Notes: generated from the sequence alone by a model not told the origin. DNA of 64,000 nt from an uncultured Phycisphaera sp. (GCA_964646605.1 CAZYEX010000053.1:14929-78928); one strand, 5' to 3'. Counted from the stretch's first letter, positions 1 to 64,000 are shown. Translations and numbers: made by a program.

Positions 1-350
1 AATTGCAGCGTCAGTCACAAGTGGCTTTGTTTCGCAAAGTATTTTTTTTGCGTTTTGCGCGTTTTTCAAGTCGTGTCATGGTGTGGCACTGGATGCAATT
101 GACGGAGGGACGAAGGGGATTGTCGATTGTGCATAACCAATGACCAGTGACGAGTCACGTTTCCTTCGCTGTCTGCGGGCCGTGATGCCCATTCGCTCTT
201 CGCACGTCATCATTCCACCAACACCGCTCCTTGACCCTCGATGCTTCGCGTAAAGGGCAGGCAGTCGCGGTTCTGAACTCCGCTGGTCGAGCTCCGCGCC
301 ACGTTCGGTCTATGTTAGCATGGCCGGGGCGGGGAGTCAAGGGGGGACTG

Positions 351-371
351 GCGATTGTCGATTCTCGATTG
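351..371. repeat. Degenerate heptamer tandem repeat (GCGATTG TCGATTC TCGATTG)
   Basis: Three consecutive 7-mers in intergenic DNA; the same 7-nt periodicity occurs at 30487-30514 and 31381-31408. Confidence 0.55.
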
Positions 372-575
372 GGGAGCGGTCGAGGGAAGGAGGGACGGCC
401 GAAGGCGGCGAAACGCCGGAAGCTGATCGCTGACAGCCGAAAGCAATTGCGGTTGCAGGGCACGGGTTGTTCTGCGGGCGGGGGGTAGCCGAGGCTTGAT
501 GCGGCAAGGCGACGACACCGCTGCCAGAGAGAAGTCGGAACCGTCGCTTCGCCGGTACGGCCGAGCCGAGCAACT

Positions 576-875
576 GTGCATTTAATAGGTGACTGTCCTT
601 CAGGATCCCCTCAGGATCGCAACAAGCTTCTGTCGCTCGTCGGGAAGATCGGCGAGATTCCTGGCGGTTCCGCAAGCGAGAAGGTCCAACGCTTCGGAGA
701 AGACGGATCGCTGATCTAGATTCCGCGCGCGTTCGTGTTCAGGATGTCTAGATTGGTCGAGGATCTAGCCGCAGCTTTGATTGTCCCGGTCGACCGCGAG
801 GCACCTGACGTGAGTGCTTCGATAGCCGAGTTCTTCAAGAAGGCGCAACAAGCAAACAACGAGGGCGCAAAGTGA
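576..875 (+). pseudogene. Possible small ORF interrupted by an in-frame TAG (717-719)
   Basis: GTG576 frame reads VHLIGDCPSGSPQDRNKLLSLVGKIGEIPGGSASEKVQRFGEDGSLI*IPRAFVFRMSRLVEDLAAALIVPVDREAPDVSASIAEFFKKAQQANNEGAK*; both halves look protein-like but no family recognised. Confidence 0.25.
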
Positions 876-1048
876 ACGACGGAAGGGTGGCGCGGAATTC
901 GGGATACCGATGGATCATGTCTCCGCCGCGGGGCTGACTTTCGCGCAGCGGTTTGCGGAGGATTGCGGCTTGAGGCGTTGGCCTCATGTCGTCACGAACG
1001 TCAACATGTTTCCGTGGCGCCATTCAGACGGGTATCGACGTGTCAAGA

Positions 1049-2170
1049 TTAGTGTCCGCCCTGTGCAGGGGACGGTTCGGGGGTTTCGCGTGGGGAATCG
1101 AGTTTTTCGCGTAGCGCGGCGACTTCGCGTTCCAGGTCTTTGATGCGGCGGACCCAGTCGGGGAGCTTTTGGAAGATGGACATGGAGCGTTTGGCGGCGT
1201 CGATGGGGATGGCGGGGGAGCCGAAGATTTGGGCGTTGGCGGGGACGTTTCCGGCGATTCCGGATTGTGCGGCGGCCATGGCCCCGTCGCCGATGGTAAG
1301 GTGTCCGGCCACGCCGACCTGACCGGCCAGAGTGACGTGCCGACCGACTGTCACCGAGCCGGCTACGCCCACCAATCCCACGAACATGCAGTCGGGTCCC
1401 ACCTTGGTTCCGTGTCCGATGACCACCACGTTGCCGAACTTGGTGCCGGCGCCGATTTCGGTCTGGCCGAGGGTGGCGCGGTCGATGGTGCAATTGGCGC
1501 CGATCTCGACGTCGTCACCGAGCACGGCGCGGCCGACCTGGGGGATCTTGATCCACTGGTCGCCGCGCGGGGCGTAGCCCAGTCCGTCCTCGCCGATTAC
1601 TGATCCCGCGTGAACCGTCACGCGGTTTCCCAACACGCAGCCGTCGTACACGACGACGTTGGGATAGAGGGTGCAATCGTTTCCCAGGCAAGCGCCGTCG
1701 GCGATGTAGCAGCCGGGATAGAGGGTGCAGTTGTCGCCGAGTACGACGTGTGCCGCGATGGTGACACCACCGGCGATGTTGGGGTTGGCGCCGACGTTCG
1801 CCGTGGGATGGATCGACGCGTTGCGGTCCACACCCCATTGCGGGTGGCGACGATGGCCGTGCAGCTCGATGATCGCCAGAGTCACGGCGCCGTAGGGGTC
1901 GGCACAACGGATCGCCGCCAATCCGTCGGGCAGGGGAACATCGGGTTGAACAATGACCGCTGAGGCCTTGGTCGTCGTCAAGGCGGAAAGGTATTTGGGG
2001 TTGGAGACGAAAGTGATCTCGCCGGACTGAGCATCGGCGATAGTGTTGACTCCGTGGACCGGACAATCGGCTCCGTCCAGGGTGGCGGCTAGTCCGGCAT
2101 CTTTGAATATGCCGAGCAGTTTTGTAAGTAATAATTTATCCAAGTGCGTTTCCTTGCCCCACAGGGCCAT
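1049..2170 (-). CDS. lpxD: UDP-3-O-(3-hydroxymyristoyl)glucosamine N-acyltransferase
   Basis: N-terminal GEITFVSNPKY/ADPY domain, hexapeptide repeats, DGLGYA...KIPQVGRAVLGDDVEIGANCTIDRATLGQT motif, C-terminal helix; start may be TTG 2143. Confidence 0.95.
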   Translation of the reverse strand: MALWGKETHLDKLLLTKLLGIFKDAGLAATLDGADCPVHGVNTIADAQSGEITFVSNPKYLSALTTTKASAVIVQPDVPLPDGLAAIRCADPYGAVTLAIIELHGHRRHPQWGVDRNASIHPTANVGANPNIAGGVTIAAHVVLGDNCTLYPGCYIADGACLGNDCTLYPNVVVYDGCVLGNRVTVHAGSVIGEDGLGYAPRGDQWIKIPQVGRAVLGDDVEIGANCTIDRATLGQTEIGAGTKFGNVVVIGHGTKVGPDCMFVGLVGVAGSVTVGRHVTLAGQVGVAGHLTIGDGAMAAAQSGIAGNVPANAQIFGSPAIPIDAAKRSMSIFQKLPDWVRRIKDLEREVAALREKLDSPRETPEPSPAQGGH

Positions 2171-2365
2171 TTCTGGTGCTCGCGGGGACGCGATTGTATT
2201 GGGAATGGGGAGGGGGTGTCAAACGCAAGCGCCGTACGGGGGAATGGCTGGGGATTGGAAGGAGTGGTGGAGTCCACTACCATGCCCACCGACAAAGGCG
2301 TGGGGACGGCGTGGGCTTCGATTCCCGTTGGGGTCGGGGCGGCAGTATCGGTATCGGAACAGACT

Positions 2366-3088
2366 ATGAAGGCCGACCGGCGGCATGAGCTCAAAGAGAA
2401 CGAACTGGCCCTGGCGTTGTACAACGCGCGGGATTACCTGGACCGGCACGGCAAGCAGATCGGTATGGCCGCGCTGGCGGTCATCGCGGTGCTGGCGACG
2501 GTGACTTTCGCCATGCGTTCGCGGGCGGCGGCGGCCGAGGATGTTTGGCGGCGGCGCAGCCAACTAACTTTTGATTCGTTCGAAACCGGGAAACAATCGC
2601 TGCAAACGCTCGAGAGCATCACCAAGGAACTTTCCGAGGACAGCTTCGTGATGGGGTCGCTCATGGACCAAGGCCGGCAGGCCTTGCGTCTGGCGCAGCA
2701 GGCGGCGCTTCCGCCGGATCGAGAATTGAATCAAAAGGCTCGGCGGGCGTTCGAGGAACTGCTCTCGCGTTTTGGGAAGAATCCGCTGGCGCTGGGCATG
2801 GGGCTCTCTGGTCTGGCGACGGTGGAAGAGAACGAGTTTGTGATCGACGGGAACGAGGCGCATAAGCCCAAGGCCCGCGAATACCTGAACCGGATCGTCG
2901 GTGAGACGATGTTGAACGGGATGCCTTATCAGAAGATGGCCGTGGATCGTTTGGCGAGCTTGGATGCGACATTCACGAAGGTGACGGTGCAGCCGCCGCC
3001 GCCGCCGCCGGCACCACCACCCGCGCCGCCGCCGCCCGCGGAGGGAACAGGCGAGCCTCCCAAGATCGAGTCCCTTGAGAAACCCTAG
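2366..3088 (+). CDS. Membrane-anchored TPR-like (YfgM-like) protein with poly-proline tail
   Basis: MKADRRHELKENEL start, one TM helix (IGMAALAVIAVLATVTFAM), helical body, QPPPPPPAPPPAPPPP tail; ATG2366 preferred over the track start 2144. Confidence 0.7.
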   Translation: MKADRRHELKENELALALYNARDYLDRHGKQIGMAALAVIAVLATVTFAMRSRAAAAEDVWRRRSQLTFDSFETGKQSLQTLESITKELSEDSFVMGSLMDQGRQALRLAQQAALPPDRELNQKARRAFEELLSRFGKNPLALGMGLSGLATVEENEFVIDGNEAHKPKAREYLNRIVGETMLNGMPYQKMAVDRLASLDATFTKVTVQPPPPPPAPPPAPPPPAEGTGEPPKIESLEKP

Positions 3089-3137
3089 GCGCCGGCCACG
3101 TACCGCGGCGGGGCCATCAAACTTTCCAAGGATCGCC

Positions 3138-5939
3138 GTGGGTTTGCGGCGGTTCTTTGTCCCTCTCGCCCTTCTCGTTTTCGTTTCAAGCTGCGGCGGA
3201 TGTCGGAGTTCGATCCGTTCGATCGAAGTGCGGACGTTCGATGCGCCGCCCGCGCCGCTTTCCTCTCGCGGCGAGGCGCGGGTGGAGTTGGCAGGCGCAA
3301 TCAATGAGACCCTGAGTTTTTGCTTTGCGCTCCGCCCGATCGGGGGAGCGATCGAGCGTCCCGAGTTGTACGTTTCGCCGCCCACCTCGCGGGTGGCGAC
3401 GATGGATCCCGCGTCGTTTGAGTTGTTTCGGATGCACCGGGTCGCGGTGGAGCGCTGGCCGGGGTGGCATATCCGGTCCATCCCGCCGTCGCGCCGCGAG
3501 CCCGCGCCGCTCGATGTGCTCGTGCCCGTCCGTGCCCCGCGAGGCGGGCTTCCGCCACAGATGGTTGCGAACCAGGAGTACTTTTTTTGGGTGGATGTGG
3601 CAATTGCCAAGGGAACTTCGGAGGGTATTTACGCGTCGCGGATCGAGTTGCGGTCGGAGGGGCGCGTTGCGGCGGCCATCGAAGTTTCGCTTACCGTCTG
3701 GCCGGTGGTGTTGCCGGACGAGGCGGGCATTCCCGTGATCGCGGAGTTGGACCATCGCAGGCTTTTCTCGCAGCACGTCGATCTGCGCGTCGGGCCGCTG
3801 GGGCTGCCGGATGATTGGCGGGATCATCCGAAGAGCGCCTCGTTGGATCGAGTGCTGCTGACGACGATGCGGGTCCTGCAAAATCATCGGTTGACGCCCG
3901 TGCTTCCCGAGTTGATGCCCGCGTTGAGTCCGAGTCAAAACCGCGAAATCCACGCCGATTGGTCGCATTACGACGCGGTGGTCGAGCCGTTTCTCAACGG
4001 CCGGGCGTTTTACAATCGGGTTCCTCTGCGTTTGTGGCCGTTGCCGACGGCGCGGATTTCACGGGAGGAGTTGTCGGCCGCGAGTCTACGCTTCCCCTCG
4101 TCCGACGTCAGGCTCTCGTCGTTTGTCCGTGGGTGCGTGGACCACTTCGTGGAGAAGGGGTGGGCTGGGCGGTCGTACGCGGCCACGGCGGGTCCCTACA
4201 ACGCCGTGATGGAATCGGCGGAACAAGTCCGGCGGTTGGCGTCCGCGGTCCGGATCGGCGGCGGGCAGGTGCCGGTCGCAACGCGGCGGTTTCCACAGGA
4301 CATGAGAGCGCTGGGGTGGGAGCGGTTCGTTCATGAGAACGTGTCGCAGAGCGTGGACATCTGGATGCCGCGCGGGCAGTTCTTTGATCGCGGGATCATG
4401 GCGGACCAGGCTCGCGGCGGTCGGCGGAGCTGGCTGACGATGGATCGTCCGCCGTTCACGGGGACGACGGCGTTGTCTGGGGCCGCGGCGGACGCACGGA
4501 TTCTCCCGTGGCAGGCGTTGGAGCTGGGGGCGGAGGCGCTGCACCTGGGTTCGATCAACCGCTGGCCGGAGTCGGCGGCGAATGCGTCAACGCAAGACTG
4601 CGCGTCGTTCGACCCGCACCTCCTGCTGTATCCGGGCGGCGAGTTTGGATGGGACGAACCGGTGGCAAGCGTGCGTTTGAAGCACCTTCGCCGTGGTTTG
4701 CAGGATGCAGCGTATCTTCGGCTGTTGAACGAGCACGGGTTGGAGCCCGTGGCGACGGCGGTTCGGAGCTCGTTGGTTCGATACGCGGGGGCCGACGCTT
4801 ATCGCGCGCACTTTGCGGACGGCCGCTCGAACGGTTGGTCGGATGATCCGCAGATGTTTGAACTCGCCCGGCGGATCATGGCGGACGAACTCATGGCCGC
4901 TGCGTCCGGGTCCCAGCCCGCCGACGGTGGCAACGCCAAGTCGTTGGCACGGACCGCGGCCTGGCGGCGATTGATGGCGGGGACAAGATCGATCGAGCTT
5001 CGTGTGGATGGGGCGCGGGTTCGGATGAGAGGCTTTCCGGTGTCGCCTCAGGCCGAGGTCGACGTACACGTCACGGTGGGCAACGGAGAACGGACGCCGG
5101 TGACGGGAACGGTGGAGTTCGAGACTCTACCCGCGGGCTGGTCGCAGGCCGTCGTCCCCGCACCGATCGAGGTGCCCGCGGGCGACGGAGTACGTGTCGT
5201 GCTGACTGCCCATCCGGGATTGTTGACGCTTCCTCCGGGCGGGGCGTTTACCTCGACGGTCGCTTTCACGGAAGAAGGGGGAACGGTTCACCGCCGGGCG
5301 GCGCGGACGACATACATCGAAGCGACCCCGCGCAGGGAGAGAATCGTGATCGACGGCGACCTATCGGACTGGCCCCCGGGTGCGGGGAACGTCGCCGGAG
5401 ACTTTCAACTCATCAGCGGGGGACCACCGAGCGCCCGGACGACCGCATTCGTGCTTGCGGACCAGGAGAGTCTGTACGTGGCGGTGAACTCTGAGACCAC
5501 TTCGCCGGGGGACCCCTCCGGCCCGCGGCGCAAAGGCGTCCGTTATGACGACCTCATTCCCGCGGATGAGGAGGACCTCATCGAGGTGCTGATCGACCCG
5601 CTCAACGCGGGAACTCGATCGCCGACGGACCTGTTCCACATTCTGGTGAAGCGCTCGGGAACGGACGTGACGGAGGTGGGGATCGGGACGGATCCACCGT
5701 GCGGGGCCCGTCGGCCCTGGGCGGCGGATTTGGAAGTCGCGACCCGCGACGGTTCGAGGCGCTGGATTGCGGAACTGCGCATTCCGTTATCGGCTTTCGG
5801 AGCGGACGAACCCGACGGAGCGATTTGGGGACTCAACATCACGCGATGGGACGCGGCGGGGCAGGAGTTAAGCACCTGGTCCGGGGCGACCGGGAACGCC
5901 TACGACCCGCTTTCGCTGGGGAATCTGCAGGTGTGGTAA
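3138..5939 (+). CDS. Large lipoprotein with DUF4091-like glycoside-hydrolase-type region and C-terminal CBM9-like sugar-binding domain
   Basis: Lipobox VSSC; LLLYPG...SVRLKHLRRGLQDAAYLRLL (DUF4091-like); IVIDGDLSDW...LYVAV...DLIEVLIDP...WIAELRIPLSAF...WGLN (CBM9-like); start uncertain. Confidence 0.7.
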   Translation: MGLRRFFVPLALLVFVSSCGGCRSSIRSIEVRTFDAPPAPLSSRGEARVELAGAINETLSFCFALRPIGGAIERPELYVSPPTSRVATMDPASFELFRMHRVAVERWPGWHIRSIPPSRREPAPLDVLVPVRAPRGGLPPQMVANQEYFFWVDVAIAKGTSEGIYASRIELRSEGRVAAAIEVSLTVWPVVLPDEAGIPVIAELDHRRLFSQHVDLRVGPLGLPDDWRDHPKSASLDRVLLTTMRVLQNHRLTPVLPELMPALSPSQNREIHADWSHYDAVVEPFLNGRAFYNRVPLRLWPLPTARISREELSAASLRFPSSDVRLSSFVRGCVDHFVEKGWAGRSYAATAGPYNAVMESAEQVRRLASAVRIGGGQVPVATRRFPQDMRALGWERFVHENVSQSVDIWMPRGQFFDRGIMADQARGGRRSWLTMDRPPFTGTTALSGAAADARILPWQALELGAEALHLGSINRWPESAANASTQDCASFDPHLLLYPGGEFGWDEPVASVRLKHLRRGLQDAAYLRLLNEHGLEPVATAVRSSLVRYAGADAYRAHFADGRSNGWSDDPQMFELARRIMADELMAAASGSQPADGGNAKSLARTAAWRRLMAGTRSIELRVDGARVRMRGFPVSPQAEVDVHVTVGNGERTPVTGTVEFETLPAGWSQAVVPAPIEVPAGDGVRVVLTAHPGLLTLPPGGAFTSTVAFTEEGGTVHRRAARTTYIEATPRRERIVIDGDLSDWPPGAGNVAGDFQLISGGPPSARTTAFVLADQESLYVAVNSETTSPGDPSGPRRKGVRYDDLIPADEEDLIEVLIDPLNAGTRSPTDLFHILVKRSGTDVTEVGIGTDPPCGARRPWAADLEVATRDGSRRWIAELRIPLSAFGADEPDGAIWGLNITRWDAAGQELSTWSGATGNAYDPLSLGNLQVW

Positions 5940-6021
5940 CGGATAATCGGGTTTGATTGCCGCGATTGGGGGGGTAACATTGGATGGGAGTTCAGCGCGA
6001 CGCTTCGGGTTGCGGACTCCG

Positions 6022-6043
6022 CGCGGGCTTAAGCCCGCGGCTC
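6022..6043. repeat. REP-like palindrome (family C) CGCGGGCTTAAGCCCGCG-GCTC
   Basis: Perfect 18-bp palindrome; related copy GAGCCGCGGGC-GCGA-GCCCGCG at 30651-30672. Confidence 0.6.
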
Positions 6044-6077
6044 GATGGGGGTGTCGAGGCGTTATCGGAACCAAGCC

Positions 6078-6929
6078 ATGTCCACTTGTCGATCAACCAG
6101 GCGTGCCTCGCGCGGGGCGTTCACGCTGATCGAACTGCTGGTGGTCATTTCGATTATCTCTCTGCTGATCTCGATCCTGTTGCCCTCACTGAGCCGGGCG
6201 CGGGACCAAGCGAAAAGTGTGCATTGTCTGGCGAAGCTCAAGGAGTATGGGAATGCTCTGGCGGCGTATGAGAACGTGACCAGCGGGGGTCTGCCTCCGG
6301 CCCTATGGAAGCCGGCGGAATCGGACCTTGCGGACCCCAACGACGCAGTCAAGGTCGACGTGGGGCGAGACGGCGAGCAGACTATCTCGTATGGTTGGTC
6401 GGAGATTCTGTTCACGTATGTTTACCATCAGGAAGTCCGCCTGCGGGAGTCGTTTCCGGTGCAGCGGAACATCGGCGGTCGGCAGTGGGAGAAGTATTTC
6501 ATCTGCAACGCGGCCGGGGACGACGGCCCGCACAGCGGGCATTATCGAGTCTACCTGCCCGCGTGGGGGGCGGGGTCGGTGGGGTTGGATCGCAAAGGAC
6601 GCTGGAACGAGAAAATCCGCGCGAACCCGTCTCGGGGGGCGCAGCGGGAGATGATCCGCCCGAAGCTGCCGCTGATCGGCGACGCCAACGAATTTTCGGA
6701 GCGCGGCGACGGCTTGGGAAACGACGACTGCAGCTACATCGACGCGGGGGAGGCCAACTATGCGGGGTCGGACGGGCAACGCAATGGGAACCGCTTCTCC
6801 GATCGCCATTACGGCGGCGGGAACTACCTTTTCCAGGACTTGCACGGGTCGTGGGACACGCGGATGCGCGAGGAATTGGCCCGGGATTTTGACCTCAACG
6901 GAATTGTCGATGTCGACGTTCAGCCGTGA
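6078..6929 (+). CDS. Prepilin-type N-terminal cleavage/methylation protein (DUF1559-like)
   Basis: GAFTLIELLVVISIISLLISILLPSLSRARDQAK; C-terminal RHYGGGNYLFQDLH (H-X9-DG-like). Confidence 0.9.
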   Translation: MSTCRSTRRASRGAFTLIELLVVISIISLLISILLPSLSRARDQAKSVHCLAKLKEYGNALAAYENVTSGGLPPALWKPAESDLADPNDAVKVDVGRDGEQTISYGWSEILFTYVYHQEVRLRESFPVQRNIGGRQWEKYFICNAAGDDGPHSGHYRVYLPAWGAGSVGLDRKGRWNEKIRANPSRGAQREMIRPKLPLIGDANEFSERGDGLGNDDCSYIDAGEANYAGSDGQRNGNRFSDRHYGGGNYLFQDLHGSWDTRMREELARDFDLNGIVDVDVQP

Positions 6930-6969
6930 GTAACCGCTCGTCGACGTCGCCCTGAGACACGGACGCAGC

Positions 6970-7869
6970 TTGGTCTTTCCACCTTTCAATCTTTGTGCGT
7001 TCCTTTTTCTGGCGTCACTCTTTGCGCCGACCGACGGACTGACCACGGTTGAATTCAAACACTATGTCCTGGAGACGGACGTGGTTCCCGACAGGGCGAA
7101 GTTCATCGGGCAACTGATGGACGCCACGGGGAAGGAGTTCGACCGGCGGTTTGCGGGCTTTCACGGGATCGTTCGTAAGAAGCCCAAGCTCAAGGTCTTT
7201 GCAAGCAAGGAACGGTACGTCGAGGAGCTGAAGGGGGCGACTTCGGGCGGCAACGTGGAGTTTACGTCGGGAGTGTTTTGCGTCCGTGATGAGACGGTGT
7301 ATTCGTACGATTCGCCGGGTTTGGAATCGACGCTCAAGCACGAATGTTTTCATCAGTTCGCACACTTTGTGATCGGCGGGACGCTGCCGCTGTGGGCGAA
7401 CGAAGGATTGGCGGAGTATTTCTCGGCCGGGGTGTTCGACGAGTGGGCGGGAGAGATGCGGCTGGGGGGCGTTCCCACGGGGCGCGTGCTCGTTCTACGC
7501 GACACTTGGAAGACGCCGGATAAGCTCACCATCGACGAATTGTTGCAGATCGGTCCGTTGGAGTGGCAGCACAACCTGGACGATCCGCGGGGGGCCGCAC
7601 AGTACGCGCAAGCCTGGGCGCTGTGTCACTTTCTGGTTCACGGGGAGGGCGGCAAGTACGAGAAGTACTTCGACCGGTTCCTGCGCTTCATCGACGGGGG
7701 GCTGGACGGCGAGACGGCGTTCAAACAGGCGTTCGGGCCGGATACCAAGCCCTTGCAGGCGAAGTACGACGCTTACATCGAGCAACTGGTGGCCCGGACG
7801 CCTTTGCGCAAGGTCGAGAAGCCGCCGCCGGACGGGGCCGCAAAACCCAAAGCGAAGAAGAAACCGTAG
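6970..7869 (+). CDS. Secreted DUF1570 / gluzincin-like metallopeptidase
   Basis: Signal-like N-terminus, LKHECFHQF (HExxH), LPLWANEGLAEYF, YAQAWALCHFL. Confidence 0.8.
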   Translation: MVFPPFNLCAFLFLASLFAPTDGLTTVEFKHYVLETDVVPDRAKFIGQLMDATGKEFDRRFAGFHGIVRKKPKLKVFASKERYVEELKGATSGGNVEFTSGVFCVRDETVYSYDSPGLESTLKHECFHQFAHFVIGGTLPLWANEGLAEYFSAGVFDEWAGEMRLGGVPTGRVLVLRDTWKTPDKLTIDELLQIGPLEWQHNLDDPRGAAQYAQAWALCHFLVHGEGGKYEKYFDRFLRFIDGGLDGETAFKQAFGPDTKPLQAKYDAYIEQLVARTPLRKVEKPPPDGAAKPKAKKKP

Positions 7870-7886
7870 CCAGCCGCGTCGAGGTT

Positions 7887-9368
7887 CTACCGCCGCATGG
7901 TCTCGGGATCGCGGAGGGGCAGGCGGGTGACCTTGCCGAAAACGTCGAACTTGAGGTCCTTCGCCTTGTCGTAACCGCCGCCGATCACGCCGTCAGCATC
8001 GCCGACCGCGAGGATCACCAACTTGTCGGGCTGCAAATACTTCTGGGCCACGCGCAGTACGTCATCGGGGGTGACCTTCTTTAGATTTTCGATGTAGGTC
8101 TCCCAATACTTGGAATCCCGTCCGGTATACTCGTCGGAGGCGAAGGTTTCGAGGATGGTCATCTTGTCGTCGAAGCGCTGCGGGAGGCTTTCGACGTAGA
8201 AGTTGACCGTGTCATCGACGTCCGGTTGGCTGACTTTCTCCATGCGCAGGCGGGCGATCTCGTCGAGAACGATGCGCGTGGCGTAGGCGCAGGAGTTGGT
8301 TTTGCTCTGGAACCAGGCGCGGAAGTTCCCGGACCAATAAATGCCTTGGCCGAACTGACTGCCGGTGTTGTAGGCGAGTCCTTCGTCGGAGCGGACCTTG
8401 GCCACCAGGCGTGAACGGAAGCCCGAGGCGCCGAGGATGCCGTTCATCACTTGCAAGGCGAACTCGTCCGGCGTGCCGCGCATGGCGCCTTTGTGTCCGA
8501 CGGTGACACGTCCCTGGTTGACGTCGGCTTTGTGAACCACGTAGACGCCGGGCTTGGGGTCGAAGTTGGGCTTGGGGAAGGTGCGGGGCGACTTCTCCCC
8601 GCTGGGCCAGTCGGCGAAGGCCTTCTCCACCTTCTTGAGCATCTCCTTGCGGTCGAAGTCGCCGGCGACGGCGAGCATCATGTTGCCGGGGTGAACGTAT
8701 TTGCGATGGAAGGCGATCAAGTCGTCGCGGGTGATCGCGCCCAGGGTGGCGGGCGTGGGGTACCAGTTGCTGAAGTGCTCCTCGCCGTTCATGAGGAAAC
8801 CGAACTCGGTTTGTTCGACGGTTCCCGTGTTGTCGTTGCGGCGTTTGACGTTCTGGAGGCGGCGCTCCTTGGCCAGGCGGAAGCGCGTTTCGTCGTAACG
8901 CGGATAGCGGAGGATGCTGACGAGCAGGTCCAAACCGGCGTCAATGTCCTTGGAAAGTACGGAGACGCCGGCGGAACCCTGGGTTTCGCCGATATTGCAG
9001 AAAACCTGGGCGGCGAGGAACTCGATTCGTTCATCCAGTTGTTCGGGGGTGAGGTCTTGGGTGCCGCCGTCGCGCATCTGTTCTCCGGCGAGGGCGGCGA
9101 GGCCGATCTTTTCCGGAGAATCGAAGGCGCCTCCGGCGGCGATGGTGACGTGGATGTCGAAGACGGGCAACATGCGCTCTTCGGCGATGTAGACGACCAT
9201 CCCGTTGGGCAGAACCTCACGGAACTGCGCCGCGGAGGGGACCTTGTAGTCGAACTTGGGATACTCGAGTTTCTCGGGATGGGACGCAATGGGCGTTTCG
9301 GCGCGACTCCACGTCGCCGCAGATACAAGGCACGAAAGGCCGAGCAGGGTTGTGGAACGGGCATTCAT
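7887..9368 (-). CDS. M16 (pitrilysin-family) peptidase, non-catalytic subunit
   Basis: Signal peptide, LPNGMVVYIAE, GLAALAGEQMRDGGT (no HxxEH), SRLVAKVRSDEGLAY. Confidence 0.92.
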   Translation of the reverse strand: MNARSTTLLGLSCLVSAATWSRAETPIASHPEKLEYPKFDYKVPSAAQFREVLPNGMVVYIAEERMLPVFDIHVTIAAGGAFDSPEKIGLAALAGEQMRDGGTQDLTPEQLDERIEFLAAQVFCNIGETQGSAGVSVLSKDIDAGLDLLVSILRYPRYDETRFRLAKERRLQNVKRRNDNTGTVEQTEFGFLMNGEEHFSNWYPTPATLGAITRDDLIAFHRKYVHPGNMMLAVAGDFDRKEMLKKVEKAFADWPSGEKSPRTFPKPNFDPKPGVYVVHKADVNQGRVTVGHKGAMRGTPDEFALQVMNGILGASGFRSRLVAKVRSDEGLAYNTGSQFGQGIYWSGNFRAWFQSKTNSCAYATRIVLDEIARLRMEKVSQPDVDDTVNFYVESLPQRFDDKMTILETFASDEYTGRDSKYWETYIENLKKVTPDDVLRVAQKYLQPDKLVILAVGDADGVIGGGYDKAKDLKFDVFGKVTRLPLRDPETMRR

Positions 9369-9369
9369 G

Positions 9370-11172
9370 TTATTTCGTCTCCTTGCTAGCCGCTTCGAGT
9401 TCCGCGACGCGAGTCTTCATGGCCTTCATCATCATTTCCAGGACCGGTTTTTGTGGATCGGGCACTTGGCCTGAGGCCAGCATCTGCTCCATTTGCTGCA
9501 AGCTTGTCTGCAGCTTGGCGAGGTCCTTGGATTCCTTGATTTTGGAAAGTTGTTGCTTGATGGCGCCCTGGACTTCGGCGGGAACGCCGGCGAGGGCCGC
9601 GGTCAACTCAGGGTCCTCGCTTTCCTTGGAGGCGCTCGCCTTGGTGCGATAGATGGCTACGGTGCGGGTCTTGTGGTCGAAGTAGGTCTTGAGGATGCGC
9701 TTCACGTCGTCGGCGGTGACCTTGAGCATCCGCTCCGGCGATTCGTTCAGGTAGCTCCAGTCATACCAGAGGTCGTAGACGGCGAGTTGGAACATCAGGC
9801 CGGTGTTGTTTCGCAAACGCTGGATGGATTGGGCGAGGACCTGGTTCTTCACCTTTTCCAATTCGTAGGCGGTGATTTCGCCGTCACGAAGCTTGTCGAT
9901 CTCTTCGAGGATCATCTTCTCGACCGCTTCGGGTTCCTTGCCCTCTTTCACCGTGGCGTTGATTTCGAAGTAGCCGGCGTATTTGCGGGAGGCGTTGTTG
10001 GCGGAGGGCTGTCCGAGGACCGCCTCCTCCTGGGTGAACAGTCTCTTGTAGAGTCGGCCGGTTTTGCCGGAGAGAAGCTGGCCGGCGACATCGAGGGCGG
10101 CGTCGTCGCTATGGCCCATGGCCACGCCGTGGTAGCGGATGCTGAGCTGCGGGTTGGTCTCCGCCTCACCGAGAAAGCGTCGCTCGGCCAGGGGCTTGGG
10201 TTCTTCGGTGATGATCGGCGCGGGTGGGATGGTCCCTTTGGGAATCCGTCCGAAATAACGCTTGGCTTGCTCCACAACCTTGTCGGAGTCGAAGTCCCCG
10301 ACCAGAACCACTTTGGCGTTGTTGGGGGCGTAGTAGATCTTGTAGAAATCACGCACGTCCTGGGCGGTGATGGATTCGACCTCGGACGCCCAACCGAGGA
10401 CGGGCACGCCGTAGGGGTGGGATTGCCAAAAGAGGGCCTCGAAGGCCTCGTCGAGCCTTCCCGTGGGCGTGCTCTCGGTTCGCAGGCGGCGCTCCTCGCG
10501 GACGTTGTCGCGCTCCACGTAGAACTCGCGCATGATGCCGTTGGCCATTCGGTCGGACTCCAGCCAGAAGAAGAGCTCGATCTTGTTGGCGGGAATCTCG
10601 ACGAAGTAGATGGTGAAGTCCTCGGAGGTTCCGGCGTTCAGGCCGGCGCCCCCGTTGGTGGTGTAGAGATTGAACAACTCGTTGTTCTTGATGAACGGGC
10701 GGTGCTTCTCGACGAGTTCGTCGAAGCGTTTCTTCATGGCGATGTACTCGGGCGTCCACTGCGCGGGGTCGAGGACATCGCTGATCTTGCCGTGGCGTTT
10801 CATCTCCCGCATGCGGTTCATCTCGTCGTTCATCTGCACGCGGAGCTTTTCCTCGTCGTCGATGATCTTTTTCTCGCCCTCGAAGTCCGTGGTGCCGACG
10901 ATGGTCGAGCCTTTGAAGAGCATGTGCTCGAAGAGGTGGGCGATGCCGCTTTGCCCGCGGGGGTCGTTGACCGACCCCACGTCGTAGGCGACGCAGCAGG
11001 CGACGGTCGGGGCCTCATGACGCTCGACCAGCAACAGCTCCAACCCGTTGTCGAGTTTTTCGACTCTGGGCTGGACGCCCTTGGCGTAGGCCGGGCGGTC
11101 GTACCCCTGGAATGCCAGCCCGAGCGCGGTTGCCGCCAGAAAAACAAGTTTGTCCCGTCGATACCGTCCCAT
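9370..11172 (-). CDS. M16 (pitrilysin-family) zinc peptidase, catalytic subunit
   Basis: LDNGLELLL, GIAHLFEHMLFKG (HxxEH), LNAGTSEDFTIYF, ERDNVREERR; ATG11172 precedes the signal peptide. Confidence 0.93.
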   Translation of the reverse strand: MGRYRRDKLVFLAATALGLAFQGYDRPAYAKGVQPRVEKLDNGLELLLVERHEAPTVACCVAYDVGSVNDPRGQSGIAHLFEHMLFKGSTIVGTTDFEGEKKIIDDEEKLRVQMNDEMNRMREMKRHGKISDVLDPAQWTPEYIAMKKRFDELVEKHRPFIKNNELFNLYTTNGGAGLNAGTSEDFTIYFVEIPANKIELFFWLESDRMANGIMREFYVERDNVREERRLRTESTPTGRLDEAFEALFWQSHPYGVPVLGWASEVESITAQDVRDFYKIYYAPNNAKVVLVGDFDSDKVVEQAKRYFGRIPKGTIPPAPIITEEPKPLAERRFLGEAETNPQLSIRYHGVAMGHSDDAALDVAGQLLSGKTGRLYKRLFTQEEAVLGQPSANNASRKYAGYFEINATVKEGKEPEAVEKMILEEIDKLRDGEITAYELEKVKNQVLAQSIQRLRNNTGLMFQLAVYDLWYDWSYLNESPERMLKVTADDVKRILKTYFDHKTRTVAIYRTKASASKESEDPELTAALAGVPAEVQGAIKQQLSKIKESKDLAKLQTSLQQMEQMLASGQVPDPQKPVLEMMMKAMKTRVAELEAASKETK

Positions 11173-11313
11173 GCGTAGTCTCCTCGGCGTTGGTCTCTCT
11201 CGACCGTCGCGGTCGAAAAGGGGGATATTAAGGCACCCCCGCCCAGACGGCAAACGTGTGATTTTGTGTCCCTTTTCCGGTCGCCCGGTCGTCCAGGACC
11301 GACGGACAAACGG

Positions 11314-11341
11314 TTGACCCGTATCCTCCCCGGGTGACAAT
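11314..11341 (+). promoter_or_regulatory. Possible sigma70 promoter of the PhoD-family gene
   Basis: TTGACC-N16-GACAAT. Confidence 0.3.
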
Positions 11342-11400
11342 CTCCGGCCATCCGCTCGGATTCGGGCGGAACCGTCCGTTCTTTTTGGAAAGGCTCGTTT

Positions 11401-12990
11401 ATGTCCACGCTCGCAGGTCCGTTCCTGAAGTTCGTCCGTTGCTCAAATAACGAGTGGGTCGTCTCGGCGATCTTGGTCGCCGACAGTGACAAGCCCCCTG
11501 TCCTTTCGTGGTCCGTGGTTTCCTCTAACACCAAAAACACCCCGCCCAAACCCCGAGACATCTTTCGCAACGGACCGAACGCCGTCGTTTGGCGCTACCA
11601 ATGGTCGGTTCCCTTGCAGCCGCGGGAACAAACGGTCGAGTACACGATCGACAAGCAGGTGCGTCGCTTCGTCGTTCCCGCGGAGGGCAAGCGGCTGCGC
11701 CTGGGCTACGCCTCGTGCAACGGGTTCCATTCGCTCAACGACATGAAGAGCGTTGTGCCCAACGCCATGTGGGGAGTGCTGCCCGCCGGCCCCGTCCCCA
11801 TCCGCAAGGACAAAGCCGGGCCGATCTTCACTGTCCTACACCAGCACCTTGATGAACCCATTCACTTGCTCCTGATGGGCGGCGATCAAGTCTACGCGGA
11901 CTCGATCTGGCTCGCGGTGCCCGCGATTCGCGAGTGGGTGGAGGGCGATGACAAGTGGACTGCAAAGTTCACCCGGAAGATGGAAACCGAGGTCAAGCAG
12001 TTCTATTTCAACCTCTACGCTTCACGTTGGTCGAAGCCCGGTCCCGCCGACGCCTTTGCGTCGATCCCGACGCTCATGATGTGGGACGACCATGACATCT
12101 TCGACGGCTGGGGTTCGTACGATGACGACATCCAGCAATCCGACGTCTACCAAGGTATTTTCCGCGGTGCGCGAGAGTGTTTCGAGGTCTTTCAGCTTCA
12201 CCGGCGACCGGGCGACGCGGGCGGCGCGGACGAGGGACTCATCGAGGAACTTGGTCGCAACCCGCTACGACGGAACCTCACATCCTGCCACCGAATCAAC
12301 GATGTCGCGATCGTAGCACTGGATACCCGGTCGAACCGCGCGACGAATACGATCCTCCCGCAATCCACATGGAAGGCCGTTTTCGATTGGATGGATGCCG
12401 AGCAGGGTTGCAAGCACTTGTTCTTGATGGCCAGCATCCCTGTCGTGTATCCGAAGTATCCAGCGTTCATCGAGGGTTTCATGGGACTCTGGCCCGGACA
12501 AGCGACCGGACATCTCGATTCCCTCGAGGACGACCTTCGAGACCATTGGCGAAGCGGGCAGCACACCGGTGAGCGTCTGCGCTTGATTCACCGCCTGTTG
12601 AGGTTCGCCCGCGACAACCATTGCCGCGTTACCATCCTTTCCGGCGACGTGCATCTGGCGGCGCTGGGATTGTTGAGTTCAACGCGCGAGACCGCGAAGT
12701 TCCCCAATACCCAAACGATCACCCAACTGATCTCTTCGCCGATCGCCAATCTTCCGCAACCGCGAAGCGGGCAACTCGCCCTACAGGCGATCATCGGGAA
12801 CCCGGACGCCGTCGACCGCGGGATCACCGCCGCCATGGACAATTTTCCAGACACGGAAATAAAGGTTGTCGCCGCTCGGAACTGGCTCTGTCTGGACATC
12901 GAAAAGGATCGACGGATCTGGGCCAAGTGGTGGGTGGAAGATCGGCTGACGCCGCTATGGAAAGTCATCCACGCGCCCGGGCCATCTTGA
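11401..12990 (+). CDS. Alkaline phosphatase D (PhoD)-family metallophosphatase, no obvious signal peptide
   Basis: SCNG, GGDQVYAD, MMWDDHDIFDGWGS, LDTRS, LSGDVH motifs. Confidence 0.85.
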   Translation: MSTLAGPFLKFVRCSNNEWVVSAILVADSDKPPVLSWSVVSSNTKNTPPKPRDIFRNGPNAVVWRYQWSVPLQPREQTVEYTIDKQVRRFVVPAEGKRLRLGYASCNGFHSLNDMKSVVPNAMWGVLPAGPVPIRKDKAGPIFTVLHQHLDEPIHLLLMGGDQVYADSIWLAVPAIREWVEGDDKWTAKFTRKMETEVKQFYFNLYASRWSKPGPADAFASIPTLMMWDDHDIFDGWGSYDDDIQQSDVYQGIFRGARECFEVFQLHRRPGDAGGADEGLIEELGRNPLRRNLTSCHRINDVAIVALDTRSNRATNTILPQSTWKAVFDWMDAEQGCKHLFLMASIPVVYPKYPAFIEGFMGLWPGQATGHLDSLEDDLRDHWRSGQHTGERLRLIHRLLRFARDNHCRVTILSGDVHLAALGLLSSTRETAKFPNTQTITQLISSPIANLPQPRSGQLALQAIIGNPDAVDRGITAAMDNFPDTEIKVVAARNWLCLDIEKDRRIWAKWWVEDRLTPLWKVIHAPGPS

Positions 12991-13021
12991 GGACGCGCCG
13001 TCGTGCGAAGAACCGGGCGGG

Positions 13022-13165
13022 TCAACGCTTTCCCTTCGTTGGGCACCCTCCGTTCTCAACGCGGATGGTCGCGACGAGGAGAAGATCCACGAGCTTGAAG
13101 CCGCCGCCGGGTGCGGCCACGACAGGTGTGGCGTTGGGTCCTGCACAGGATCGCTTTTTTTCCAA
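13022..13165 (-). pseudogene. Degenerate remnant of a prepilin-type leader
   Basis: TTG13165 frame: LEKKRSCAGPNATPVVAAPGGGFKLVDLLLVATIRVENGGCPTKGKR*, resembling GFTLVELLVVxAII and then stopping. Confidence 0.35.
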
Positions 13166-13172
13166 CGGGCCG

Positions 13173-13501
13173 TCAGGGAAGTACAAATTGCAGGGCCTGG
13201 CGGAGTTCGGCGTTACGGTTGGGCGGATAGGCGTGGCCGACGCCGGGGTAGATTTTCAAGAGCACGGGGGGCGGACGGCTTCGAGCCTCCGTGCCGCGTC
13301 GCGGTTGTTTTCGGCCTCCTCGTCTTGGTCGCGGTTGAGGATGGCGAAGCGAGGGAGTTCGGTCGTGGGTCGCTCCGGAACGGCGGCCACGCGGTGATCG
13401 TAGAACCCCGCAATGGGGATGGCGGCGGCGAGAGTTCCGTAGGCGACAACGACAATGAAGACGAGCCGACACTTCATCCGCAACCACGAACGTTCTTTCA
13501 T
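13173..13501 (-). pseudogene. Internally deleted, frameshifted alpha/beta-hydrolase (esterase) remnant
   Basis: MKERSWLRMKCRLVFIVVVA + LAAAIPIAGFY...PRFAILNRDQD...RRLEA; frame change at the G6 run 13266-13271 into VLLKIYPGVGHAYP...ALQFVLP; no GxSxG. Confidence 0.55.
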
Positions 13502-13770
13502 GGATGGTTCTCCAGGAAACCGACGACCGTCAGGCGGGACCGCTCGTCTCTCTTTGCCCACGGATTTTGCGCGAGGAATTGAATCTCCGGTCCGTGACTC
13601 CCCGGCCACGCCCGCGCCTACTCTGAAGCCGCACTTCACGATTAGATCGCGCGGTCGATCTGTGTTTTTTTCGTGCGGGGGCGAATCGGATCTGTTAGGC
13701 TGTCGTCTTATCGGAAACGTCTGGGTGCGGGTCGAAGGCAGCTTCTCTAACCACGAAACTGAGGAAAGCC

Positions 13771-14847
13771 ATGACAAAGAAGCTAACGAGAGGCATGTTT
13801 CCGTGGACCCTGCTGGGGATTGCGGTGTGCTGGAACCGGGCGATTGTGCAAGCCGCGCCGTTCTGTGACCCCAACAAGGTCGCCAACCGAAGTCTGAACT
13901 GTGAGGTGCTTCCTCTTACGTCCGCGACGGGGGACGTCGCGCAGACGGCCCTGCGGGTGTTAATGATCGATTTGCAGAACCCCCAGCCTCCCAATGCGGT
14001 GTGCTGCCCGCCGCAGGACTTCAGCGCTTTCGAAGTGGGTACTTGCACGGCGGCGGGAGAATCGGCCGGGTGTGGTAGGTGGGTCGGTCCGCCACAGATG
14101 TTCTTGGAGAAGCAAGACAAACGTGCGAAGGGCGGCTATTTTGCCTCTCGTTTGCAGTGTACGCCCTATTACCACGACTGGACGCTGATCGGTGGGTTCA
14201 GTATTTTCGGGGCGGAGATCGTGCCCAGCTCGGCGTACGAACTTGTGGCCTACGCGTCATCCTGTAAGGGAGTGGAGCCGACCTGTACGGATGTTTCGAC
14301 CCCGGTCACGACGGTCACCCGCCGCTGGGGCGACGTCGCGGCGGCCTTTAACCCGCCCAGCATCACGACCCAGCCGGATGCGATCGATGTCACCGTGATG
14401 GGACAGAAGTTCACCAACCAGCCCGGTTCGCCCCCCAACGCCTTGACGAAAGTCCGAGGCACGGTCCCCGATCTCTTTCTTGACGTCGACGCGCTGGACG
14501 TCAACGACGTGAACGATGCGTTTAACGGCGTGGCCTTCCCCTATAGCGGCCCATGTGTGTGCCCGCCGACTGTCTCGTGCGGGGCGGTGACTTGTACCTC
14601 TCCGGTGCAATGTACGGCGTTCGGACCTGGGGCGACGTGCGTGAGGACCTGTGTCGGCGGACCAAACAGCGGGCTGCAATGCAAGGCGGACAAACATTGC
14701 AATCTTTGCCCGGGCGGCTCGCCGTTTGCGGGGTTGTTCTGCGACCCGACCGTGGCAGACGACTGCGGTGGCCCGGGATTCAACTGTCCGTCACAAGGCG
14801 CATGCGGTCCGGGGTCTTGTCGAGACCGCTGCGAGCGGTGCAATTGA
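13771..14847 (+). CDS. Secreted hypothetical protein with dockerin-like acidic repeats and Cys-rich C-terminus
   Basis: Signal peptide; RWGDVAAAFNPP...PDAIDV and DVDALDVNDVNDAFNG; dense Cys tail (CVGGPNSGLQC...). Confidence 0.7.
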   Translation: MTKKLTRGMFPWTLLGIAVCWNRAIVQAAPFCDPNKVANRSLNCEVLPLTSATGDVAQTALRVLMIDLQNPQPPNAVCCPPQDFSAFEVGTCTAAGESAGCGRWVGPPQMFLEKQDKRAKGGYFASRLQCTPYYHDWTLIGGFSIFGAEIVPSSAYELVAYASSCKGVEPTCTDVSTPVTTVTRRWGDVAAAFNPPSITTQPDAIDVTVMGQKFTNQPGSPPNALTKVRGTVPDLFLDVDALDVNDVNDAFNGVAFPYSGPCVCPPTVSCGAVTCTSPVQCTAFGPGATCVRTCVGGPNSGLQCKADKHCNLCPGGSPFAGLFCDPTVADDCGGPGFNCPSQGACGPGSCRDRCERCN

Positions 14848-14952
14848 CGCACTTCGCCACTTGCGGCTCCTGCCCGTGTAGGTTCTCATGCATCCTGGTT
14901 GGGCCTGGGTTTGTGGTACGGAAGGCCCTTGAAACGAGCGGTGTTGCGCTCC

Positions 14953-14979
14953 GCGTCACCCACGAGGGGTGACGCTACA
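14953..14979 (-). repeat. GTAG-type REP (family A)
   Basis: TGTAGCGTCACCCCTCGTGGGTGACGC; GTAG tetranucleotide plus hairpin; three more copies in the window. Confidence 0.8.
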
Positions 14980-14984
14980 TTCGA

Positions 14985-16082
14985 TTGGGTCACACGGCTT
15001 CTGGCGGAACCTCTGGGCAATACGGGGACGTAGCGGCGGTGATTCCAGAATTCGGCATCTCCAAACAAGGGACTCGCTTTTCCCTGTTTGTTTCGCTTTT
15101 CGCCGCCGCAGTGATCTTGTCCGGTTGTTCACAGTACATCGACCCGAACGTACCCGAGCCCTTGCACCCCATGACCGATCCCGAACTGGGGCGGGAATAC
15201 ATCCTTTATCGTCCGTCGAGTTACGACCGCGCTCACTCCTGGCCTCTGCTGGTGGTGTGCCACTCCGGTTTTCCCGACTCGCCCAACCGCCGGATTCGGG
15301 AATGGACGCAGCTTGCCGAGGAGTTCGGGATGATCGTGATCGCCCCGAAACTCACCTCGACCACGTCCTCGATGTCCCGCGCTTCGGCGAAGGATCCGCA
15401 GCGCCGCCGCGAGGATGAGCGTTGCATCCTTTCCGCCGTGCAGCACGCCCGGGCCGGTCACAACGTCTCCGAGGACCGCATTTTCCTCCACGGATTCGCG
15501 GGCGGGGCGGAGGCGGCGCTGTCCGCCGGGCTGAAGAACCCCGTCATTTTTCGTGCCATCAACGTGACACAACCGCGCTTTGACGCCGCCCGCGTCGCGG
15601 AGGCGGTCTCGCTCATGGACCCACACCAGCCGATCTACGTCAACTATCGCGCCGCCGACGTGATGACCGGGAAGATGGGGCGCGAATGCGCCGACTGGCT
15701 TCGTTCCCAGGGGGCCGATCTGCGGGCCGACTCCATCGGCGGACCGCAGGGCGGCGACGCCCGCCGCGCGATCGAGTTTTTCCAGGACGTCCTTCGCACC
15801 CGGCCGTGGATGCACGTCCGCGTGGCGCCAACGGAAAGCGGCAATCCGCTCGAAGTGCGTTTCCAACTGCGCAGCATCACTCCGCCGGCGCGGTTCCACT
15901 GGCGTTTCGGCGACGGCGACGAGTCGCCGGTGGCCGATCCCGTACACACTTTCGCCAAACCGGGCGCCTATCGCGTGGGCGTCACCGTCGAGTGGCCCAC
16001 GCTAGGCGAGCACACCCGCCTGGTCGATCTCGCCTTGCCGTCGGGGACGCTTCGCCCCGCCCGCGGGCCTGACCCCCGCTGA
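14985..16082 (+). CDS. Lipoprotein: PHB-depolymerase-type esterase fold plus PKD domain; nucleophile Ser replaced by Ala
   Basis: Lipobox LSGC; YILYRPSSY...WPLLVVCH; RIFLHGFAGGA; C-terminal FHWRFGDG...PVHTFAKPGAYRVGVTV (PKD); start may be GTG15039. Confidence 0.8.
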   Translation: MGHTASGGTSGQYGDVAAVIPEFGISKQGTRFSLFVSLFAAAVILSGCSQYIDPNVPEPLHPMTDPELGREYILYRPSSYDRAHSWPLLVVCHSGFPDSPNRRIREWTQLAEEFGMIVIAPKLTSTTSSMSRASAKDPQRRREDERCILSAVQHARAGHNVSEDRIFLHGFAGGAEAALSAGLKNPVIFRAINVTQPRFDAARVAEAVSLMDPHQPIYVNYRAADVMTGKMGRECADWLRSQGADLRADSIGGPQGGDARRAIEFFQDVLRTRPWMHVRVAPTESGNPLEVRFQLRSITPPARFHWRFGDGDESPVADPVHTFAKPGAYRVGVTVEWPTLGEHTRLVDLALPSGTLRPARGPDPR

Positions 16083-16209
16083 TCCGAACGCCCGCGGCCC
16101 CGCCGTGTGCCACAACATGGCATCCATCCAAGGCCGGACGAACCTTCAAACCATGGCGCCGAGACGCCTCGGGAGGTCCCATATCTCGGCAATGCCTCAA
16201 AAAAGACCG

Positions 16210-16238
16210 TTCCGAGAAGGGCCGGCGGACGGTATAAT
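16210..16238 (+). promoter_or_regulatory. Candidate sigma70 promoter of the fibre-like array
   Basis: TTCCGA-N17-TATAAT. Confidence 0.5.
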
Positions 16239-16394
16239 CCGGGTTCGTCGTGACGGAGGTTTGGGGGGAATGCGACTCCTGGAAATGACATCGGCCCTGG
16301 GTTCGGAAGGTCCCGCGCGCATCTCGAATCGGGAAAGGGACTCGATTCGAAGGGGGTGTCCACCGCTACGGGCCAAGACTCGAGGAATTGGGCG

Positions 16395-17516
16395 ATGACG
16401 AGGTTCTCATGGCGTTGGGATTGGGCGGCACCGGCGATTGTCATTTTGTCGAGCGCAGCTCGGGCCGGTACGCTCCCAAATACGACCTTCACCTACCAGG
16501 GTCAACTCAAGCAGAACGGCGTGCCGGCAAGCGGCGAATTCGATCTTCGGTTCCGGTTGATTCGCAGTCCCATCAACTCCATCGAACTGTGCGTAGACAA
16601 TGTACCCGTGGTCAACGGGCTGTTCAGCGCTTCTCTTGACTTCGGCACGTTGCTTTTCAACGGTTCGGAGCTCGATCTCGAGGTCGCGCTTCGACCCGGC
16701 GGTCCGCCCGCCGACTGTTTCCTCTTTCCGGGACCCGACTACACAACGCTGGTCCCGCGCCAGCCGGTGACTCCTGTCCCTTACGCGCTCCATGCGTCCA
16801 GCACCCCAGCGCCGTCCACCCTGGCGAACCCCGACAACGCGCGGGATACGGTGGTCACGGTGGATTCGGACGGCGAGGTCGGGATCGGCACGGAGATTCC
16901 ATTAACAAACTTGCACGTGGTCGATGGCACGGGGGTTTCGGGATCGATCCACCCCGACTCGATCGCGGCCTTTCAGCGCGACGGCAGCGCCTTCCTCTAT
17001 GTGGAAACCTCTGAATCCGGCGTCGGCGGGGTGGCGTTCGGCCACCCCGGCAAGTCGCAGGCGGCAGGAATCGTCTTCGGCGACGCAGCTACGTCCGAAG
17101 GGCTCCAGTTTCAGACCGGCGGGCTTGCGCGAATGGCGATTAGCTCCGCGGGTCGCGTCGGCATCGGCGTGACTGCTCCGACGGACAGGCTCCACCTCGG
17201 CGGAACGCCCGGAACCGACGGCATCCGATTCCCCGACGGTACGCAACAAACGACGGCCTACCGGCGGCTCAAGGCATCGGCGGTCTTCGACCCGCCGTCC
17301 GTCGCGGCCGGTGCCAGCACGACGGTCTCCATCGCGGTCGTGGGCGCGGCCGTTGGCGACGTGGCCATCTTCAATCCGCGCGTCGGCATGCCCGCGGGAC
17401 TGATCGTCGCCCAAACTCGCGTCAACACCGACGGCGTAGTCGTCACGCTGTACAACGCATCGGCAATCATCATTGACGCTCCGGGGAACACCGCGGATGT
17501 CGTCGTGCTGAAATAG
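16395..17516 (+). CDS. Secreted fibre-like protein 1 (FTYQG module, VGIG repeats, small beta-rich tip)
   Basis: Signal peptide, TFTYQGQLKQNG...NGLFSASLDFG...PRQPVTPVPYALHA, two VGIG(T/V)xxP repeats, tip FDPPSVAAG...VGAAVGD. Confidence 0.75.
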   Translation: MTRFSWRWDWAAPAIVILSSAARAGTLPNTTFTYQGQLKQNGVPASGEFDLRFRLIRSPINSIELCVDNVPVVNGLFSASLDFGTLLFNGSELDLEVALRPGGPPADCFLFPGPDYTTLVPRQPVTPVPYALHASSTPAPSTLANPDNARDTVVTVDSDGEVGIGTEIPLTNLHVVDGTGVSGSIHPDSIAAFQRDGSAFLYVETSESGVGGVAFGHPGKSQAAGIVFGDAATSEGLQFQTGGLARMAISSAGRVGIGVTAPTDRLHLGGTPGTDGIRFPDGTQQTTAYRRLKASAVFDPPSVAAGASTTVSIAVVGAAVGDVAIFNPRVGMPAGLIVAQTRVNTDGVVVTLYNASAIIIDAPGNTADVVVLK

Positions 17517-17553
17517 ATCACGCGGCAAGCGAAGCTGCGGAGGTTGCGTGATC
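17516..17553 (+). terminator. Hairpin after fibre gene 1 (weak terminator or processing site)
   Basis: GATCACGC...GCGTGATC inverted repeat, no U-tract. Confidence 0.3.
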
Positions 17554-17614
17554 GAATCGATCTGTTGAAATCAGTACGTGGAACCATGACCGAAAGGGAG
17601 GCAGGAGCAAGACC

Positions 17615-19285
17615 ATGAGAGGCAATCGAGTACAAGCCGCGACGGTTGTTCTGCTTTGGACGACGGGGATGGTCCTGGCCGCACCGCCGGGTACCGCGTT
17701 CACCTACCAAGGGCAACTCAAGCGAGACGGCGTGCCGCCGAGCGACACCGTACCGATGGGGTTTTCACTGTGGAACGCTGAGGCAAACGGGGCGAAAGTC
17801 GCGCCGGATATCAACGACGACAGCGTCGAAGTCGTGAACGGCCTGTTTGCCGTGCGGCTCGACTTCGGAGCATCCGCGTTCACCGGTGAGGGACGTTGGC
17901 TGGAGATCGCCGTCGACGGAACGCCGCTATCGCCCCGCCAACCGCTCACGCCGACGCCGTATGCGCTGCACGCGCTAAACGTCCCGGCGCCGTCAAACTG
18001 GTTGAACGACGGCGACCACGTGGTCCTGCCCACGGGCAACGTCGGCATCGGCACGAATCAACCCACGGCCATGCTTCACTTGCAGCGGCCCTACGCGTCC
18101 ACCGCGATGCGATTCCAAAGCCTACGGTTCGATCAGGGCGCGCCGGCGTCGTTGGTGCGAGCGCCCAATTCTGCGGCGAATTCGGGCATCGGTGCAACAT
18201 GGAGCAACCCCGGCAATGCCCTTTCGACCAACGACGCGTGGGCGACGACCGACCTTTCGGAAGTCGTCGGAACGCCGGATGCCGATCAGTCGGGCTTCTT
18301 GGACCTGTCCGCGGCCGCCTTTTCGATCCCTGCGGCCGGACAGGTCACCGGGATTACCGTACAGATCGAGGGCCATGCCGCCGCCGGTTGCTCCGACTGC
18401 GAAACGGCTGCGGTGGTCGTGTCGGCGGAACTACTGGGCGGGTCGGCGCCGTCCTCCACGCGGTCCGTGGAGTTCGGCCCGTCCGACGCCGTCTTCGCCA
18501 CGGGCGGGAGCGTCGATCCCTGGGGGCTCGACTGGACCCCCGCACAGGTCAACAGCGCCGGCTTCGGTGTGCGCCTCTCTGCAAATCTGGTCGTGGGAGA
18601 GCTGCTCTGCGTCTTTGGCAGTTGCGGCATTATTCCTTGCGACTGCACGGGCACGGGGACGAGCTTCGTTGATGCCGTCACGATTACGGTCTTCTACTTC
18701 GAAGCCCCGTCAACGAGCACGCCGGTGCATTGGAGCTTGGGCGTCTCGCAGGAAGACGCCAACTTCCGCATCGCGGCCACGCCCGATCTCAGCTCCCCCA
18801 TCTTTGTCGTGACTCCGCAGGGGAGCCTGGGGATCGGTACTACGGAATTTCTCAATGGGTTCTTCAAGCTGGCCGTCAACGGCCCCGCCGCCAAACCCAA
18901 CGGTGGGCAGTGGTCGGCCTTGTCCGATGCCCGCGTGAAACGCAACGTCGAACCGCTCCACGGCGCGCTGGAGCGAATGCTGTCGCTTCGCGGGGTCACC
19001 TTCGAGTTCACCGAGGAGGGATTGCGCACGGGTCTGGCCACCCCAGGCCGGAAGGTCGGCCTCATCGCCCAGGAGGTCGAAGCGGTCCTTCCCGACTGGG
19101 TCGATGAAACACCGTCCGGCTACAAGTTCGTGACCGAATATGGCACGACGGCGCTCCTCGTCGAGGCCCTGCGCGAACTTCGCGCGGAGAAAAACGGGGA
19201 AATCACCGAACTGAGACATCGCCTGGAGCGGCTTGAGGCGATGCTTGAACGAGTCAATTCGAAGGGAGAAGGAGAAAGACCATGA
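17615..19285 (+). CDS. Secreted fibre-like protein 2 with Peptidase_S74-type intramolecular chaperone
   Basis: Signal peptide, FTYQGQLK module, GNVGIGT, passenger WSNPGNAL...FSIPAAGQVTGITVQIEG...WGLDWTPAQVNSAGFGV, tail WSALSDARVKRN...LRGVTF...GLIAQEVEAVLPDWV...LLVEALREL. Confidence 0.85.
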   Translation: MRGNRVQAATVVLLWTTGMVLAAPPGTAFTYQGQLKRDGVPPSDTVPMGFSLWNAEANGAKVAPDINDDSVEVVNGLFAVRLDFGASAFTGEGRWLEIAVDGTPLSPRQPLTPTPYALHALNVPAPSNWLNDGDHVVLPTGNVGIGTNQPTAMLHLQRPYASTAMRFQSLRFDQGAPASLVRAPNSAANSGIGATWSNPGNALSTNDAWATTDLSEVVGTPDADQSGFLDLSAAAFSIPAAGQVTGITVQIEGHAAAGCSDCETAAVVVSAELLGGSAPSSTRSVEFGPSDAVFATGGSVDPWGLDWTPAQVNSAGFGVRLSANLVVGELLCVFGSCGIIPCDCTGTGTSFVDAVTITVFYFEAPSTSTPVHWSLGVSQEDANFRIAATPDLSSPIFVVTPQGSLGIGTTEFLNGFFKLAVNGPAAKPNGGQWSALSDARVKRNVEPLHGALERMLSLRGVTFEFTEEGLRTGLATPGRKVGLIAQEVEAVLPDWVDETPSGYKFVTEYGTTALLVEALRELRAEKNGEITELRHRLERLEAMLERVNSKGEGERP

Positions 19286-19539
19286 GAACAAAAGTATTTC
19301 GGGGGGCCATGGTCGCGGTGGGGTGCGCGTTGGTTTCGACGACCGTCGAGGCCGGTTCGCCGGTCGGCAGCGCTTTCACCTATCAGGGGCAGCTCAAGGA
19401 AAACGGCGCCCCGTCGAACGGGGACTTCGATTTCCGATTCACGCTCTCTTCGCCGGACGCCACCTTGAACATCGTGCCGTTCGACGGTTTCAGCGAGGAT
19501 CCCACAATCCGGATAGACCGGCTTTTTTTGGAGAAATGA
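19282..19539 (+). pseudogene. Truncated fibre-like paralogue 3 (signal peptide plus first half of the FTYQG module)
   Basis: SAFTYQGQLKENGAPSNGDFDFRFTL, then similarity is lost and the ORF stops at 85 aa; ATGA overlaps on both sides. Confidence 0.65.
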
Positions 19540-20762
19540 TGATGAACAGACCCTCGAGCGTCGTTTGGATTTGCATGGTTGCACTCCTGGTCGTGATTCA
19601 CTGGAACCCACAGTCGGCACACGGCGCCGGCGCTTGTTGCCTTGACAACGATGCATGCAGCGATACGTCGGGTTCAACCTGCATCATCGGCCTGGGCGGT
19701 GTCTTCGCAGGAGAAGGTACGAGCTGCTCAACGGAGGGTGTTTGTTACGGGGCATGCTGCGACTGTGAATTTGGATGTTACGACTATTCTGAATTGGGAT
19801 GTTACAGTGCGGGCTCTATCTTTGCACTGTTCGTCGGCCCCAGATCAAGCTGCGCGTCCGATCCTTGCACGGGCGCCTGCTGTCAGAGCGACGGCTCATG
19901 CACGGTGGGGCCGTTTTGCTCATGTTCCCCACTAGAGTTTCAAGGGCTTGGCTCCTCTTGCGCTACAGGCGTTTGCGGCTGGGCGTGTTGTCTGGCGAAC
20001 GGGTCGTGTGGACAGACGAATCCGTCCGTTTGTACGAACAACCACGGGGACTACCAGGGCGACGGCGTCTCGTGCGCCGGGCTTGACTGCACCGGGGCCT
20101 GCTGCGGCGCTGGGGCCGTCTGCACCAACACCAACGAAGTTGCGTGCGCGGGTGAGTTTCGCGGCTACGGAACGCGCTGCGACACGGAGGTATGCGGAGG
20201 AGCTTGTTGTTTCGCCAATGGAACCTGCGATCTGGACATCCAAAGCTCGTGTCGCTCTCGCGGGGGTGTCTCCCGGGCCAACTGGTCGGACTGCACGGTG
20301 TGTCCTCGACCTCTGACCGCCTTCACATACCACGGTCAACTTAAGAGCGGCGGTGTTCCCGTCAACGGACCGGTCGATTTCCAGTTTACACTCTGGGACG
20401 ACGAGGCGGATGGTCACCAAAGGGGGGCGTCGCTCCCCCGGGGCGACGTCGACGTCAGGAATGGGCTGTTCACACTCGAACTCGACTTCGGACCCGGGGC
20501 CTTCGACTGGACAACACAATGGCTCCAGATCGAGGTATGTCAGGGAACCTGGGCCCAACAGACCGACTTCACGACGCTAACTCCACGGCAACATCTAACG
20601 GCCGTGCCCTTTGCCTTGCAACTCGTCGGCGTCGCGCCGGATGAGTATGAAGCTCCGGATGCGCCCGGAACGGCCCACCCCGATCCGGAAATCGCGGAAC
20701 TCATGCATCGAGTTTCGAGAATGGAGGCACTCCTGGAGCGTTACGCCAAGGAACGGGAATGA
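19536..20762 (+). CDS. Secreted Cys-rich repeat protein carrying a C-terminal FTYHG module (paralogue 4)
   Basis: Signal peptide, six xACC..xxC repeats, AFTYHGQLK...NGLFTLELDFG...PRQHLTAVPFAL, then EIAELMHRVSRMEALLER; ATG19536 preferred over 19233. Confidence 0.75.
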   Translation: MMMNRPSSVVWICMVALLVVIHWNPQSAHGAGACCLDNDACSDTSGSTCIIGLGGVFAGEGTSCSTEGVCYGACCDCEFGCYDYSELGCYSAGSIFALFVGPRSSCASDPCTGACCQSDGSCTVGPFCSCSPLEFQGLGSSCATGVCGWACCLANGSCGQTNPSVCTNNHGDYQGDGVSCAGLDCTGACCGAGAVCTNTNEVACAGEFRGYGTRCDTEVCGGACCFANGTCDLDIQSSCRSRGGVSRANWSDCTVCPRPLTAFTYHGQLKSGGVPVNGPVDFQFTLWDDEADGHQRGASLPRGDVDVRNGLFTLELDFGPGAFDWTTQWLQIEVCQGTWAQQTDFTTLTPRQHLTAVPFALQLVGVAPDEYEAPDAPGTAHPDPEIAELMHRVSRMEALLERYAKERE

Positions 20763-20849
20763 GAGTTGATAAAGCACGGATCTTGGTTACGGGCCTCGGG
20801 CGCCAAACTGGCGCAACGTTGATGCCATCGGACCTTCCGCGGGTTGGGC

Positions 20850-20878
20850 TTCCCCGTTGCGGGCGAAACCGGTACAAT
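20850..20878 (+). promoter_or_regulatory. Candidate sigma70 promoter of fibre gene 5 and the protease
   Basis: TTCCCC-N17-TACAAT; same CGGTAYAATC context as 16230-16239. Confidence 0.45.
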
Positions 20879-20991
20879 CGCCGACCGGGGGCTCGCGGCC
20901 GAACGGGACCGGGCCCGGGGGGCGATCACGGCGGCGGGGGATCCACATGACGGTTCTTTCACATTGGGTGTTACGACGAAGGGGACGACGA

Positions 20992-22497
20992 ATGAGAACT
21001 GCGAGGACGTTGGGATTGGGCGGCGCGGCTGCCTTTCTCGTATGCGCGAGCGGCGCGTGGGCGGGGGTGACGATCGGAACGGCGATCACGTACCAGGGTC
21101 AGCTTAAGCTGGGCGGCGTTCCCGTCGACGGCTCGGCCGACCTCAAGTTCAGTCTCTGGCAGCACGTCTCGGACCCCGATCTGGCGGATCAAATCGGCTC
21201 GACGTTGACCAAGACCAACGTTCCCGTCGACAACGGGTTGTTTACCGTCGATCTGGACTACGGCGCCAACGCCTTCAACGGCTTCGACCGCTGGGTGCAA
21301 GTCGAGGTGCGCAGTCCGCACGATCCGTTGAACCTCGCTCCCTTCACCACGTTGGCTTCGCGTCAGCCGGTCAGCCCGGCCCCCTATGCCATCAAAGCCT
21401 TCTCCGCCGTCGGAGTGGATGGACATTCGCTGGACGCCGCCGACGGCGCGCCCCTCGACGCCGTGTCGGTCAACAACGACGGCAGCGTCAGCATCGACTT
21501 CCGACTGATCTTCAGTGCCGGAACCACGCCGCTGATCACCGCCGGTCACGACAACAACGCCGCCCGTCCCAAACGGATGTGGATTGCGCACGGAGAGTTG
21601 AACCCCGCGTGGGGCATCCAATACCGCGATCTAGCCTCCGACGGACTGAGCGCCGACGCTATCGAGTTCGTGGCCGGCGACACGACCGTACCGCGGTTCC
21701 GCTTTGACCTCCCCGGTCGCGCGCTGACCCTTCACGACTCCGTCGGTAACACGACCGTCAATCTTTTAGGACAGGCGGGCGGGGGCGGCGGCGGACTGGT
21801 TCTAGCCAACAGCAACGAGATCAGCACGATCGAGTTGGACGCCGACGAAACGGATTCCCCGGCGATTCGCCTTCGAAACGCGACCGGCACACAAGAACGT
21901 GTCTATCTGGCGGCTTCGGAGGGCGCCGAAGGGGCGGAAATGCACCTTCGCAACGCCGCCGGCGTTACCACCATTCAACTGGACGCGGATGTCGGGGGGA
22001 CCGGTGACGGGCGCGTGGTTACCAGCGAATTGCAGGTCACCGGCGGCAGCGACCTTTCCGAACAGTTCGAGATCAATGCCGGCGACCACGCAACACAACA
22101 ACCCAGCGACGACGCAGCCGCGGTAAAACCGGGAATGGTCGTGTCGATCGACCCGCACAATCCCGGTGAACTCATCGTCAGCAGCGCCGCCTACGACCGT
22201 ACCGTCGCGGGCATCGTCAGCGGCGCGGGCGGCGTCAAGCCCGGCATGTTGATGGGTCAGGCCGGAACACTCGCCGACGGGAAACACCCCGTAGCCTTGA
22301 CCGGGCGGGTGTATTGCTGGTGCGACGCCTCCAGCGGAGTCATCCGACCCGGCGATCTCCTAACCACCTCCGATCGTCCCGGGCACGCCATGAAAGTGAC
22401 CGACCCGTCGCGGGCTCACGGGGCGATCATCGGAAAGGCCATGACCGCGCTCGACGAGGGTCAAGGCCTGGTGCTGGTTCTCGTTTCGTTGCAGTAG
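20992..22497 (+). CDS. Secreted fibre-like protein 5 with a second type of C-terminal chaperone-like domain
   Basis: Signal peptide, ITYQGQLK module, low-complexity beta repeats, tail GGSDLSEQF...PGMVVSID...VAGIVSGAGG...PVALTGRVYCWCDA...PGDLLTTS...GHAMK...IIGKAM...LVLVLVSLQ. Confidence 0.8.
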   Translation: MRTARTLGLGGAAAFLVCASGAWAGVTIGTAITYQGQLKLGGVPVDGSADLKFSLWQHVSDPDLADQIGSTLTKTNVPVDNGLFTVDLDYGANAFNGFDRWVQVEVRSPHDPLNLAPFTTLASRQPVSPAPYAIKAFSAVGVDGHSLDAADGAPLDAVSVNNDGSVSIDFRLIFSAGTTPLITAGHDNNAARPKRMWIAHGELNPAWGIQYRDLASDGLSADAIEFVAGDTTVPRFRFDLPGRALTLHDSVGNTTVNLLGQAGGGGGGLVLANSNEISTIELDADETDSPAIRLRNATGTQERVYLAASEGAEGAEMHLRNAAGVTTIQLDADVGGTGDGRVVTSELQVTGGSDLSEQFEINAGDHATQQPSDDAAAVKPGMVVSIDPHNPGELIVSSAAYDRTVAGIVSGAGGVKPGMLMGQAGTLADGKHPVALTGRVYCWCDASSGVIRPGDLLTTSDRPGHAMKVTDPSRAHGAIIGKAMTALDEGQGLVLVLVSLQ

Positions 22498-22516
22498 GCT
22501 CGTTCGCAAGGAGATC

Positions 22517-23917
22517 ATGACCATGAAACCACGCACACAGAGGATCGTCGGATGGCTCGCCGCACTGAGTCTCGGCCCGGCGCTCAGCGCCGCTCCGCCG
22601 ATGCCGCCGCGGCATGTGCAGCCATACCCGTTGCACACCGGAATTCACGCCCTCTCCACGGATGCGGCGGCGACGGCCAATGTCTATCAGGACGTCGTTA
22701 CCTCGCCGGGCGCGATATGGATGCGCCTGCACTTCGCGGATCACAACCTCGGCCGCGAAAGCTACATCACCATCACCTCGTCGCTCGACGGAGATCACCA
22801 GCGGCTGGATACACGCTCCATGGCGCCATGGGGCAACGCCTCGGCGTTCTTCAAGGGCGACACCGTGGAAATCGAACTGCACGTCGCCCCGGGCGACTCC
22901 GGCGTATTCGTCGAACTCGACTGGATCGTGGTCGGCGATCCCGTCGCTGACGGCGGAGTAGCCACGATCTGTGACTCCGGCGACGAACGCGCTTTGTCCT
23001 CCGACAGTCGCGTCGGGCGTTTGTACTTCGGCGGCTGCACGGCCTGGCTGGTTTCCAACGGCGCCGTGCTCACGGCCGGTCATTGCGTCGATTTCGACCC
23101 CGACGAAACCAACAACGGTTGCGGACCCCTATTGCCCAACGGAATCCTCGACCTCAACGGAGTCGTCGAATTCAACATCCCCCTTTCCACCGCCGGCGGC
23201 AACACCAATCCCGCCGCAGTCGCCGACCAATACCCCATCAACGTCCCCAGCACGGTCTGGAACTTCGACGGATGCGGACAGGGACTGGGCAAGGATTACG
23301 CGGTTTTTTCCGTCAATGCCAACACCACGACCGGCCTGACCGCCCACGACGCCCAGGGGTTCTTCCGCATGACTCGCGAGGTCCCCGCCATCGACGCGAC
23401 CGTCCGCACCACCGGCTGCGGCTCCGACAGCGGCACCCGCAACTTCGTGCAGCAGACCGACACCGGCACCTACGAAGGCGAATCGACAAGCGGTGCCAAC
23501 TTATGGCACAGTTACCGCGTGGACACCACCGGCGGCACCTCCGGAAGCCCCATCATCTGGGAAGCCAACGGTTTGACCCTCGGCATCCACACCAACGCCG
23601 GATGCACCTCCACGGGCGGGGCCAACAGCGGAACGTCCTTCGAACACTCGCCCGTGGAAACCGCCCTGGAGAACTTCCCGGGCGCCAACACGGTCTACGT
23701 CGATCGCGGACATCCCCTGCCCGTCGCCGAGGCGGGCACGATCTTCCGCCCCTACAACACCCTCCCCGAAGGCATCGCTGCCGTCCTCGACGGCGGAATC
23801 CTTAGCGTGGTCGAGGGCAACTATCCGGCCTCCGAGGGAAACACTTTCCTCATCGGCGACGACGGACGGGCCATGTGGATCCGCGCTCCGGTGGGGACCG
23901 TTACCATTGGGGACTAA
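22517..23917 (+). CDS. Secreted trypsin-like (S1) serine protease with lysyl-endopeptidase-like prodomain
   Basis: Signal peptide, WMRLHF prodomain, LTAGHC (His), KDYA (Asp), DTTGGTSGSP (Ser). Confidence 0.88.
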   Translation: MTMKPRTQRIVGWLAALSLGPALSAAPPMPPRHVQPYPLHTGIHALSTDAAATANVYQDVVTSPGAIWMRLHFADHNLGRESYITITSSLDGDHQRLDTRSMAPWGNASAFFKGDTVEIELHVAPGDSGVFVELDWIVVGDPVADGGVATICDSGDERALSSDSRVGRLYFGGCTAWLVSNGAVLTAGHCVDFDPDETNNGCGPLLPNGILDLNGVVEFNIPLSTAGGNTNPAAVADQYPINVPSTVWNFDGCGQGLGKDYAVFSVNANTTTGLTAHDAQGFFRMTREVPAIDATVRTTGCGSDSGTRNFVQQTDTGTYEGESTSGANLWHSYRVDTTGGTSGSPIIWEANGLTLGIHTNAGCTSTGGANSGTSFEHSPVETALENFPGANTVYVDRGHPLPVAEAGTIFRPYNTLPEGIAAVLDGGILSVVEGNYPASEGNTFLIGDDGRAMWIRAPVGTVTIGD

Positions 23918-24025
23918 GACGCGCTCGAATGCAGTGCCATTAACATGGCACCTTCCCGGGCGAGACGGGAAAGATTCGGCGCAGAGTGGGTTGCCACACA
24001 CCCTTGGAGAGATGCGGCCCTACGT

Positions 24026-25300
24026 TTAGACGGTCTGTTTTTCTTGGGGCGAGACGAGCTTGAGAAGCAGCCGGGTGATGCGCCGCGGTTCGGCGGTGAG
24101 GACCTGGATGCCCACGTTGTCGTGCTCGCAGAACTCCCCGGCCTTGGGAATTTTCCCCAGCGTGCTGAAGACGAACCCGCCGATGGTTTCGTAGTCGCGG
24201 TTGTCGGGCAGACCCAGGTGCAGTTGGTCGTTCAGGTCGTCGATGCGCATGCGGGCGTCCACTTCGTAGGTGTGTTCGTCGATGCGCTTGAGTTCCGCGG
24301 GTTCCGCCGGCTCGTACTCGTCGCCGATCTCCCCCACCAATTCCTCGAGAATGTCCTCGATGGTGACCAGACCCGCGGTTCCTCCGTACTCGTCGAGGAC
24401 GACGGCCATGTGTACCTTCTCCCGTTGAAAATCTCGAAGAAGGTCGCCGACCAGTTTCGACTCGGGGATGAACACCGCTTTGCGCATGATATCGCGCGGA
24501 TCGAAGGGACCGCCTACCGCTCGTCCGAGGAGGTCCTTGGCGTAGAGGATGCCCAGGATCGTGTCGATGGTGCCGTCGTAGACGGGGATGCGCGAGTGGC
24601 CTTGGATGCGGATCAGTTCGAAAATGGACGACAACTCCACGTCGGCGGGCACGGCCACGATCTCGGTCCGCGGGGTCATGATCTCGACCACCCGCTGTTC
24701 GCCAAGTTCCATGACCGACTCGATCATCTCCTTTTCCTGCTCATCGACGGCCCCGTGCAACTCTCCCTCGCTGACCACGTCGAGGATTTCCTGCTCGAGT
24801 TCGTCGGCCAGCGTCTTGGGATCGCGGATCGGAGCACCGATCAGGCGTCGAACCAGGGGATCGAAGAGCTGCAGAAAAACGATGAGCGGGTAGCAGACCC
24901 ATCGCAGCACTTCGAGCAAGGGCAGAAAGCGGATGACCAGCCAATCGCTGGAATACTCGGCCCAGGCGTAGGGGATGGCCACGCCGAAGATCAGAAGAAA
25001 GGTCCAGGCGACCACGCACCCGGCGGCAATGCGACGAAAGTCGTCGGGAGTCTGACGGGTCTCAAAGTAGTACAACACCGTGACGAAGAGGACGAGCACG
25101 GCCGCGGAGCGCAGCGCCGCCGTCACCAGCAGATACTGCCCGCGGCAGGCGAGAAACCGGTCGAAGGCCGCGGCGCGCCCGCGACGCTCGAACCACTCCG
25201 CAAGCCGACCCTTGGCCGGGGAGCGAAGAGCAAGGTTGAGCGTCGAAAAGAGCGACAGCGACGCCAAACCGATCAACCCCAGCCACAGCACCCAGTTCAT
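24026..25300 (-). CDS. Hemolysin/CorC family protein (CNNM + 2 CBS + CorC_HlyC)
   Basis: TM region, IMTPRTEIVAV, GHSRIPVY, HMAVVLDEYGGTAGLVTIEDILEELVGEIGDEY, YETIGGFV. Confidence 0.93.
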   Translation of the reverse strand: MNWVLWLGLIGLASLSLFSTLNLALRSPAKGRLAEWFERRGRAAAFDRFLACRGQYLLVTAALRSAAVLVLFVTVLYYFETRQTPDDFRRIAAGCVVAWTFLLIFGVAIPYAWAEYSSDWLVIRFLPLLEVLRWVCYPLIVFLQLFDPLVRRLIGAPIRDPKTLADELEQEILDVVSEGELHGAVDEQEKEMIESVMELGEQRVVEIMTPRTEIVAVPADVELSSIFELIRIQGHSRIPVYDGTIDTILGILYAKDLLGRAVGGPFDPRDIMRKAVFIPESKLVGDLLRDFQREKVHMAVVLDEYGGTAGLVTIEDILEELVGEIGDEYEPAEPAELKRIDEHTYEVDARMRIDDLNDQLHLGLPDNRDYETIGGFVFSTLGKIPKAGEFCEHDNVGIQVLTAEPRRITRLLLKLVSPQEKQTV

Positions 25301-25809
25301 GATCGCCTCGCGCGGGTGGACGGCCGCGGAGCGGTTCCACCAAAAACCGCGCCGATCCCCAAGGAGCCGAGGATTTCATCCTCGAGGCGGTGCATACGGG
25401 CCGCGCCGCGCGCCGTCCGATCGTCGTGGCCCAGGAGGTGCAGCAACCCGTGTACGGCATACAAAGCCAATTCCGCGTCCACGGCGTGACCTCGTCGTTT
25501 CGCCTCGCGCGCCGCGGTGTCCACGGAGAGAACGATCTCCCCGTCCACGCGGTGGGCGCCTTCGCTTCCGTTCAGATCGAAGCTCAACACGTCGGTGGGT
25601 CCGCGGCGTCCCAGGAACGTGCGATGGAGGTCGGCCATGGTCGCGTCGTCCACCAGGGCGACGCTCAGGCAGGCGCGTTTCACTCCGTGCAACCGTAGGG
25701 TGGCCCCGATCGCTCGGCGGATGGGCGCAACCCGACCGGCCTTGACTCGGTCGAGTGTGGTAATGGCGATGGAGTCGACCGCGGTGCGACCTGATCCACG
25801 GAGTTTCAT
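25297..25809 (-). CDS. ybeY: rRNA maturation endoribonuclease YbeY
   Basis: PTDVLSF, GEIVLSVDTA, LYAVHGLLHLLGHDD; ATGA overlaps with both neighbours. Confidence 0.92.
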   Translation of the reverse strand: MKLRGSGRTAVDSIAITTLDRVKAGRVAPIRRAIGATLRLHGVKRACLSVALVDDATMADLHRTFLGRRGPTDVLSFDLNGSEGAHRVDGEIVLSVDTAAREAKRRGHAVDAELALYAVHGLLHLLGHDDRTARGAARMHRLEDEILGSLGIGAVFGGTAPRPSTRARRS

Positions 25810-28142
25810 ATGCTCATCCGCACCGGCTCGACGGCGTCGGGTCCCGGTTTTCGCGTCTTCTGATAGGCCACGCGACCGTGATAGATTCCGCACAGCGACT
25901 TCACCAACGACTCCTCGACCAGCCGGATTTCCCGCAGGGTAATGTCGCAGTCGTCGAATTGTCCGTCGGTCAGGCGGTCCATCACCATCTGGTGTACGGT
26001 GCTCTCGATGCGACCGACGGTCGCCTCGGGCAAAGCTCGCACCGCCCCCTCGACTCCGTCGCACATCATCAACACCGCGGATTCCTTGGAGCGCGGTTTG
26101 GGACCCGGATAGCGAAAATCGGATTCGGCGACTTCGCGGTCGTGTCGCCCGCTGGCCACCAAGGGTTGCTTGTCGCTGGCTACGCGGTGGAAGTAGCGGA
26201 CCACCGTCGTGCCGTGGTGCTCGGCGATGAACTGGTGGAGGACTCGCGGCAGTCGATATTGTCGGGCGAGTTCCAAACCGTCTTTAACGTGACCAAGGAT
26301 GATCAGCAAGCTCATGGTCGGAGCCAAGTTCTCGTGGCGGCTGATGCGTCCCTCCTGGTTCTCGGTGAAATAGGCCGGACGGTGGATCTTCCCGATGTCG
26401 TGGTACAAGGCCCCGACTTGGGCGAGGAGCCCGTTGGCGTCGATCCGTTCGCAGGCTGCCTCCGCCAGGGTTCCTAGCACGAGGCTGTGGTTGTAGGTTC
26501 CCGTCGCCTCGCGGGCCAGGAGTTGGAGCATCGGGCGCGTGGGATCACGCCATTCCAATAGCGTCAGCGACGTGGCCACGCGGAACAGCCGTTCGATGAA
26601 GGGCAGGGTGCCGGAAATCACGAACGCCGCCATCAAGGCAGAGGCGCCGGCCCATAGGGCGTGCTGCAGCAGGAACTTCGGTGTTTGCCCCTCGATCAAT
26701 CCCCCCCCCGCGGCAGCGAGCATCACCGCCAAACCCGTCACCAATCCGACCTGGATGAGCTTGGTGCGGGTGCGGATTTGATCTAGCTGATACACCGTGG
26801 TGGCCACGCCCAGCAGCAACATCAGCAGGAAGGGGAGGTGATTGCGCAGCGTCGTGGCAGTGAGCACGGCCAAGATGCACATGGCCCCGACCGCGAATCG
26901 CCGCGGATAGGCGATGCTCATGACGCTGGCCGCGATCATGCAGGGACCCAGCACCAGTTCGGGAATGTGGGGCCACTTGAGGTCCACCAGCCGCGCCGCC
27001 GCCAGCGTCGCCAACATCAGCAGGGCAAAGGACACGATCCGAACCTGGTGCTCGAACATCGTGGGTTGATACAAGCGGGTGTACACCAGCAGCCCCATCG
27101 ACAGGAGCACCACCAGCGTCACCAGCCCCGCGCGTTGCAACCATCGCGCCTGACGCAGGCCGGCGGACTGGGGCGATCCCAGTTCCAGAAACGCCAGGTA
27201 AGCGGCTTGGTGGGCTTCGAGGAGCGCGTAGCTTTCTTGCGACAACAAGCCCGGACGGATGTAGGGCTGGTCCTTTTCGTACTTGGTCCAGGCCGGCGGG
27301 GTCAGCTCCTCGGCCTTTTGCATGGCCTCGGCGGTGCGATCCTGAGCGTACACGATCGTCGGTTGCTCACGAAACACGGCCATGACCGCGGCCTCCGCCG
27401 TCGAGCGGAGTTCATAGGCCGGAATCTTCCGCGCCACGATCGAGGCGCTGCCCTGCAAGGCCTTGTCGTTCCCCTGTTGAACCAGCTCCGAATGGGGAAT
27501 GGATGCCACAGTTGTGTCACCGCTGTCCGACCGCGTCTCGAGAAGGATGAAGTCCCCGGCGCTGGGCGGATCGCGCGGCTCTTTGTACAACCCGCGCACC
27601 ACGAACTGGTTTTCCAGGGGCAGACGGTCGTTCCACTCTTCAAACTGTTTCCGCCCCGCATCCTCGGGCATGTCCACCAAGGTCCGCAGGCGCTCGTAGG
27701 CCGCACGATCCGCGGACCACTTGAGGTTGTCCATCGCCGTTGCGTAGTCCTCGAAGGCGTCGGCGTCGGCGGCCACCTGGTAGAGACGCTTCAGATCAGC
27801 GCGAATTCGACCGTAAGTCAACGCAGGGTCAGTCACCGCGTAGTAGCTGGGCGTCTTGGCCCGCGCCGCCTTGCGCTCCGTCTCCGTCTGCGTCGGATCG
27901 GGAACCTGGAATTGGACCTTCGCGTAGATCGGTTGTTCGATGCGCTGCCCGACGACGTAATCCAAACTCTGTTCGCCGACCAGGGCGATCCCCGCCGCCG
28001 AGGCCACAAAGAGCGCTCCCAGGAAGCTGGGCCAGGAGAAAACTCCCTGTAGAATCTGCAACCAGCCCGCTTGAGCCGCACGCGTGCGTTGCTCGCGCAG
28101 TTGCCGTGATCGAATGTCTCGTTTGAAGCCGAAGCCGAACAT
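25806..28142 (-). CDS. 7TM-HD (HDIG) phosphodiesterase, PgpH-like
   Basis: Extracellular domain plus multiple TMs, GTYNHS, LYHDIGK, HHGTT, YPGPKPRSKESAVLMMCD. Confidence 0.92.
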   Translation of the reverse strand: MFGFGFKRDIRSRQLREQRTRAAQAGWLQILQGVFSWPSFLGALFVASAAGIALVGEQSLDYVVGQRIEQPIYAKVQFQVPDPTQTETERKAARAKTPSYYAVTDPALTYGRIRADLKRLYQVAADADAFEDYATAMDNLKWSADRAAYERLRTLVDMPEDAGRKQFEEWNDRLPLENQFVVRGLYKEPRDPPSAGDFILLETRSDSGDTTVASIPHSELVQQGNDKALQGSASIVARKIPAYELRSTAEAAVMAVFREQPTIVYAQDRTAEAMQKAEELTPPAWTKYEKDQPYIRPGLLSQESYALLEAHQAAYLAFLELGSPQSAGLRQARWLQRAGLVTLVVLLSMGLLVYTRLYQPTMFEHQVRIVSFALLMLATLAAARLVDLKWPHIPELVLGPCMIAASVMSIAYPRRFAVGAMCILAVLTATTLRNHLPFLLMLLLGVATTVYQLDQIRTRTKLIQVGLVTGLAVMLAAAGGGLIEGQTPKFLLQHALWAGASALMAAFVISGTLPFIERLFRVATSLTLLEWRDPTRPMLQLLAREATGTYNHSLVLGTLAEAACERIDANGLLAQVGALYHDIGKIHRPAYFTENQEGRISRHENLAPTMSLLIILGHVKDGLELARQYRLPRVLHQFIAEHHGTTVVRYFHRVASDKQPLVASGRHDREVAESDFRYPGPKPRSKESAVLMMCDGVEGAVRALPEATVGRIESTVHQMVMDRLTDGQFDDCDITLREIRLVEESLVKSLCGIYHGRVAYQKTRKPGPDAVEPVRMSI

Positions 28143-28259
28143 AGGTCGTTGCCGATCCAGCGGGCAGGAGCGCAGGTTTACGCTTTCATCCTATCGGACC
28201 GAGTTCCGCGGGCATCTCCGTCCGGTCCAAACCGCTCGACGCGCGGGTTGGAAGGGAGA

Positions 28260-29207
28260 TTATTCTCGGACGCTGCGGTCATTTCTCCCATAGGCCTCGA
28301 CCACATGCTGAACCAATTGATGCCGGACAATGTCCACCTTGCCCAATCGCACCACGCCCACGCCGGGGACGGACTCCAACCGCCGAACCCCGTGGATCAA
28401 ACCGCTGACTTCGCTGTTGGGCAGATCGCTTTGACTGTCATCGCCTGTCACCACCATTTTGCTGTGATGACCCAAGCGGGTCAGGAACATCAACATCTGG
28501 GCCACGGTGGCGTTCTGCGCTTCGTCGAGGATGATCGCCGCGTGGTTGAGCGTCCGCCCGCGCATAAACGCCAGCGGAATCACCTCGATCACGTCGTTCT
28601 GCAAAAAGCGCCGAATCTGATCGTAGGGCATCATGTCGTGCATGGCGTCAAACAGCGGGCGCAGATACGGGTTGACCTTGGCCTGCAAATCGCCGGGAAG
28701 GAACCCGAGTTTCTCGCCGGCCTCGACCGCCGGACGGGCCAGTACGATCCGCTTGATCTTGTGCTGCTTGAGTAGGGAAATCGAGACCGCCACGGCCAGG
28801 AACGTCTTGCCGGTGCCCGCCGGTCCCAGACAAAACGTCAGATCGTGGTTGAGAATCGCCTCCACGTAGAGCCGCTGGCCCTCTCCCTTGGGAACGATCG
28901 TGGCGGCCGAGGAGAACACGTCGATCCCCCCGCGTCGATCCCCCCGCGCGTCGTCGTTGGCGTCGGAGATGGAGGCTTCCAGGAACTCGTTGGGCACGTC
29001 CGCGTTTTCGCGAAGGAAGCGCTGCAACTCCTCGATGACCAGGGTCGCCCGGCGGACACCCTCGGGCGAACCGCTGATGTGAACGATGCCGTCGCGGGCG
29101 CTCATGCGCACGTCGAACGCCGCCCGAATCATTCGCAGGTTTCGGTCCGCGGTCCCATAGAGCGCCGCGCGGCGCGAGGGGTCCTCGATAGGAATGCTCA
29201 GTTCCAA
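28260..29207 (-). CDS. phoH: PhoH family ATPase
   Basis: GPAGTGKT, RPAVEAGEKLGFLPGDL, PLAFMRGRTL, ILDEAQN, VVTGD. Confidence 0.95.
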   Translation of the reverse strand: MELSIPIEDPSRRAALYGTADRNLRMIRAAFDVRMSARDGIVHISGSPEGVRRATLVIEELQRFLRENADVPNEFLEASISDANDDARGDRRGGIDVFSSAATIVPKGEGQRLYVEAILNHDLTFCLGPAGTGKTFLAVAVSISLLKQHKIKRIVLARPAVEAGEKLGFLPGDLQAKVNPYLRPLFDAMHDMMPYDQIRRFLQNDVIEVIPLAFMRGRTLNHAAIILDEAQNATVAQMLMFLTRLGHHSKMVVTGDDSQSDLPNSEVSGLIHGVRRLESVPGVGVVRLGKVDIVRHQLVQHVVEAYGRNDRSVRE

Positions 29208-29310
29208 CTGTGCTTAGACTTCCACGGGCGGCCCCGCCCGTCTCCTCGAACGCATCCCGAAGCATCCCAGCTTCGGCCCCAGTCGTCGCCAGCCCCTTGT
29301 CAACCGACCC

Positions 29311-30312
29311 TCATACCACGTCCCACACAGCGCTCAGCAGGAACCACGCAACCGGCATGGCGAACATGGGGCTGTCAATCAGGTCCAATATACCACCATA
29401 CCGCGGAATCAAGTCACCGGAATCCTTAACGCCACTGTCCCGTTTCAAGCAAGACTCGAATAAATCTCCGATTTGGCCGGCCGCCGACATCGCCAAGCCG
29501 AAAAGCACCGCCCGCAGGAGCGGTGGGATGCCGTCCGGGGTGTGGTCGATCGAAAAGGATCGGGCCGAATCATGGACGATAGAGAGCAGAAAGTGATCGG
29601 GCGGACCGATCGTCCCGGCGATCGTCGGTGCGAGGGCGATGAAGGCGGCGGCGAGCGCACTGCCCACCAACCCGCCGACCGCGCCCTCGATCGACTTGGC
29701 CGGGCTGACGGAGGGGATCAGTTTGTGACGACCGATCGTACTCCCGACGAAATAGGCGCCGATGTCGGAAGCCTTGGTGACCAGCAATGTAGTCAGTAGC
29801 AACCACGCCCCCTCTTGCGCGGGGATGTCCCGCCCACATCGCAGCATCAATCCCAGCGAACCCAGGAACCCTAGATAAAACACGATCAGCAGAGTGGCGC
29901 CCGCGTTGTGGATTGAACCGCGCGGGTCGCGGCGCAGGACGATCAATAGCCCGGTCCCCAGGGGCGCCGCCATCAAGATCGAAAGCTGCCACATCCAGCC
30001 CTCCTGCGAAGCGACCTCCGACCCCAGCCAGCCTGCCGCCGACAACCAAGGGGCCAGGAGCAGCGCGAGAATCATGAGGTTGGCAAACCCGCTGTGCGGA
30101 CGGATGCCCTTGGCCCGCATGATGCGGCTGAGTTCGACGGAGGCGCGCAAAAGCACGACGACAAAGAGAAGTGGGATGAGGCTCCCTCGGCGGAGGAGGT
30201 CGCCGAAGGGCCCAGCGACGGCGACGGCCTCTCGGGCGATCACCACGTCCTGCACGAAAAGCAGAACCAGAACCGCAATGGCGAGGGCCCCGTATCCGAT
30301 GCGCTGGATCAT
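29311..30312 (-). CDS. cdsA: Phosphatidate cytidylyltransferase
   Basis: Multi-TM; SDIGAYFVG, SPAKSIEG, GDLFESCLKRDSGVKDSG, GGILDLIDS; ATG30312 preferred. Confidence 0.93.
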   Translation of the reverse strand: MIQRIGYGALAIAVLVLLFVQDVVIAREAVAVAGPFGDLLRRGSLIPLLFVVVLLRASVELSRIMRAKGIRPHSGFANLMILALLLAPWLSAAGWLGSEVASQEGWMWQLSILMAAPLGTGLLIVLRRDPRGSIHNAGATLLIVFYLGFLGSLGLMLRCGRDIPAQEGAWLLLTTLLVTKASDIGAYFVGSTIGRHKLIPSVSPAKSIEGAVGGLVGSALAAAFIALAPTIAGTIGPPDHFLLSIVHDSARSFSIDHTPDGIPPLLRAVLFGLAMSAAGQIGDLFESCLKRDSGVKDSGDLIPRYGGILDLIDSPMFAMPVAWFLLSAVWDVV

Positions 30313-30400
30313 GGGCCAGGGTTCTACGTTGCGTAGGACCGGGCTGCAACAAGGGCGGATCATCGAGGGGGCGGACCGACTCCCGGCGGGTGGGCGAGGG

Positions 30401-30484
30401 TCAGGGGGCGAATGGCGTGGTCTGCAAGGCCGCGAAGTCGAGAAAGTCCACGTCGCCGTCGGCGTTGAAGTCGAACGCAGGGCA
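30401..30484 (-). pseudogene. Orphan dockerin-like C-terminal remnant
   Basis: CPAFDFNADGDVDFLDFAALQTTPFAP* with no gene body upstream. Confidence 0.6.
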
Positions 30485-30486
30485 TA

Positions 30487-30514
30487 CAATTGCCAATTGC
30501 CAAGTTCCAATTGT
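30487..30514. repeat. Heptamer tandem repeat x4
   Basis: CAATTGC CAATTGC CAAGTTC CAATTGT. Confidence 0.65.
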
Positions 30515-30650
30515 CTTTTTTCGATCAGTGCCGCGACCGACGGCGCGACCGAACAGGGAGCGTCGTCCCCGGAGTTCCGCGGCAACGCGGAACGTAGGGC
30601 GAGGGAGCGGTGTTGGACGACCGATGGGACCGATTGCCGATCGGCGCTCA

Positions 30651-30672
30651 GAGCCGCGGGCGCGAGCCCGCG
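30651..30672. repeat. REP-like palindrome (family C)
   Basis: GAGCCGCGGGC-GCGA-GCCCGCG, related to 6022-6043. Confidence 0.55.
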
Positions 30673-30709
30673 GACCCTCAGACCCACCCGCGCCGGCGAC
30701 GAGTGTTGA

Positions 30710-32218
30710 TTACCGTACGCAAGTTGGCGTGGGCTTGCGGGCGCGGAAGAGTATCTTGGCTGCGATGAGCAGCGAGAGCGTGAGGATGGTGACGCCCCAC
30801 AGTGAAATCGTCGGAATCCGCGCCAGCCCTAGAGCACAGTCCGGAAAGCCGTCGCCGTCTTCGTCCATCCGGTCGTCGGCGCTCGGACATTGATCGTGAC
30901 AATCCGGAACGGTGTCGGCGTCGCTGTCGACGTCCGGCACTCCGCAGCCGCAGACGCCGGGAGCGATCTTCTCGGGGTCCTCCGGGCATTGGTCGCCGCA
31001 GGCGGCGTCGATTCCGTCGCCGTCCGCGTCCGCGTCGCAGAGCGCTTCCTGCGGGGTTCCGCCGTGGTCGGTGCAGCACAACGGCGAGAGGCTGGCGCAA
31101 GTGCCACCGGGAAGGCAGCAAGCCGACGGGGGCGGGCAGTCGGTCTGTTCGTGGAAGGTGCCCGCACAGTCAGGCTCGTAGGTCGTCGCGCACGTTCCGT
31201 CGGCAAGGCAGCAAGCGCCGCTCGCCAAAAGCGTGTATTCGACGACGTTGGGCGTCCCGCCGGTGGCGAAGGTGAAGCGCGTGGTGACGCCCACTTCGAG
31301 AGGCCGGTCGAGGACGATCTGGACGGTTTCGGGGGAACCGTTGTCGAGCCTTCGCGTCGCAATCACCGCCGGAGGCGGCGGAAGTTCAAAGTTCGAAGTT
31401 CGAAGTTCAAAAAACCCACCCTTCGTGGCTTCGTGCCTTAATGCCTCAGTGCCTACGGCTATTTCATCCACGTACACGTAGTTGGGCTGATCGAAGGTGA
31501 CGGTGAAGCGGTCCAGGCCGGAGTATTGTGCGGCGTCGAGGATTCCGGCGGGCGGGTCGGAGGCGACGATGGCCTCGCCTTCCGCGATCCGCCCGTAGCG
31601 AATGAAATCCCACTTGTTCACCGTTGGAGGCTTACTGCATCCACCCCCTCCGCCAGTCTGGAGGTAGGCTGGATTGCCGGTATGCAGGGTGTCATTGCAG
31701 GTAAAGACCGTGCCATCGACGGCGAAGCAATAATTCAAGCCGTCGAGCGTCTCAAGTCGGTAAATGTGGAAGGCGTTGGGCTGTAGCCCAGTTACCACGT
31801 CGTCGAAACTATTGGATGCGACTGCATCTCCGAATGCATAAATGACTTCGCCGATACGGTCGTAATAGACCGCAAATCGCCCATCGCTCGAGCATGCCCC
31901 GGGAAAATGGGTGGCCGACGAGAAGCTCCATTCGACCCAGAACGGTGGGGGGGGAGCGTCCTGCGGATCCTTGGCGATCCAAAGATGATAGTTAGCGTCG
32001 ATGTCGCCGCCCCCGGCGACCCAACGCAAGGTGAAAGCCCCATCTTCTACAGATTCCGAACAGGTCGAGGCACAGGCCTCGGCGATGATCCAGCCGGTTG
32101 ACGGATCGAGGAGTAGTACGTCGCCCTCGTAACGATAGAGGAGTTCATCGCCGAACATCGCGGGCGTGAAGCCCGCCACGACGAGAATGGTCAGATTGAG
32201 TCTGGCTAACCGGCGCAT
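30710..32218 (-). CDS. Secreted mosaic protein: beta-sandwich N-terminus, Cys-rich ACC repeats, thrombospondin type-3-like Ca-binding repeats, IPTL-CTERM
   Basis: Signal peptide; GACCLADGTC; DADGDGID..CDQCP..GVCGCGVPDVDSDAD; IPTISLWGVTILTLSLLIAAKILFRARK. Confidence 0.8.
   Translation of the reverse strand: MRRLARLNLTILVVAGFTPAMFGDELLYRYEGDVLLLDPSTGWIIAEACASTCSESVEDGAFTLRWVAGGGDIDANYHLWIAKDPQDAPPPPFWVEWSFSSATHFPGACSSDGRFAVYYDRIGEVIYAFGDAVASNSFDDVVTGLQPNAFHIYRLETLDGLNYCFAVDGTVFTCNDTLHTGNPAYLQTGGGGGCSKPPTVNKWDFIRYGRIAEGEAIVASDPPAGILDAAQYSGLDRFTVTFDQPNYVYVDEIAVGTEALRHEATKGGFFELRTSNFELPPPPAVIATRRLDNGSPETVQIVLDRPLEVGVTTRFTFATGGTPNVVEYTLLASGACCLADGTCATTYEPDCAGTFHEQTDCPPPSACCLPGGTCASLSPLCCTDHGGTPQEALCDADADGDGIDAACGDQCPEDPEKIAPGVCGCGVPDVDSDADTVPDCHDQCPSADDRMDEDGDGFPDCALGLARIPTISLWGVTILTLSLLIAAKILFRARKPTPTCVR
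31381..31452. repeat. 72-nt block of 7-mer and 8-mer tandem repeats in frame inside a CDS
   Basis: GAAGTTC AAAGTTC GAAGTTC GAAGTTC + 12 nt + CTTCGTGG CTTCGTGC CTTAATGC CTCAGTGC. Confidence 0.7.
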
Positions 32219-32320
32219 CCTTGTAACCTCCCTCGACGCTGGAGGCGCATTCTACCGGAACCGCAGGGCGGCGGGGCCCAAATTCTCGGGAGGTAGGAGG
32301 TAGGGGATGCGGTGATCGGT

Positions 32321-32344
32321 GGGTGGCCCGGGTCCTTTGGACCT
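32321..32344 (+). repeat. REP-like element (family B), GGGTGSCCC + hairpin
   Basis: GGGTGGCCC-GGGTCC-TTT-GGACCT. Confidence 0.65.
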
Positions 32345-32425
32345 TGGGACCGCGATCGATGGGTACGCTTTCTCCAGGGGCAACGATCGACGCCCAGCGT
32401 TAAGCCCTCGATCATCGCCTCCCCC

Positions 32426-32449
32426 ACCTCCCGAGGAGGTGGGGCACCC
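32426..32449 (-). repeat. REP-like element (family B)
   Basis: GGGTGCCCC-ACCTCC-TCG-GGAGGT on the minus strand. Confidence 0.6.
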
Positions 32450-32705
32450 TTCTAACCAGTCCCGTTCCCGGCTGTCACCCTAACGGCGGTGGGCGACCTT
32501 CGCGTACCCGAGGTCTATCCGACGATCGGAGGAGTGCGTTTTGCGGTAGTCTGTCTTGCGGCGTGGATACTCGGTACGAGGGTACTCCGAGTGAGCGCAG
32601 ATGAGAGGCAGCGGCTCGCTCACGCCGGGGACTCCTCTTAACGCCGTTTGCGCTTGTTTCGCTTTTCTGGGTCCGTATCGGCACTTCTTGGGAGGCAACC
32701 CCGGC

Positions 32706-34445
32706 ATGACCACGCTTACGACCGACGAACCGACTCCCCGGAAACCGCTTCGGGTGTGGCCCGGCGTGGGCGCCGTCGCGCTGCAATGGCTGCTCTGGTT
32801 CGTTGTCCCCATCTTCTTCCCCGAAACCGGACCCTACGGGATTTTTGCCGGACTGTGCGCCGGGCTGGCTGTCGTCCTGTGGTGGCTCTTCTTCAGCCAG
32901 GCGCTTTGGTCCGATCGCGTGGGGGCCATCGTCCTGATGGTGGTCGCGATCGTCGCGACCAAACGCGTCGTTCACCAGTCCATCGCGGGCGGGGGGATGG
33001 GGATGTTGCTTTACATCTACGCCGTCCCGGTCCTGAACCTCGCTCTCGTCGCCGCGGCGGCGGCCGGTCGTCGGCTGTCAAGCGGACCTCGGCGCGTGAC
33101 GATGATCGGCGCAGTCCTGCTCGCCTGCGGAATGTTCACGCTCGTGCGTACTGGCGGCATCACCGGCGAGGGTGATTCGGATATTCACTGGCGGTGGACC
33201 GCAACTCCGGAAGAACGACTGCTGGCCCAGGGCGGAAACGGGCCGGCGGCCCTCACGGTTCCCCAAGAAACGAAAACGGGCGCAAATTGGCCCGGCTTTC
33301 GCGGACCCCAGCGTGACGGCATCATTCGCGGCGCGCGGATCGAGACCGACTGGACGAAGTCGCCGCCGGTCGAGCTCTGGCGCCGGCCGATCGGACCGGC
33401 GTGGTCGTCGTTCGCGGTTCACGGCGACCTCTTCTACACCCAGGAACAGCGGGGCGAGGAGGAGTTGGTCTCGTGCTACAACCTGGCCACCGGCGAGCCG
33501 GTGTGGACACACCGCGACGCGACCCGGTTCTGGGAGTCGAATGCCGGAGCCGGTCCGCGCGCGACACCGACCCTCAGCGTCGGTCGCGTCTATACGTTTG
33601 GTGCGACTGGAATCGTAAACGCGCTCGATTCCCGTGACGGCGCCGTCGCGTGGTCGCGCAGTGCGGCGGCCGACACGGGCAAAAAGGTCCCGCACTGGGG
33701 TTTCGCGAGCTCCCCGCTGGTGATGAACGATCTCGTCATCGTTGCCGTCAGCGGCCAGCTCGTCGCCTACGACGTCTCCACTGGCCATCCGCGCTGGTTC
33801 GGTCCCACCGATAACGGCGGTGGCTACAGCTCGCCGCATCTAATGACGATCCACGAAGTCGCTCAGATCTTGCTGCTGAAGGGAGGCGGGGTGGTTGGTG
33901 TCTCGCCGGCCGACGGTACCCTGCTGTGGGAGCACTCGTGGGAACCGGGCGGCAGCATCGTTCAGCCCGCTCAAACTGCCGACGGTGACATCCTGATCAC
34001 CGCGGTCGATGAAATGGGCGGGATCGGCATGCGCCGCATCGCGGTCGCGCACGGACCCGCCGGATGGACCGTCGAAGAGCGCTGGACCTCGCGCGGGCTG
34101 AAACCGTACTTCAACGACTTCGTCGTTCACGAGGGCCATGCCTTAGGCTTCGATAACAGCATCCTCGCGTGCATCGATCTCAAGGACGGCACGCGCAAGT
34201 GGAAGGGTGGACGCTACGGTCACGGGCAACTTCTTTTGTTGCCGGACCAGGACGTGTTGCTGGTGCTGTCGGAGGAGGGTGAGTTGGCGCTGGTCGGGGC
34301 GACCCCCGACCAGTTCACGGAGCTTGCGCGGTTCCCGGCGATCGAGGGCAAGACCTGGAACCACCCGGTGCTGGTCGGCGACATCCTGCTGGTTCGCAAC
34401 GACGAGGAGGTGGCCGCGCTGCGGCTACCCCGGGCGGGGCGCTGA
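32706..34445 (+). CDS. Membrane-anchored PQQ-binding-like (BamB-like) beta-propeller protein
   Basis: About 5 N-terminal TMs, WPGFRGPQRDG, PRATPT, ASSPLV, GYSSP, WNHPVL. Confidence 0.88.
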   Translation: MTTLTTDEPTPRKPLRVWPGVGAVALQWLLWFVVPIFFPETGPYGIFAGLCAGLAVVLWWLFFSQALWSDRVGAIVLMVVAIVATKRVVHQSIAGGGMGMLLYIYAVPVLNLALVAAAAAGRRLSSGPRRVTMIGAVLLACGMFTLVRTGGITGEGDSDIHWRWTATPEERLLAQGGNGPAALTVPQETKTGANWPGFRGPQRDGIIRGARIETDWTKSPPVELWRRPIGPAWSSFAVHGDLFYTQEQRGEEELVSCYNLATGEPVWTHRDATRFWESNAGAGPRATPTLSVGRVYTFGATGIVNALDSRDGAVAWSRSAAADTGKKVPHWGFASSPLVMNDLVIVAVSGQLVAYDVSTGHPRWFGPTDNGGGYSSPHLMTIHEVAQILLLKGGGVVGVSPADGTLLWEHSWEPGGSIVQPAQTADGDILITAVDEMGGIGMRRIAVAHGPAGWTVEERWTSRGLKPYFNDFVVHEGHALGFDNSILACIDLKDGTRKWKGGRYGHGQLLLLPDQDVLLVLSEEGELALVGATPDQFTELARFPAIEGKTWNHPVLVGDILLVRNDEEVAALRLPRAGR

Positions 34446-34628
34446 CGCGCACCTTCGCAGCGGTCGGGCGCGCCGCCCCACAACGCGATGCACCTGACGA
34501 GGGGCGGTGGTGGTACGCAATGAGCATCCGACAAAACTGCTCTTTGACGGCGGGTGGCCCAACTCGTCGGGAGGCGGGGGCGGCGGTGATCGCGGGGATG
34601 ACGCTGGGTGTACATCATCGACTCTCAC

Positions 34629-34652
34629 AGGTCCAAAGGACCTGGGGCACCC
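34629..34652 (-). repeat. REP-like element (family B)
   Basis: GGGTGCCCC-AGGTCC-TTT-GGACCT on the minus strand. Confidence 0.65.
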
Positions 34653-34660
34653 GCCACTTG

Positions 34661-34706
34661 GCAAAGAGAATCTTTGCGTTCCCATGTAGGCAAAGAGAAT
34701 CTTTGC
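34661..34706. repeat. Two identical 17-bp hairpin palindromes GCAAAG-AGAAT-CTTTGC
   Basis: Copies at 34661-34677 and 34690-34706 between convergent genes. Confidence 0.7.
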
Positions 34707-34720
34707 CCTCCCCGGTCGGG

Positions 34721-35449
34721 TCAGGGGTCGAAGCGTAGGTAGTGGGCGGTTGCGGGGGGGAAATTGAGGAAGACGCTCTTGCGGGCGAAACGGTGGTCGC
34801 GGAGGTTTTGGGTGAGGAAGGCGTTGACGGCGCGGAGGCGCTCGCGTCGGCGGCCTAGGGCGAGGGCCCGCGAGGTTCGCCGCATCCCGAGGTACTCGAA
34901 GTAGCTGAAGACTCCGCCGGGCTTGAGGCATCGGCGGATGACGGCGAAAACGTCCTCCACGTCGCGGAGCTCGAACACCGTGAGCGGCAGCCCGGAGATG
35001 ATGAAATCGTATTTTTTCTCCGCGGGCAGCATTTGCACGGGCATGCGCAGCAATTGCACGCGTCCGCCGGCCATCAAGGGCGCGAACTCCGGGCGGGTCA
35101 GGACGTCGTGCTCGAGGATGTCGGCGAAGGAGTTTTCGATCTCGCAGATGTCGAACTCATCCTCGGGAGTCAGGACGGTGCCTAGGTAGCGAGTGATCGC
35201 CCCGGTCCCCGCCCCGACCTCGAGGATCGAAACGGGCCTGGGCGCTTTGCGGAGCGGTTCGGCGAGGGCCGCGGCGAGAGATCGCGAACTGGGACCGATG
35301 GCCCCGACGACGTTGGGGTTGCGAACGAAGCCGTGAAGAAAACGCCAGCGGTGCTGGAGCGCGGCGCGGAGCGGCCCGCGTGCCGATCCGTTCGTCCTGC
35401 ACGCGCCGTTGCCGTTTCCGTTAGCGGACGAAGTCAAGGTTGTTTGCAT
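34721..35449 (-). CDS. SAM-dependent lipid N-methyltransferase (PmtA/OlsG-like)
   Basis: VGAIGPSSRSLA, ILEVGAGTGAIT, YDFIISGLPL, LKPGGVFSYFEY. Confidence 0.85.
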   Translation of the reverse strand: MQTTLTSSANGNGNGACRTNGSARGPLRAALQHRWRFLHGFVRNPNVVGAIGPSSRSLAAALAEPLRKAPRPVSILEVGAGTGAITRYLGTVLTPEDEFDICEIENSFADILEHDVLTRPEFAPLMAGGRVQLLRMPVQMLPAEKKYDFIISGLPLTVFELRDVEDVFAVIRRCLKPGGVFSYFEYLGMRRTSRALALGRRRERLRAVNAFLTQNLRDHRFARKSVFLNFPPATAHYLRFDP

Positions 35450-35622
35450 CCTTAGAAACGATACCCATCCCCCGCCGCCGCGCCGCAGCCGGGGTCCGAC
35501 CGCGTTTATAGTACCAACCGGGCATCCGCGCGACTACCCCAAGTTCCTGTGGTTACAACAAAACACCGTCCCGCCGGCCCGCGAGACGATGGGGGATTTT
35601 TCTGGATTTTCCTCCTGGAGGC

Positions 35623-35631
35623 TGATAAACT
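35623..35631 (+). promoter_or_regulatory. Candidate extended -10 promoter
   Basis: TG-A-TAAACT upstream of the structured region. Confidence 0.35.
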
Positions 35632-35843
35632 GGAGGGTGCGGGGAATGGTGCGGAGGTTCAAGGGCCGGCAAAATCGGGCCGAAACCGGACACCGGACCA
35701 GCCTCGCTGCGTTCCGGCCGTGCAAACGGACGGTTCGCGCGGGCTCGCGGGTGGCGACCTGCGGGCAAGGACAGTCCGACGCTCCACGGAGGTTCCAACC
35801 CTCCCGCGCGTCGGGGGTCCCGTGCGTGAAAGGAGGTGGTTCG

Positions 35844-35873
35844 TTGGAATCAAAGATAGGTACGCTGCCGTAG
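35844..35873 (+). CDS. Putative 9-aa micropeptide MESKIGTLP
   Basis: TTG start 7 nt after AGGAGG, within GAAAGGAGGTG (11-nt anti-SD complement). Confidence 0.35.
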   Translation: MESKIGTLP

Positions 35874-35914
35874 GGCGGCAGACGCTGTTGCCCTAAAGGC
35901 AGCGTCCACAAGAA

Positions 35915-35953
35915 GGCCCGTTCCGGTTGCGACTGGAGCGGGCCGATTTTTTT
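35915..35953 (+). terminator. Rho-independent terminator
   Basis: GGCCCGTTCCGG-TTGCGA-CTGGAGCGGGCC followed by GA-T7. Confidence 0.75.
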
Positions 35954-35969
35954 GGTGCGAGGCGAGGAG

Positions 35970-36929
35970 TTAGCGCCGAACCCGCCGCGCGATTTCTTCG
36001 ACCCAATCCGGCGGCGCCATCATCGCGGCATCGGGCAATCGGGCGAGTTGGACGGACGGTCCCAGCGGACCCCATACCTGGGGATCGGTGGGTCCAAAGA
36101 GTGCCAATGTGTTGACCCCTGCGAGGGCGGCTAGGTGGGTCATCCCCGCGTCGCAGCCGATGAAGGCGTCGGCGCCGGCGACGAGGTCGGCGGCAGCCTC
36201 GACCGATGCTTCGTAGAGCACGGGGGCTACCGTTTCCCATCGGTGCGCGTAGTCCGGTCCGAAGCGCTCGACTTCGTCCGGGCCGATCATCCACGCCGAC
36301 GACCATCCGTCGCCGGTCAGCCTGTCCATCAACCTGAGCGCCGCGTCGAACGGACAACACTTCGCCAATCCGCCGCTGCCGGGGTGAACGAGGACGATGG
36401 AGCGATCCCCGCTGCGCAGGCGCTCCGCGAGGCGTGGGCGGAGCAACGAGCGATCCGATGATGACAGCGTGGAGGCACCGAGGATCGACGGATCCAATTC
36501 CAACCCCTGCGCTCGCAATTGTTCGAGCCATTGTCGGGTGATGTGTGTGCTCGTGGTGCAGCGCGGATCGACAGTCCAGACCTTTCCCCGACCCACGGCG
36601 GAGAGCTTGACGTTCGCAGGCGCGTCGGGACCGCCAAGAAAACTGAGGATTCCGTCGAACGAGCGGATGAATTCGGCGGTTGCGCTGGGCGCCTCCGCGG
36701 CCGCGGCATACAGGGTATGCGCGGCTAGGTCATCCAGCGAACGGGCCGAATCGATGATTCCATGGCGCGATGCCCAGCGGGCAATCGGCGACCTCGTCGC
36801 CATGGCCACGTGCCCCACACCCTCCTGGCGGCGCAGAGCCGTGGCGACGTGAATCGCAAAGACACAGTCTCCCAAGGCCCCATCGTGCAGAACGAGGATT
36901 CGCTGGAGGTGAACGGCGGTCCCGGTCAT
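35970..36929 (-). CDS. Glycosyltransferase family 9 (heptosyltransferase-like)
   Basis: LHDGALGDCV, VHPGSGGLAKC, FIGCDAGMTHLAA...ALFGPTDP..WGP. Confidence 0.9.
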   Translation of the reverse strand: MTGTAVHLQRILVLHDGALGDCVFAIHVATALRRQEGVGHVAMATRSPIARWASRHGIIDSARSLDDLAAHTLYAAAAEAPSATAEFIRSFDGILSFLGGPDAPANVKLSAVGRGKVWTVDPRCTTSTHITRQWLEQLRAQGLELDPSILGASTLSSSDRSLLRPRLAERLRSGDRSIVLVHPGSGGLAKCCPFDAALRLMDRLTGDGWSSAWMIGPDEVERFGPDYAHRWETVAPVLYEASVEAAADLVAGADAFIGCDAGMTHLAALAGVNTLALFGPTDPQVWGPLGPSVQLARLPDAAMMAPPDWVEEIARRVRR

Positions 36930-36935
36930 GGGGAC

Positions 36936-38066
36936 TTACGTAACATCATGTTGGCACACGGTTTCGGGGAGGTGCGCTTCCGCGTGTTCGATCCAGGCCC
37001 CGCCGAGGACCGTATCGCCGTCATAAAAGACGACGGCCTGACCCGGGGTAATGGCCCGCTGCGGTTCGTCGAACGAAACGCGAAACCGATCCTCGTCGAG
37101 GCGATGCACCTTGGCCGGGGCCGCGGAGTGGAGGTACCGAATCTTCACCTGCGCCGCGAACTCATCCCCTAGTCCCTGGACCAAGAAGTTGGCTCGCTTG
37201 GCAATCAACGCGGGGCACAACAAATCCGCGTCGTCGCCTAGAGTCACGCGATTCTGCACGACATCGAGCGAAGTAACGTACACCGGTTTGCCCGCGGCGA
37301 TGCCCAGCCCGCGGCGCTGCCCGACGGTGTAGTGTCCGATCCCCTGGTGCCGACCCATGACACGACCCGATGAATCGACCACCTCGCCCTCGTGGAATCC
37401 ATCCGGGCGGCGCTCGCGCACCACCCGTGCGTAATTGCGGTCGGGCACGAAGCAGATTTCCACCGAATCGGGCTTGTCATGATTGGGAAAGCCCATGTTC
37501 GCGGCGATGGCTCGGACCTCGGTCTTGGTCAGTCCGCCGATGGGGAAAAGAATGCGGCCTAGGCGCTGCCGCCGCAGCCCGAAGAGCACGTAGGACTGGT
37601 CCTTACGCGAATCGACGGCCCGCAGGAGCACGGGTTCGCCGTTGCGAAGTCCGGTCCGCGCGTAGTGCCCGGTAGCGACGAAACTGGCTCCGACCGCGTC
37701 GGCGTAATCGAACAACTTGCCGAATTTCAGGCGGTCGTTGCACACCACGCAGGGGTTGGGGGTGCGCCCGCGGGCGTATTCGTCGGCGAAATAGTCGATG
37801 ATGCCGTCGAATTCTTCCTGAAAGTTCAGAGCGTAGAGCGGAACGCCCAACATGCCCGCGACGAAGCGTGCGTCGGCGGCGTCCACGGCGCTGCAGCAAC
37901 CTTGATGACGGTGACCCGCGGCGGGTTGCACCGGCGCATCCGAGGCGCCCACGCGCATGAACAGGCCGATGACTTCGTAGCCTTGCTCGATGAGCAGATG
38001 GGCGGCGACGCTGGAATCCACGCCGCCGCTCATGGCCACCACGACTTTTTCCCGTGCCGCCGACAT
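36936..38066 (-). CDS. mnmA: tRNA-specific 2-thiouridylase MnmA
   Basis: VVVAMSGGVDSSVAA, GRTPNPCVVCN, ATGHYA, KDQSYVL, DSVEICF, YTVGQRRGLG, AITPGQAVVFY. Confidence 0.97.
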   Translation of the reverse strand: MSAAREKVVVAMSGGVDSSVAAHLLIEQGYEVIGLFMRVGASDAPVQPAAGHRHQGCCSAVDAADARFVAGMLGVPLYALNFQEEFDGIIDYFADEYARGRTPNPCVVCNDRLKFGKLFDYADAVGASFVATGHYARTGLRNGEPVLLRAVDSRKDQSYVLFGLRRQRLGRILFPIGGLTKTEVRAIAANMGFPNHDKPDSVEICFVPDRNYARVVRERRPDGFHEGEVVDSSGRVMGRHQGIGHYTVGQRRGLGIAAGKPVYVTSLDVVQNRVTLGDDADLLCPALIAKRANFLVQGLGDEFAAQVKIRYLHSAAPAKVHRLDEDRFRVSFDEPQRAITPGQAVVFYDGDTVLGGAWIEHAEAHLPETVCQHDVT

Positions 38067-38206
38067 GCGGGGCATCCTACCGAGGACCCGCGGATCGTCC
38101 AACGGGCTCGCCGCTGCCGGCGGTGGGCTCCACACGCTTCTTGGCGCGGGCGGCACTACCACGGGACATTCCCGGTTGGTAAACTGAGCGGGGAGGTGAA
38201 CGTCCG

Positions 38207-38542
38207 ATGGACTACTATTACATCTGGTGTAATCTCAACGGGCGGGCGACGGACCTGGAGTTCGCGTCGGCGCTGGGTGCGTACATGGGGGCCCTTAAGC
38301 GTCAGGGGGCGATCGAGGGCTACCGCCTGGCCCGTCGCAAGTTGGGTTTCGGGCCGCCGGAGCTAGGCGAATTCAACATCATCATCGAGACCAAGAACCT
38401 CGAACAGCTTGACCGTGCTTTCAACCTCGCGGCGCGCCGAGAGGGAGAAATCGAGGCGTTACACTCCAAAGTTTATTCGGCGGTTGGGGACTTCCGCGCC
38501 GGACTGTTCCGCGATTTTCCCGACCCCGTTCGACGAACCTAG
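38207..38542 (+). CDS. Small hypothetical protein (DUF6614-like)
   Basis: MDYYYIWCNL...YRLARRKLGFGPPELGEFNIIIE...YRD-like end FRDFP. Confidence 0.7.
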   Translation: MDYYYIWCNLNGRATDLEFASALGAYMGALKRQGAIEGYRLARRKLGFGPPELGEFNIIIETKNLEQLDRAFNLAARREGEIEALHSKVYSAVGDFRAGLFRDFPDPVRRT

Positions 38543-38622
38543 GCGACGATGGTACGTAGAAGCATCTTGCAGGCGTGCCTGCGAGCGACCGATTCCCAAC
38601 CTAAGGAAAGGGAGAAACACAG

Positions 38623-39162
38623 ATGAGCACCGCGACAGTGACCGTCGAAAGAGGAACCACAGCCGACTATCAGCAAAAGCTCATGGGCCTTTTGGGAGAC
38701 CGCGATCCGTTGAAGGTCATGGTCCAGACGCCGAATGAACTCGCCCGGATCGTCAAGGAAAACACCGCCGAAGTTCTTCGCACGCGCCCGTTCCCGGGCA
38801 AGTGGACGCCGAACGAAGTGATCGGTCACCTTACGGACAGCGAATGGGTCTACGGTTATCGCGTCCGTCTCATTCTGTGCGAGAATCAGCCCACGATCCT
38901 GGGCATGGATCAGGACCTATGGGTCGCGGGTCAGCGGCATAACGACCGCGACCCCGGCGAGCTGGTCGAAATGTTCCGCCAGTTGCGGCAATGCAATCTG
39001 CACGTGTGGAAGCACCTGAGCCCGGCGGACCACGCCCGGACCGGACAGCACAACGAACGCGGCGCGGAGTCCTTGGGGACCATGTTGAGGATGGAAGCGG
39101 GTCACGATCTGTCGCACCTGGATCAGATCACGCGCTACCTCGCGGCGATCCGCGCCCACTGA
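38623..39162 (+). CDS. DinB family protein
   Basis: RPFPGKWTPNEVIGHLTDSE, GHDLSHLDQI; good RBS. Confidence 0.88.
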   Translation: MSTATVTVERGTTADYQQKLMGLLGDRDPLKVMVQTPNELARIVKENTAEVLRTRPFPGKWTPNEVIGHLTDSEWVYGYRVRLILCENQPTILGMDQDLWVAGQRHNDRDPGELVEMFRQLRQCNLHVWKHLSPADHARTGQHNERGAESLGTMLRMEAGHDLSHLDQITRYLAAIRAH

Positions 39163-39265
39163 CAAGATTACACGTCTGCCCCAGGCGGCGGATCGACCCT
39201 AGACGATGCACGGAGCCAGCCTGCCGCGTCCGATAGCCCACGATGAGGCGCGGTACACGGGCGCG

Positions 39266-39294
39266 CTGACGGGGAGGGAGAAATCCGCCATAAT
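39266..39294 (+). promoter_or_regulatory. Candidate sigma70 promoter of the BatA/VWA operon
   Basis: CTGACG-N17-CATAAT, 23 nt before ATG39318. Confidence 0.45.
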
Positions 39295-39317
39295 CACCCC
39301 CGGTTCGTACAAGGGGG

Positions 39318-41612
39318 ATGATGGTGGCGGGGGTTCTCGATCCAATGATGGCCGCGTTTGTAACCTCGGGTCTCGCGTGGGCGGGTGCCGGGGCCGTCTC
39401 CATCCCCATCCTCATTCATCTATTGGCCCGCCGACGCTTCCGGCGAATCCGCTGGGCGGCGATGGACTTCCTCGTCGACGCCGAACGCCGCAACCGCCGC
39501 CGGGTTCGCATGGAAGAATGGATTCTGCTCGCCCTGCGCTGCCTGGCGATGCTCCTGGCGGGTTGGCTCGTGGCACGACCGTTCGTCACGCCGTCGGGGA
39601 TCGCCTCGGCCCTGGGCGGAGCGCGGCGGATCGAACGGGTGTTCGTTCTGGACGACTCCTTCAGCATGGCCTACGAAACGCCCCAGGGGCAACTCTTCGA
39701 CCGGGCCAAGAGCGGCATCCGCCGAATGATCGAGTGGATTCGCCGCGAGACGCCGGACGACACGGTGACCCTGGTGCGGATGAGCGCCCCGTCCAAGCCG
39801 GTGGCCGCCGGGGCGTCGCTGGATGACTCGGGGGTCGAGGAATTGCTGGCCCGGTTGGAGGGTCAGAGCGTCTCGCACCGCCCCATCGACCCGCCGATGG
39901 TGTTCGAGGGAATTGCCGAAGCCTTGCAACGCGACGGGGGCATCGTCAACGCCGCCGTTTATCTGTTCAGCGATTTTCAACGAAAAGACTGGGGCATCCG
40001 AACGTCGGACGCCGGCGATGCGAAGGCGAGCGAATCCGTGGCCGCCCCGCTGGCCGCCTGGTCCGCCGGTGACCGGGCCTTGCGACTTGTTTTCGTCAAT
40101 ATCGGTGAACCGAACGCCGCCAACGCCGCGGTCACCGCGGTCTCGATTGCCGGTGGACAGTTGGTGGCCGGCGCGGAGGGAAACGTCCGAGCCGCCGTGG
40201 CGAACTATTCGGACCGCGCCCTCGGGAATCTCGAACTGAAAATCAGCGTAGACAACCGTGCCCAGGACTCCAAGACCATTCCCACGCTCGGCGAACGGCA
40301 ATCGGCGACCTGCGATCTGGAAGCCGAGTTCCCCCGCCCGGGCGACGAATCGGTCCGCATCGACATCGCCCGCGACGCCCTCACCGTGGACGACTCCCGA
40401 TTCACGGTCGCCGAAGTGGTCAGCGCCGTCCGCCTGCTGTTGGTCAACGGCGAACCGTCGGCTGACGGGTATGACGACGAGGTGGCACTTCTGGAGACGG
40501 CCCTTCGCCCCGAGGGCGAGGTCTTCAGCGGTTACGAGGTCGTGGTGGTCGATGAGGCGGGTTTGGAGGACGTGAGCCTGCCGAGCTTCCACGTCGTGGT
40601 GCTGGCCAACGTGTATCGAGTCGCGGAACCGACGGTCGAAAGGCTGGAACGGTTCATTCGCCAAGGCGGCGGACTGGTCGTGTTCCTGGGCGATCAGGTG
40701 GACGCGGAATCGTACAACTCTGCCCTTTATCGCGGCGGCGAGGGGGTGCTTCCTGCGGAAATCGGACCGGTGGTGCGTGCCCCGGATGCGGCCCATCTGA
40801 CCGTGGTCGAGCGACTGCATCCCGCGCTTCGCGCCGTGGGACGCGAGGACGATCCGCTGGGGCTGGGGCAGGTTCGTTTTGCGGAGTTCATGGCTTGCAA
40901 GCCGATCGGGGCGGAGAAGACCGAGGGCGAGCCGACGGACAGCGGACCAGCTCCCACTCGCACGGCCAAGGTCGTCGTCCGGTTCGACGATCCTGAGGCT
41001 CATCCTGCGGTCATCGAGGGGGACTTCGGGTTGGGACGCGTGGTGGTCTTCACCTCCTCGGCGGACAAGGAATGGAACGATTGGCCGGACCATCCGACGT
41101 ACCTGCCCGTCGTCGCGGAACTCGTGCGGCACGTTTCACGGCGGAGCGACACCGGCGTGGAGCAATTGGTCGGCGCGGTGATCGACGTGCCCGTGGACCC
41201 CGGCGTGTTCGCGGAAGAGGCCGTGGTACGTACGCCCGCCTACCCGTCCGAACCCGAGGTCACGGTCACGGCCACGACGTCGCCGGACGGACGCGGGCTT
41301 GTGGCTCGCTGGGAACACACCGAAACGCCGGGCGTGTATCAATTCGCCTTGCCCCGCCGCGAAGGCGGAGAGACCGTCCACCTGGTCGCGGTGAACGTCG
41401 ATTCCCGCGAAAGCGACCTCGCTATGGCGGGCGAAACGGAACTTCGGCGGGCGATGGGCGGGGTGGCGTTCGAGTACATACAGGGTTCGGATCGGCTGGA
41501 GGAGGCCGCGGGCGAGACGCGCATCGAACTCTGGCGGATCGTGCTCCTCGCCGCCGCGACGGTCCTGCTCACCGAGCAGTTCCTCGCCTGGCGCTGGGGG
41601 AGGAGACGATAG
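39318..41612 (+). CDS. BatA N-terminal domain + VWA + Ig-like + GATase1-like membrane protein
   Basis: PILIHLLARRRFRRIRWAAMDFL...LLALRCLA; VLDDSFSM; FSDFQ; GGGLVVFLGD; C-terminal TM. Confidence 0.88.
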   Translation: MMVAGVLDPMMAAFVTSGLAWAGAGAVSIPILIHLLARRRFRRIRWAAMDFLVDAERRNRRRVRMEEWILLALRCLAMLLAGWLVARPFVTPSGIASALGGARRIERVFVLDDSFSMAYETPQGQLFDRAKSGIRRMIEWIRRETPDDTVTLVRMSAPSKPVAAGASLDDSGVEELLARLEGQSVSHRPIDPPMVFEGIAEALQRDGGIVNAAVYLFSDFQRKDWGIRTSDAGDAKASESVAAPLAAWSAGDRALRLVFVNIGEPNAANAAVTAVSIAGGQLVAGAEGNVRAAVANYSDRALGNLELKISVDNRAQDSKTIPTLGERQSATCDLEAEFPRPGDESVRIDIARDALTVDDSRFTVAEVVSAVRLLLVNGEPSADGYDDEVALLETALRPEGEVFSGYEVVVVDEAGLEDVSLPSFHVVVLANVYRVAEPTVERLERFIRQGGGLVVFLGDQVDAESYNSALYRGGEGVLPAEIGPVVRAPDAAHLTVVERLHPALRAVGREDDPLGLGQVRFAEFMACKPIGAEKTEGEPTDSGPAPTRTAKVVVRFDDPEAHPAVIEGDFGLGRVVVFTSSADKEWNDWPDHPTYLPVVAELVRHVSRRSDTGVEQLVGAVIDVPVDPGVFAEEAVVRTPAYPSEPEVTVTATTSPDGRGLVARWEHTETPGVYQFALPRREGGETVHLVAVNVDSRESDLAMAGETELRRAMGGVAFEYIQGSDRLEEAAGETRIELWRIVLLAAATVLLTEQFLAWRWGRRR

Positions 41613-41648
41613 CAGCCCGTTGGAACGCGCACGGACGGAAGCGTGGCA

Positions 41649-41713
41649 TGTAGCGCCACCCCTTGTGGGTGGCGAGAACGAAGCCCGCGCCACCCACAAG
41701 GGGCGGCGCTACA
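41649..41713. repeat. REPIN-like inverted pair of GTAG REPs (family A)
   Basis: 26-bp arms 41649-41674 and 41688-41713 with one mismatch. Confidence 0.85.
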
Positions 41714-41726
41714 GTAACAGACGAAC

Positions 41727-44210
41727 ATGATTCGATTCCCCTATTGGTTGACGACCTGCATCGCCGCGGCGGACTCGCGCGAGACCGAGAGCGTGGTCAC
41801 CGAGTTTCGCAACGTGCCCGAAGGGTGGCTGGGGTTGGGCGGAATGGCCCTGCTGGCGGCGCTGCTCTGGGGCGTGGTGTGGATGTATCGGCGCGAGGGG
41901 CGGATCGGGGCGTCGCCGCGGGTGCGGATGTTCCTGGCCGGCGTTCGATGCACGATCTTCGTGATCCTGGCCGCGATCCTCTTGGAACCCGTCAGTGTGC
42001 GAATTCTCCGCCGTTGGGTGGACTCGTACACCATCGTGCTGGTGGACGACTCCTCGAGCATGGACCTCGCCGATCGCTACCGCGACGAGGGGGCTGGTCG
42101 GCGCGTGCGGACGGTCATCGGCAACGACACACTTCCCATGCCGCGACGGCGAATCGTGGAGAAACTCTTCGCCGCCGCCGACCGCAAACTGCTCCGCGAT
42201 CTGACCCAAAACAACCGCGTGAAGCTCTACACCTTCGCGGACGACGCTCGACTCGTCGCCACGCTTCGCGCGGCGCATGAAACGCCGTCGCCGCAGACCG
42301 CGCCCGCGGCCGGCGCAGCCGCTCTGTCGGATCCCGCGGAGTCGCCGCTCGAATTCCCCGCCACGGGAGCACGAACCAACCTCGAGCGCGCGGTTCGGCG
42401 CTCGGTGGAATCGCTGGGCAGCGCCCCGATCGCCGCCGTAATCGCCTTCACCGACGGCGGGATCAACGACGGGGCGAGCGCTGAGCAGATCGCCCGCTAC
42501 GCCCGCGAACGCCGCCTACCCATCCACGTAGTCGGCTTGGGCGATCCCGCTCCGCCCCGTAACGTCCGCGTGACCGAGGTCCTCGCCCCGGAGAACGTCT
42601 TTCAAGCCGATCCCTTCGCCGTGACCGCGACGGTGGGCACGGAAGGGTTGGAAGGGGAGACGGTCCGCGTCCAGCTCCGCGAACGGCACGCCGACGACTC
42701 CGCGGAAGCGCGGATCGTGGACAGCCGGGACGTCTTCGTGGGCTTCAGCGGGGCCGGCGCCACCCTCACCTTCCAGCGCCGACAGGAGCGTGTGGGACGA
42801 TACCTCTACACCGTCGAGGCCGCCGCGGTCGCCGACGAATCAGTGGTGGAGGACAATGCCCGCCAGGCGACGGTGAACATCATCGACGCGCGGACCAAAG
42901 TTCTCCTGATCGCCGGCGGACCGAGTTGGGACTACCGCTACGTGACCACTTTGTTGCAGCGCGACGATACCATCGAGGTCAGTTGCTGGTTGCAGTCGGC
43001 CGACGTCAGCGCCGTCCGCGACGGCGACGCGGTCATCGATCACCTGCCCGCCACGGCCGAGGAACTGTTCGAGTACGACGTGATCCTTCTCATGGACCCG
43101 GACAAGGAGGAGCTCGACGAGGATTGGTGTCGCCTTGTTGACACTTTGGTAAGCGAGCACGGGGGCGGGTTGCTCCTCGCCGCGGCCCGCCCGCATACGC
43201 CGGAGTTCCTGCGGGAACGGGCGCTGAAACCCATTCACGATCTGCTGCCCGTCTCGCTCGACCCGGAGGCCGATCTGCTGCTCAACCAGATCGGTCACTA
43301 CCAGACGTCCGCGTCGCCGCTGGACATTCCGGTCTCGGCCTACGCCCACCCCATCCTGCGTTTGTCGGATGACGCCGTAGCCACCAAGCTCGCCTGGCAA
43401 GGCATCGGTGACGTCTACTGGCACCTCCCGGTTCTGCGGGAAAAGCCCGTGGCCACCGTCCTTTTCCGGCATGGAAATGCACGGATGCGAAACGCCTTCG
43501 GCGGGCACGTGCTGGCTGCGGTGCAGTTCGTCGGCGCGGGTCGAACGGGTTTTCTGGGCTTCGACGGCACCTGGCGATGGCGGCGTTTCGGCGAGCAAGT
43601 GTACGACCGTTTCTGGGTGCAAATGGTGCGATATCTTTCCCAGGGAAAGCTGCTGGGCGGCAGCAAACGGGCGACGCTGATCGTGGAAAACGAGCATCCG
43701 GCGCTGGGCGAAGCCGTCAACGTCAGCGCCCGCTTGCTGGACGCTCGATACGAGCCGATGGTGCGAACGGAAGTCGTGGCCCAGTACCGGGTGGACGACC
43801 AGAGAGTGGACTTCGTGCTGACCCCCAAGAGCGATCGACCGGGTTGGTATGACGGGCGGTTCGTTCCCGATCGCGTCGGCGCGTATCGCGTGCGGGTCAG
43901 CGCTCCGGGCGGTTCGGGCGGCGCGATCGAGGCCGAGCGCGAGGTCCTGGTGAGCCGGCCGAACCTCGAACTCGCCCGCCCGCAGATGAACAAGGCGGAG
44001 TTGACGCTCCTCGCTGAACAATCGAACGGCGGACGATTCTGGGAGGTGGACGAGGCCGCGAACTTGCCCGCCGCGATTCCCGATCTTCACGAGGAAGTCC
44101 CCGTCCGTTCACGTCCGAAAACGCTTTGGGACAACGGGACGACCCTCTCGCTGTTGGTGATCTTACTGGCGATAGAATGGGCGCTGCGGAAATGGAACCG
44201 ATTGCTCTAG
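41727..44210 (+). CDS. VWA domain + GATase1-like membrane protein (Bat-like cluster)
   Basis: N-terminal TMs, LVDDSSSM, FTDG, GGPSWDYRY, GTWRWRR...YDRFW, C-terminal TM EWALRKWNRLL. Confidence 0.85.
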   Translation: MIRFPYWLTTCIAAADSRETESVVTEFRNVPEGWLGLGGMALLAALLWGVVWMYRREGRIGASPRVRMFLAGVRCTIFVILAAILLEPVSVRILRRWVDSYTIVLVDDSSSMDLADRYRDEGAGRRVRTVIGNDTLPMPRRRIVEKLFAAADRKLLRDLTQNNRVKLYTFADDARLVATLRAAHETPSPQTAPAAGAAALSDPAESPLEFPATGARTNLERAVRRSVESLGSAPIAAVIAFTDGGINDGASAEQIARYARERRLPIHVVGLGDPAPPRNVRVTEVLAPENVFQADPFAVTATVGTEGLEGETVRVQLRERHADDSAEARIVDSRDVFVGFSGAGATLTFQRRQERVGRYLYTVEAAAVADESVVEDNARQATVNIIDARTKVLLIAGGPSWDYRYVTTLLQRDDTIEVSCWLQSADVSAVRDGDAVIDHLPATAEELFEYDVILLMDPDKEELDEDWCRLVDTLVSEHGGGLLLAAARPHTPEFLRERALKPIHDLLPVSLDPEADLLLNQIGHYQTSASPLDIPVSAYAHPILRLSDDAVATKLAWQGIGDVYWHLPVLREKPVATVLFRHGNARMRNAFGGHVLAAVQFVGAGRTGFLGFDGTWRWRRFGEQVYDRFWVQMVRYLSQGKLLGGSKRATLIVENEHPALGEAVNVSARLLDARYEPMVRTEVVAQYRVDDQRVDFVLTPKSDRPGWYDGRFVPDRVGAYRVRVSAPGGSGGAIEAEREVLVSRPNLELARPQMNKAELTLLAEQSNGGRFWEVDEAANLPAAIPDLHEEVPVRSRPKTLWDNGTTLSLLVILLAIEWALRKWNRLL

Positions 44211-44254
44211 AACCCAGCGCCGTAACGCCGAGCCTCGATCGCGGGCTGACCGAC

Positions 44255-44286
44255 CGCTTGCGGGCCCTGGTGGCGCGCTTGCGCGG
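44255..44286 (+). repeat. 32-bp direct repeat, copy 1 (remnant of the 5' end of gene 47483)
   Basis: CGCTTGCGGGCCCTGGTGGCGCGCTTGCGCGG; 31/32 identical to 47540-47571. Confidence 0.85.
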
Positions 44287-44389
44287 CGAGCGGGCGTTCG
44301 GCGGCGGTTGCCTAATCCGCGGGCGCGTGGTAGGATCGCGTGTTTGCTGGGTGGGGTTCCAAACCGCCCGGGGTCGCGGAGGGTTGAGC

Positions 44390-45421
44390 ATGACCAGAGG
44401 ACGAACGATCGTTATCGTCGCCTTGGGACTGCTCATGCTGACGCCCTCCCTCGCCCATGCTCAACGCATTTACTGGACCGATGGCGGGGTTCCGGGCGTC
44501 CATCGGTGCGACCTCGATGGAACCCACATTGAACAAGTCCTCCCCACTGGAACGGGCGGAATTGCGCTCGACTTGAGCGCAGGCAAGCTGTATTGGGCCG
44601 ACGAGGGCCCAGCCATCCGCCGGGCCAACCTCGACGGGTCCGACGTCCAGGAGGTGATCACGGACGAGTATGGAACGCCCTACAGAGTTGCGCTGGACCT
44701 GCTGCACGAGAAGGTCTATTGGAACAACGGACTCGGCATCTGGCGCACCGACCTGACCAACCCGGACGGATCCGAGATCGAAAACGTGATGTTCGATGCG
44801 GTGTCCGGCGGCCCTCCGTTCGTGCTGGACCCGGCTGGCGCAACGATGTACTGGACCGTGGGGGAGCCATCATTTCAGGCGATCATGAAGGGCGACCTGA
44901 ACGCGTCCAATCCCCAACAACTGATTACGGAAGGTCTGAATCGCCCCGGGTCGATTGCACTGGATGAGACGGCCCATAAGCTCTATTTTGGTGATGCTGG
45001 CTTTGATGCCGGGATTCGTCGTGCCAACTCCGACGGATCGGGATTGGAGTTGGTCGTGCCGTTTGGCAAGCACCAAGCGATCGCCCACGAGGTGGCCTTG
45101 GACATCCTTCGCGGAAAGCTCTATTGGACGGATCGGCGTCTTTTCAGCATCCACCGCGCCAACTTGGACGGCTCCGATCCCGAGAGACTCCCCATCGATC
45201 TCCCCTATGAACCCAGGTATGTCGCCATTGATGAACGCGTGCCGGGGGACTGTGATTCCAATGGGGCGATCGAGTCCGCGGATCATTTTCGGTTGGTCAA
45301 CTGTTTGGGCGGGCCGGGATTGGGCGCAGTCGTGGGCTGCACCTGCGCGGATACTAATGGGGACCAGGATGTTGATCTCGCTGACTTCGCAGTCCTTCAG
45401 CGAGCTTTCCAGGTTCCGTAG
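44390..45421 (+). CDS. Secreted YWTD (LDL-receptor class B) beta-propeller with dockerin-like tail
   Basis: Signal peptide; IYWTD, LYWAD, VYWNN, MYWTV, LYFGD, LYWTD blades; GDCDSNG...DTNGDQDVDLADFAVLQRAF. Confidence 0.88.
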   Translation: MTRGRTIVIVALGLLMLTPSLAHAQRIYWTDGGVPGVHRCDLDGTHIEQVLPTGTGGIALDLSAGKLYWADEGPAIRRANLDGSDVQEVITDEYGTPYRVALDLLHEKVYWNNGLGIWRTDLTNPDGSEIENVMFDAVSGGPPFVLDPAGATMYWTVGEPSFQAIMKGDLNASNPQQLITEGLNRPGSIALDETAHKLYFGDAGFDAGIRRANSDGSGLELVVPFGKHQAIAHEVALDILRGKLYWTDRRLFSIHRANLDGSDPERLPIDLPYEPRYVAIDERVPGDCDSNGAIESADHFRLVNCLGGPGLGAVVGCTCADTNGDQDVDLADFAVLQRAFQVP

Positions 45422-45478
45422 CCCGGAACTGGCCAGTACCCTCTCCGGAAACGATGGAACGTGTGCGGAGGCAAATCG

Positions 45479-47428
45479 ATGAAGCCGAGCAAGTGGTTAT
45501 CGAAGTGTGTTTTTCTCCTTGCCCCAGCGCTCGCCGGAGTGTCGAGCACCTGGAGGCAAACTCATGCAGGCGGTCCCACGCTTTCGACGATCGATCTCTG
45601 TAGCGTCCTAGGGCCGACGTGCATAAACCTCGCCCAGTCTCTCGTGGGGCCGAACATTGTCATCTCCAACGTCCAATGTCGAGCCGCCTGCCGGGCGGCA
45701 GGGCTGTTCCAAGGCGGCGCCGGCGTCCTTGGCTTTGAGAGCGGGGTCGTCCTCGGGACGGGGAGCATCGCGGAGGTTGCCGGACCCAACGACGGGCCTC
45801 ACCAAACAACCGGAAATGCCTTCCCCGGAGATCCGCGCTTGGACCCGCTGGCGTCAGGATGCGGAGTCGATTGTCTCACCAGGGACGCGACCATCCTGGA
45901 ATTCGACTTCCAGTTCGCGCCGGGCTGTCAAGCGCAAGACACGATCTCCTTCCAGTATGTTTTCGCCTCCGACGAGTACCACGAGTACCTCAACGACCCT
46001 CTGGTCGGCACCTACAACGACGTCTTCGCCTTTTTTCTCAACGGGGTCAACATTGCCCGGCTCCCGGGGACAATAAGCACGCCGGTCTCCATCGGCACCG
46101 TCAACTGCGGCTGGGGTGATACTTCACCTTGTGGGCATTGTCCCTTCACCTATCGCGATTGTCCGCCCTACGGCGGGTCCAACTGTGTTCTGTTGCGTAA
46201 CAATCAGTTCGATCCGCCGGTGATCGGCACTTGTAACTCGGTCGGGCCCGGAATCGACACCGAAATGGACGCCCTGACCATCGTTCTGACCGCAAGCGGT
46301 CCCGTGGACACGGCCCCGGGGGCGATCAACCACATCGTCCTGGGCATCGCGGACGTACGCGATCAACAGGTCGACTCGAACGTGTTCCTCAAGTCCGCGA
46401 GTATCGTCTGTCAACGCCCCACCGGCGCGTGCTGCGACAGCGCGGGCGGAACATGTACCGAGAACGTACTCGAAGAGGACTGCGCGGGTCAGTGGTACGC
46501 GGGGATCGACTGCGCCCATGTTCATCCCCCCTGCAAGGCCCCGCGGATGCTCGTGCTGCTCGATCGAACGGGGTCGATGAACGCGATTCGTGTGAAGACC
46601 GGGAATACCCGTTGCTTCGACGCCTTGCAGCGAGCGAAGGACGATGTGACGGAGTTCTTCACCAATCACTCGAACGGGCGCGTGGCGGTGTGGACGTTCA
46701 ACGGCGCGGAGCCGACCCCGCGCACCAACGGGTTCGTCGATCAGGCCGCGGCGCTGCCGGCCTTGAACGACCCGAGTGCGGCCGTCTGCCAGTCGCTGAC
46801 CCCGTTGGCGGAGTCGATGTGCGAGGCCGCCGACGCCCTGACCGCGCAACTGGCGGATCCGTCCGTGGGCGACTTGTTCTTGGCGGTCAGCAGCGACGGT
46901 CAAGAGAACCACAGCGATGGTGAATGCGCCGGACCCCACTCGACCGCCGGGACAACGAACTGCGGGCAGTACGACGCCCTTTCGTGGCAGAAAAAGGTGT
47001 GCGACAAGTTGATCGGCGCCGCCGTGGTGATGGCCAGATACTGGGGATCGCTGCAATTCACCGAGTCGAGCGGGATGGACCAGGAGACAGGGCAATTGCA
47101 AGGAGGCGCGGTGTCCGATTATGTGTTCTTCCAGAGCCTTGCCGAGGCGAGCGGCGGGCGCTTCGACCTCATGGACGATGCGGCCGCCCCGCCCACCGGC
47201 GCTTGCTGCGACGATGTCGATCGCTGCCGGGGCGGACTCACGTCCGACGCCTGCGCCGCTATCGGAGGGGCATACCTTGGCGACGGGACCGACTGCTCCA
47301 CGGTCCTCTGTAGCCCCAGGCCGGTCGTGATTCCGACCCTGTCGGAATGGGGTGTCATTGCCATGACGTTGCTTCTCCTTGTCAGTGGCACCGTGATTCT
47401 GGCACGCCAACACACTTTACCGATGTAA
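45479..47428 (+). CDS. Secreted choice-of-anchor-L-like + Cys-rich + VWA protein with IPTL-CTERM
   Basis: FQYVFASDEY...YNDVFAFFLNGVNIA...GIADVRDQQVDSNVFL; LLDRTGSM VWA; GACC repeats; IPTLSEWGVIAMTLLLL. Confidence 0.85.
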   Translation: MKPSKWLSKCVFLLAPALAGVSSTWRQTHAGGPTLSTIDLCSVLGPTCINLAQSLVGPNIVISNVQCRAACRAAGLFQGGAGVLGFESGVVLGTGSIAEVAGPNDGPHQTTGNAFPGDPRLDPLASGCGVDCLTRDATILEFDFQFAPGCQAQDTISFQYVFASDEYHEYLNDPLVGTYNDVFAFFLNGVNIARLPGTISTPVSIGTVNCGWGDTSPCGHCPFTYRDCPPYGGSNCVLLRNNQFDPPVIGTCNSVGPGIDTEMDALTIVLTASGPVDTAPGAINHIVLGIADVRDQQVDSNVFLKSASIVCQRPTGACCDSAGGTCTENVLEEDCAGQWYAGIDCAHVHPPCKAPRMLVLLDRTGSMNAIRVKTGNTRCFDALQRAKDDVTEFFTNHSNGRVAVWTFNGAEPTPRTNGFVDQAAALPALNDPSAAVCQSLTPLAESMCEAADALTAQLADPSVGDLFLAVSSDGQENHSDGECAGPHSTAGTTNCGQYDALSWQKKVCDKLIGAAVVMARYWGSLQFTESSGMDQETGQLQGGAVSDYVFFQSLAEASGGRFDLMDDAAAPPTGACCDDVDRCRGGLTSDACAAIGGAYLGDGTDCSTVLCSPRPVVIPTLSEWGVIAMTLLLLVSGTVILARQHTLPM

Positions 47429-47482
47429 CCCATAGAGGGTCGTCTCGATGCGCTTTCAAACCCAACCCGAGAGGCGTCGTCC

Positions 47483-49609
47483 ATGAACATGCACCCCACG
47501 CTTTTGCATCGGGCCACGCTGGACGAATCCGTGGCGGCACGCTTGCGGGCGCTGGTGGCGCGCTTGCGCGGATACGTTCTTCTCGAAGGGATCGCTCAGG
47601 CGGCGCTGTTCGTCGTGCTTTGTGCGGCGCTGCAATTCGCTTTGGACTACGGCCTGCGCGGATTGCGCTGGAGCATGCGCGCCGCCCTCCTCGGGGCGGT
47701 CGTGGGGGCGACGGGTTGGCTGATCTGGCGGCGCATCATCGCTCCGTTGAGCGTTCGCATGGGGCTGCCGGAGGCCGCCAATCTGGTGGAGCGACGATTC
47801 CCCGAGTTGTCTTCCCTTCTCGTGTCCGCGGTCCGGTTTTCGAGCGGGCAGGTGGGCAATCGACAATCGAATTCCCCGGCCCTGATGTCCTCGGTCGTGG
47901 CGTCCGCGTCGCGACAGGCCTCGCGCTTAGACTTTCAGACGGTCCTCGATTCGCAACGTGCCCGGCGGTCGGGCATGACCACCTTCGGCGTCATCGTCCT
48001 TTTTACGCTTGCCGCATGGCTCGCTCCACAAATGGTGGGCACCTGGTTCGCTCGCAACGTTCTTCTGGAAGAGATCGCCTGGCCTCAGAAGACCTGGCTC
48101 AAGGTCGACGTCCCGCAAGGCGGGTTGGTGGGGGCGCGGGGCGACGACCTAGTCCTCCAAGCCCATGCCGAGGGCGTCCAGCCGCAGGCCGTGGAAATCT
48201 TTTTCACCTCCGCCACTGGCGACGAGGGTCGCGAGACCATGGTGACCGTGGGCAGCGAGGGGGCCTACCGCTATCGCTACACCTTCAAGGATGCGCAGGA
48301 AGATTTTAGGTTCCATCTTGCGGGCGGCGACGACGAAACGGAGGAGTTCGAGGTGCGCTTACGCGATCGGCCGCGGGTGGAGCATTCGCAGGTCCGCATC
48401 GTGCCGCCTTCGTATACGGGTTTGAGCGAATCGATCCTCGGCGACGGCGAACGCGCGGCGCAGATTCTCCCCGGCAGCGAGGTGACCTTCGACATTCGCG
48501 CCAACAAGCCGATCACGACGGCTTCGTTGATGGTCGGTGCCAAGGTCGCGGTATCGGCCTCAACGGACGGCGACCATGTCATCGCGTCCGTGCGACCCTT
48601 GGAAACGCAGACCTATCATTTCGCGCTGCTCGATGAGTTCGGCTTGGAAGACCGTCAACCGGCTCGCTTCGCCCTGCGGGTCATCAAGGACGAACCGCCG
48701 CGGGTTCGCATGAAACTTCCCGGCGTCGGCGAGATGATCACGCCGGACGCGGTGCTCCCCATTGAGATCGAGTTCAGCGACACGTATGGGTTGGCCTCGG
48801 CGGAACTCGCCTTCCAGGTCACCCGCGACGACGCCCGTGAAGGGACCATTTCGTTCGACGGTTTCTCGCCGAAGCAAACGACTTTTTCCACGTCGGTCCC
48901 CTGGCCCGTGAGCGCCGCAACGGTCGCACCGGGCGATCGCCTTACGCTTGTCGCCCGCGCCGCGGACTTTGACGACGTGTCCGGCCCCAACACGGGCCAG
49001 TCGGCTGAGTTTTCCATGCGCGTCGTCACTCGGGACGAGCTTTTGGCGGAATTGGCCCGTAAGGAACAAGAATTCCGCATGGACTTTGAGAGACTCATCG
49101 ACGCGCAGGAACAGCTTCGTGGCCGCCTCCTTACACTTATCGGACTTTCAACCGGCGACCGATCCACTGAATCTTTTTCCTTGGAGGCGTCGAATCTTGA
49201 AAGGCGACAAAGGTCGATTGCCGGGTCGGTAGGGGTGGTTCGGCAACAAGTGGAGCAGATTCTGGCCGAAATGCGTATAAACCAAGTGGCCACCCAGACC
49301 GTCGAGGAGCGGGTCGGGGGGGGCATTGCGGAGCCGCTGGGGCGGTTGATCACCCGCGATTTTCCTCTGGCGGCGGACACGATCCGGCAGTGGTCGCGGG
49401 AAGCCCAGGGTGAGGCCGGGGGGCGGGTGGACCCCCAGCAGGCTGCTTTGTTGTCACAAATGCGCGCCGTGCTGGCCAACATGCTACAATGGGAAGGGTA
49501 TCAGGAGGCGGTCAACATGCTCCGCGACATCCTTCGCTTGCAGCAGGAATTGCGAACGGAGACGAAGGATGCAGCGGGCAAGCAAGGGACCGGAGTGTTC
49601 GATGATTGA
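47483..49609 (+). CDS. DUF4175-like membrane protein (TMs, Ig-like domains, coiled coil)
   Basis: RLRALVARLR start, NLVERRFPELSSLLVSAV, WFARNVLL..WP, DEPPRV, AADFDDVSGPNTG. Confidence 0.8.
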   Translation: MNMHPTLLHRATLDESVAARLRALVARLRGYVLLEGIAQAALFVVLCAALQFALDYGLRGLRWSMRAALLGAVVGATGWLIWRRIIAPLSVRMGLPEAANLVERRFPELSSLLVSAVRFSSGQVGNRQSNSPALMSSVVASASRQASRLDFQTVLDSQRARRSGMTTFGVIVLFTLAAWLAPQMVGTWFARNVLLEEIAWPQKTWLKVDVPQGGLVGARGDDLVLQAHAEGVQPQAVEIFFTSATGDEGRETMVTVGSEGAYRYRYTFKDAQEDFRFHLAGGDDETEEFEVRLRDRPRVEHSQVRIVPPSYTGLSESILGDGERAAQILPGSEVTFDIRANKPITTASLMVGAKVAVSASTDGDHVIASVRPLETQTYHFALLDEFGLEDRQPARFALRVIKDEPPRVRMKLPGVGEMITPDAVLPIEIEFSDTYGLASAELAFQVTRDDAREGTISFDGFSPKQTTFSTSVPWPVSAATVAPGDRLTLVARAADFDDVSGPNTGQSAEFSMRVVTRDELLAELARKEQEFRMDFERLIDAQEQLRGRLLTLIGLSTGDRSTESFSLEASNLERRQRSIAGSVGVVRQQVEQILAEMRINQVATQTVEERVGGGIAEPLGRLITRDFPLAADTIRQWSREAQGEAGGRVDPQQAALLSQMRAVLANMLQWEGYQEAVNMLRDILRLQQELRTETKDAAGKQGTGVFDD
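47540..47571 (+). repeat. 32-bp direct repeat, copy 2 (inside gene 47483)
   Basis: CGCTTGCGGGCGCTGGTGGCGCGCTTGCGCGG. Confidence 0.85.
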
Positions 49610-51566
49610 CCCACGTCCCATCCGCGAGGGCGGAGCGCGCCTGGGCTTGCGCCGTGGGCGGCGGGGCGCATTCGCACTTCCTTCGCCGGCACGATTGTTG
49701 GCGGTTATGGCCATCTCTTTGTGGGGCGGGTTCCTGGCGAACACCGCAACTGCGACCGACACGACCCCACCGGCTGAATTTCACCCGCTGGCCTCGAAAG
49801 AGGAGATGATCCGGGATCGGTTCCAACGGTTCCAGGATCGGATCTTCCGACTGCGCGAGCAGCTTTCGCAAAGCGAGCCGGAGAATGCCGCACGGTTGGC
49901 ACGGGCGTTGACCCGCGCCGGCGAGTTGGGACTGGCCGAGAAACTCGAAGAGATCATTCGCCAACTTCGCGATTCGTCCTCCTTGGATCAGTCGGTGGAC
50001 GCGCAGGGAAGTTGGATCGAGGACGCCGATCGCCTGCTCAATCTTCTCCTGGAGCAAGACAGCAACAACGAAGAGCGGAAACGGGAATTGGAGCGTCTGG
50101 AGGCATACCGTCAAAAGCTCGCCGAGATTCTCGCCCAAGAAAAGGGACTGCGTGCGGACTCCGCCGACACGGGCGCGGCCGAGCGACTCTCCAAGCAGGT
50201 GGACCAAGCCCTTCGCCGCGCCGAGGCGCTGCTCAAGCGGCAGGAGAGTCTGTCTCAATCCACGCAGAAGCAGGCGGCGTCCGGCGGCGAGTCGTCCCGA
50301 CCGTTGGGTGACGAGCAACAGACACTTTCGCGCGACGCAGAGGAGCTGGCCAAAGAGTTGGAGCGGCTCAGTGCCGCACCGTCCGAACAGGCGGCGGAGT
50401 CGGGGCCCATGTCGGCGGCGCGGTCGCAGGTGCAGTCCGCAGGGGAATCCACGCAGAGCGCATCCGGTTCGATGTCCCAGGCAGGGCAGCAGTTGAGCGA
50501 AAACAAGCCTCCGGAGGCGAAGGAACCGCAGGAGAAGGCGGAAGAGTCTTTGCGCGAGGCGATCGAGCGCTTGCAGGAGGCCAAGAAGGAGCTGAGCGCT
50601 CCCAAGCAACCCCCGGCGGAAATGGCCGAAAAGCAGCGCGGCGTCGCCCAGCAAACCGGCGGGCTTTCCGACCAGATGCGTCAAGACGCTTCGTCCGAGC
50701 AGGGCGGTCAGCAAGGTCAGCCCAAAGAGGGTCAAAAGGGCGGCGGCAAGAGCGGCGCCAAAACCCCGGGGCTACAAAACCTCGACCAGGCCGAGCGAGA
50801 GATGAACGGGGCCGCGGAATCGCTCGACGCCAACACTCCCCAAGAAGCGACGCCCAAGCAGGACAAAGCCATCGCCGAGTTGGAACAGGCGCAGCAGGAA
50901 CTCGAACAAGCCCTCGAACAGCTTCGCAAGGAACAGCGCGAGGAGACGCTCCGCGATCTCGAGGCACGGTTTCGCGACATGCTCACCAAGCAGAGGCCCA
51001 TCAACGAATCGACGCTCGCTCTGGATCGCCTGGGGTCGTCCAACTTCCGTCGCGCCGAGGAGTTGCAGCTCGCCGATCTCTCGACGGCGCAGCGCGGGCT
51101 TTCCGAGCAGGCGGCGACGTGCCTGCACATTCTTGACGAGGAGGGTTCGACGATCGCGTTTCCGCGGGTGGTGGAACAACTCGCCGAGGACATGGCCGCG
51201 TCGGGGGAGCGTCTGGCGGGGCTGGACGTGGCGGCGATCACGCAGGCGATCCAGCAAGAAATCATTGACACGCTCGAACAGTTGCTCGAGTCGGTCAAGA
51301 AAATGCAACAAGAAAATGAACAATCGAATGGGTCGCAGTCGCAGAGCGACAAGGAGCCTCCGCTGCTGCCGGCCTCGGCGGAGCTCAAACTCCTGCGATC
51401 GAGCCAACTTCGAGTCAACACGCGGACGGCCACCATCGCCCAAAGCGCGGCGAGCGGCGTCGAGGATGTGCAAAAGGCGGCGCAGGCCTTGCGGAAACTC
51501 GCCGCCCGGCAGACCGAGTGTGCGGAAATTGCCAAGCAGATGCGCGATCGAGAACAGGGCCAGTAG
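49602..51566 (+). CDS. Secreted long coiled-coil protein (DUF4175-family-like)
   Basis: Signal-like segment, then Q/E-rich heptads; AELKLLRSSQLRVN motif; ATG49602 preferred. Confidence 0.75.
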   Translation: MIDPRPIREGGARLGLRRGRRGAFALPSPARLLAVMAISLWGGFLANTATATDTTPPAEFHPLASKEEMIRDRFQRFQDRIFRLREQLSQSEPENAARLARALTRAGELGLAEKLEEIIRQLRDSSSLDQSVDAQGSWIEDADRLLNLLLEQDSNNEERKRELERLEAYRQKLAEILAQEKGLRADSADTGAAERLSKQVDQALRRAEALLKRQESLSQSTQKQAASGGESSRPLGDEQQTLSRDAEELAKELERLSAAPSEQAAESGPMSAARSQVQSAGESTQSASGSMSQAGQQLSENKPPEAKEPQEKAEESLREAIERLQEAKKELSAPKQPPAEMAEKQRGVAQQTGGLSDQMRQDASSEQGGQQGQPKEGQKGGGKSGAKTPGLQNLDQAEREMNGAAESLDANTPQEATPKQDKAIAELEQAQQELEQALEQLRKEQREETLRDLEARFRDMLTKQRPINESTLALDRLGSSNFRRAEELQLADLSTAQRGLSEQAATCLHILDEEGSTIAFPRVVEQLAEDMAASGERLAGLDVAAITQAIQQEIIDTLEQLLESVKKMQQENEQSNGSQSQSDKEPPLLPASAELKLLRSSQLRVNTRTATIAQSAASGVEDVQKAAQALRKLAARQTECAEIAKQMRDREQGQ

Positions 51567-51589
51567 TCGCGCAATGGGGAGGTTGGGCT

Positions 51590-52612
51590 ATGCAAACAAC
51601 GGTTCGAGGAAGTTTGGCGCTTACGGTGGGCGCCTGGGTGGCTGTCGCAGGTGTCGTCCACGCGGCGGAGGTCGGACCGGTGGACCGCTTCCTCGTGGGA
51701 TTGGAGTCCGCGGCGCTTCCCGGTTCTGCCAAAACGCTGCTTCAAGAGCAGTGGAAAAAGTGTGACGGTTGCGACCCCCACGAGTTTCTCACGCAAGCCC
51801 TGGCCGTGGTGTCGAGCGAGTTCCGCGAGGGGCTGGATGCCTTCGACGCCGACGAGTACGAGCGCTGTGCGGGGCGCATGGCGGGGCTGACCCAAGACGC
51901 CGATCCCTTCCTCGCGGTCCACGCGGGGGTCTACGAGATCAAGGCCTTGGTGGAGTTGGAGCGGCTGGTCGAAGCCGGGGCGCGGATCGCGGAGCTGACC
52001 TCCGATGGCGGAGCGAAGCTCGCCGCACATTCCTACTTCGCCGCAGAGATCGAGTTCCTCCGCGGGTTCTGTATGGTGGCCGACCTGCAATACGACGCGG
52101 CGGAGGATGCCCTGGCGCGATTCCTGACGGAGTTCGGGGATGCGCCGCAGCGGTTGACTTTGGCCGCCAAGCAGATGCTCGCCGAGCTTGCCAACCGTGA
52201 GCCGGGTGGGATGGGCGAGGTCGCCGATTTGATGAACTACTCCGGGCGACGGCTGAAAAGCTCCGACGGCGGGGAGGTCGTCCAGACGCGCCAACAGCGC
52301 ATCCTCGAACTGCTCGACGCGCTCATCAAGGAGGCCGAGGAGCAGGAAAAGAAGAGTTGCAACAGCGGCGGATCAAGCGGTCGTGCCAGCGGCAAGTCAC
52401 CGGCCACACCCATGTCGGAATCGGGCCTGCCCGGCGGAAGTCCGCAAAGCGACGCCATGCGCGCCGCCCGCCGCGCCAACCCCGGCGAAGTCTGGGGCAA
52501 CATGCCCCCCGGCGAACGGGAACGCATCCTGCAGGCATTGCGGGAGAGCTTTCCGGCCCGCTATCGCCAACTTGTCGAGCAGTACTATGAGGAGCTTGCC
52601 AAGAAGCCGTAA
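51590..52612 (+). CDS. Secreted TPR-like helical protein
   Basis: Signal peptide; EVADLM...QQRILELLDALI; WGNMPPGERERILQ...FPARYRQLVEQYY tail typical of Bat-cluster terminal proteins. Confidence 0.7.
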   Translation: MQTTVRGSLALTVGAWVAVAGVVHAAEVGPVDRFLVGLESAALPGSAKTLLQEQWKKCDGCDPHEFLTQALAVVSSEFREGLDAFDADEYERCAGRMAGLTQDADPFLAVHAGVYEIKALVELERLVEAGARIAELTSDGGAKLAAHSYFAAEIEFLRGFCMVADLQYDAAEDALARFLTEFGDAPQRLTLAAKQMLAELANREPGGMGEVADLMNYSGRRLKSSDGGEVVQTRQQRILELLDALIKEAEEQEKKSCNSGGSSGRASGKSPATPMSESGLPGGSPQSDAMRAARRANPGEVWGNMPPGERERILQALRESFPARYRQLVEQYYEELAKKP

Positions 52613-52665
52613 GGCGAGGGAATCGAAGGTCGCCGGAGGGCCCTTGATGCCGAAGGTGATTTCCC

Positions 52666-52980
52666 GTGGTTGCCAACATTGACTTGAATCACGACGAACT
52701 TGCCCGACTTTGTCGGCGTCACGACATTCTGCGGTTATCGCTGTTCGGGTCGGTGTTGCGGAACGACTTCGCCCCAGGCAGCGACGTCGATGTGCTCGTG
52801 GAGTTCGATCCACAGGTCGTCGTCGGATTTCGGATTTTCCGCGTGGAGGAAGAACTTTCGCGGCTCTTTGGCGGGCGCTCCGTCGACCTGATCGACCCTC
52901 AGTACGTAAACCGATGCCTGCGCGAGCCTATCCTTTCCAGCGCTGAAGTCGTGTACGACGCGAACGATGGTCGGCGCTGA
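52666..52980 (+). CDS. mntA: MntA-type nucleotidyltransferase antitoxin
   Basis: FGSVLRNDFAPGSDVD = G-S-X10-D-X-D. Confidence 0.88.
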   Translation: MVANIDLNHDELARLCRRHDILRLSLFGSVLRNDFAPGSDVDVLVEFDPQVVVGFRIFRVEEELSRLFGGRSVDLIDPQYVNRCLREPILSSAEVVYDANDGRR

Positions 52981-53311
52981 TCGGATCTTCGTTCAGCAGA
53001 TGATCGACCACGGGCGCAAGGCGCTCGCGCGCATCGCGGACAAGCAGCACGCGGATTTCGACGCCGATGAGGACCTTCGGATCGTCGTTTTGCACTTGGT
53101 GCAGATCCTCGGGGAGGCCGCCCGCAAGGTGAGTCCCGATTTTCGCAACCTACATCCGCAGATTCCGTGGAACGACATCATTGGGATGCGGCACAAGATC
53201 GTCCACGACTACATGGACATCAACGAACGAATCCTGTGGGAAGTCGTTCGCTATGAACTCGGGCCGCTGCTGGAACGACTCGAGAGGCTGGTTTCCCACG
53301 CGCCTCGGTAG
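52967..53311 (+). CDS. hepT: HepT/DUF86 HEPN ribonuclease toxin
   Basis: GMRHKIVHDY = R-X4-H-X-Y; overlaps mntA. Confidence 0.88.
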   Translation: MVGADRIFVQQMIDHGRKALARIADKQHADFDADEDLRIVVLHLVQILGEAARKVSPDFRNLHPQIPWNDIIGMRHKIVHDYMDINERILWEVVRYELGPLLERLERLVSHAPR

Positions 53312-53338
53312 CCCCTCTTGGTCCTGTCGGAGCGGGTT

Positions 53339-55300
53339 TCACGGCTCGCAACTGACGCTCCGACAGACGCCTGGACAATCCTGCACACAGGCTTGGTGCT
53401 CGCCCTCGCTCACTTTGAGCCAACGGGCTGAGGCCCGGCCGAAGCGCGAGACCGTGGCGATCTGCGGATCGCCGCCGTCGAGGGTCAGGATCAGCTCCGT
53501 CCCTTGGGAAAATTGCGTGACCACGGTCGCCTGCAGAGTGAATGTCCCGCTGCGGCAGGTCAGGCGCATGCGGTTGACGTCGTCGCACGTTCCCGGGCAA
53601 GAGATGCTGTGCGCCGCAAAAGCATCGCAGATCGCTTCGCCGTGCGGCGTACCGTTGGAGATGTCGGCGTTGTCGTCGTCGACGGTGAGCACTTCGACGG
53701 CCGTCAGGGGATGGGCGCTGTTGCGAAGGCGGCCGCCGATGGTGATCTGCGACCAATCGGTGAACAACTGCCGAGCGTAGTCGAGCCCCATCGGCGCGCC
53801 CATCGAGGCTTGCAGGTTCAGCTTGAGGTCCCACCACACGCCGCCGAGCACTTGCCCGCAGTCATGCACCTCGCCGAAACAGGGGTATTGTTTGTTGGCG
53901 GTCACGATGTCGCGGACGGACGTTCCCGGTCCGATGAACTCGCGCCCGACCACGGGGTCGTCGTGTTGCAGGATGGCCGTGCAGTCGCCGAATCCCTCGC
54001 CGAACGCCCCTTGGGGAAGGTTGAGGCGGTCGACGATGAAATGGCCGTACTCATGGGCGACAACGGTGCTGTACGCCGTGTTCGGGCAACCCGATCCCGA
54101 GGCGAAGAAGTTGATCGACAGACCCACCGGCGTGAAGAACGCGTTGCACGTGCTGGGCATGTTCACGAAGCAATCGAGCGGAAGATCCAACCCGGTGAAC
54201 GCGGGTTGGCGCTGTTTGTAGAAGTTGTGCGTTGCGTTGGTGTGCAGGAAGGCGTTGACTTGCGAGGTCGTCGTTTCCGCGGGGGTGTCGTTGAAGAACA
54301 GGTCGGCGGGTCCCGGCGGGGTGACGGTCTGGTCGACGCGCAGCCCCTCGCCGCTAGAATCACGAGCGAAAACCCAGGGGCCGGAAAGAAGCGCGAACAC
54401 ATCTACGGGGTCCGTCCCGGCGTTGGACAGGATGAAGTCGCCGCCGGCGTCGGTGAGCGCCGACCCGCTGAGTTCGCGCTGCACCTCGAGCTCGGCGAGG
54501 TTCACGGCCACGGGTGCGTTGGTCGGCAAATCGGGCAGCAAGCCCGGAGTCGTTTTGCCGCTGGCGTGACCGAAGATATCGAGCTGGTAGACCTCATCTT
54601 GAACGTGAATCAGGTTTCCGTTCGACGCGTCGACGAAGAAGGTGTAGGCCGCGAAGTTCTCGCCGTGCGGCGTCGATCCGTGGAACTTCCAGGCGCGGAC
54701 TGGGTCATTGCGGAGAAAGCTGTCACCCGGCACAAAGACCACAAGCTGCGCTGGGGACCATTCGGTGAGTTCTGAAAAGACGGGGTTCGTTCGGACGGTT
54801 CGGATGGCGGCGTCGGCCTCCACGCGGTCCGCGGGGAACCCCAAAGTCGGTCGACGAGCGAATCGCCCCGCGGCGTACACGACGCGGGATCGCCCGCCGC
54901 CCGAGACGACCATGCGGCCGATGCCGCCCTCGACGGGCACGCCGTCGAAGGTTTGTTGCAAAACGGTGACGCTGAGGGCGCCGCCGCCCAGGGCATGGTG
55001 CGAAGCGATGCGCAGGTCGGCGACCCGCGCTCCGAGAACGCCCGCGTGGTGGTGAAGCCACGCTTGCACGGCCTTTTCGCCACCCGCGGCTACGGTCATC
55101 GGGCGGCCGTACACGGCGGGTTCATCCTCGTCGCCGTAGGCGATCCGCACGCCGGGGAACCGCGATTCGAGCAAGTCGCGGTCGGCCTGGGCAACCTCTG
55201 CGAGTGCCGATGGACCGTTCGACACCGCACTCGCGACGAAAATCGCCAGAACAACAGAGGCATTCAGCACCGATGGGCGCATCCGATAACTCATCATCAT
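53339..55300 (-). CDS. Secreted M4/M36 (thermolysin/fungalysin-like) metallopeptidase with FTP/PepSY-like prodomain
   Basis: Signal peptide, QQTFDGVPVEGG, YTFFVDASNG, CNAFF, VVAHEYGH (HExxH), FGEGFGD, VHDCG. Confidence 0.85.
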   Translation of the reverse strand: MMMSYRMRPSVLNASVVLAIFVASAVSNGPSALAEVAQADRDLLESRFPGVRIAYGDEDEPAVYGRPMTVAAGGEKAVQAWLHHHAGVLGARVADLRIASHHALGGGALSVTVLQQTFDGVPVEGGIGRMVVSGGGRSRVVYAAGRFARRPTLGFPADRVEADAAIRTVRTNPVFSELTEWSPAQLVVFVPGDSFLRNDPVRAWKFHGSTPHGENFAAYTFFVDASNGNLIHVQDEVYQLDIFGHASGKTTPGLLPDLPTNAPVAVNLAELEVQRELSGSALTDAGGDFILSNAGTDPVDVFALLSGPWVFARDSSGEGLRVDQTVTPPGPADLFFNDTPAETTTSQVNAFLHTNATHNFYKQRQPAFTGLDLPLDCFVNMPSTCNAFFTPVGLSINFFASGSGCPNTAYSTVVAHEYGHFIVDRLNLPQGAFGEGFGDCTAILQHDDPVVGREFIGPGTSVRDIVTANKQYPCFGEVHDCGQVLGGVWWDLKLNLQASMGAPMGLDYARQLFTDWSQITIGGRLRNSAHPLTAVEVLTVDDDNADISNGTPHGEAICDAFAAHSISCPGTCDDVNRMRLTCRSGTFTLQATVVTQFSQGTELILTLDGGDPQIATVSRFGRASARWLKVSEGEHQACVQDCPGVCRSVSCEP

Positions 55301-55409
55301 TTCCGCGAGGTCCTTTCGTATGGTCGGGCGTCGGCGTGCGTGAGCGACGGGTGGCGCCGATTGTCCCAACGTGAATGCCCCCCACTAGCCGACCGACAAC
55401 CCAGGCGAT

Positions 55410-55438
55410 AGCGTATAAACAATGACAGGAGATGTCAA
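55410..55438 (-). promoter_or_regulatory. Sigma70 promoter of the M4/M36 peptidase
   Basis: TTGACA-N17-TACGCT on the minus strand. Confidence 0.65.
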
Positions 55439-55459
55439 CGCGGCGAGATCAGAAAACGC

Positions 55460-56710
55460 ATGAAATCAGTCCGCTTTGGACGTTCATTCCGGGTTGGAAT
55501 ACTCCGACTGTCTGCGGTTGGGGTCGTCCTCACGGCACACTTTACGGCGACCGCGTCGGCGGAGACAACCGTTCAAGCAGTTCGAATTGATGGAACCGGC
55601 GTCTCCGGCGTCTGGCTGGGTGTCGGGCCTGATGGCGCGGTGCGGCTGCAAGGTGCACAAGGTGCGGCGACGCTCCCGCCGGATGAGCTGTCCTCGGTTC
55701 GATTTCCGACAGGCCCGAGCGCTCCGCCTGGCGCCAGTTCGTTTTTCCTCTCCGACGGCGGCCGACTTCAGGGCACGCTTGGCGGCGGAGATGCGGAGTC
55801 GGTGATCGCCCAAACGATCCTGTCGGAGAATACGCGCTTGCCCTTCTCCGCTCTGGCGGGAATCCGGCTGGTTGCCGTCGAGGAAACCGAGAAGTCCGAA
55901 GAACTTTTTCAGGCGGCGTTTCGAGCCCGATTGCCCGGACAGGACGTGCTGATCGCCCGCGAAGGCGATGAGGTCAAGTCCATTCGCGGACGATTGGAAA
56001 CACTGGAAGCGCAGCGCGGGGCGTTCGTCCTAGGCGAGCGATCGCGCCCCTTCCAGACGGAGAAGATGTACGGCGTCGTTTTCGCAGCGGGGCTGGCCAG
56101 ATCGACCGCGCTGCCCGTGACGGTCGAGCTTTCCGACGGGTCGAGCTTCGCGGGGACGATCGAGCGGGCAGACGAATCCACCATCCGAATCGGCGCGTCG
56201 TTTGGGACGGCGCTCGACGTGGCGACGAGTCGGGTCGTCAAGTTGACGTTCCGCAGTCCGCGGGTGGTGTATGTGAGCGATCTATCGCCGGTCGGGGAAC
56301 GGGTGGAGGGTCTGGTGCATCGACCCTGGCCGATCCGACGCGACCTGTCGGTGTCCGCCAAGCCCTTGTCGATCGACGGTCGGGTTTTCGACAAGGGGTT
56401 GGGGGTTCACAGCCGGACGGAGTTGGACTACGACCTTGGCGGCGGCTACGAGTTGTTTGTGGCTACCGTGGGGATCGACGACGCGGTGCGGCCGCTGGGC
56501 AGCGTGGTCTTCCGCGTCATCGGCGACGGCCGTACGCTTTGGGATAGCGGGTCGGTCAGCGGACTGGATGCCCCGCGTGAGGTTCGCGTGGAGGTCGGCG
56601 GAGTCAAACGTTTGACGCTGGCGGTGGATTACGGAGACGGGCTGGACCTCTCGGACCAAGCCGACTGGGGCGGGGCTCGTTTGATACGACCGGTGGATCG
56701 CAAGCCATGA
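55460..56710 (+). CDS. Secreted NPCBM/NEW2 domain protein
   Basis: C-terminal FDKGLGVHSRTELDYDL...ATVGIDD...GSVVFRVIGDG...DQADWGGARL. Confidence 0.88.
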   Translation: MKSVRFGRSFRVGILRLSAVGVVLTAHFTATASAETTVQAVRIDGTGVSGVWLGVGPDGAVRLQGAQGAATLPPDELSSVRFPTGPSAPPGASSFFLSDGGRLQGTLGGGDAESVIAQTILSENTRLPFSALAGIRLVAVEETEKSEELFQAAFRARLPGQDVLIAREGDEVKSIRGRLETLEAQRGAFVLGERSRPFQTEKMYGVVFAAGLARSTALPVTVELSDGSSFAGTIERADESTIRIGASFGTALDVATSRVVKLTFRSPRVVYVSDLSPVGERVEGLVHRPWPIRRDLSVSAKPLSIDGRVFDKGLGVHSRTELDYDLGGGYELFVATVGIDDAVRPLGSVVFRVIGDGRTLWDSGSVSGLDAPREVRVEVGGVKRLTLAVDYGDGLDLSDQADWGGARLIRPVDRKP

Positions 56711-58437
56711 GGTCGATGTTCGCAAAGCGGGCGGCGCTGGGGCTCTTGTGTCTCGCCTGCCAGATACCCGTCACTTACGCCGATTCCCTGAACCTACCCG
56801 ATGCGATTCGCCGGGCGGAGGAAGCCCGCGTGGAGATGATCCAGCGCGTGGCGCCGAGCGTGGTGTCCGTTTTCGACGCTCGTCAACGCGGCGGCGGATC
56901 GGGCGTAGTGATTGACGCGCAAGGGTATGGTCTGAGCAATTATCACGTCGTTGCGGAGATGCTCGAAACGCGCCGTGGATGGGGGGGGCTCAGCGACGGG
57001 AAACTGTACGAGCTGGAAGTCTTGGGGATCGACCCGACCGGCGACGTAGCCATGTTTCGCCTGATCGGCGGGGAACCCTTCGCACATGTTGACCTCGGCG
57101 ACTCGGACGCGGTGCGCGTGGGTGACACGGTTCTGGCCATGGGCAATCCGTTTTCCATCAGCGAGGACTACACGCCGACGGTGACCTTGGGCATGGTGAA
57201 TGGCGTCCACCGCTATCAGTCGGGCGTGGGGAAGAACCTGGTTTATTCCGACTGCCTTCAAGTGGACGCGGCCATCAATCCTGGCAACTCGGGCGGGCCT
57301 CTGTTCAACCTGGCGGGCGAGGTCATCGGCATCAACGGCCGGATTTCGGTCAATCGTCGCGGTCGGCTCAACGTTGGTTTCGGGTATTCGATCGCCGCCA
57401 ATCAGATCAAGCGTTTCCTTCCCACGCTACGAGCGGGTTTGCAGGCCAAACACGGGACGCTCCAAGCGACGTTGGACGCCGTGGCCGAGGGAAGCGTGGC
57501 TTTTTCGAAGATGGGCGCGGAGTCCAACGTCGCCCGCATGGGGATTCGCAGCGGCGACCGACTCCTTCGCTTCGACGACGTACCCATCGCCTCGGGCAAT
57601 CAATATGCGGGACTTCTGGGGGCCTACCCGGCGGACTGGCCGGTGCCCCTCCACATCGAGCGCGACGGGCAGCAGCGTGAAGTGATCGTCCGTCTCGATG
57701 CCGAGAACCCCAAGTCGCGCCGGCCCTTCGCCCCCGACCGCGCCGTGAATTTCCGCGAGATCGAACGCGTGCTTCGCAACTTCCAGAGCGCATCCTTTGC
57801 CGGCGGGATCGCGCGCCGACCGCAGAGCTGGAAGTGGAAGGTGACCCGCGAGGAAATCGGCGTAGCCGACGGCGCTCAGCGCCTCGAGGTCTACGACGTT
57901 TCGCAGGTCGGCGACGGCCCGATGCGCATGCAGCGGCGCTACGACGACGGCTCGGCGGGTTCGCTTTTCACGGCCACGGAGCGGACGGTGACCGAGTCAC
58001 TGCCCCGCGAGGGCGGCGAAATTGAGCCTCGTTTGGAGGTCAAGATGGCGCTACACGCGCTGTACGTCATGCAGCGCTGGCTTCTGGAACCGGTCGAGGC
58101 CATCGACCTGACCGGCGTGCATCACGTCGGCGGAGACCGATGGATGCAAAGGGCGTCCTCCGCGACTGCTTTATCGCCGCGACAAGCCCGCGATCGGGTC
58201 CTGGACGTTCTGGAATGGGCGGTCGGCGAGCAGGCGTGGGCCAAGTTCGGGTTCGACGGCGACGGCGGGCGATTGGTCTACATTCGCGTGCGCGACGTAT
58301 TGACCGGAAGCGAGGTGACCGTGGACCTTTCCGATCACCGGGACATCGGCGGGATTGTCTGGCCCGGCCGAATGGACCTCACCCTCGGCGGTCGTCAGTA
58401 TCGTGATGTCCTCTCCGATTGGGAACTTACTCCGTGA
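56707..58437 (+). CDS. HtrA/DegP-like (S1C) protease + PDZ + extra C-terminal domain; triad intact
   Basis: GSGVVI, SNYHV, GDVA, DAAINPGNSGGP. Confidence 0.9.
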   Translation: MRSMFAKRAALGLLCLACQIPVTYADSLNLPDAIRRAEEARVEMIQRVAPSVVSVFDARQRGGGSGVVIDAQGYGLSNYHVVAEMLETRRGWGGLSDGKLYELEVLGIDPTGDVAMFRLIGGEPFAHVDLGDSDAVRVGDTVLAMGNPFSISEDYTPTVTLGMVNGVHRYQSGVGKNLVYSDCLQVDAAINPGNSGGPLFNLAGEVIGINGRISVNRRGRLNVGFGYSIAANQIKRFLPTLRAGLQAKHGTLQATLDAVAEGSVAFSKMGAESNVARMGIRSGDRLLRFDDVPIASGNQYAGLLGAYPADWPVPLHIERDGQQREVIVRLDAENPKSRRPFAPDRAVNFREIERVLRNFQSASFAGGIARRPQSWKWKVTREEIGVADGAQRLEVYDVSQVGDGPMRMQRRYDDGSAGSLFTATERTVTESLPREGGEIEPRLEVKMALHALYVMQRWLLEPVEAIDLTGVHHVGGDRWMQRASSATALSPRQARDRVLDVLEWAVGEQAWAKFGFDGDGGRLVYIRVRDVLTGSEVTVDLSDHRDIGGIVWPGRMDLTLGGRQYRDVLSDWELTP

Positions 58438-59492
58438 ACGGCAAAGCGTTGTTTTTGGCCTGTTTCTCGCTCGTCGGTGGTATGTCCGCGGGGGGCGGTG
58501 AGTTCGATCGGGCGATCGAGACGGTCCTGCCGAGAGTCGTGAAGCTGTACGGACTGGGCACGGGTCAACAGGTCGGCTATGGCACCGGTGTGTTGGTTTC
58601 ATCGGACGGGCTGGTGCTCACCGTGTTTTCGCTGTTGATTGACGCCCGCAAGGTCCGGGCGGTGACGGAAGATGGCACGGTGCTCGAGGCCGAGGTCGTC
58701 CGCCGCGACGCCAAGCGGCAACTCGCCCTGCTTCGACTGCGGCAGTCCGGGGGCGGTACCCAGGGGGATACCGCGCCGCGACCGTTTCCCTATTTCGATC
58801 TTGCCTGCACCGCAAGCGGCGACGCGAATTCGCCCGCAGCGCTGAAGCCCGGTGATTGGGTGGTGGTGGCGGGCAACCCCTTCAAGGTGGCCGACGGGGC
58901 CGAACCCGTCACCGTCTCGCACGGACTCTTCTCGGCGCGCACACGCATGGACGCCCGGCGAGGCGTCAAGGATTTCCCCTACCGCGGCGAGGTGTTGGTG
59001 TTGGATACCGTGACCAGCAACCCCGGGGCGCCGGGCAGCGCCGTGGTCGATCTTGACGGTCGTTTCGTGGGGATGGTGGGGCGGGAAGTGATTTCCAACC
59101 TGACCCATACGCACTTCAACTATGCGATGCCCCGCGATGTCTTGTGCGAGTTTCTTCTCGAAGCCGCGGCCCCGCCGGGGATGGCGGCGAGTGCCGAAGC
59201 TATGTCATCCACCGAACCGCCGGCGAGCCGCGATCCGGGCATCCGTCTGGTCCGTACGGGCTACCAAAGACTCCCACCGATGGTGGAGCGCGTTCGCCGC
59301 GGTTCGCTTGCGGAGCGGGCCGGCGTGCGGCCTGACGATTTGATTCTCTCCGTCAACGGCAGGCAGGTGGCCGACGTCGAGGAGTACGCCGAGCGGTTGG
59401 AATCCGTTTCGTCTGACGAACCGATCGAACTGGTCATTCGCCGCGACCGGACGATCCACTCGATCCGCATCGAGGCGGAGAAAAAACCATGA
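58419..59492 (+). CDS. HtrA-like pseudo-protease + PDZ
   Basis: GTGVLV; LTVFSL (no His); SNPGAPGSA (Ser to Pro). Confidence 0.85.
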   Translation: MGTYSVNGKALFLACFSLVGGMSAGGGEFDRAIETVLPRVVKLYGLGTGQQVGYGTGVLVSSDGLVLTVFSLLIDARKVRAVTEDGTVLEAEVVRRDAKRQLALLRLRQSGGGTQGDTAPRPFPYFDLACTASGDANSPAALKPGDWVVVAGNPFKVADGAEPVTVSHGLFSARTRMDARRGVKDFPYRGEVLVLDTVTSNPGAPGSAVVDLDGRFVGMVGREVISNLTHTHFNYAMPRDVLCEFLLEAAAPPGMAASAEAMSSTEPPASRDPGIRLVRTGYQRLPPMVERVRRGSLAERAGVRPDDLILSVNGRQVADVEEYAERLESVSSDEPIELVIRRDRTIHSIRIEAEKKP

Positions 59493-60679
59493 CCCGTCGC
59501 ATCGCGACCCGGTTCATCGCCGCCGCTTGTCTGTGCCTGGCAGGCCAAACGAGCCTCGGCGCCCCCGAGGCGTCCGGCGACTCGACGCTTCGCGCCATGC
59601 AGGACCAATTCCGCCGCGTCGCCGATCGGCTGCGGCCCTGCATGGTTCGCATCGAGACGGTGGGCGGAACCCAACCCACGGCTCCGCAAGCTCCGCGGGA
59701 GGAAAAGAGCGACCCAGACGAGGGCGGCGAACCGAACGAGCCGAAAAAACCGCGCCTGCAAAATCCCTTCCGCGAGGAGGTGGGTTCGCGGTTCGCGGTT
59801 GCGGACGGTCCGACGACCGGACTGGTCTGGTCGTCCGACGGGTACATCGTCACCAGCAGCTTCAACTTCGTCCGCGAGCCGGCGCTGGTGTCGGTGGTGC
59901 TTGCGGACGGTCGGCGATTGGCGGCGGATGTCGTGGCTCGGGATCAGGTCCGCAAGATTGCTTTGCTGAAGATCGACGCCCGCGACCTTCCGGTCCCCAC
60001 GTGGACCGATCTGCAGGACGTCCGCGTCGGAGAATCGGTGGTGGCGCTGGGGCTAGGGTTTGGGACCGAGGCGCCGTCGCTCACCGTGGGCATCGTCAGC
60101 GCCTTCAACCGTATGCGCGGCAACGCCTTGCAGACCGACGCCAAGCTCAGTCCGGCGAACTACGGCGGACCGCTCTGTGATCTGTACGGACGAGTGCTGG
60201 GCATCAACGTCCCCATGGCCCAACGACCCGGCGAATTGGCGGGCGCGGAGATGTATGACTCCGGAGTGGGATTCGCCGTGCCCAAGGAGCGGCTGGACGC
60301 CATCGTCGGCGAGCTGGTGACCGGTCGATCGTTTTATCGCGGCTGGTTGGGGCTGAACATCGAGCCGCGGATCGTGGACGCGTTGGTGATTCACAACGTC
60401 GCCGATCCCTCGCCGGTCAGGGCCGCGGGTCTGCTGCCGGGCGACAAGATCCTCACCATCGACGGTCGGCGAATCAATCACTACGGGAACCTCGTGCAGT
60501 CCCTCAACATGCGTCCGGCGGGCGAGGAAGTCCTCTTGGAGGTGGACCGCAACGGCGCCGCCTTCAGCGTAAAGGTTCGATTGGGGCGGATCGACGAACT
60601 GGGCCCCATGCCCGAGCTCGAAGAGCCGTTCGACCCGTCGAACCCGCTCCCCGCGCCCGAGCCGGAAGAGAACCCCTGA
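59489..60679 (+). CDS. HtrA-like pseudo-protease + PDZ
   Basis: TTGLVW; VTSSFN (no His); LSPANYGGP (Ser to Tyr); RGWLG + PDZ. Confidence 0.85.
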   Translation: MTRRIATRFIAAACLCLAGQTSLGAPEASGDSTLRAMQDQFRRVADRLRPCMVRIETVGGTQPTAPQAPREEKSDPDEGGEPNEPKKPRLQNPFREEVGSRFAVADGPTTGLVWSSDGYIVTSSFNFVREPALVSVVLADGRRLAADVVARDQVRKIALLKIDARDLPVPTWTDLQDVRVGESVVALGLGFGTEAPSLTVGIVSAFNRMRGNALQTDAKLSPANYGGPLCDLYGRVLGINVPMAQRPGELAGAEMYDSGVGFAVPKERLDAIVGELVTGRSFYRGWLGLNIEPRIVDALVIHNVADPSPVRAAGLLPGDKILTIDGRRINHYGNLVQSLNMRPAGEEVLLEVDRNGAAFSVKVRLGRIDELGPMPELEEPFDPSNPLPAPEPEENP

Positions 60680-60755
60680 CGGGTCGATAGTGGACTCTGC
60701 ATTGGCGCGGAGATTCGAAAGTATCGCTACTTGGGGGCGCGTACATCGTCGTTCG

Positions 60756-60782
60756 GCGTCACCCACAAGAGGTGACGCTACA
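60756..60782 (-). repeat. GTAG-type REP (family A)
   Basis: TGTAGCGTCACCTCTTGTGGGTGACGC. Confidence 0.8.
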
Positions 60783-60817
60783 TGGGGAAACGGTCCGCGT
60801 CGTGGTTCCAGGGTCCG

Positions 60818-63800
60818 TCAAGGGTCGAAACTCTTCTGAAACTCCGCGACATCCAGCATGTCCACGTCCCCATCGCCGTCGAAGTCGAACGGTTCGCAGC
60901 CGGGACTTCGCTCCACGTCCGGTCCGGTGGTGCAACCGGCGAGCAGGTCCGCGTCCACGAGATCCACGTCGTCGTCGATGTCACCGTCGCCGAAGCGCGT
61001 GATGATCACCGTGAGGTTGGCGACGGCGCTGGTCACGCTCCCGCAATCGTTGGTGACTACCACGTCGTATTCGCCGGGATGAGCGAGGGTTGCGGTGCCG
61101 ATCCGCAGGACGCTGGTATTCGCACCCGAGATCACGGCGCCGTTGTTGAGGTTGTTTCCGTTTCGACGCCATTGGTAAGTATGGGTCGGCGCCCCCTTGG
61201 CCGTCACGGAGAACTGCACCGGTTGGCCGGACACCACGGCGCGATGCTTAGCTTGGCGAACGATCTCCACGCGGTCCGCATCGACCAGCTCCCAGGTATC
61301 CCCCGGCACGAAACCGCTGGGTCCGCCGCCCCCGAACTGCACGATCGCGTTGCGGGCACTGTCATACGCAATGGCCCCACCCGCGGATCGAGGCGGACCG
61401 TCACTGTGCGACAGTAGTTTCCACGCCGCGCCGTCGAAACTCCAGGTGACCTGGATCGGATCGCTGAGCCGGTACGCGCCGTTGTTCCAAATGACCGTTT
61501 GGCGACCTTGGTGATAGGCGATTCCCGCACCGCCGGTGTACATACCCGGGTTGCGGTACACGGGGTCGTTGGCCGGAAAGATCCGCACCCATTGGGCGCC
61601 GTCCCACTCGAAGGTGTGCATATCCCAGTTGAAATCCGGAGCAAGCCAGCCGTTGAATGCGAATCGCTTATTGCGGGCGATATCATAGGCGATCGCCCCG
61701 ACATCCACGTAACCTCCGGGTGGAAGGTCCGGCAAACCGGATGAAATCTGTATCCACGTGCCTGCGACGCCGTCGAACTCCCAAGTGTCGTGCGCGTAGA
61801 ACGGTCCGCCCGGGGGGTCGATAAACCCGCTAAAGAGCACAGTTTTCTTGGCCGTAGAGTCGTACACCATACCGTGCCCGACGCGCCTCGCCGGTCCGGT
61901 CGTTACCCGCTGCGTCCAGGAGTTACCGTCCCATTCCCACGTGTCGTCAAGGAATCCGTAGGGGGACTGCGACCCGACGCCCAATCCGCCGAAGAGCACG
62001 CACGTGCCCCGGTCGCTGTCATAGGCCATTCCGGCGTCCCTCCGCGCGGTTGGACCGTTTGTGGCCCGCAGCGTCCACGTGTTCCCATTCCATTCCCACG
62101 TCTCGCGGTTGAAGCTGGAATAATCCGGATACAGGCCGCCGAACAGGACGGTCACGCCGCGTCGGCTGTCATACGCCATGCTCGGTCCGTAACGATAGGA
62201 CGGCCCCGTCGTCGCTGCGGTCGTCCACGGTTTGTACGCGACCGACAGCCCCACGGGGTTGCTGGTGCTGGAATCACAATCATTGGCGATGCGGACGGTG
62301 TATTGGCCGTTATCCGAATAGAGCAGGCCGTCGAAGGCGAGGTCCTCGGCCTGCGATCCGGTGCGGTGATCGTCGTCGGCAAGCGCCACGTTGTTCTGAC
62401 GCCATTGGTACATGAACGCGGGGATGCCGTTGCTGACGGCGTCGAACGTGGCGTCCTGACAGACGGTGTGCGGCCCGCCGCCGAAAATCGGAGAGGCCGT
62501 CGGGGGGATCACGTGCAAGCCCGCGGCGAAGGTGGCCACGGGAGAGCAGAGGGCGTTGGAAATAAGGGCCCGGTAGGTCACCTGCCCGTCGAAGGGGAAG
62601 ACGCGATCAATGGTCATGGTGTCGGTCGAGGTCCCTCGGGTGCGGATGTCGTCCACGAGGTACTCGAAGTCGAATAGGCCGTATTGCCATCGGAAGTTCA
62701 TGTCGTCAGGCCCCGTGGACGCCGCGTGAAAAGCGGCCGTTCCGCAGGCGGGCACGTTGATCGTTGCGGGGTGCTCGGCTACGTTGGGGCAGATGCGAAC
62801 CGTCCCCGCGCTGACCGCGTAGTGATTCCCGTTGAATGCGTCGGAGTAAAGCAGCGGAAATGCGCCGACGAAGTAATCGCCGGAGGCGACTTCGGGAATC
62901 GCCTTGACGACGTGGGCCTCGCCCACAGCGCCGCCGTTGAGGTTCACCGACGTAGCGCCCAGCAACGTGTCACCGACGGTCACGTTGTTGTCGGTCGAAA
63001 GGCGGAACTCGAGGAGGGGAACCGAAACGGGCCCCACGCCCACGTTGGTGACGGACGCCCCCGCGTCCAGGGACTCCCCATGCAAGTAGGAACTCGCGGC
63101 TACGGCAAATGCCGAGCGAAGGTCGAAGTCGCCCGGCGGCTGATCCGCCTCGCGTCCGAACCAGACGCTGACCGGGACGACGTTGGCCGCATTCGGGCCG
63201 TTGAGGTAATGCCCCGAGGAAAGGTACGTCCGATCGTCGAGCCAATGCAGTTGTGTCGAGAAGTAATCGCCCCAACGGTTACCGGCCGGCGGCGTAGCCG
63301 TGCCCGTGCCCGCCGGGACCAGCTCCGTGCCCGCGAAAGTGTGGTTGTTGTACCCATCGACGATGAATACACAGGGCACGGGGTGCTCGGCGCCGCCGCC
63401 GATCGCCACCACACCGCCCTTACCCCCGCCGGAGTTGGGATGAACCGAAGGGTAAGTGAGGGCAAACTGGTTGCTCCACATCGGCTCGGTGGTCAGGTAT
63501 CCCCGATCCGACTCGCGGACCTTGATCACGTCCACGTAGGGATAGGGGAAGTTCTCGTTTTGGGCGGAGGCGCGCAGGAAACCGAGTTCGCCGTTGGAGC
63601 GATAAGCGCCAAGGAGACGATTGTCGGCGCCCTGACAGTAGTTCCGCCCGCCCGGACCGGTACAAAGGAAGTTCCCGCCCGTCAGATCCGGATGATCCAC
63701 GTCGTCGAACGCCACCTCGTTGGAATCCTCGAACCAGCGGTGGATGCGAATCTCGTCGAGCAACTGCTGCTGCCCGCAGAAGGCCGTGTCGCCCGCGCCG

Positions 63801-64000
63801 CGCACGCACCGAACCGGCGAGCCCGCCGCGTAGTTGGCGAATTGGAACCCGATCCCGCCCCCGTCCTTCAGGTCGTCCAGCCCAATTCGCATGAGCACTT
63901 CCGCTTGCGAGGCCGCGGGCGTCGCATTGTTGAACACCCGCGTGGTGATCCACAGAAAGTCATCGGAAACGGTCAAGTCCGGAAAGTCCAGCCAGAACGC
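60818..64000 (-). CDS. Large secreted mosaic protein, 5' end outside the window: RWGDY-type domain, CARDB-like and I-set Ig domains, Kelch propeller, dockerin-like tail
   Basis: Frame open to the window edge; GNRWGDY; YQWRxNxxxL Ig repeats; MAYDSxRxxxVLFGG...TWEWxG Kelch repeats; FDFDGDGDVDMLDVAEFQKSF. Confidence 0.88.
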   Translation of the reverse strand, partial: AFWLDFPDLTVSDDFLWITTRVFNNATPAASQAEVLMRIGLDDLKDGGGIGFQFANYAAGSPVRCVRGAGDTAFCGQQQLLDEIRIHRWFEDSNEVAFDDVDHPDLTGGNFLCTGPGGRNYCQGADNRLLGAYRSNGELGFLRASAQNENFPYPYVDVIKVRESDRGYLTTEPMWSNQFALTYPSVHPNSGGGKGGVVAIGGGAEHPVPCVFIVDGYNNHTFAGTELVPAGTGTATPPAGNRWGDYFSTQLHWLDDRTYLSSGHYLNGPNAANVVPVSVWFGREADQPPGDFDLRSAFAVAASSYLHGESLDAGASVTNVGVGPVSVPLLEFRLSTDNNVTVGDTLLGATSVNLNGGAVGEAHVVKAIPEVASGDYFVGAFPLLYSDAFNGNHYAVSAGTVRICPNVAEHPATINVPACGTAAFHAASTGPDDMNFRWQYGLFDFEYLVDDIRTRGTSTDTMTIDRVFPFDGQVTYRALISNALCSPVATFAAGLHVIPPTASPIFGGGPHTVCQDATFDAVSNGIPAFMYQWRQNNVALADDDHRTGSQAEDLAFDGLLYSDNGQYTVRIANDCDSSTSNPVGLSVAYKPWTTAATTGPSYRYGPSMAYDSRRGVTVLFGGLYPDYSSFNRETWEWNGNTWTLRATNGPTARRDAGMAYDSDRGTCVLFGGLGVGSQSPYGFLDDTWEWDGNSWTQRVTTGPARRVGHGMVYDSTAKKTVLFSGFIDPPGGPFYAHDTWEFDGVAGTWIQISSGLPDLPPGGYVDVGAIAYDIARNKRFAFNGWLAPDFNWDMHTFEWDGAQWVRIFPANDPVYRNPGMYTGGAGIAYHQGRQTVIWNNGAYRLSDPIQVTWSFDGAAWKLLSHSDGPPRSAGGAIAYDSARNAIVQFGGGGPSGFVPGDTWELVDADRVEIVRQAKHRAVVSGQPVQFSVTAKGAPTHTYQWRRNGNNLNNGAVISGANTSVLRIGTATLAHPGEYDVVVTNDCGSVTSAVANLTVIITRFGDGDIDDDVDLVDADLLAGCTTGPDVERSPGCEPFDFDGDGDVDMLDVAEFQKSFDP

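Follow-up and report, generated by a model that had tools for sequence, protein, structure and literature searches.

Organization of the locus

The analyzed window is a stretch of 64,000 nucleotides from an uncultured Phycisphaera sp., a Phycisphaerae-type planctomycete, in which four plus-strand ORFs (55460-60679) encode an NPCBM/CBM51 protein (gene 1) and three HtrA paralogs (genes 2, 3, and 4; Table 1). The original prediction, made from the sequence alone, had placed an NPCBM protein with one active and two dead HtrA proteins at these coordinates, and ORFs, Pfam matches, and structure alignments agree with it. It had also described overlaps at the stop/start junctions of all four genes, where the DNA indeed reads CCATGA (1/2), CCGTGA (2/3), and CCATGA (3/4), with ATGA, GTGA, and ATGA as the overlaps. 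Because GTGA overlaps the stop codon of gene 2, the GTG rather than the alternative TTG is most likely the start of gene 3.

Table 1. Features of the window and of the proteins encoded in it
Feature	Position	Strand	Basis or remark
Bat-like envelope operon	39318-52612	+	Pfam/NCBIfam and synteny
BatA_N/VWA protein	39318-41612	+	PF07584 E 4e-14, TIGR02226 E 1e-18, VWA_2
VWA-like protein	41727-44210	+	weak VWA match
Three unnamed conserved genes, after a lineage-specific insert	47483-49609, 49410-51566, 51518-52612	+	synteny
Insert	52613-55459		2.8 kb; parts cassette from Bat-like operon in source genome
ORF in insert	53339-55369	-	676 aa; also precedes gene 1 in five related loci
Gene 1	55460-56710	+	416 aa, NPCBM/CBM51 protein
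Gene 1 beta-barrel modules	aa 37-264	+	four small modules, all-beta, secreted (predicted)
Gene 1 C-terminal NPCBM/CBM51 domain	aa 269-410, nt 56264-56689	+	Pfam NPCBM
Gene 2	56707-58437	+	576 aa, live HtrA protease
Gene 2 protease domain	~nt 56896-57426	+	Trypsin_2
Gene 2 triad	His80 56944-56946, Asp113 57043-57045, Ser195 57289-57291	+	DegP alignment, codons checked
Gene 2 degenerate PDZ	~57454-57711	+	weak Pfam match, DegP alignment
Gene 2 C-terminal LolA/LolB/RseB-like half-barrel domain	aa 336-576, nt 57712-58434	+	AF2 and Foldseek
Gene 3	58434-59492	+	352 aa from GTG 58434, dead HtrA; alternative start TTG 58419
Gene 3 replaced triad	Ser 58629-58631, Gln 58719-58721, Pro 59031-59033	+	HTRA2 alignment, codons checked
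Gene 3 canonical PDZ	~nt 59238-59471	+	PDZ_6
Gene 4	59489-60679	+	396 aa, dead HtrA
Gene 4 replaced triad	Asn126 59864-59866, Lys156 59954-59956, Tyr225 60161-60163	+	DegP-like structure alignment, codons checked
Gene 4 canonical PDZ	~nt 60338-60583	+	PDZ_2; R-G-W-x-G invariant

The trypsin-like protease domain that defines HtrA proteins (MEROPS S1C) is found in genes 2, 3, and 4, both with Pfam Trypsin_2 (E 6e-28, 8e-20, and 4e-24, respectively) and with HtrA proteins in the PDB (E 3e-33, 6e-13, and 5e-30). All three have at least one C-terminal PDZ domain. It is clear in gene 3 (PDZ_6, E 1e-15) and gene 4 (PDZ_2, E 4e-11), both above the Pfam cut-offs, whereas the PDZ domain of gene 2 is sub-threshold in Pfam (19 bits vs a cut-off of 27) and is recognized by alignment to PDZ1 of DegP. 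The prediction that all HtrA proteins keep a signal peptide and a PDZ domain therefore held with a weak PDZ in gene 2, and the signal peptides of genes 1-4 (positive N-terminus, hydrophobic core, and small-residue cleavage site) are calls made by visual inspection. The His-Asp-Ser triad of the family is present in gene 2 and missing from genes 3 and 4, which are HtrA homologs by fold and descent that are not classifiable as peptidases. The three paralogs are mutually only 25-27% identical, so canonical HtrA trimer contacts may have been lost.

Gene 1 matches the NPCBM profile over positions 2-136 of 137 (PF08305, E 1e-36), gives profile matches to solved CBM51 structures, and has a confident AF2 model (pLDDT 91.6, pTM 0.86) that Foldseek superposes on the CBM51 structure 2vmg (target TM 0.87, rmsd 1.8). 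It is a CBM51 protein by sequence and modeled fold, with sugar binding as a predicted property.

The upstream genes share with Bat operons both VWA domains and the double-TM anchor BatA_N. Of 80 loci, 21-41 have orthologs of the genes starting at 41727, 47483, 49410, and 51518 upstream of the cassette; the 51518-52612 ortholog immediately precedes gene 1 in 39 of 46 loci, which backs the proposed tie between the cassette and the Bat-like operon. In most relatives, the block runs on directly from this operon. The insert that intervenes here has lower depth in an RNA-labelled run than the flanking operon, and its 676-aa ORF, shared ahead of gene 1 by loci L001, L010, L013, L018, and L064, has no Pfam match at E 1e-3. 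No MoxR AAA+ ATPase or DUF58 gene was found beside the operon within the window; a DinB-family gene lies upstream of 39318, as do MnmA and GT9 genes on the opposite strand. To our knowledge, classical Bat operons contain neither an HtrA trio nor an NPCBM protein. The trio also occurs without gene 1 and without Bat-like genes (L003, L005, and L011). In Planctopirus limnophila, an equivalent-looking block lies, by annotation, after MoxR AAA_3 and DUF58 genes. This likely equivalent gene row, matched by annotation, is Plim_1808-1811, all four genes of which tolerate transposon insertions and are non-essential in the laboratory (PMC10632474), so that this species may serve as a tractable host.

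A live protease with a LolA-like tail

Alignment of gene 2 to solved HtrA structures places the motifs NYHV, GDVA, and GNSGG on the catalytic positions with the triad intact, and its alignment to DegP (E 3e-33) covers the triad and continues through PDZ1. Among 61 aligned ortholog rows, His is present in 57, Asp in 60, and Ser in 61, the remainder being alignment gaps, and H-D-S is also kept in 48 of 48 gene-2 parts of fusion proteins. The original prediction that the first HtrA gene retains its triad is thereby confirmed at His80/Asp113/Ser195.

The tail of gene 2 (aa 336-576) has no Pfam or NCBIfam match; its length is kept across 51 orthologs, with low sequence conservation. In a well-scored AF2 model (pLDDT 92.6, pTM 0.89), it adopts a LolA/LolB-type open beta-barrel with a helical plug. 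The top Foldseek match is the LolA-superfamily structure 3buu (E 2e-9, TM 0.60/0.64), followed by LolB, LolA, RseB, and MucB, with identities of 5-16%; against RseB, the TM is 0.23-0.26. The tail is thus best described as LolA-like in modeled fold only, as neither Pfam nor NCBIfam places it in the LolA or LolB sequence families.

Two dead copies under selection

Aligned to HTRA2, gene 3 carries Ser in place of His (TVFS), Gln in place of Asp (KRQLA), and Pro in place of Ser (GAPGS), while gene 4, aligned to a DegP-like structure, carries Asn (SSFNF), Lys (VRKIA), and Tyr (PANYGG) at these positions. Each therefore lacks all three triad residues: the loss of His and the nucleophile had been foreseen, and the loss of Asp in both copies adds to it. 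Both proteins still have the HtrA fold, canonical peptide-binding loops in the PDZ domain, and, within the L1 loop, its GG-P part. Their former active sites have been rebuilt: that of gene 3 contains small residues, and gene 4 has a conserved set made up of Asn, Lys or Arg, and Tyr or Phe. Gene 4 also has a long DegP-like loop following the N-terminal strand and a conserved Pro/acid-rich tail.

These states recur throughout Planctomycetota. No His occurs in the His column of gene 3 in 63 locus orthologs or in 145 representatives, the N/K(R)/Y(F) set of gene 4 is retained in 120 + 240 homologs, and no restored triad, which would have spoken against the original prediction, was found among ~360 gene-4 homologs or 150 gene-3 representatives. 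Because identical substitutions recur in hundreds of orthologs, the triad loss is not due to chance, and the triad states of all three genes are fixed throughout the phylum. There is also no sign of relaxed selection, another outcome at odds with the prediction: dN/dS is 0.12-0.33 for gene 3 and 0.05-0.30 for gene 4, resembling that of the live gene 2 (0.10-0.22). Median identity to the window ortholog is 40, 47, 47, and 54% for genes 1-4, gene 4 being the best conserved. The loss of all three catalytic residues in both genes could be taken to mean that they are functionless decaying duplicates or annotation noise, but such a reading is extremely improbable, being contradicted by the dN/dS values, by reading frames that are intact in hundreds of species, and by replacement residues that are themselves conserved, with gene 4 conserved above the live gene. 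The absence of restored triads, the low dN/dS, and conservation at or above that of the live copy instead support the view that genes 3 and 4 have long been maintained by selection as partners of gene 2.

Distribution, coupling, and natural fusions

Gene 4 is present in at least 592 species-level genomes, and the one-live/two-dead pattern is ancient. Among the 57 loci with enough flank to judge gene order, 48 have a gene 1 ortholog and 48 retain the order 1-2-3-4. Stop and start codons overlap by 4 nt at 44 of 52 junctions between genes 2 and 3, 44 of 56 between genes 3 and 4, and 16 of 42 between genes 1 and 2. In the RNA-labelled run, which is stored as contigs and possibly includes DNA, 100% identical contigs cross the 1/2 and 3/4 junctions, giving the block transcription-like coverage. 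In one clade (5 loci), gene 4 is separated from genes 2-3 and lies at another locus, where it adjoins another active HtrA gene in L038, L046, and L047 and does not in L023 and L030.

The genes are also fused in nature. In the species-level loci, 2-3 fusions were found in eight (at least three events on the gene-4 tree) and a 3-4 fusion in one, and among 150 gene-3 representatives there are 48 2-3, two 3-4, and two 2-3-4 fusions. One protein, P0374, is a complete 2-3-4 chain of 1071 aa with a single signal peptide and the states H-D-S / S-Q-P / N-K-Y, preceded by a gene 1 ortholog. The hydrophobic segment ahead of the gene-3 domain is missing in the fusions (median 0.90 vs 2.40 in free gene 3); with the internal signal peptide gone, the fusions are real rather than indel artefacts. 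In the tree of representatives, the fused state is scattered, with 39 changes of which no fewer than 25 are forced, pointing to either many fusion events or an unreliable tree. The 2-3, 3-4, and 2-3-4 fusions constitute Rosetta-stone evidence for an equimolar hetero-complex, in line with the original proposal that the three HtrA proteins share one complex. That proposal is supported in part: the heterotrimer may be obligate, its two dead subunits may be chaperones or substrate selectors, and the Bat-like complex may be its client.

The fusions speak for proximity and stoichiometry, geometry aside, and a stacked-trimer or DEG7-like arrangement would fit too. In the latter, the dead domains (gene 3 and/or 4) would form a trimeric scaffold from which the live gene 2 domains hang; PMC3194040 describes such a case in the plant DEG7 chain, whose one active and one degenerate domain trimerize via the degenerate domains. 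The frequent 2-3 fusions have the DEG7 domain order and conservation is highest in the dead copies, but the 2-3-4 single chain and the constant three-gene set are most simply explained by one copy of each per unit, and DEG7 has one dead domain where here two distinct ones were never merged or lost. We regard the scaffold arrangement as a genuine rival, though an unlikely one.

Slightly less probable is that gene 2 is a homotrimeric protease and genes 3 and 4 are separate homo-oligomers acting as non-catalytic holdases or binders on the same clients. DegP devoid of its triad is known to retain chaperone activity, the identity among the three proteins is low, and one clade carries gene 4 at a different locus; moreover, HtrA proteins usually homo-oligomerize, according to PMC3194040, and no contact between MamE and MamO was detected in the closest precedent (PMC4794232). 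Such independence is hard to reconcile with recurrent collinear fusions without internal signal peptides, the triple fusion included, with the 4-nt coupling of gene 2 to 3 and of gene 3 to 4 (~80-85% of junctions), and with strict co-occurrence.

Comparison with known systems

The closest precedents are MamE/MamO and DEG7. MamE/MamO of magnetotactic bacteria likewise combine an active HtrA and an HtrA-derived pseudoprotease in one gene cluster. MamO is required to activate MamE proteolysis without having a triad of its own, its former active-site region has been repurposed, and there were repeated origins of duplicates that went on to lose the triad (PMC4794232). Genes 3 and 4 resemble MamO as degenerate-triad HtrA domains adjoining an active HtrA. 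However, two features of MamO, its TauE transporter domain and its di-His metal site, were not seen here: Pfam finds no C-terminal TauE domain in genes 3 and 4, a magnetosome context is missing, and matches to the NCBIfam MamO model are weak, partial, and far below its cut-off. MamE and MamO are also membrane-bound magnetosome proteins with a single dead partner and neither reported fusions nor detected physical contact (PMC4794232), whereas the Planctomycetota set has two distinct dead paralogs, carries a LolA-like domain on its live member, and is conserved throughout the phylum.

In DEG7, an active and a degenerate domain also share one assembly, the degenerate one being specialized in protein-protein contact (PMC3194040). 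Both domains in one chain were found only in fused orthologs of our genes, which are separate in the window. Nma111p/Ynm3p of fungi, a tandem HtrA protein, is grouped with DEG7. Both are eukaryotic and, as far as is known, always single-chain; the chain contains four PDZ domains and a single dead domain and forms a homotrimer. The Planctomycetota set differs in being bacterial, periplasmic, by default three genes with two non-equivalent dead paralogs, and located in an operon together with genes for CBM51 and Bat-like proteins.

DegS is a membrane-anchored homotrimer with three live sites that is allosterically gated through its PDZ domains, and RseB is a separate two-domain LolA-like lipid/LPS-sensing protein that binds RseA in the DegS pathway (E. 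coli sigma-E). In the present set, the LolA/RseB-like domain is part of the live HtrA chain itself, the likeness being one of predicted fold only, and no RseA, RseP, or sigma-E gene was seen in the four-gene block. Hetero-oligomeric proteases built from paralogs also include chloroplast Deg5-Deg8, a hetero-hexamer of two active paralogs thought to be stacked homotrimers, and ClpP/ClpR, in which the dead paralog ClpR is an obligatory ring subunit; unlike the HtrA trio, ClpP/ClpR have another fold and are ATP-dependent.

A proposed HtrA machine with one catalytic site

The preferred reading, which we consider probable, is that the products of genes 2, 3, and 4 assemble in the periplasm, as its three subunits, into a hetero-oligomeric HtrA machine that has only one catalytic site, most simply as an equimolar 1:1:1 pseudo-symmetric trimer. 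Standing against a complex are the prevalence of homo-oligomers among HtrA proteins, the separation of gene 4 from genes 2-3 in one clade, and the non-essentiality of Plim_1808-1811. Physical assembly, stoichiometry, allosteric gating, and substrate are inferred. Gene 2 contributes the sole His-Asp-Ser triad and, in most lineages, a LolA/RseB-like domain whose pocket would take up a hydrophobic ligand. The dead protomers would bind peptide or ligand cues and gate the single live site, akin to the neighbor-protomer allostery of DegS and DegP, so that the enzyme would cut at limited, specific sites instead of degrading processively. Gene 1, with its CBM51 and beta-barrel modules, would be a looser glycan-binding accessory, and the module, which typically ends a Bat-like BatA/VWA operon, probably processes or quality-controls part of this envelope system.

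A more elaborate version, possible yet doubtful as a whole, joins these features into an obligate asymmetric heterotrimer in which two non-equivalent dead protomers, each with its PDZ domain intact, gate the one catalytic protomer in trans, with LolA/RseB-like lipid sensing by the live subunit as a further input, anchoring to envelope glycan through the CBM51 protein, and single, regulated cuts in a component of the Bat-like VWA complex. In some lineages, this heterotrimer would be one polypeptide. If true, it would unite a DegS/RseB-type sensor and effector in one ATP-independent machine.

We found no published account of a mixed HtrA complex in which only one site cuts. HtrA proteases are textbook homo-oligomers, and their regulation depends on cross-talk of identical protomers. 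A phylum-wide complex of one live and two distinct dead protomers would offer a natural experiment on this allostery, revealing which protomer senses and which cuts. It would also be a bacterial case of pseudoenzymes as fixed protease subunits, like ClpR for ClpP, and, as a protease that probably has one site only, it gives a first handle on the long-unexplained Bat/MoxR-VWA envelope systems.

Organization of the Gene Block

The block comprises four genes, encoding an NPCBM protein (gene 1), an HtrA with an intact catalytic triad (gene 2), and two "dead" HtrA copies in which the triad is lost (genes 3 and 4); genes 2-4 are hereafter called the trio and all four the cassette. As originally noted, the four genes overlap at their stop/start junctions, which read CCATGA (1/2), CCGTGA (2/3), and CCATGA (3/4) in the DNA of the window, with four bases shared at each. 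The overlap at the gene 2/3 junction makes the GTG at 58434, and not the TTG upstream at 58419, the most likely start of gene 3. Across the loci of relatives, a 4-nt overlap was found in 44 of 52 cases at gene 2/3 and 44 of 56 at gene 3/4 but in only 16 of 42 at gene 1/2, so that the trio forms the tightly coupled core, to which gene 1 is attached more loosely. Because the downstream neighbor lies on the opposite strand, the unit stops at gene 4; consensus scans gave no promoter-like site before gene 1 and no terminators above the chance rate. Just past gene 4 (60749-60788), records 4-8 of the contigs of a DNA run (X1) end or overlap within a 31-40-bp stretch and the word depth is doubled (28.9 vs. 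about 14), suggesting a short repeat or a break in the assembly.

Features of the cassette and its immediate neighbors in the window
Feature	Position	Strand	Description
Insert ORF	53339-55369	-	676 aa; also before gene 1 in the related loci L001, L010, L013, L018, L064
Gene 1	55460-56710	+	416 aa ORF
Gene 2	56707-58437	+	576 aa ORF
Gene 3	GTG 58434 (likeliest start) to 59492	+	352 aa
Gene 4	59489-60679	+	396 aa ORF
Downstream gene	60818-63976	-	Kelch/Ig repeats; neighbor of gene 4

Domains and Catalytic Residues

Pfam detected NPCBM in gene 1 (E 1e-36) and Trypsin_2 in genes 2, 3, and 4, and NCBIfam placed all three of the latter in the Do/HtrA subfamily with scores well under the equivalog cut-offs. 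The PDZ domain, originally noted in all three HtrA copies, was clear by Pfam in genes 3 and 4 but only weak in gene 2. The catalytic columns were set by residue-level alignment to solved HtrA structures, with the codons verified, and this alignment bears out the combination of one live and two dead paralogues: gene 2 has an intact triad (His80, Asp113, Ser195), whereas the triad positions are Ser, Gln, and Pro in gene 3 and Asn126, Lys156, and Tyr225 in gene 4. The dead copies lack the His and the nucleophile, as had been claimed, and the Asp is gone too, so that all three residues are lost. The original observation is thereby borne out, with minor amendments to the start of gene 3 and to the strength of the PDZ match in gene 2. 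In gene 4, the R-G-W-x-G loop of the PDZ domain is invariant and the tail, rich in Pro and acidic residues, is conserved; none of the four proteins was found to have a conserved hydrophobic C-terminus as a candidate PDZ ligand.

Conservation and Selection

A survey that took a single genome for each species found a gene 4 relative in at least 592 genomes, from which 80 loci in MAGs or genomes of Phycisphaerae and Planctomycetia were kept. The order 1-2-3-4 was observed in 48 of the 57 loci with sufficient upstream DNA, the trio without gene 1 in three (one clade), and gene 4 with genes 1-3 missing upstream in five (L023, L038, L046, L047, and L039). The first four of these share one clade with L030, which was left out of the 57-locus count as its flank is too short, while L039 lies elsewhere on the tree; the separation of gene 4 from genes 1-3 in the L023/L030/L038/L046/L047 clade is read as a single relocation. 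The one remaining locus, L049, was rejected as a true loss of genes 1-3, since runs of N mark a gap in the assembly there. The relocated gene 4 adjoins another active HtrA gene in three of the five clade loci: at L038:8084-9340 (minus strand), and likewise in L046 and L047, gene 4 is divergent from a canonical HtrA whose triad is intact (Trypsin_2 7e-32 plus PDZ).

The dead-residue pattern recurs in the Phycisphaerae and Planctomycetia loci. Among gene 2 orthologues, each row that covers the triad columns shows His, Asp, and Ser (57, 60, and 61 of 61, respectively, the others being alignment gaps), whereas these columns hold S/A/G/T, mostly Q, and P/A in gene 3 orthologues and N, K/R, and Y/F in those of gene 4. 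Over 2900 homologues of gene 4 were detectable, and the best 120 of them (56-70 % identity) have N/K/Y(F) in all cases. No restored triad was found in 240 further gene 4 homologues or, for gene 3, in the best 150 of 196 representatives of clusters formed at 50 %, and there was no His at all in the gene 3 His column. Median identities to the window proteins over 50 loci were 40, 47, 47, and 54 % for genes 1-4, and dN/dS (Nei-Gojobori, close pairs) ranged over 0.10-0.22 (gene 2), 0.12-0.33 (gene 3), and 0.05-0.30 (gene 4). Thus, neither restored triads nor relaxed selection, either of which would have spoken against the original prediction, was found in the homologue columns or the dN/dS values; judged from sequence comparison, the dead copies are constrained at least as strongly as the live copy. 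Moreover, conservation of the replacement residues at the gene 4 triad suggests a rebuilt pocket at its former active site and not simple loss.

Gene Fusions and the Case for a Joint Complex

Genes 2 and 3 form one ORF in eight species-level loci and genes 3 and 4 in one, and all of these fusions have a hydrophilic linker in place of the internal signal peptide. According to the species-level gene 4 tree, the 2-3 fusions arose in at least three events. An exhaustive search of 1.84 billion cluster representatives with gene 3 yielded 196 matches at E <= 1e-30, the best 150 of which comprised 98 free gene 3 proteins and 48 2-3, two 3-4, and two 2-3-4 fusions. One of these representatives, P0374, is a complete 1071-aa 2-3-4 chain in which a single signal peptide at the N-terminus is followed by three protease-PDZ units, whose triad positions are, in order, H-D-S, S-Q-P, and N-K-Y; the translation of its contig matches the protein exactly, and a gene 1 orthologue lies upstream. 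On a quick tree of the 50 %-cluster representatives, the fused state was scattered nearly at random, and as event counts from this tree are unreliable, only the species-level minimum is quoted.

Frameshift artefacts were considered as a source of the fusions and rejected: fusions lack a hydrophobic stretch ahead of the gene 3 domain (median 0.90 vs. 2.40 in free gene 3), which argues that they are genuine. In the MAFFT alignment A3, free gene 3 orthologues were set against the gene 2 protease domain. A 1968-aa ORF in L023 was discarded as a gene 4 fusion, being an open frame that runs antisense through GC-rich DNA. Another representative, P0439 (1511 aa), combines a 2-3 fusion with a region of about 650 residues, made up of HEAT-like helical repeats rich in Ala and Leu.

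Since the fusions are collinear, recurrent, and equimolar, they provide classical Rosetta-stone evidence for physical association of the three proteins at one copy each. Comparative evidence therefore gives good support to an equimolar joint complex in which one live HtrA is combined with two dead paralogues, so that the original interpretation is supported in part; the proposed geometry (a heterotrimer), role of the dead subunits (chaperones or substrate selectors), and client (the Bat-like envelope complex) are inferred.

Predicted Folds of Gene 1 and the Gene 2 Extension

In the high-confidence model of gene 1 (pLDDT 91.6, pTM 0.86), four small beta-barrel modules precede a CBM51 domain, which resembles a galactose-binding CBM51 structure (target TM 0.87) and is also matched by profile search. 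Gene 2 carries a 240-aa C-terminal extension without a Pfam match, predicted to be a LolA/LolB-type half-barrel (pLDDT 92.6); its top structural match was a LolA-superfamily protein (E 2e-9, TM 0.6), and RseB and MucB were also among the matches. The length of this extension is retained in 51 orthologues, and it is missing from some short fusions, such as P0374. No top-ranked paper in the literature search named both HtrA and a LolA-like domain.

Upstream Operon and Transcription

Upstream of the cassette in the window lie a BatA_N/VWA protein, a VWA-like protein, and three unnamed conserved genes, with no MoxR or DUF58 gene adjacent to this Bat-like operon. Orthologues of its genes precede the cassette in 21-41 of 80 loci, the immediate neighbor of gene 1 on that side is the orthologue of 51518-52612 in 39 of 46 loci, and an uninterrupted row of operon and cassette was found in one complete 5.5-Mb genome. 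In the window, the two are parted by a 2.8-kb insert, whose ORF had no Pfam match at E 1e-3 and shows 46-57 % identity to counterparts at the same position in five related loci, indicating that the insert is clade-shared rather than strain-specific. In L003, L005, and L011 (one clade), the 7 kb upstream of the trio contain neither gene 1 nor Bat-like genes; thus, its association with the Bat-like operon is frequent but not obligatory.

An RNA-labelled freshwater sediment run (X3) contained 100 %-identical contigs across much of the cassette, including pieces across the 1/2 and 3/4 junctions. The uneven depth over the region argues for RNA, with DNA carry-over possible in this run, which was kept as contigs only. 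Word depth was about 10.6 over the tail of the Bat-like operon (51000-53100), 0-3 over the insert (compared over 53100-55500), and 1-7 over the cassette, which hints at separate transcription levels of operon tail and cassette in the genome of the window.

Relation to Known Systems

Plim_1808-1811 of Planctopirus limnophila, all non-essential (PMC10632474), match the cassette as its counterpart by annotation and gene order only, since no named Planctopirus protein was among the matches when gene 4 proteins of the Planctomycetia type served as queries. Homologues of Plim_1808, 1809, and 1811 are confined to Planctomycetes, being present in 28-30 of 45 Planctomycetes, with none in other PVC genomes and 0-2 among 4655 prokaryotes (PMC10632474).

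The closest precedent for a partnership of live and dead HtrA is MamE/MamO: MamE-dependent proteolysis needs the dead MamO; the two were not seen to touch, and MamO has other domains (PMC4794232). In DEG7, each chain combines a live with a degenerate domain and trimerises via the latter (PMC3194040), so that a scaffold of the DEG7 type is a serious alternative to the 1:1:1 ring. The literature searches found no account of the trio itself. The trio, for which an equimolar complex of its three proteins is favored here, is an HtrA with pseudoprotease partners, and its two-dead-one-live form, undescribed in the literature searched, belongs to a kind already known.
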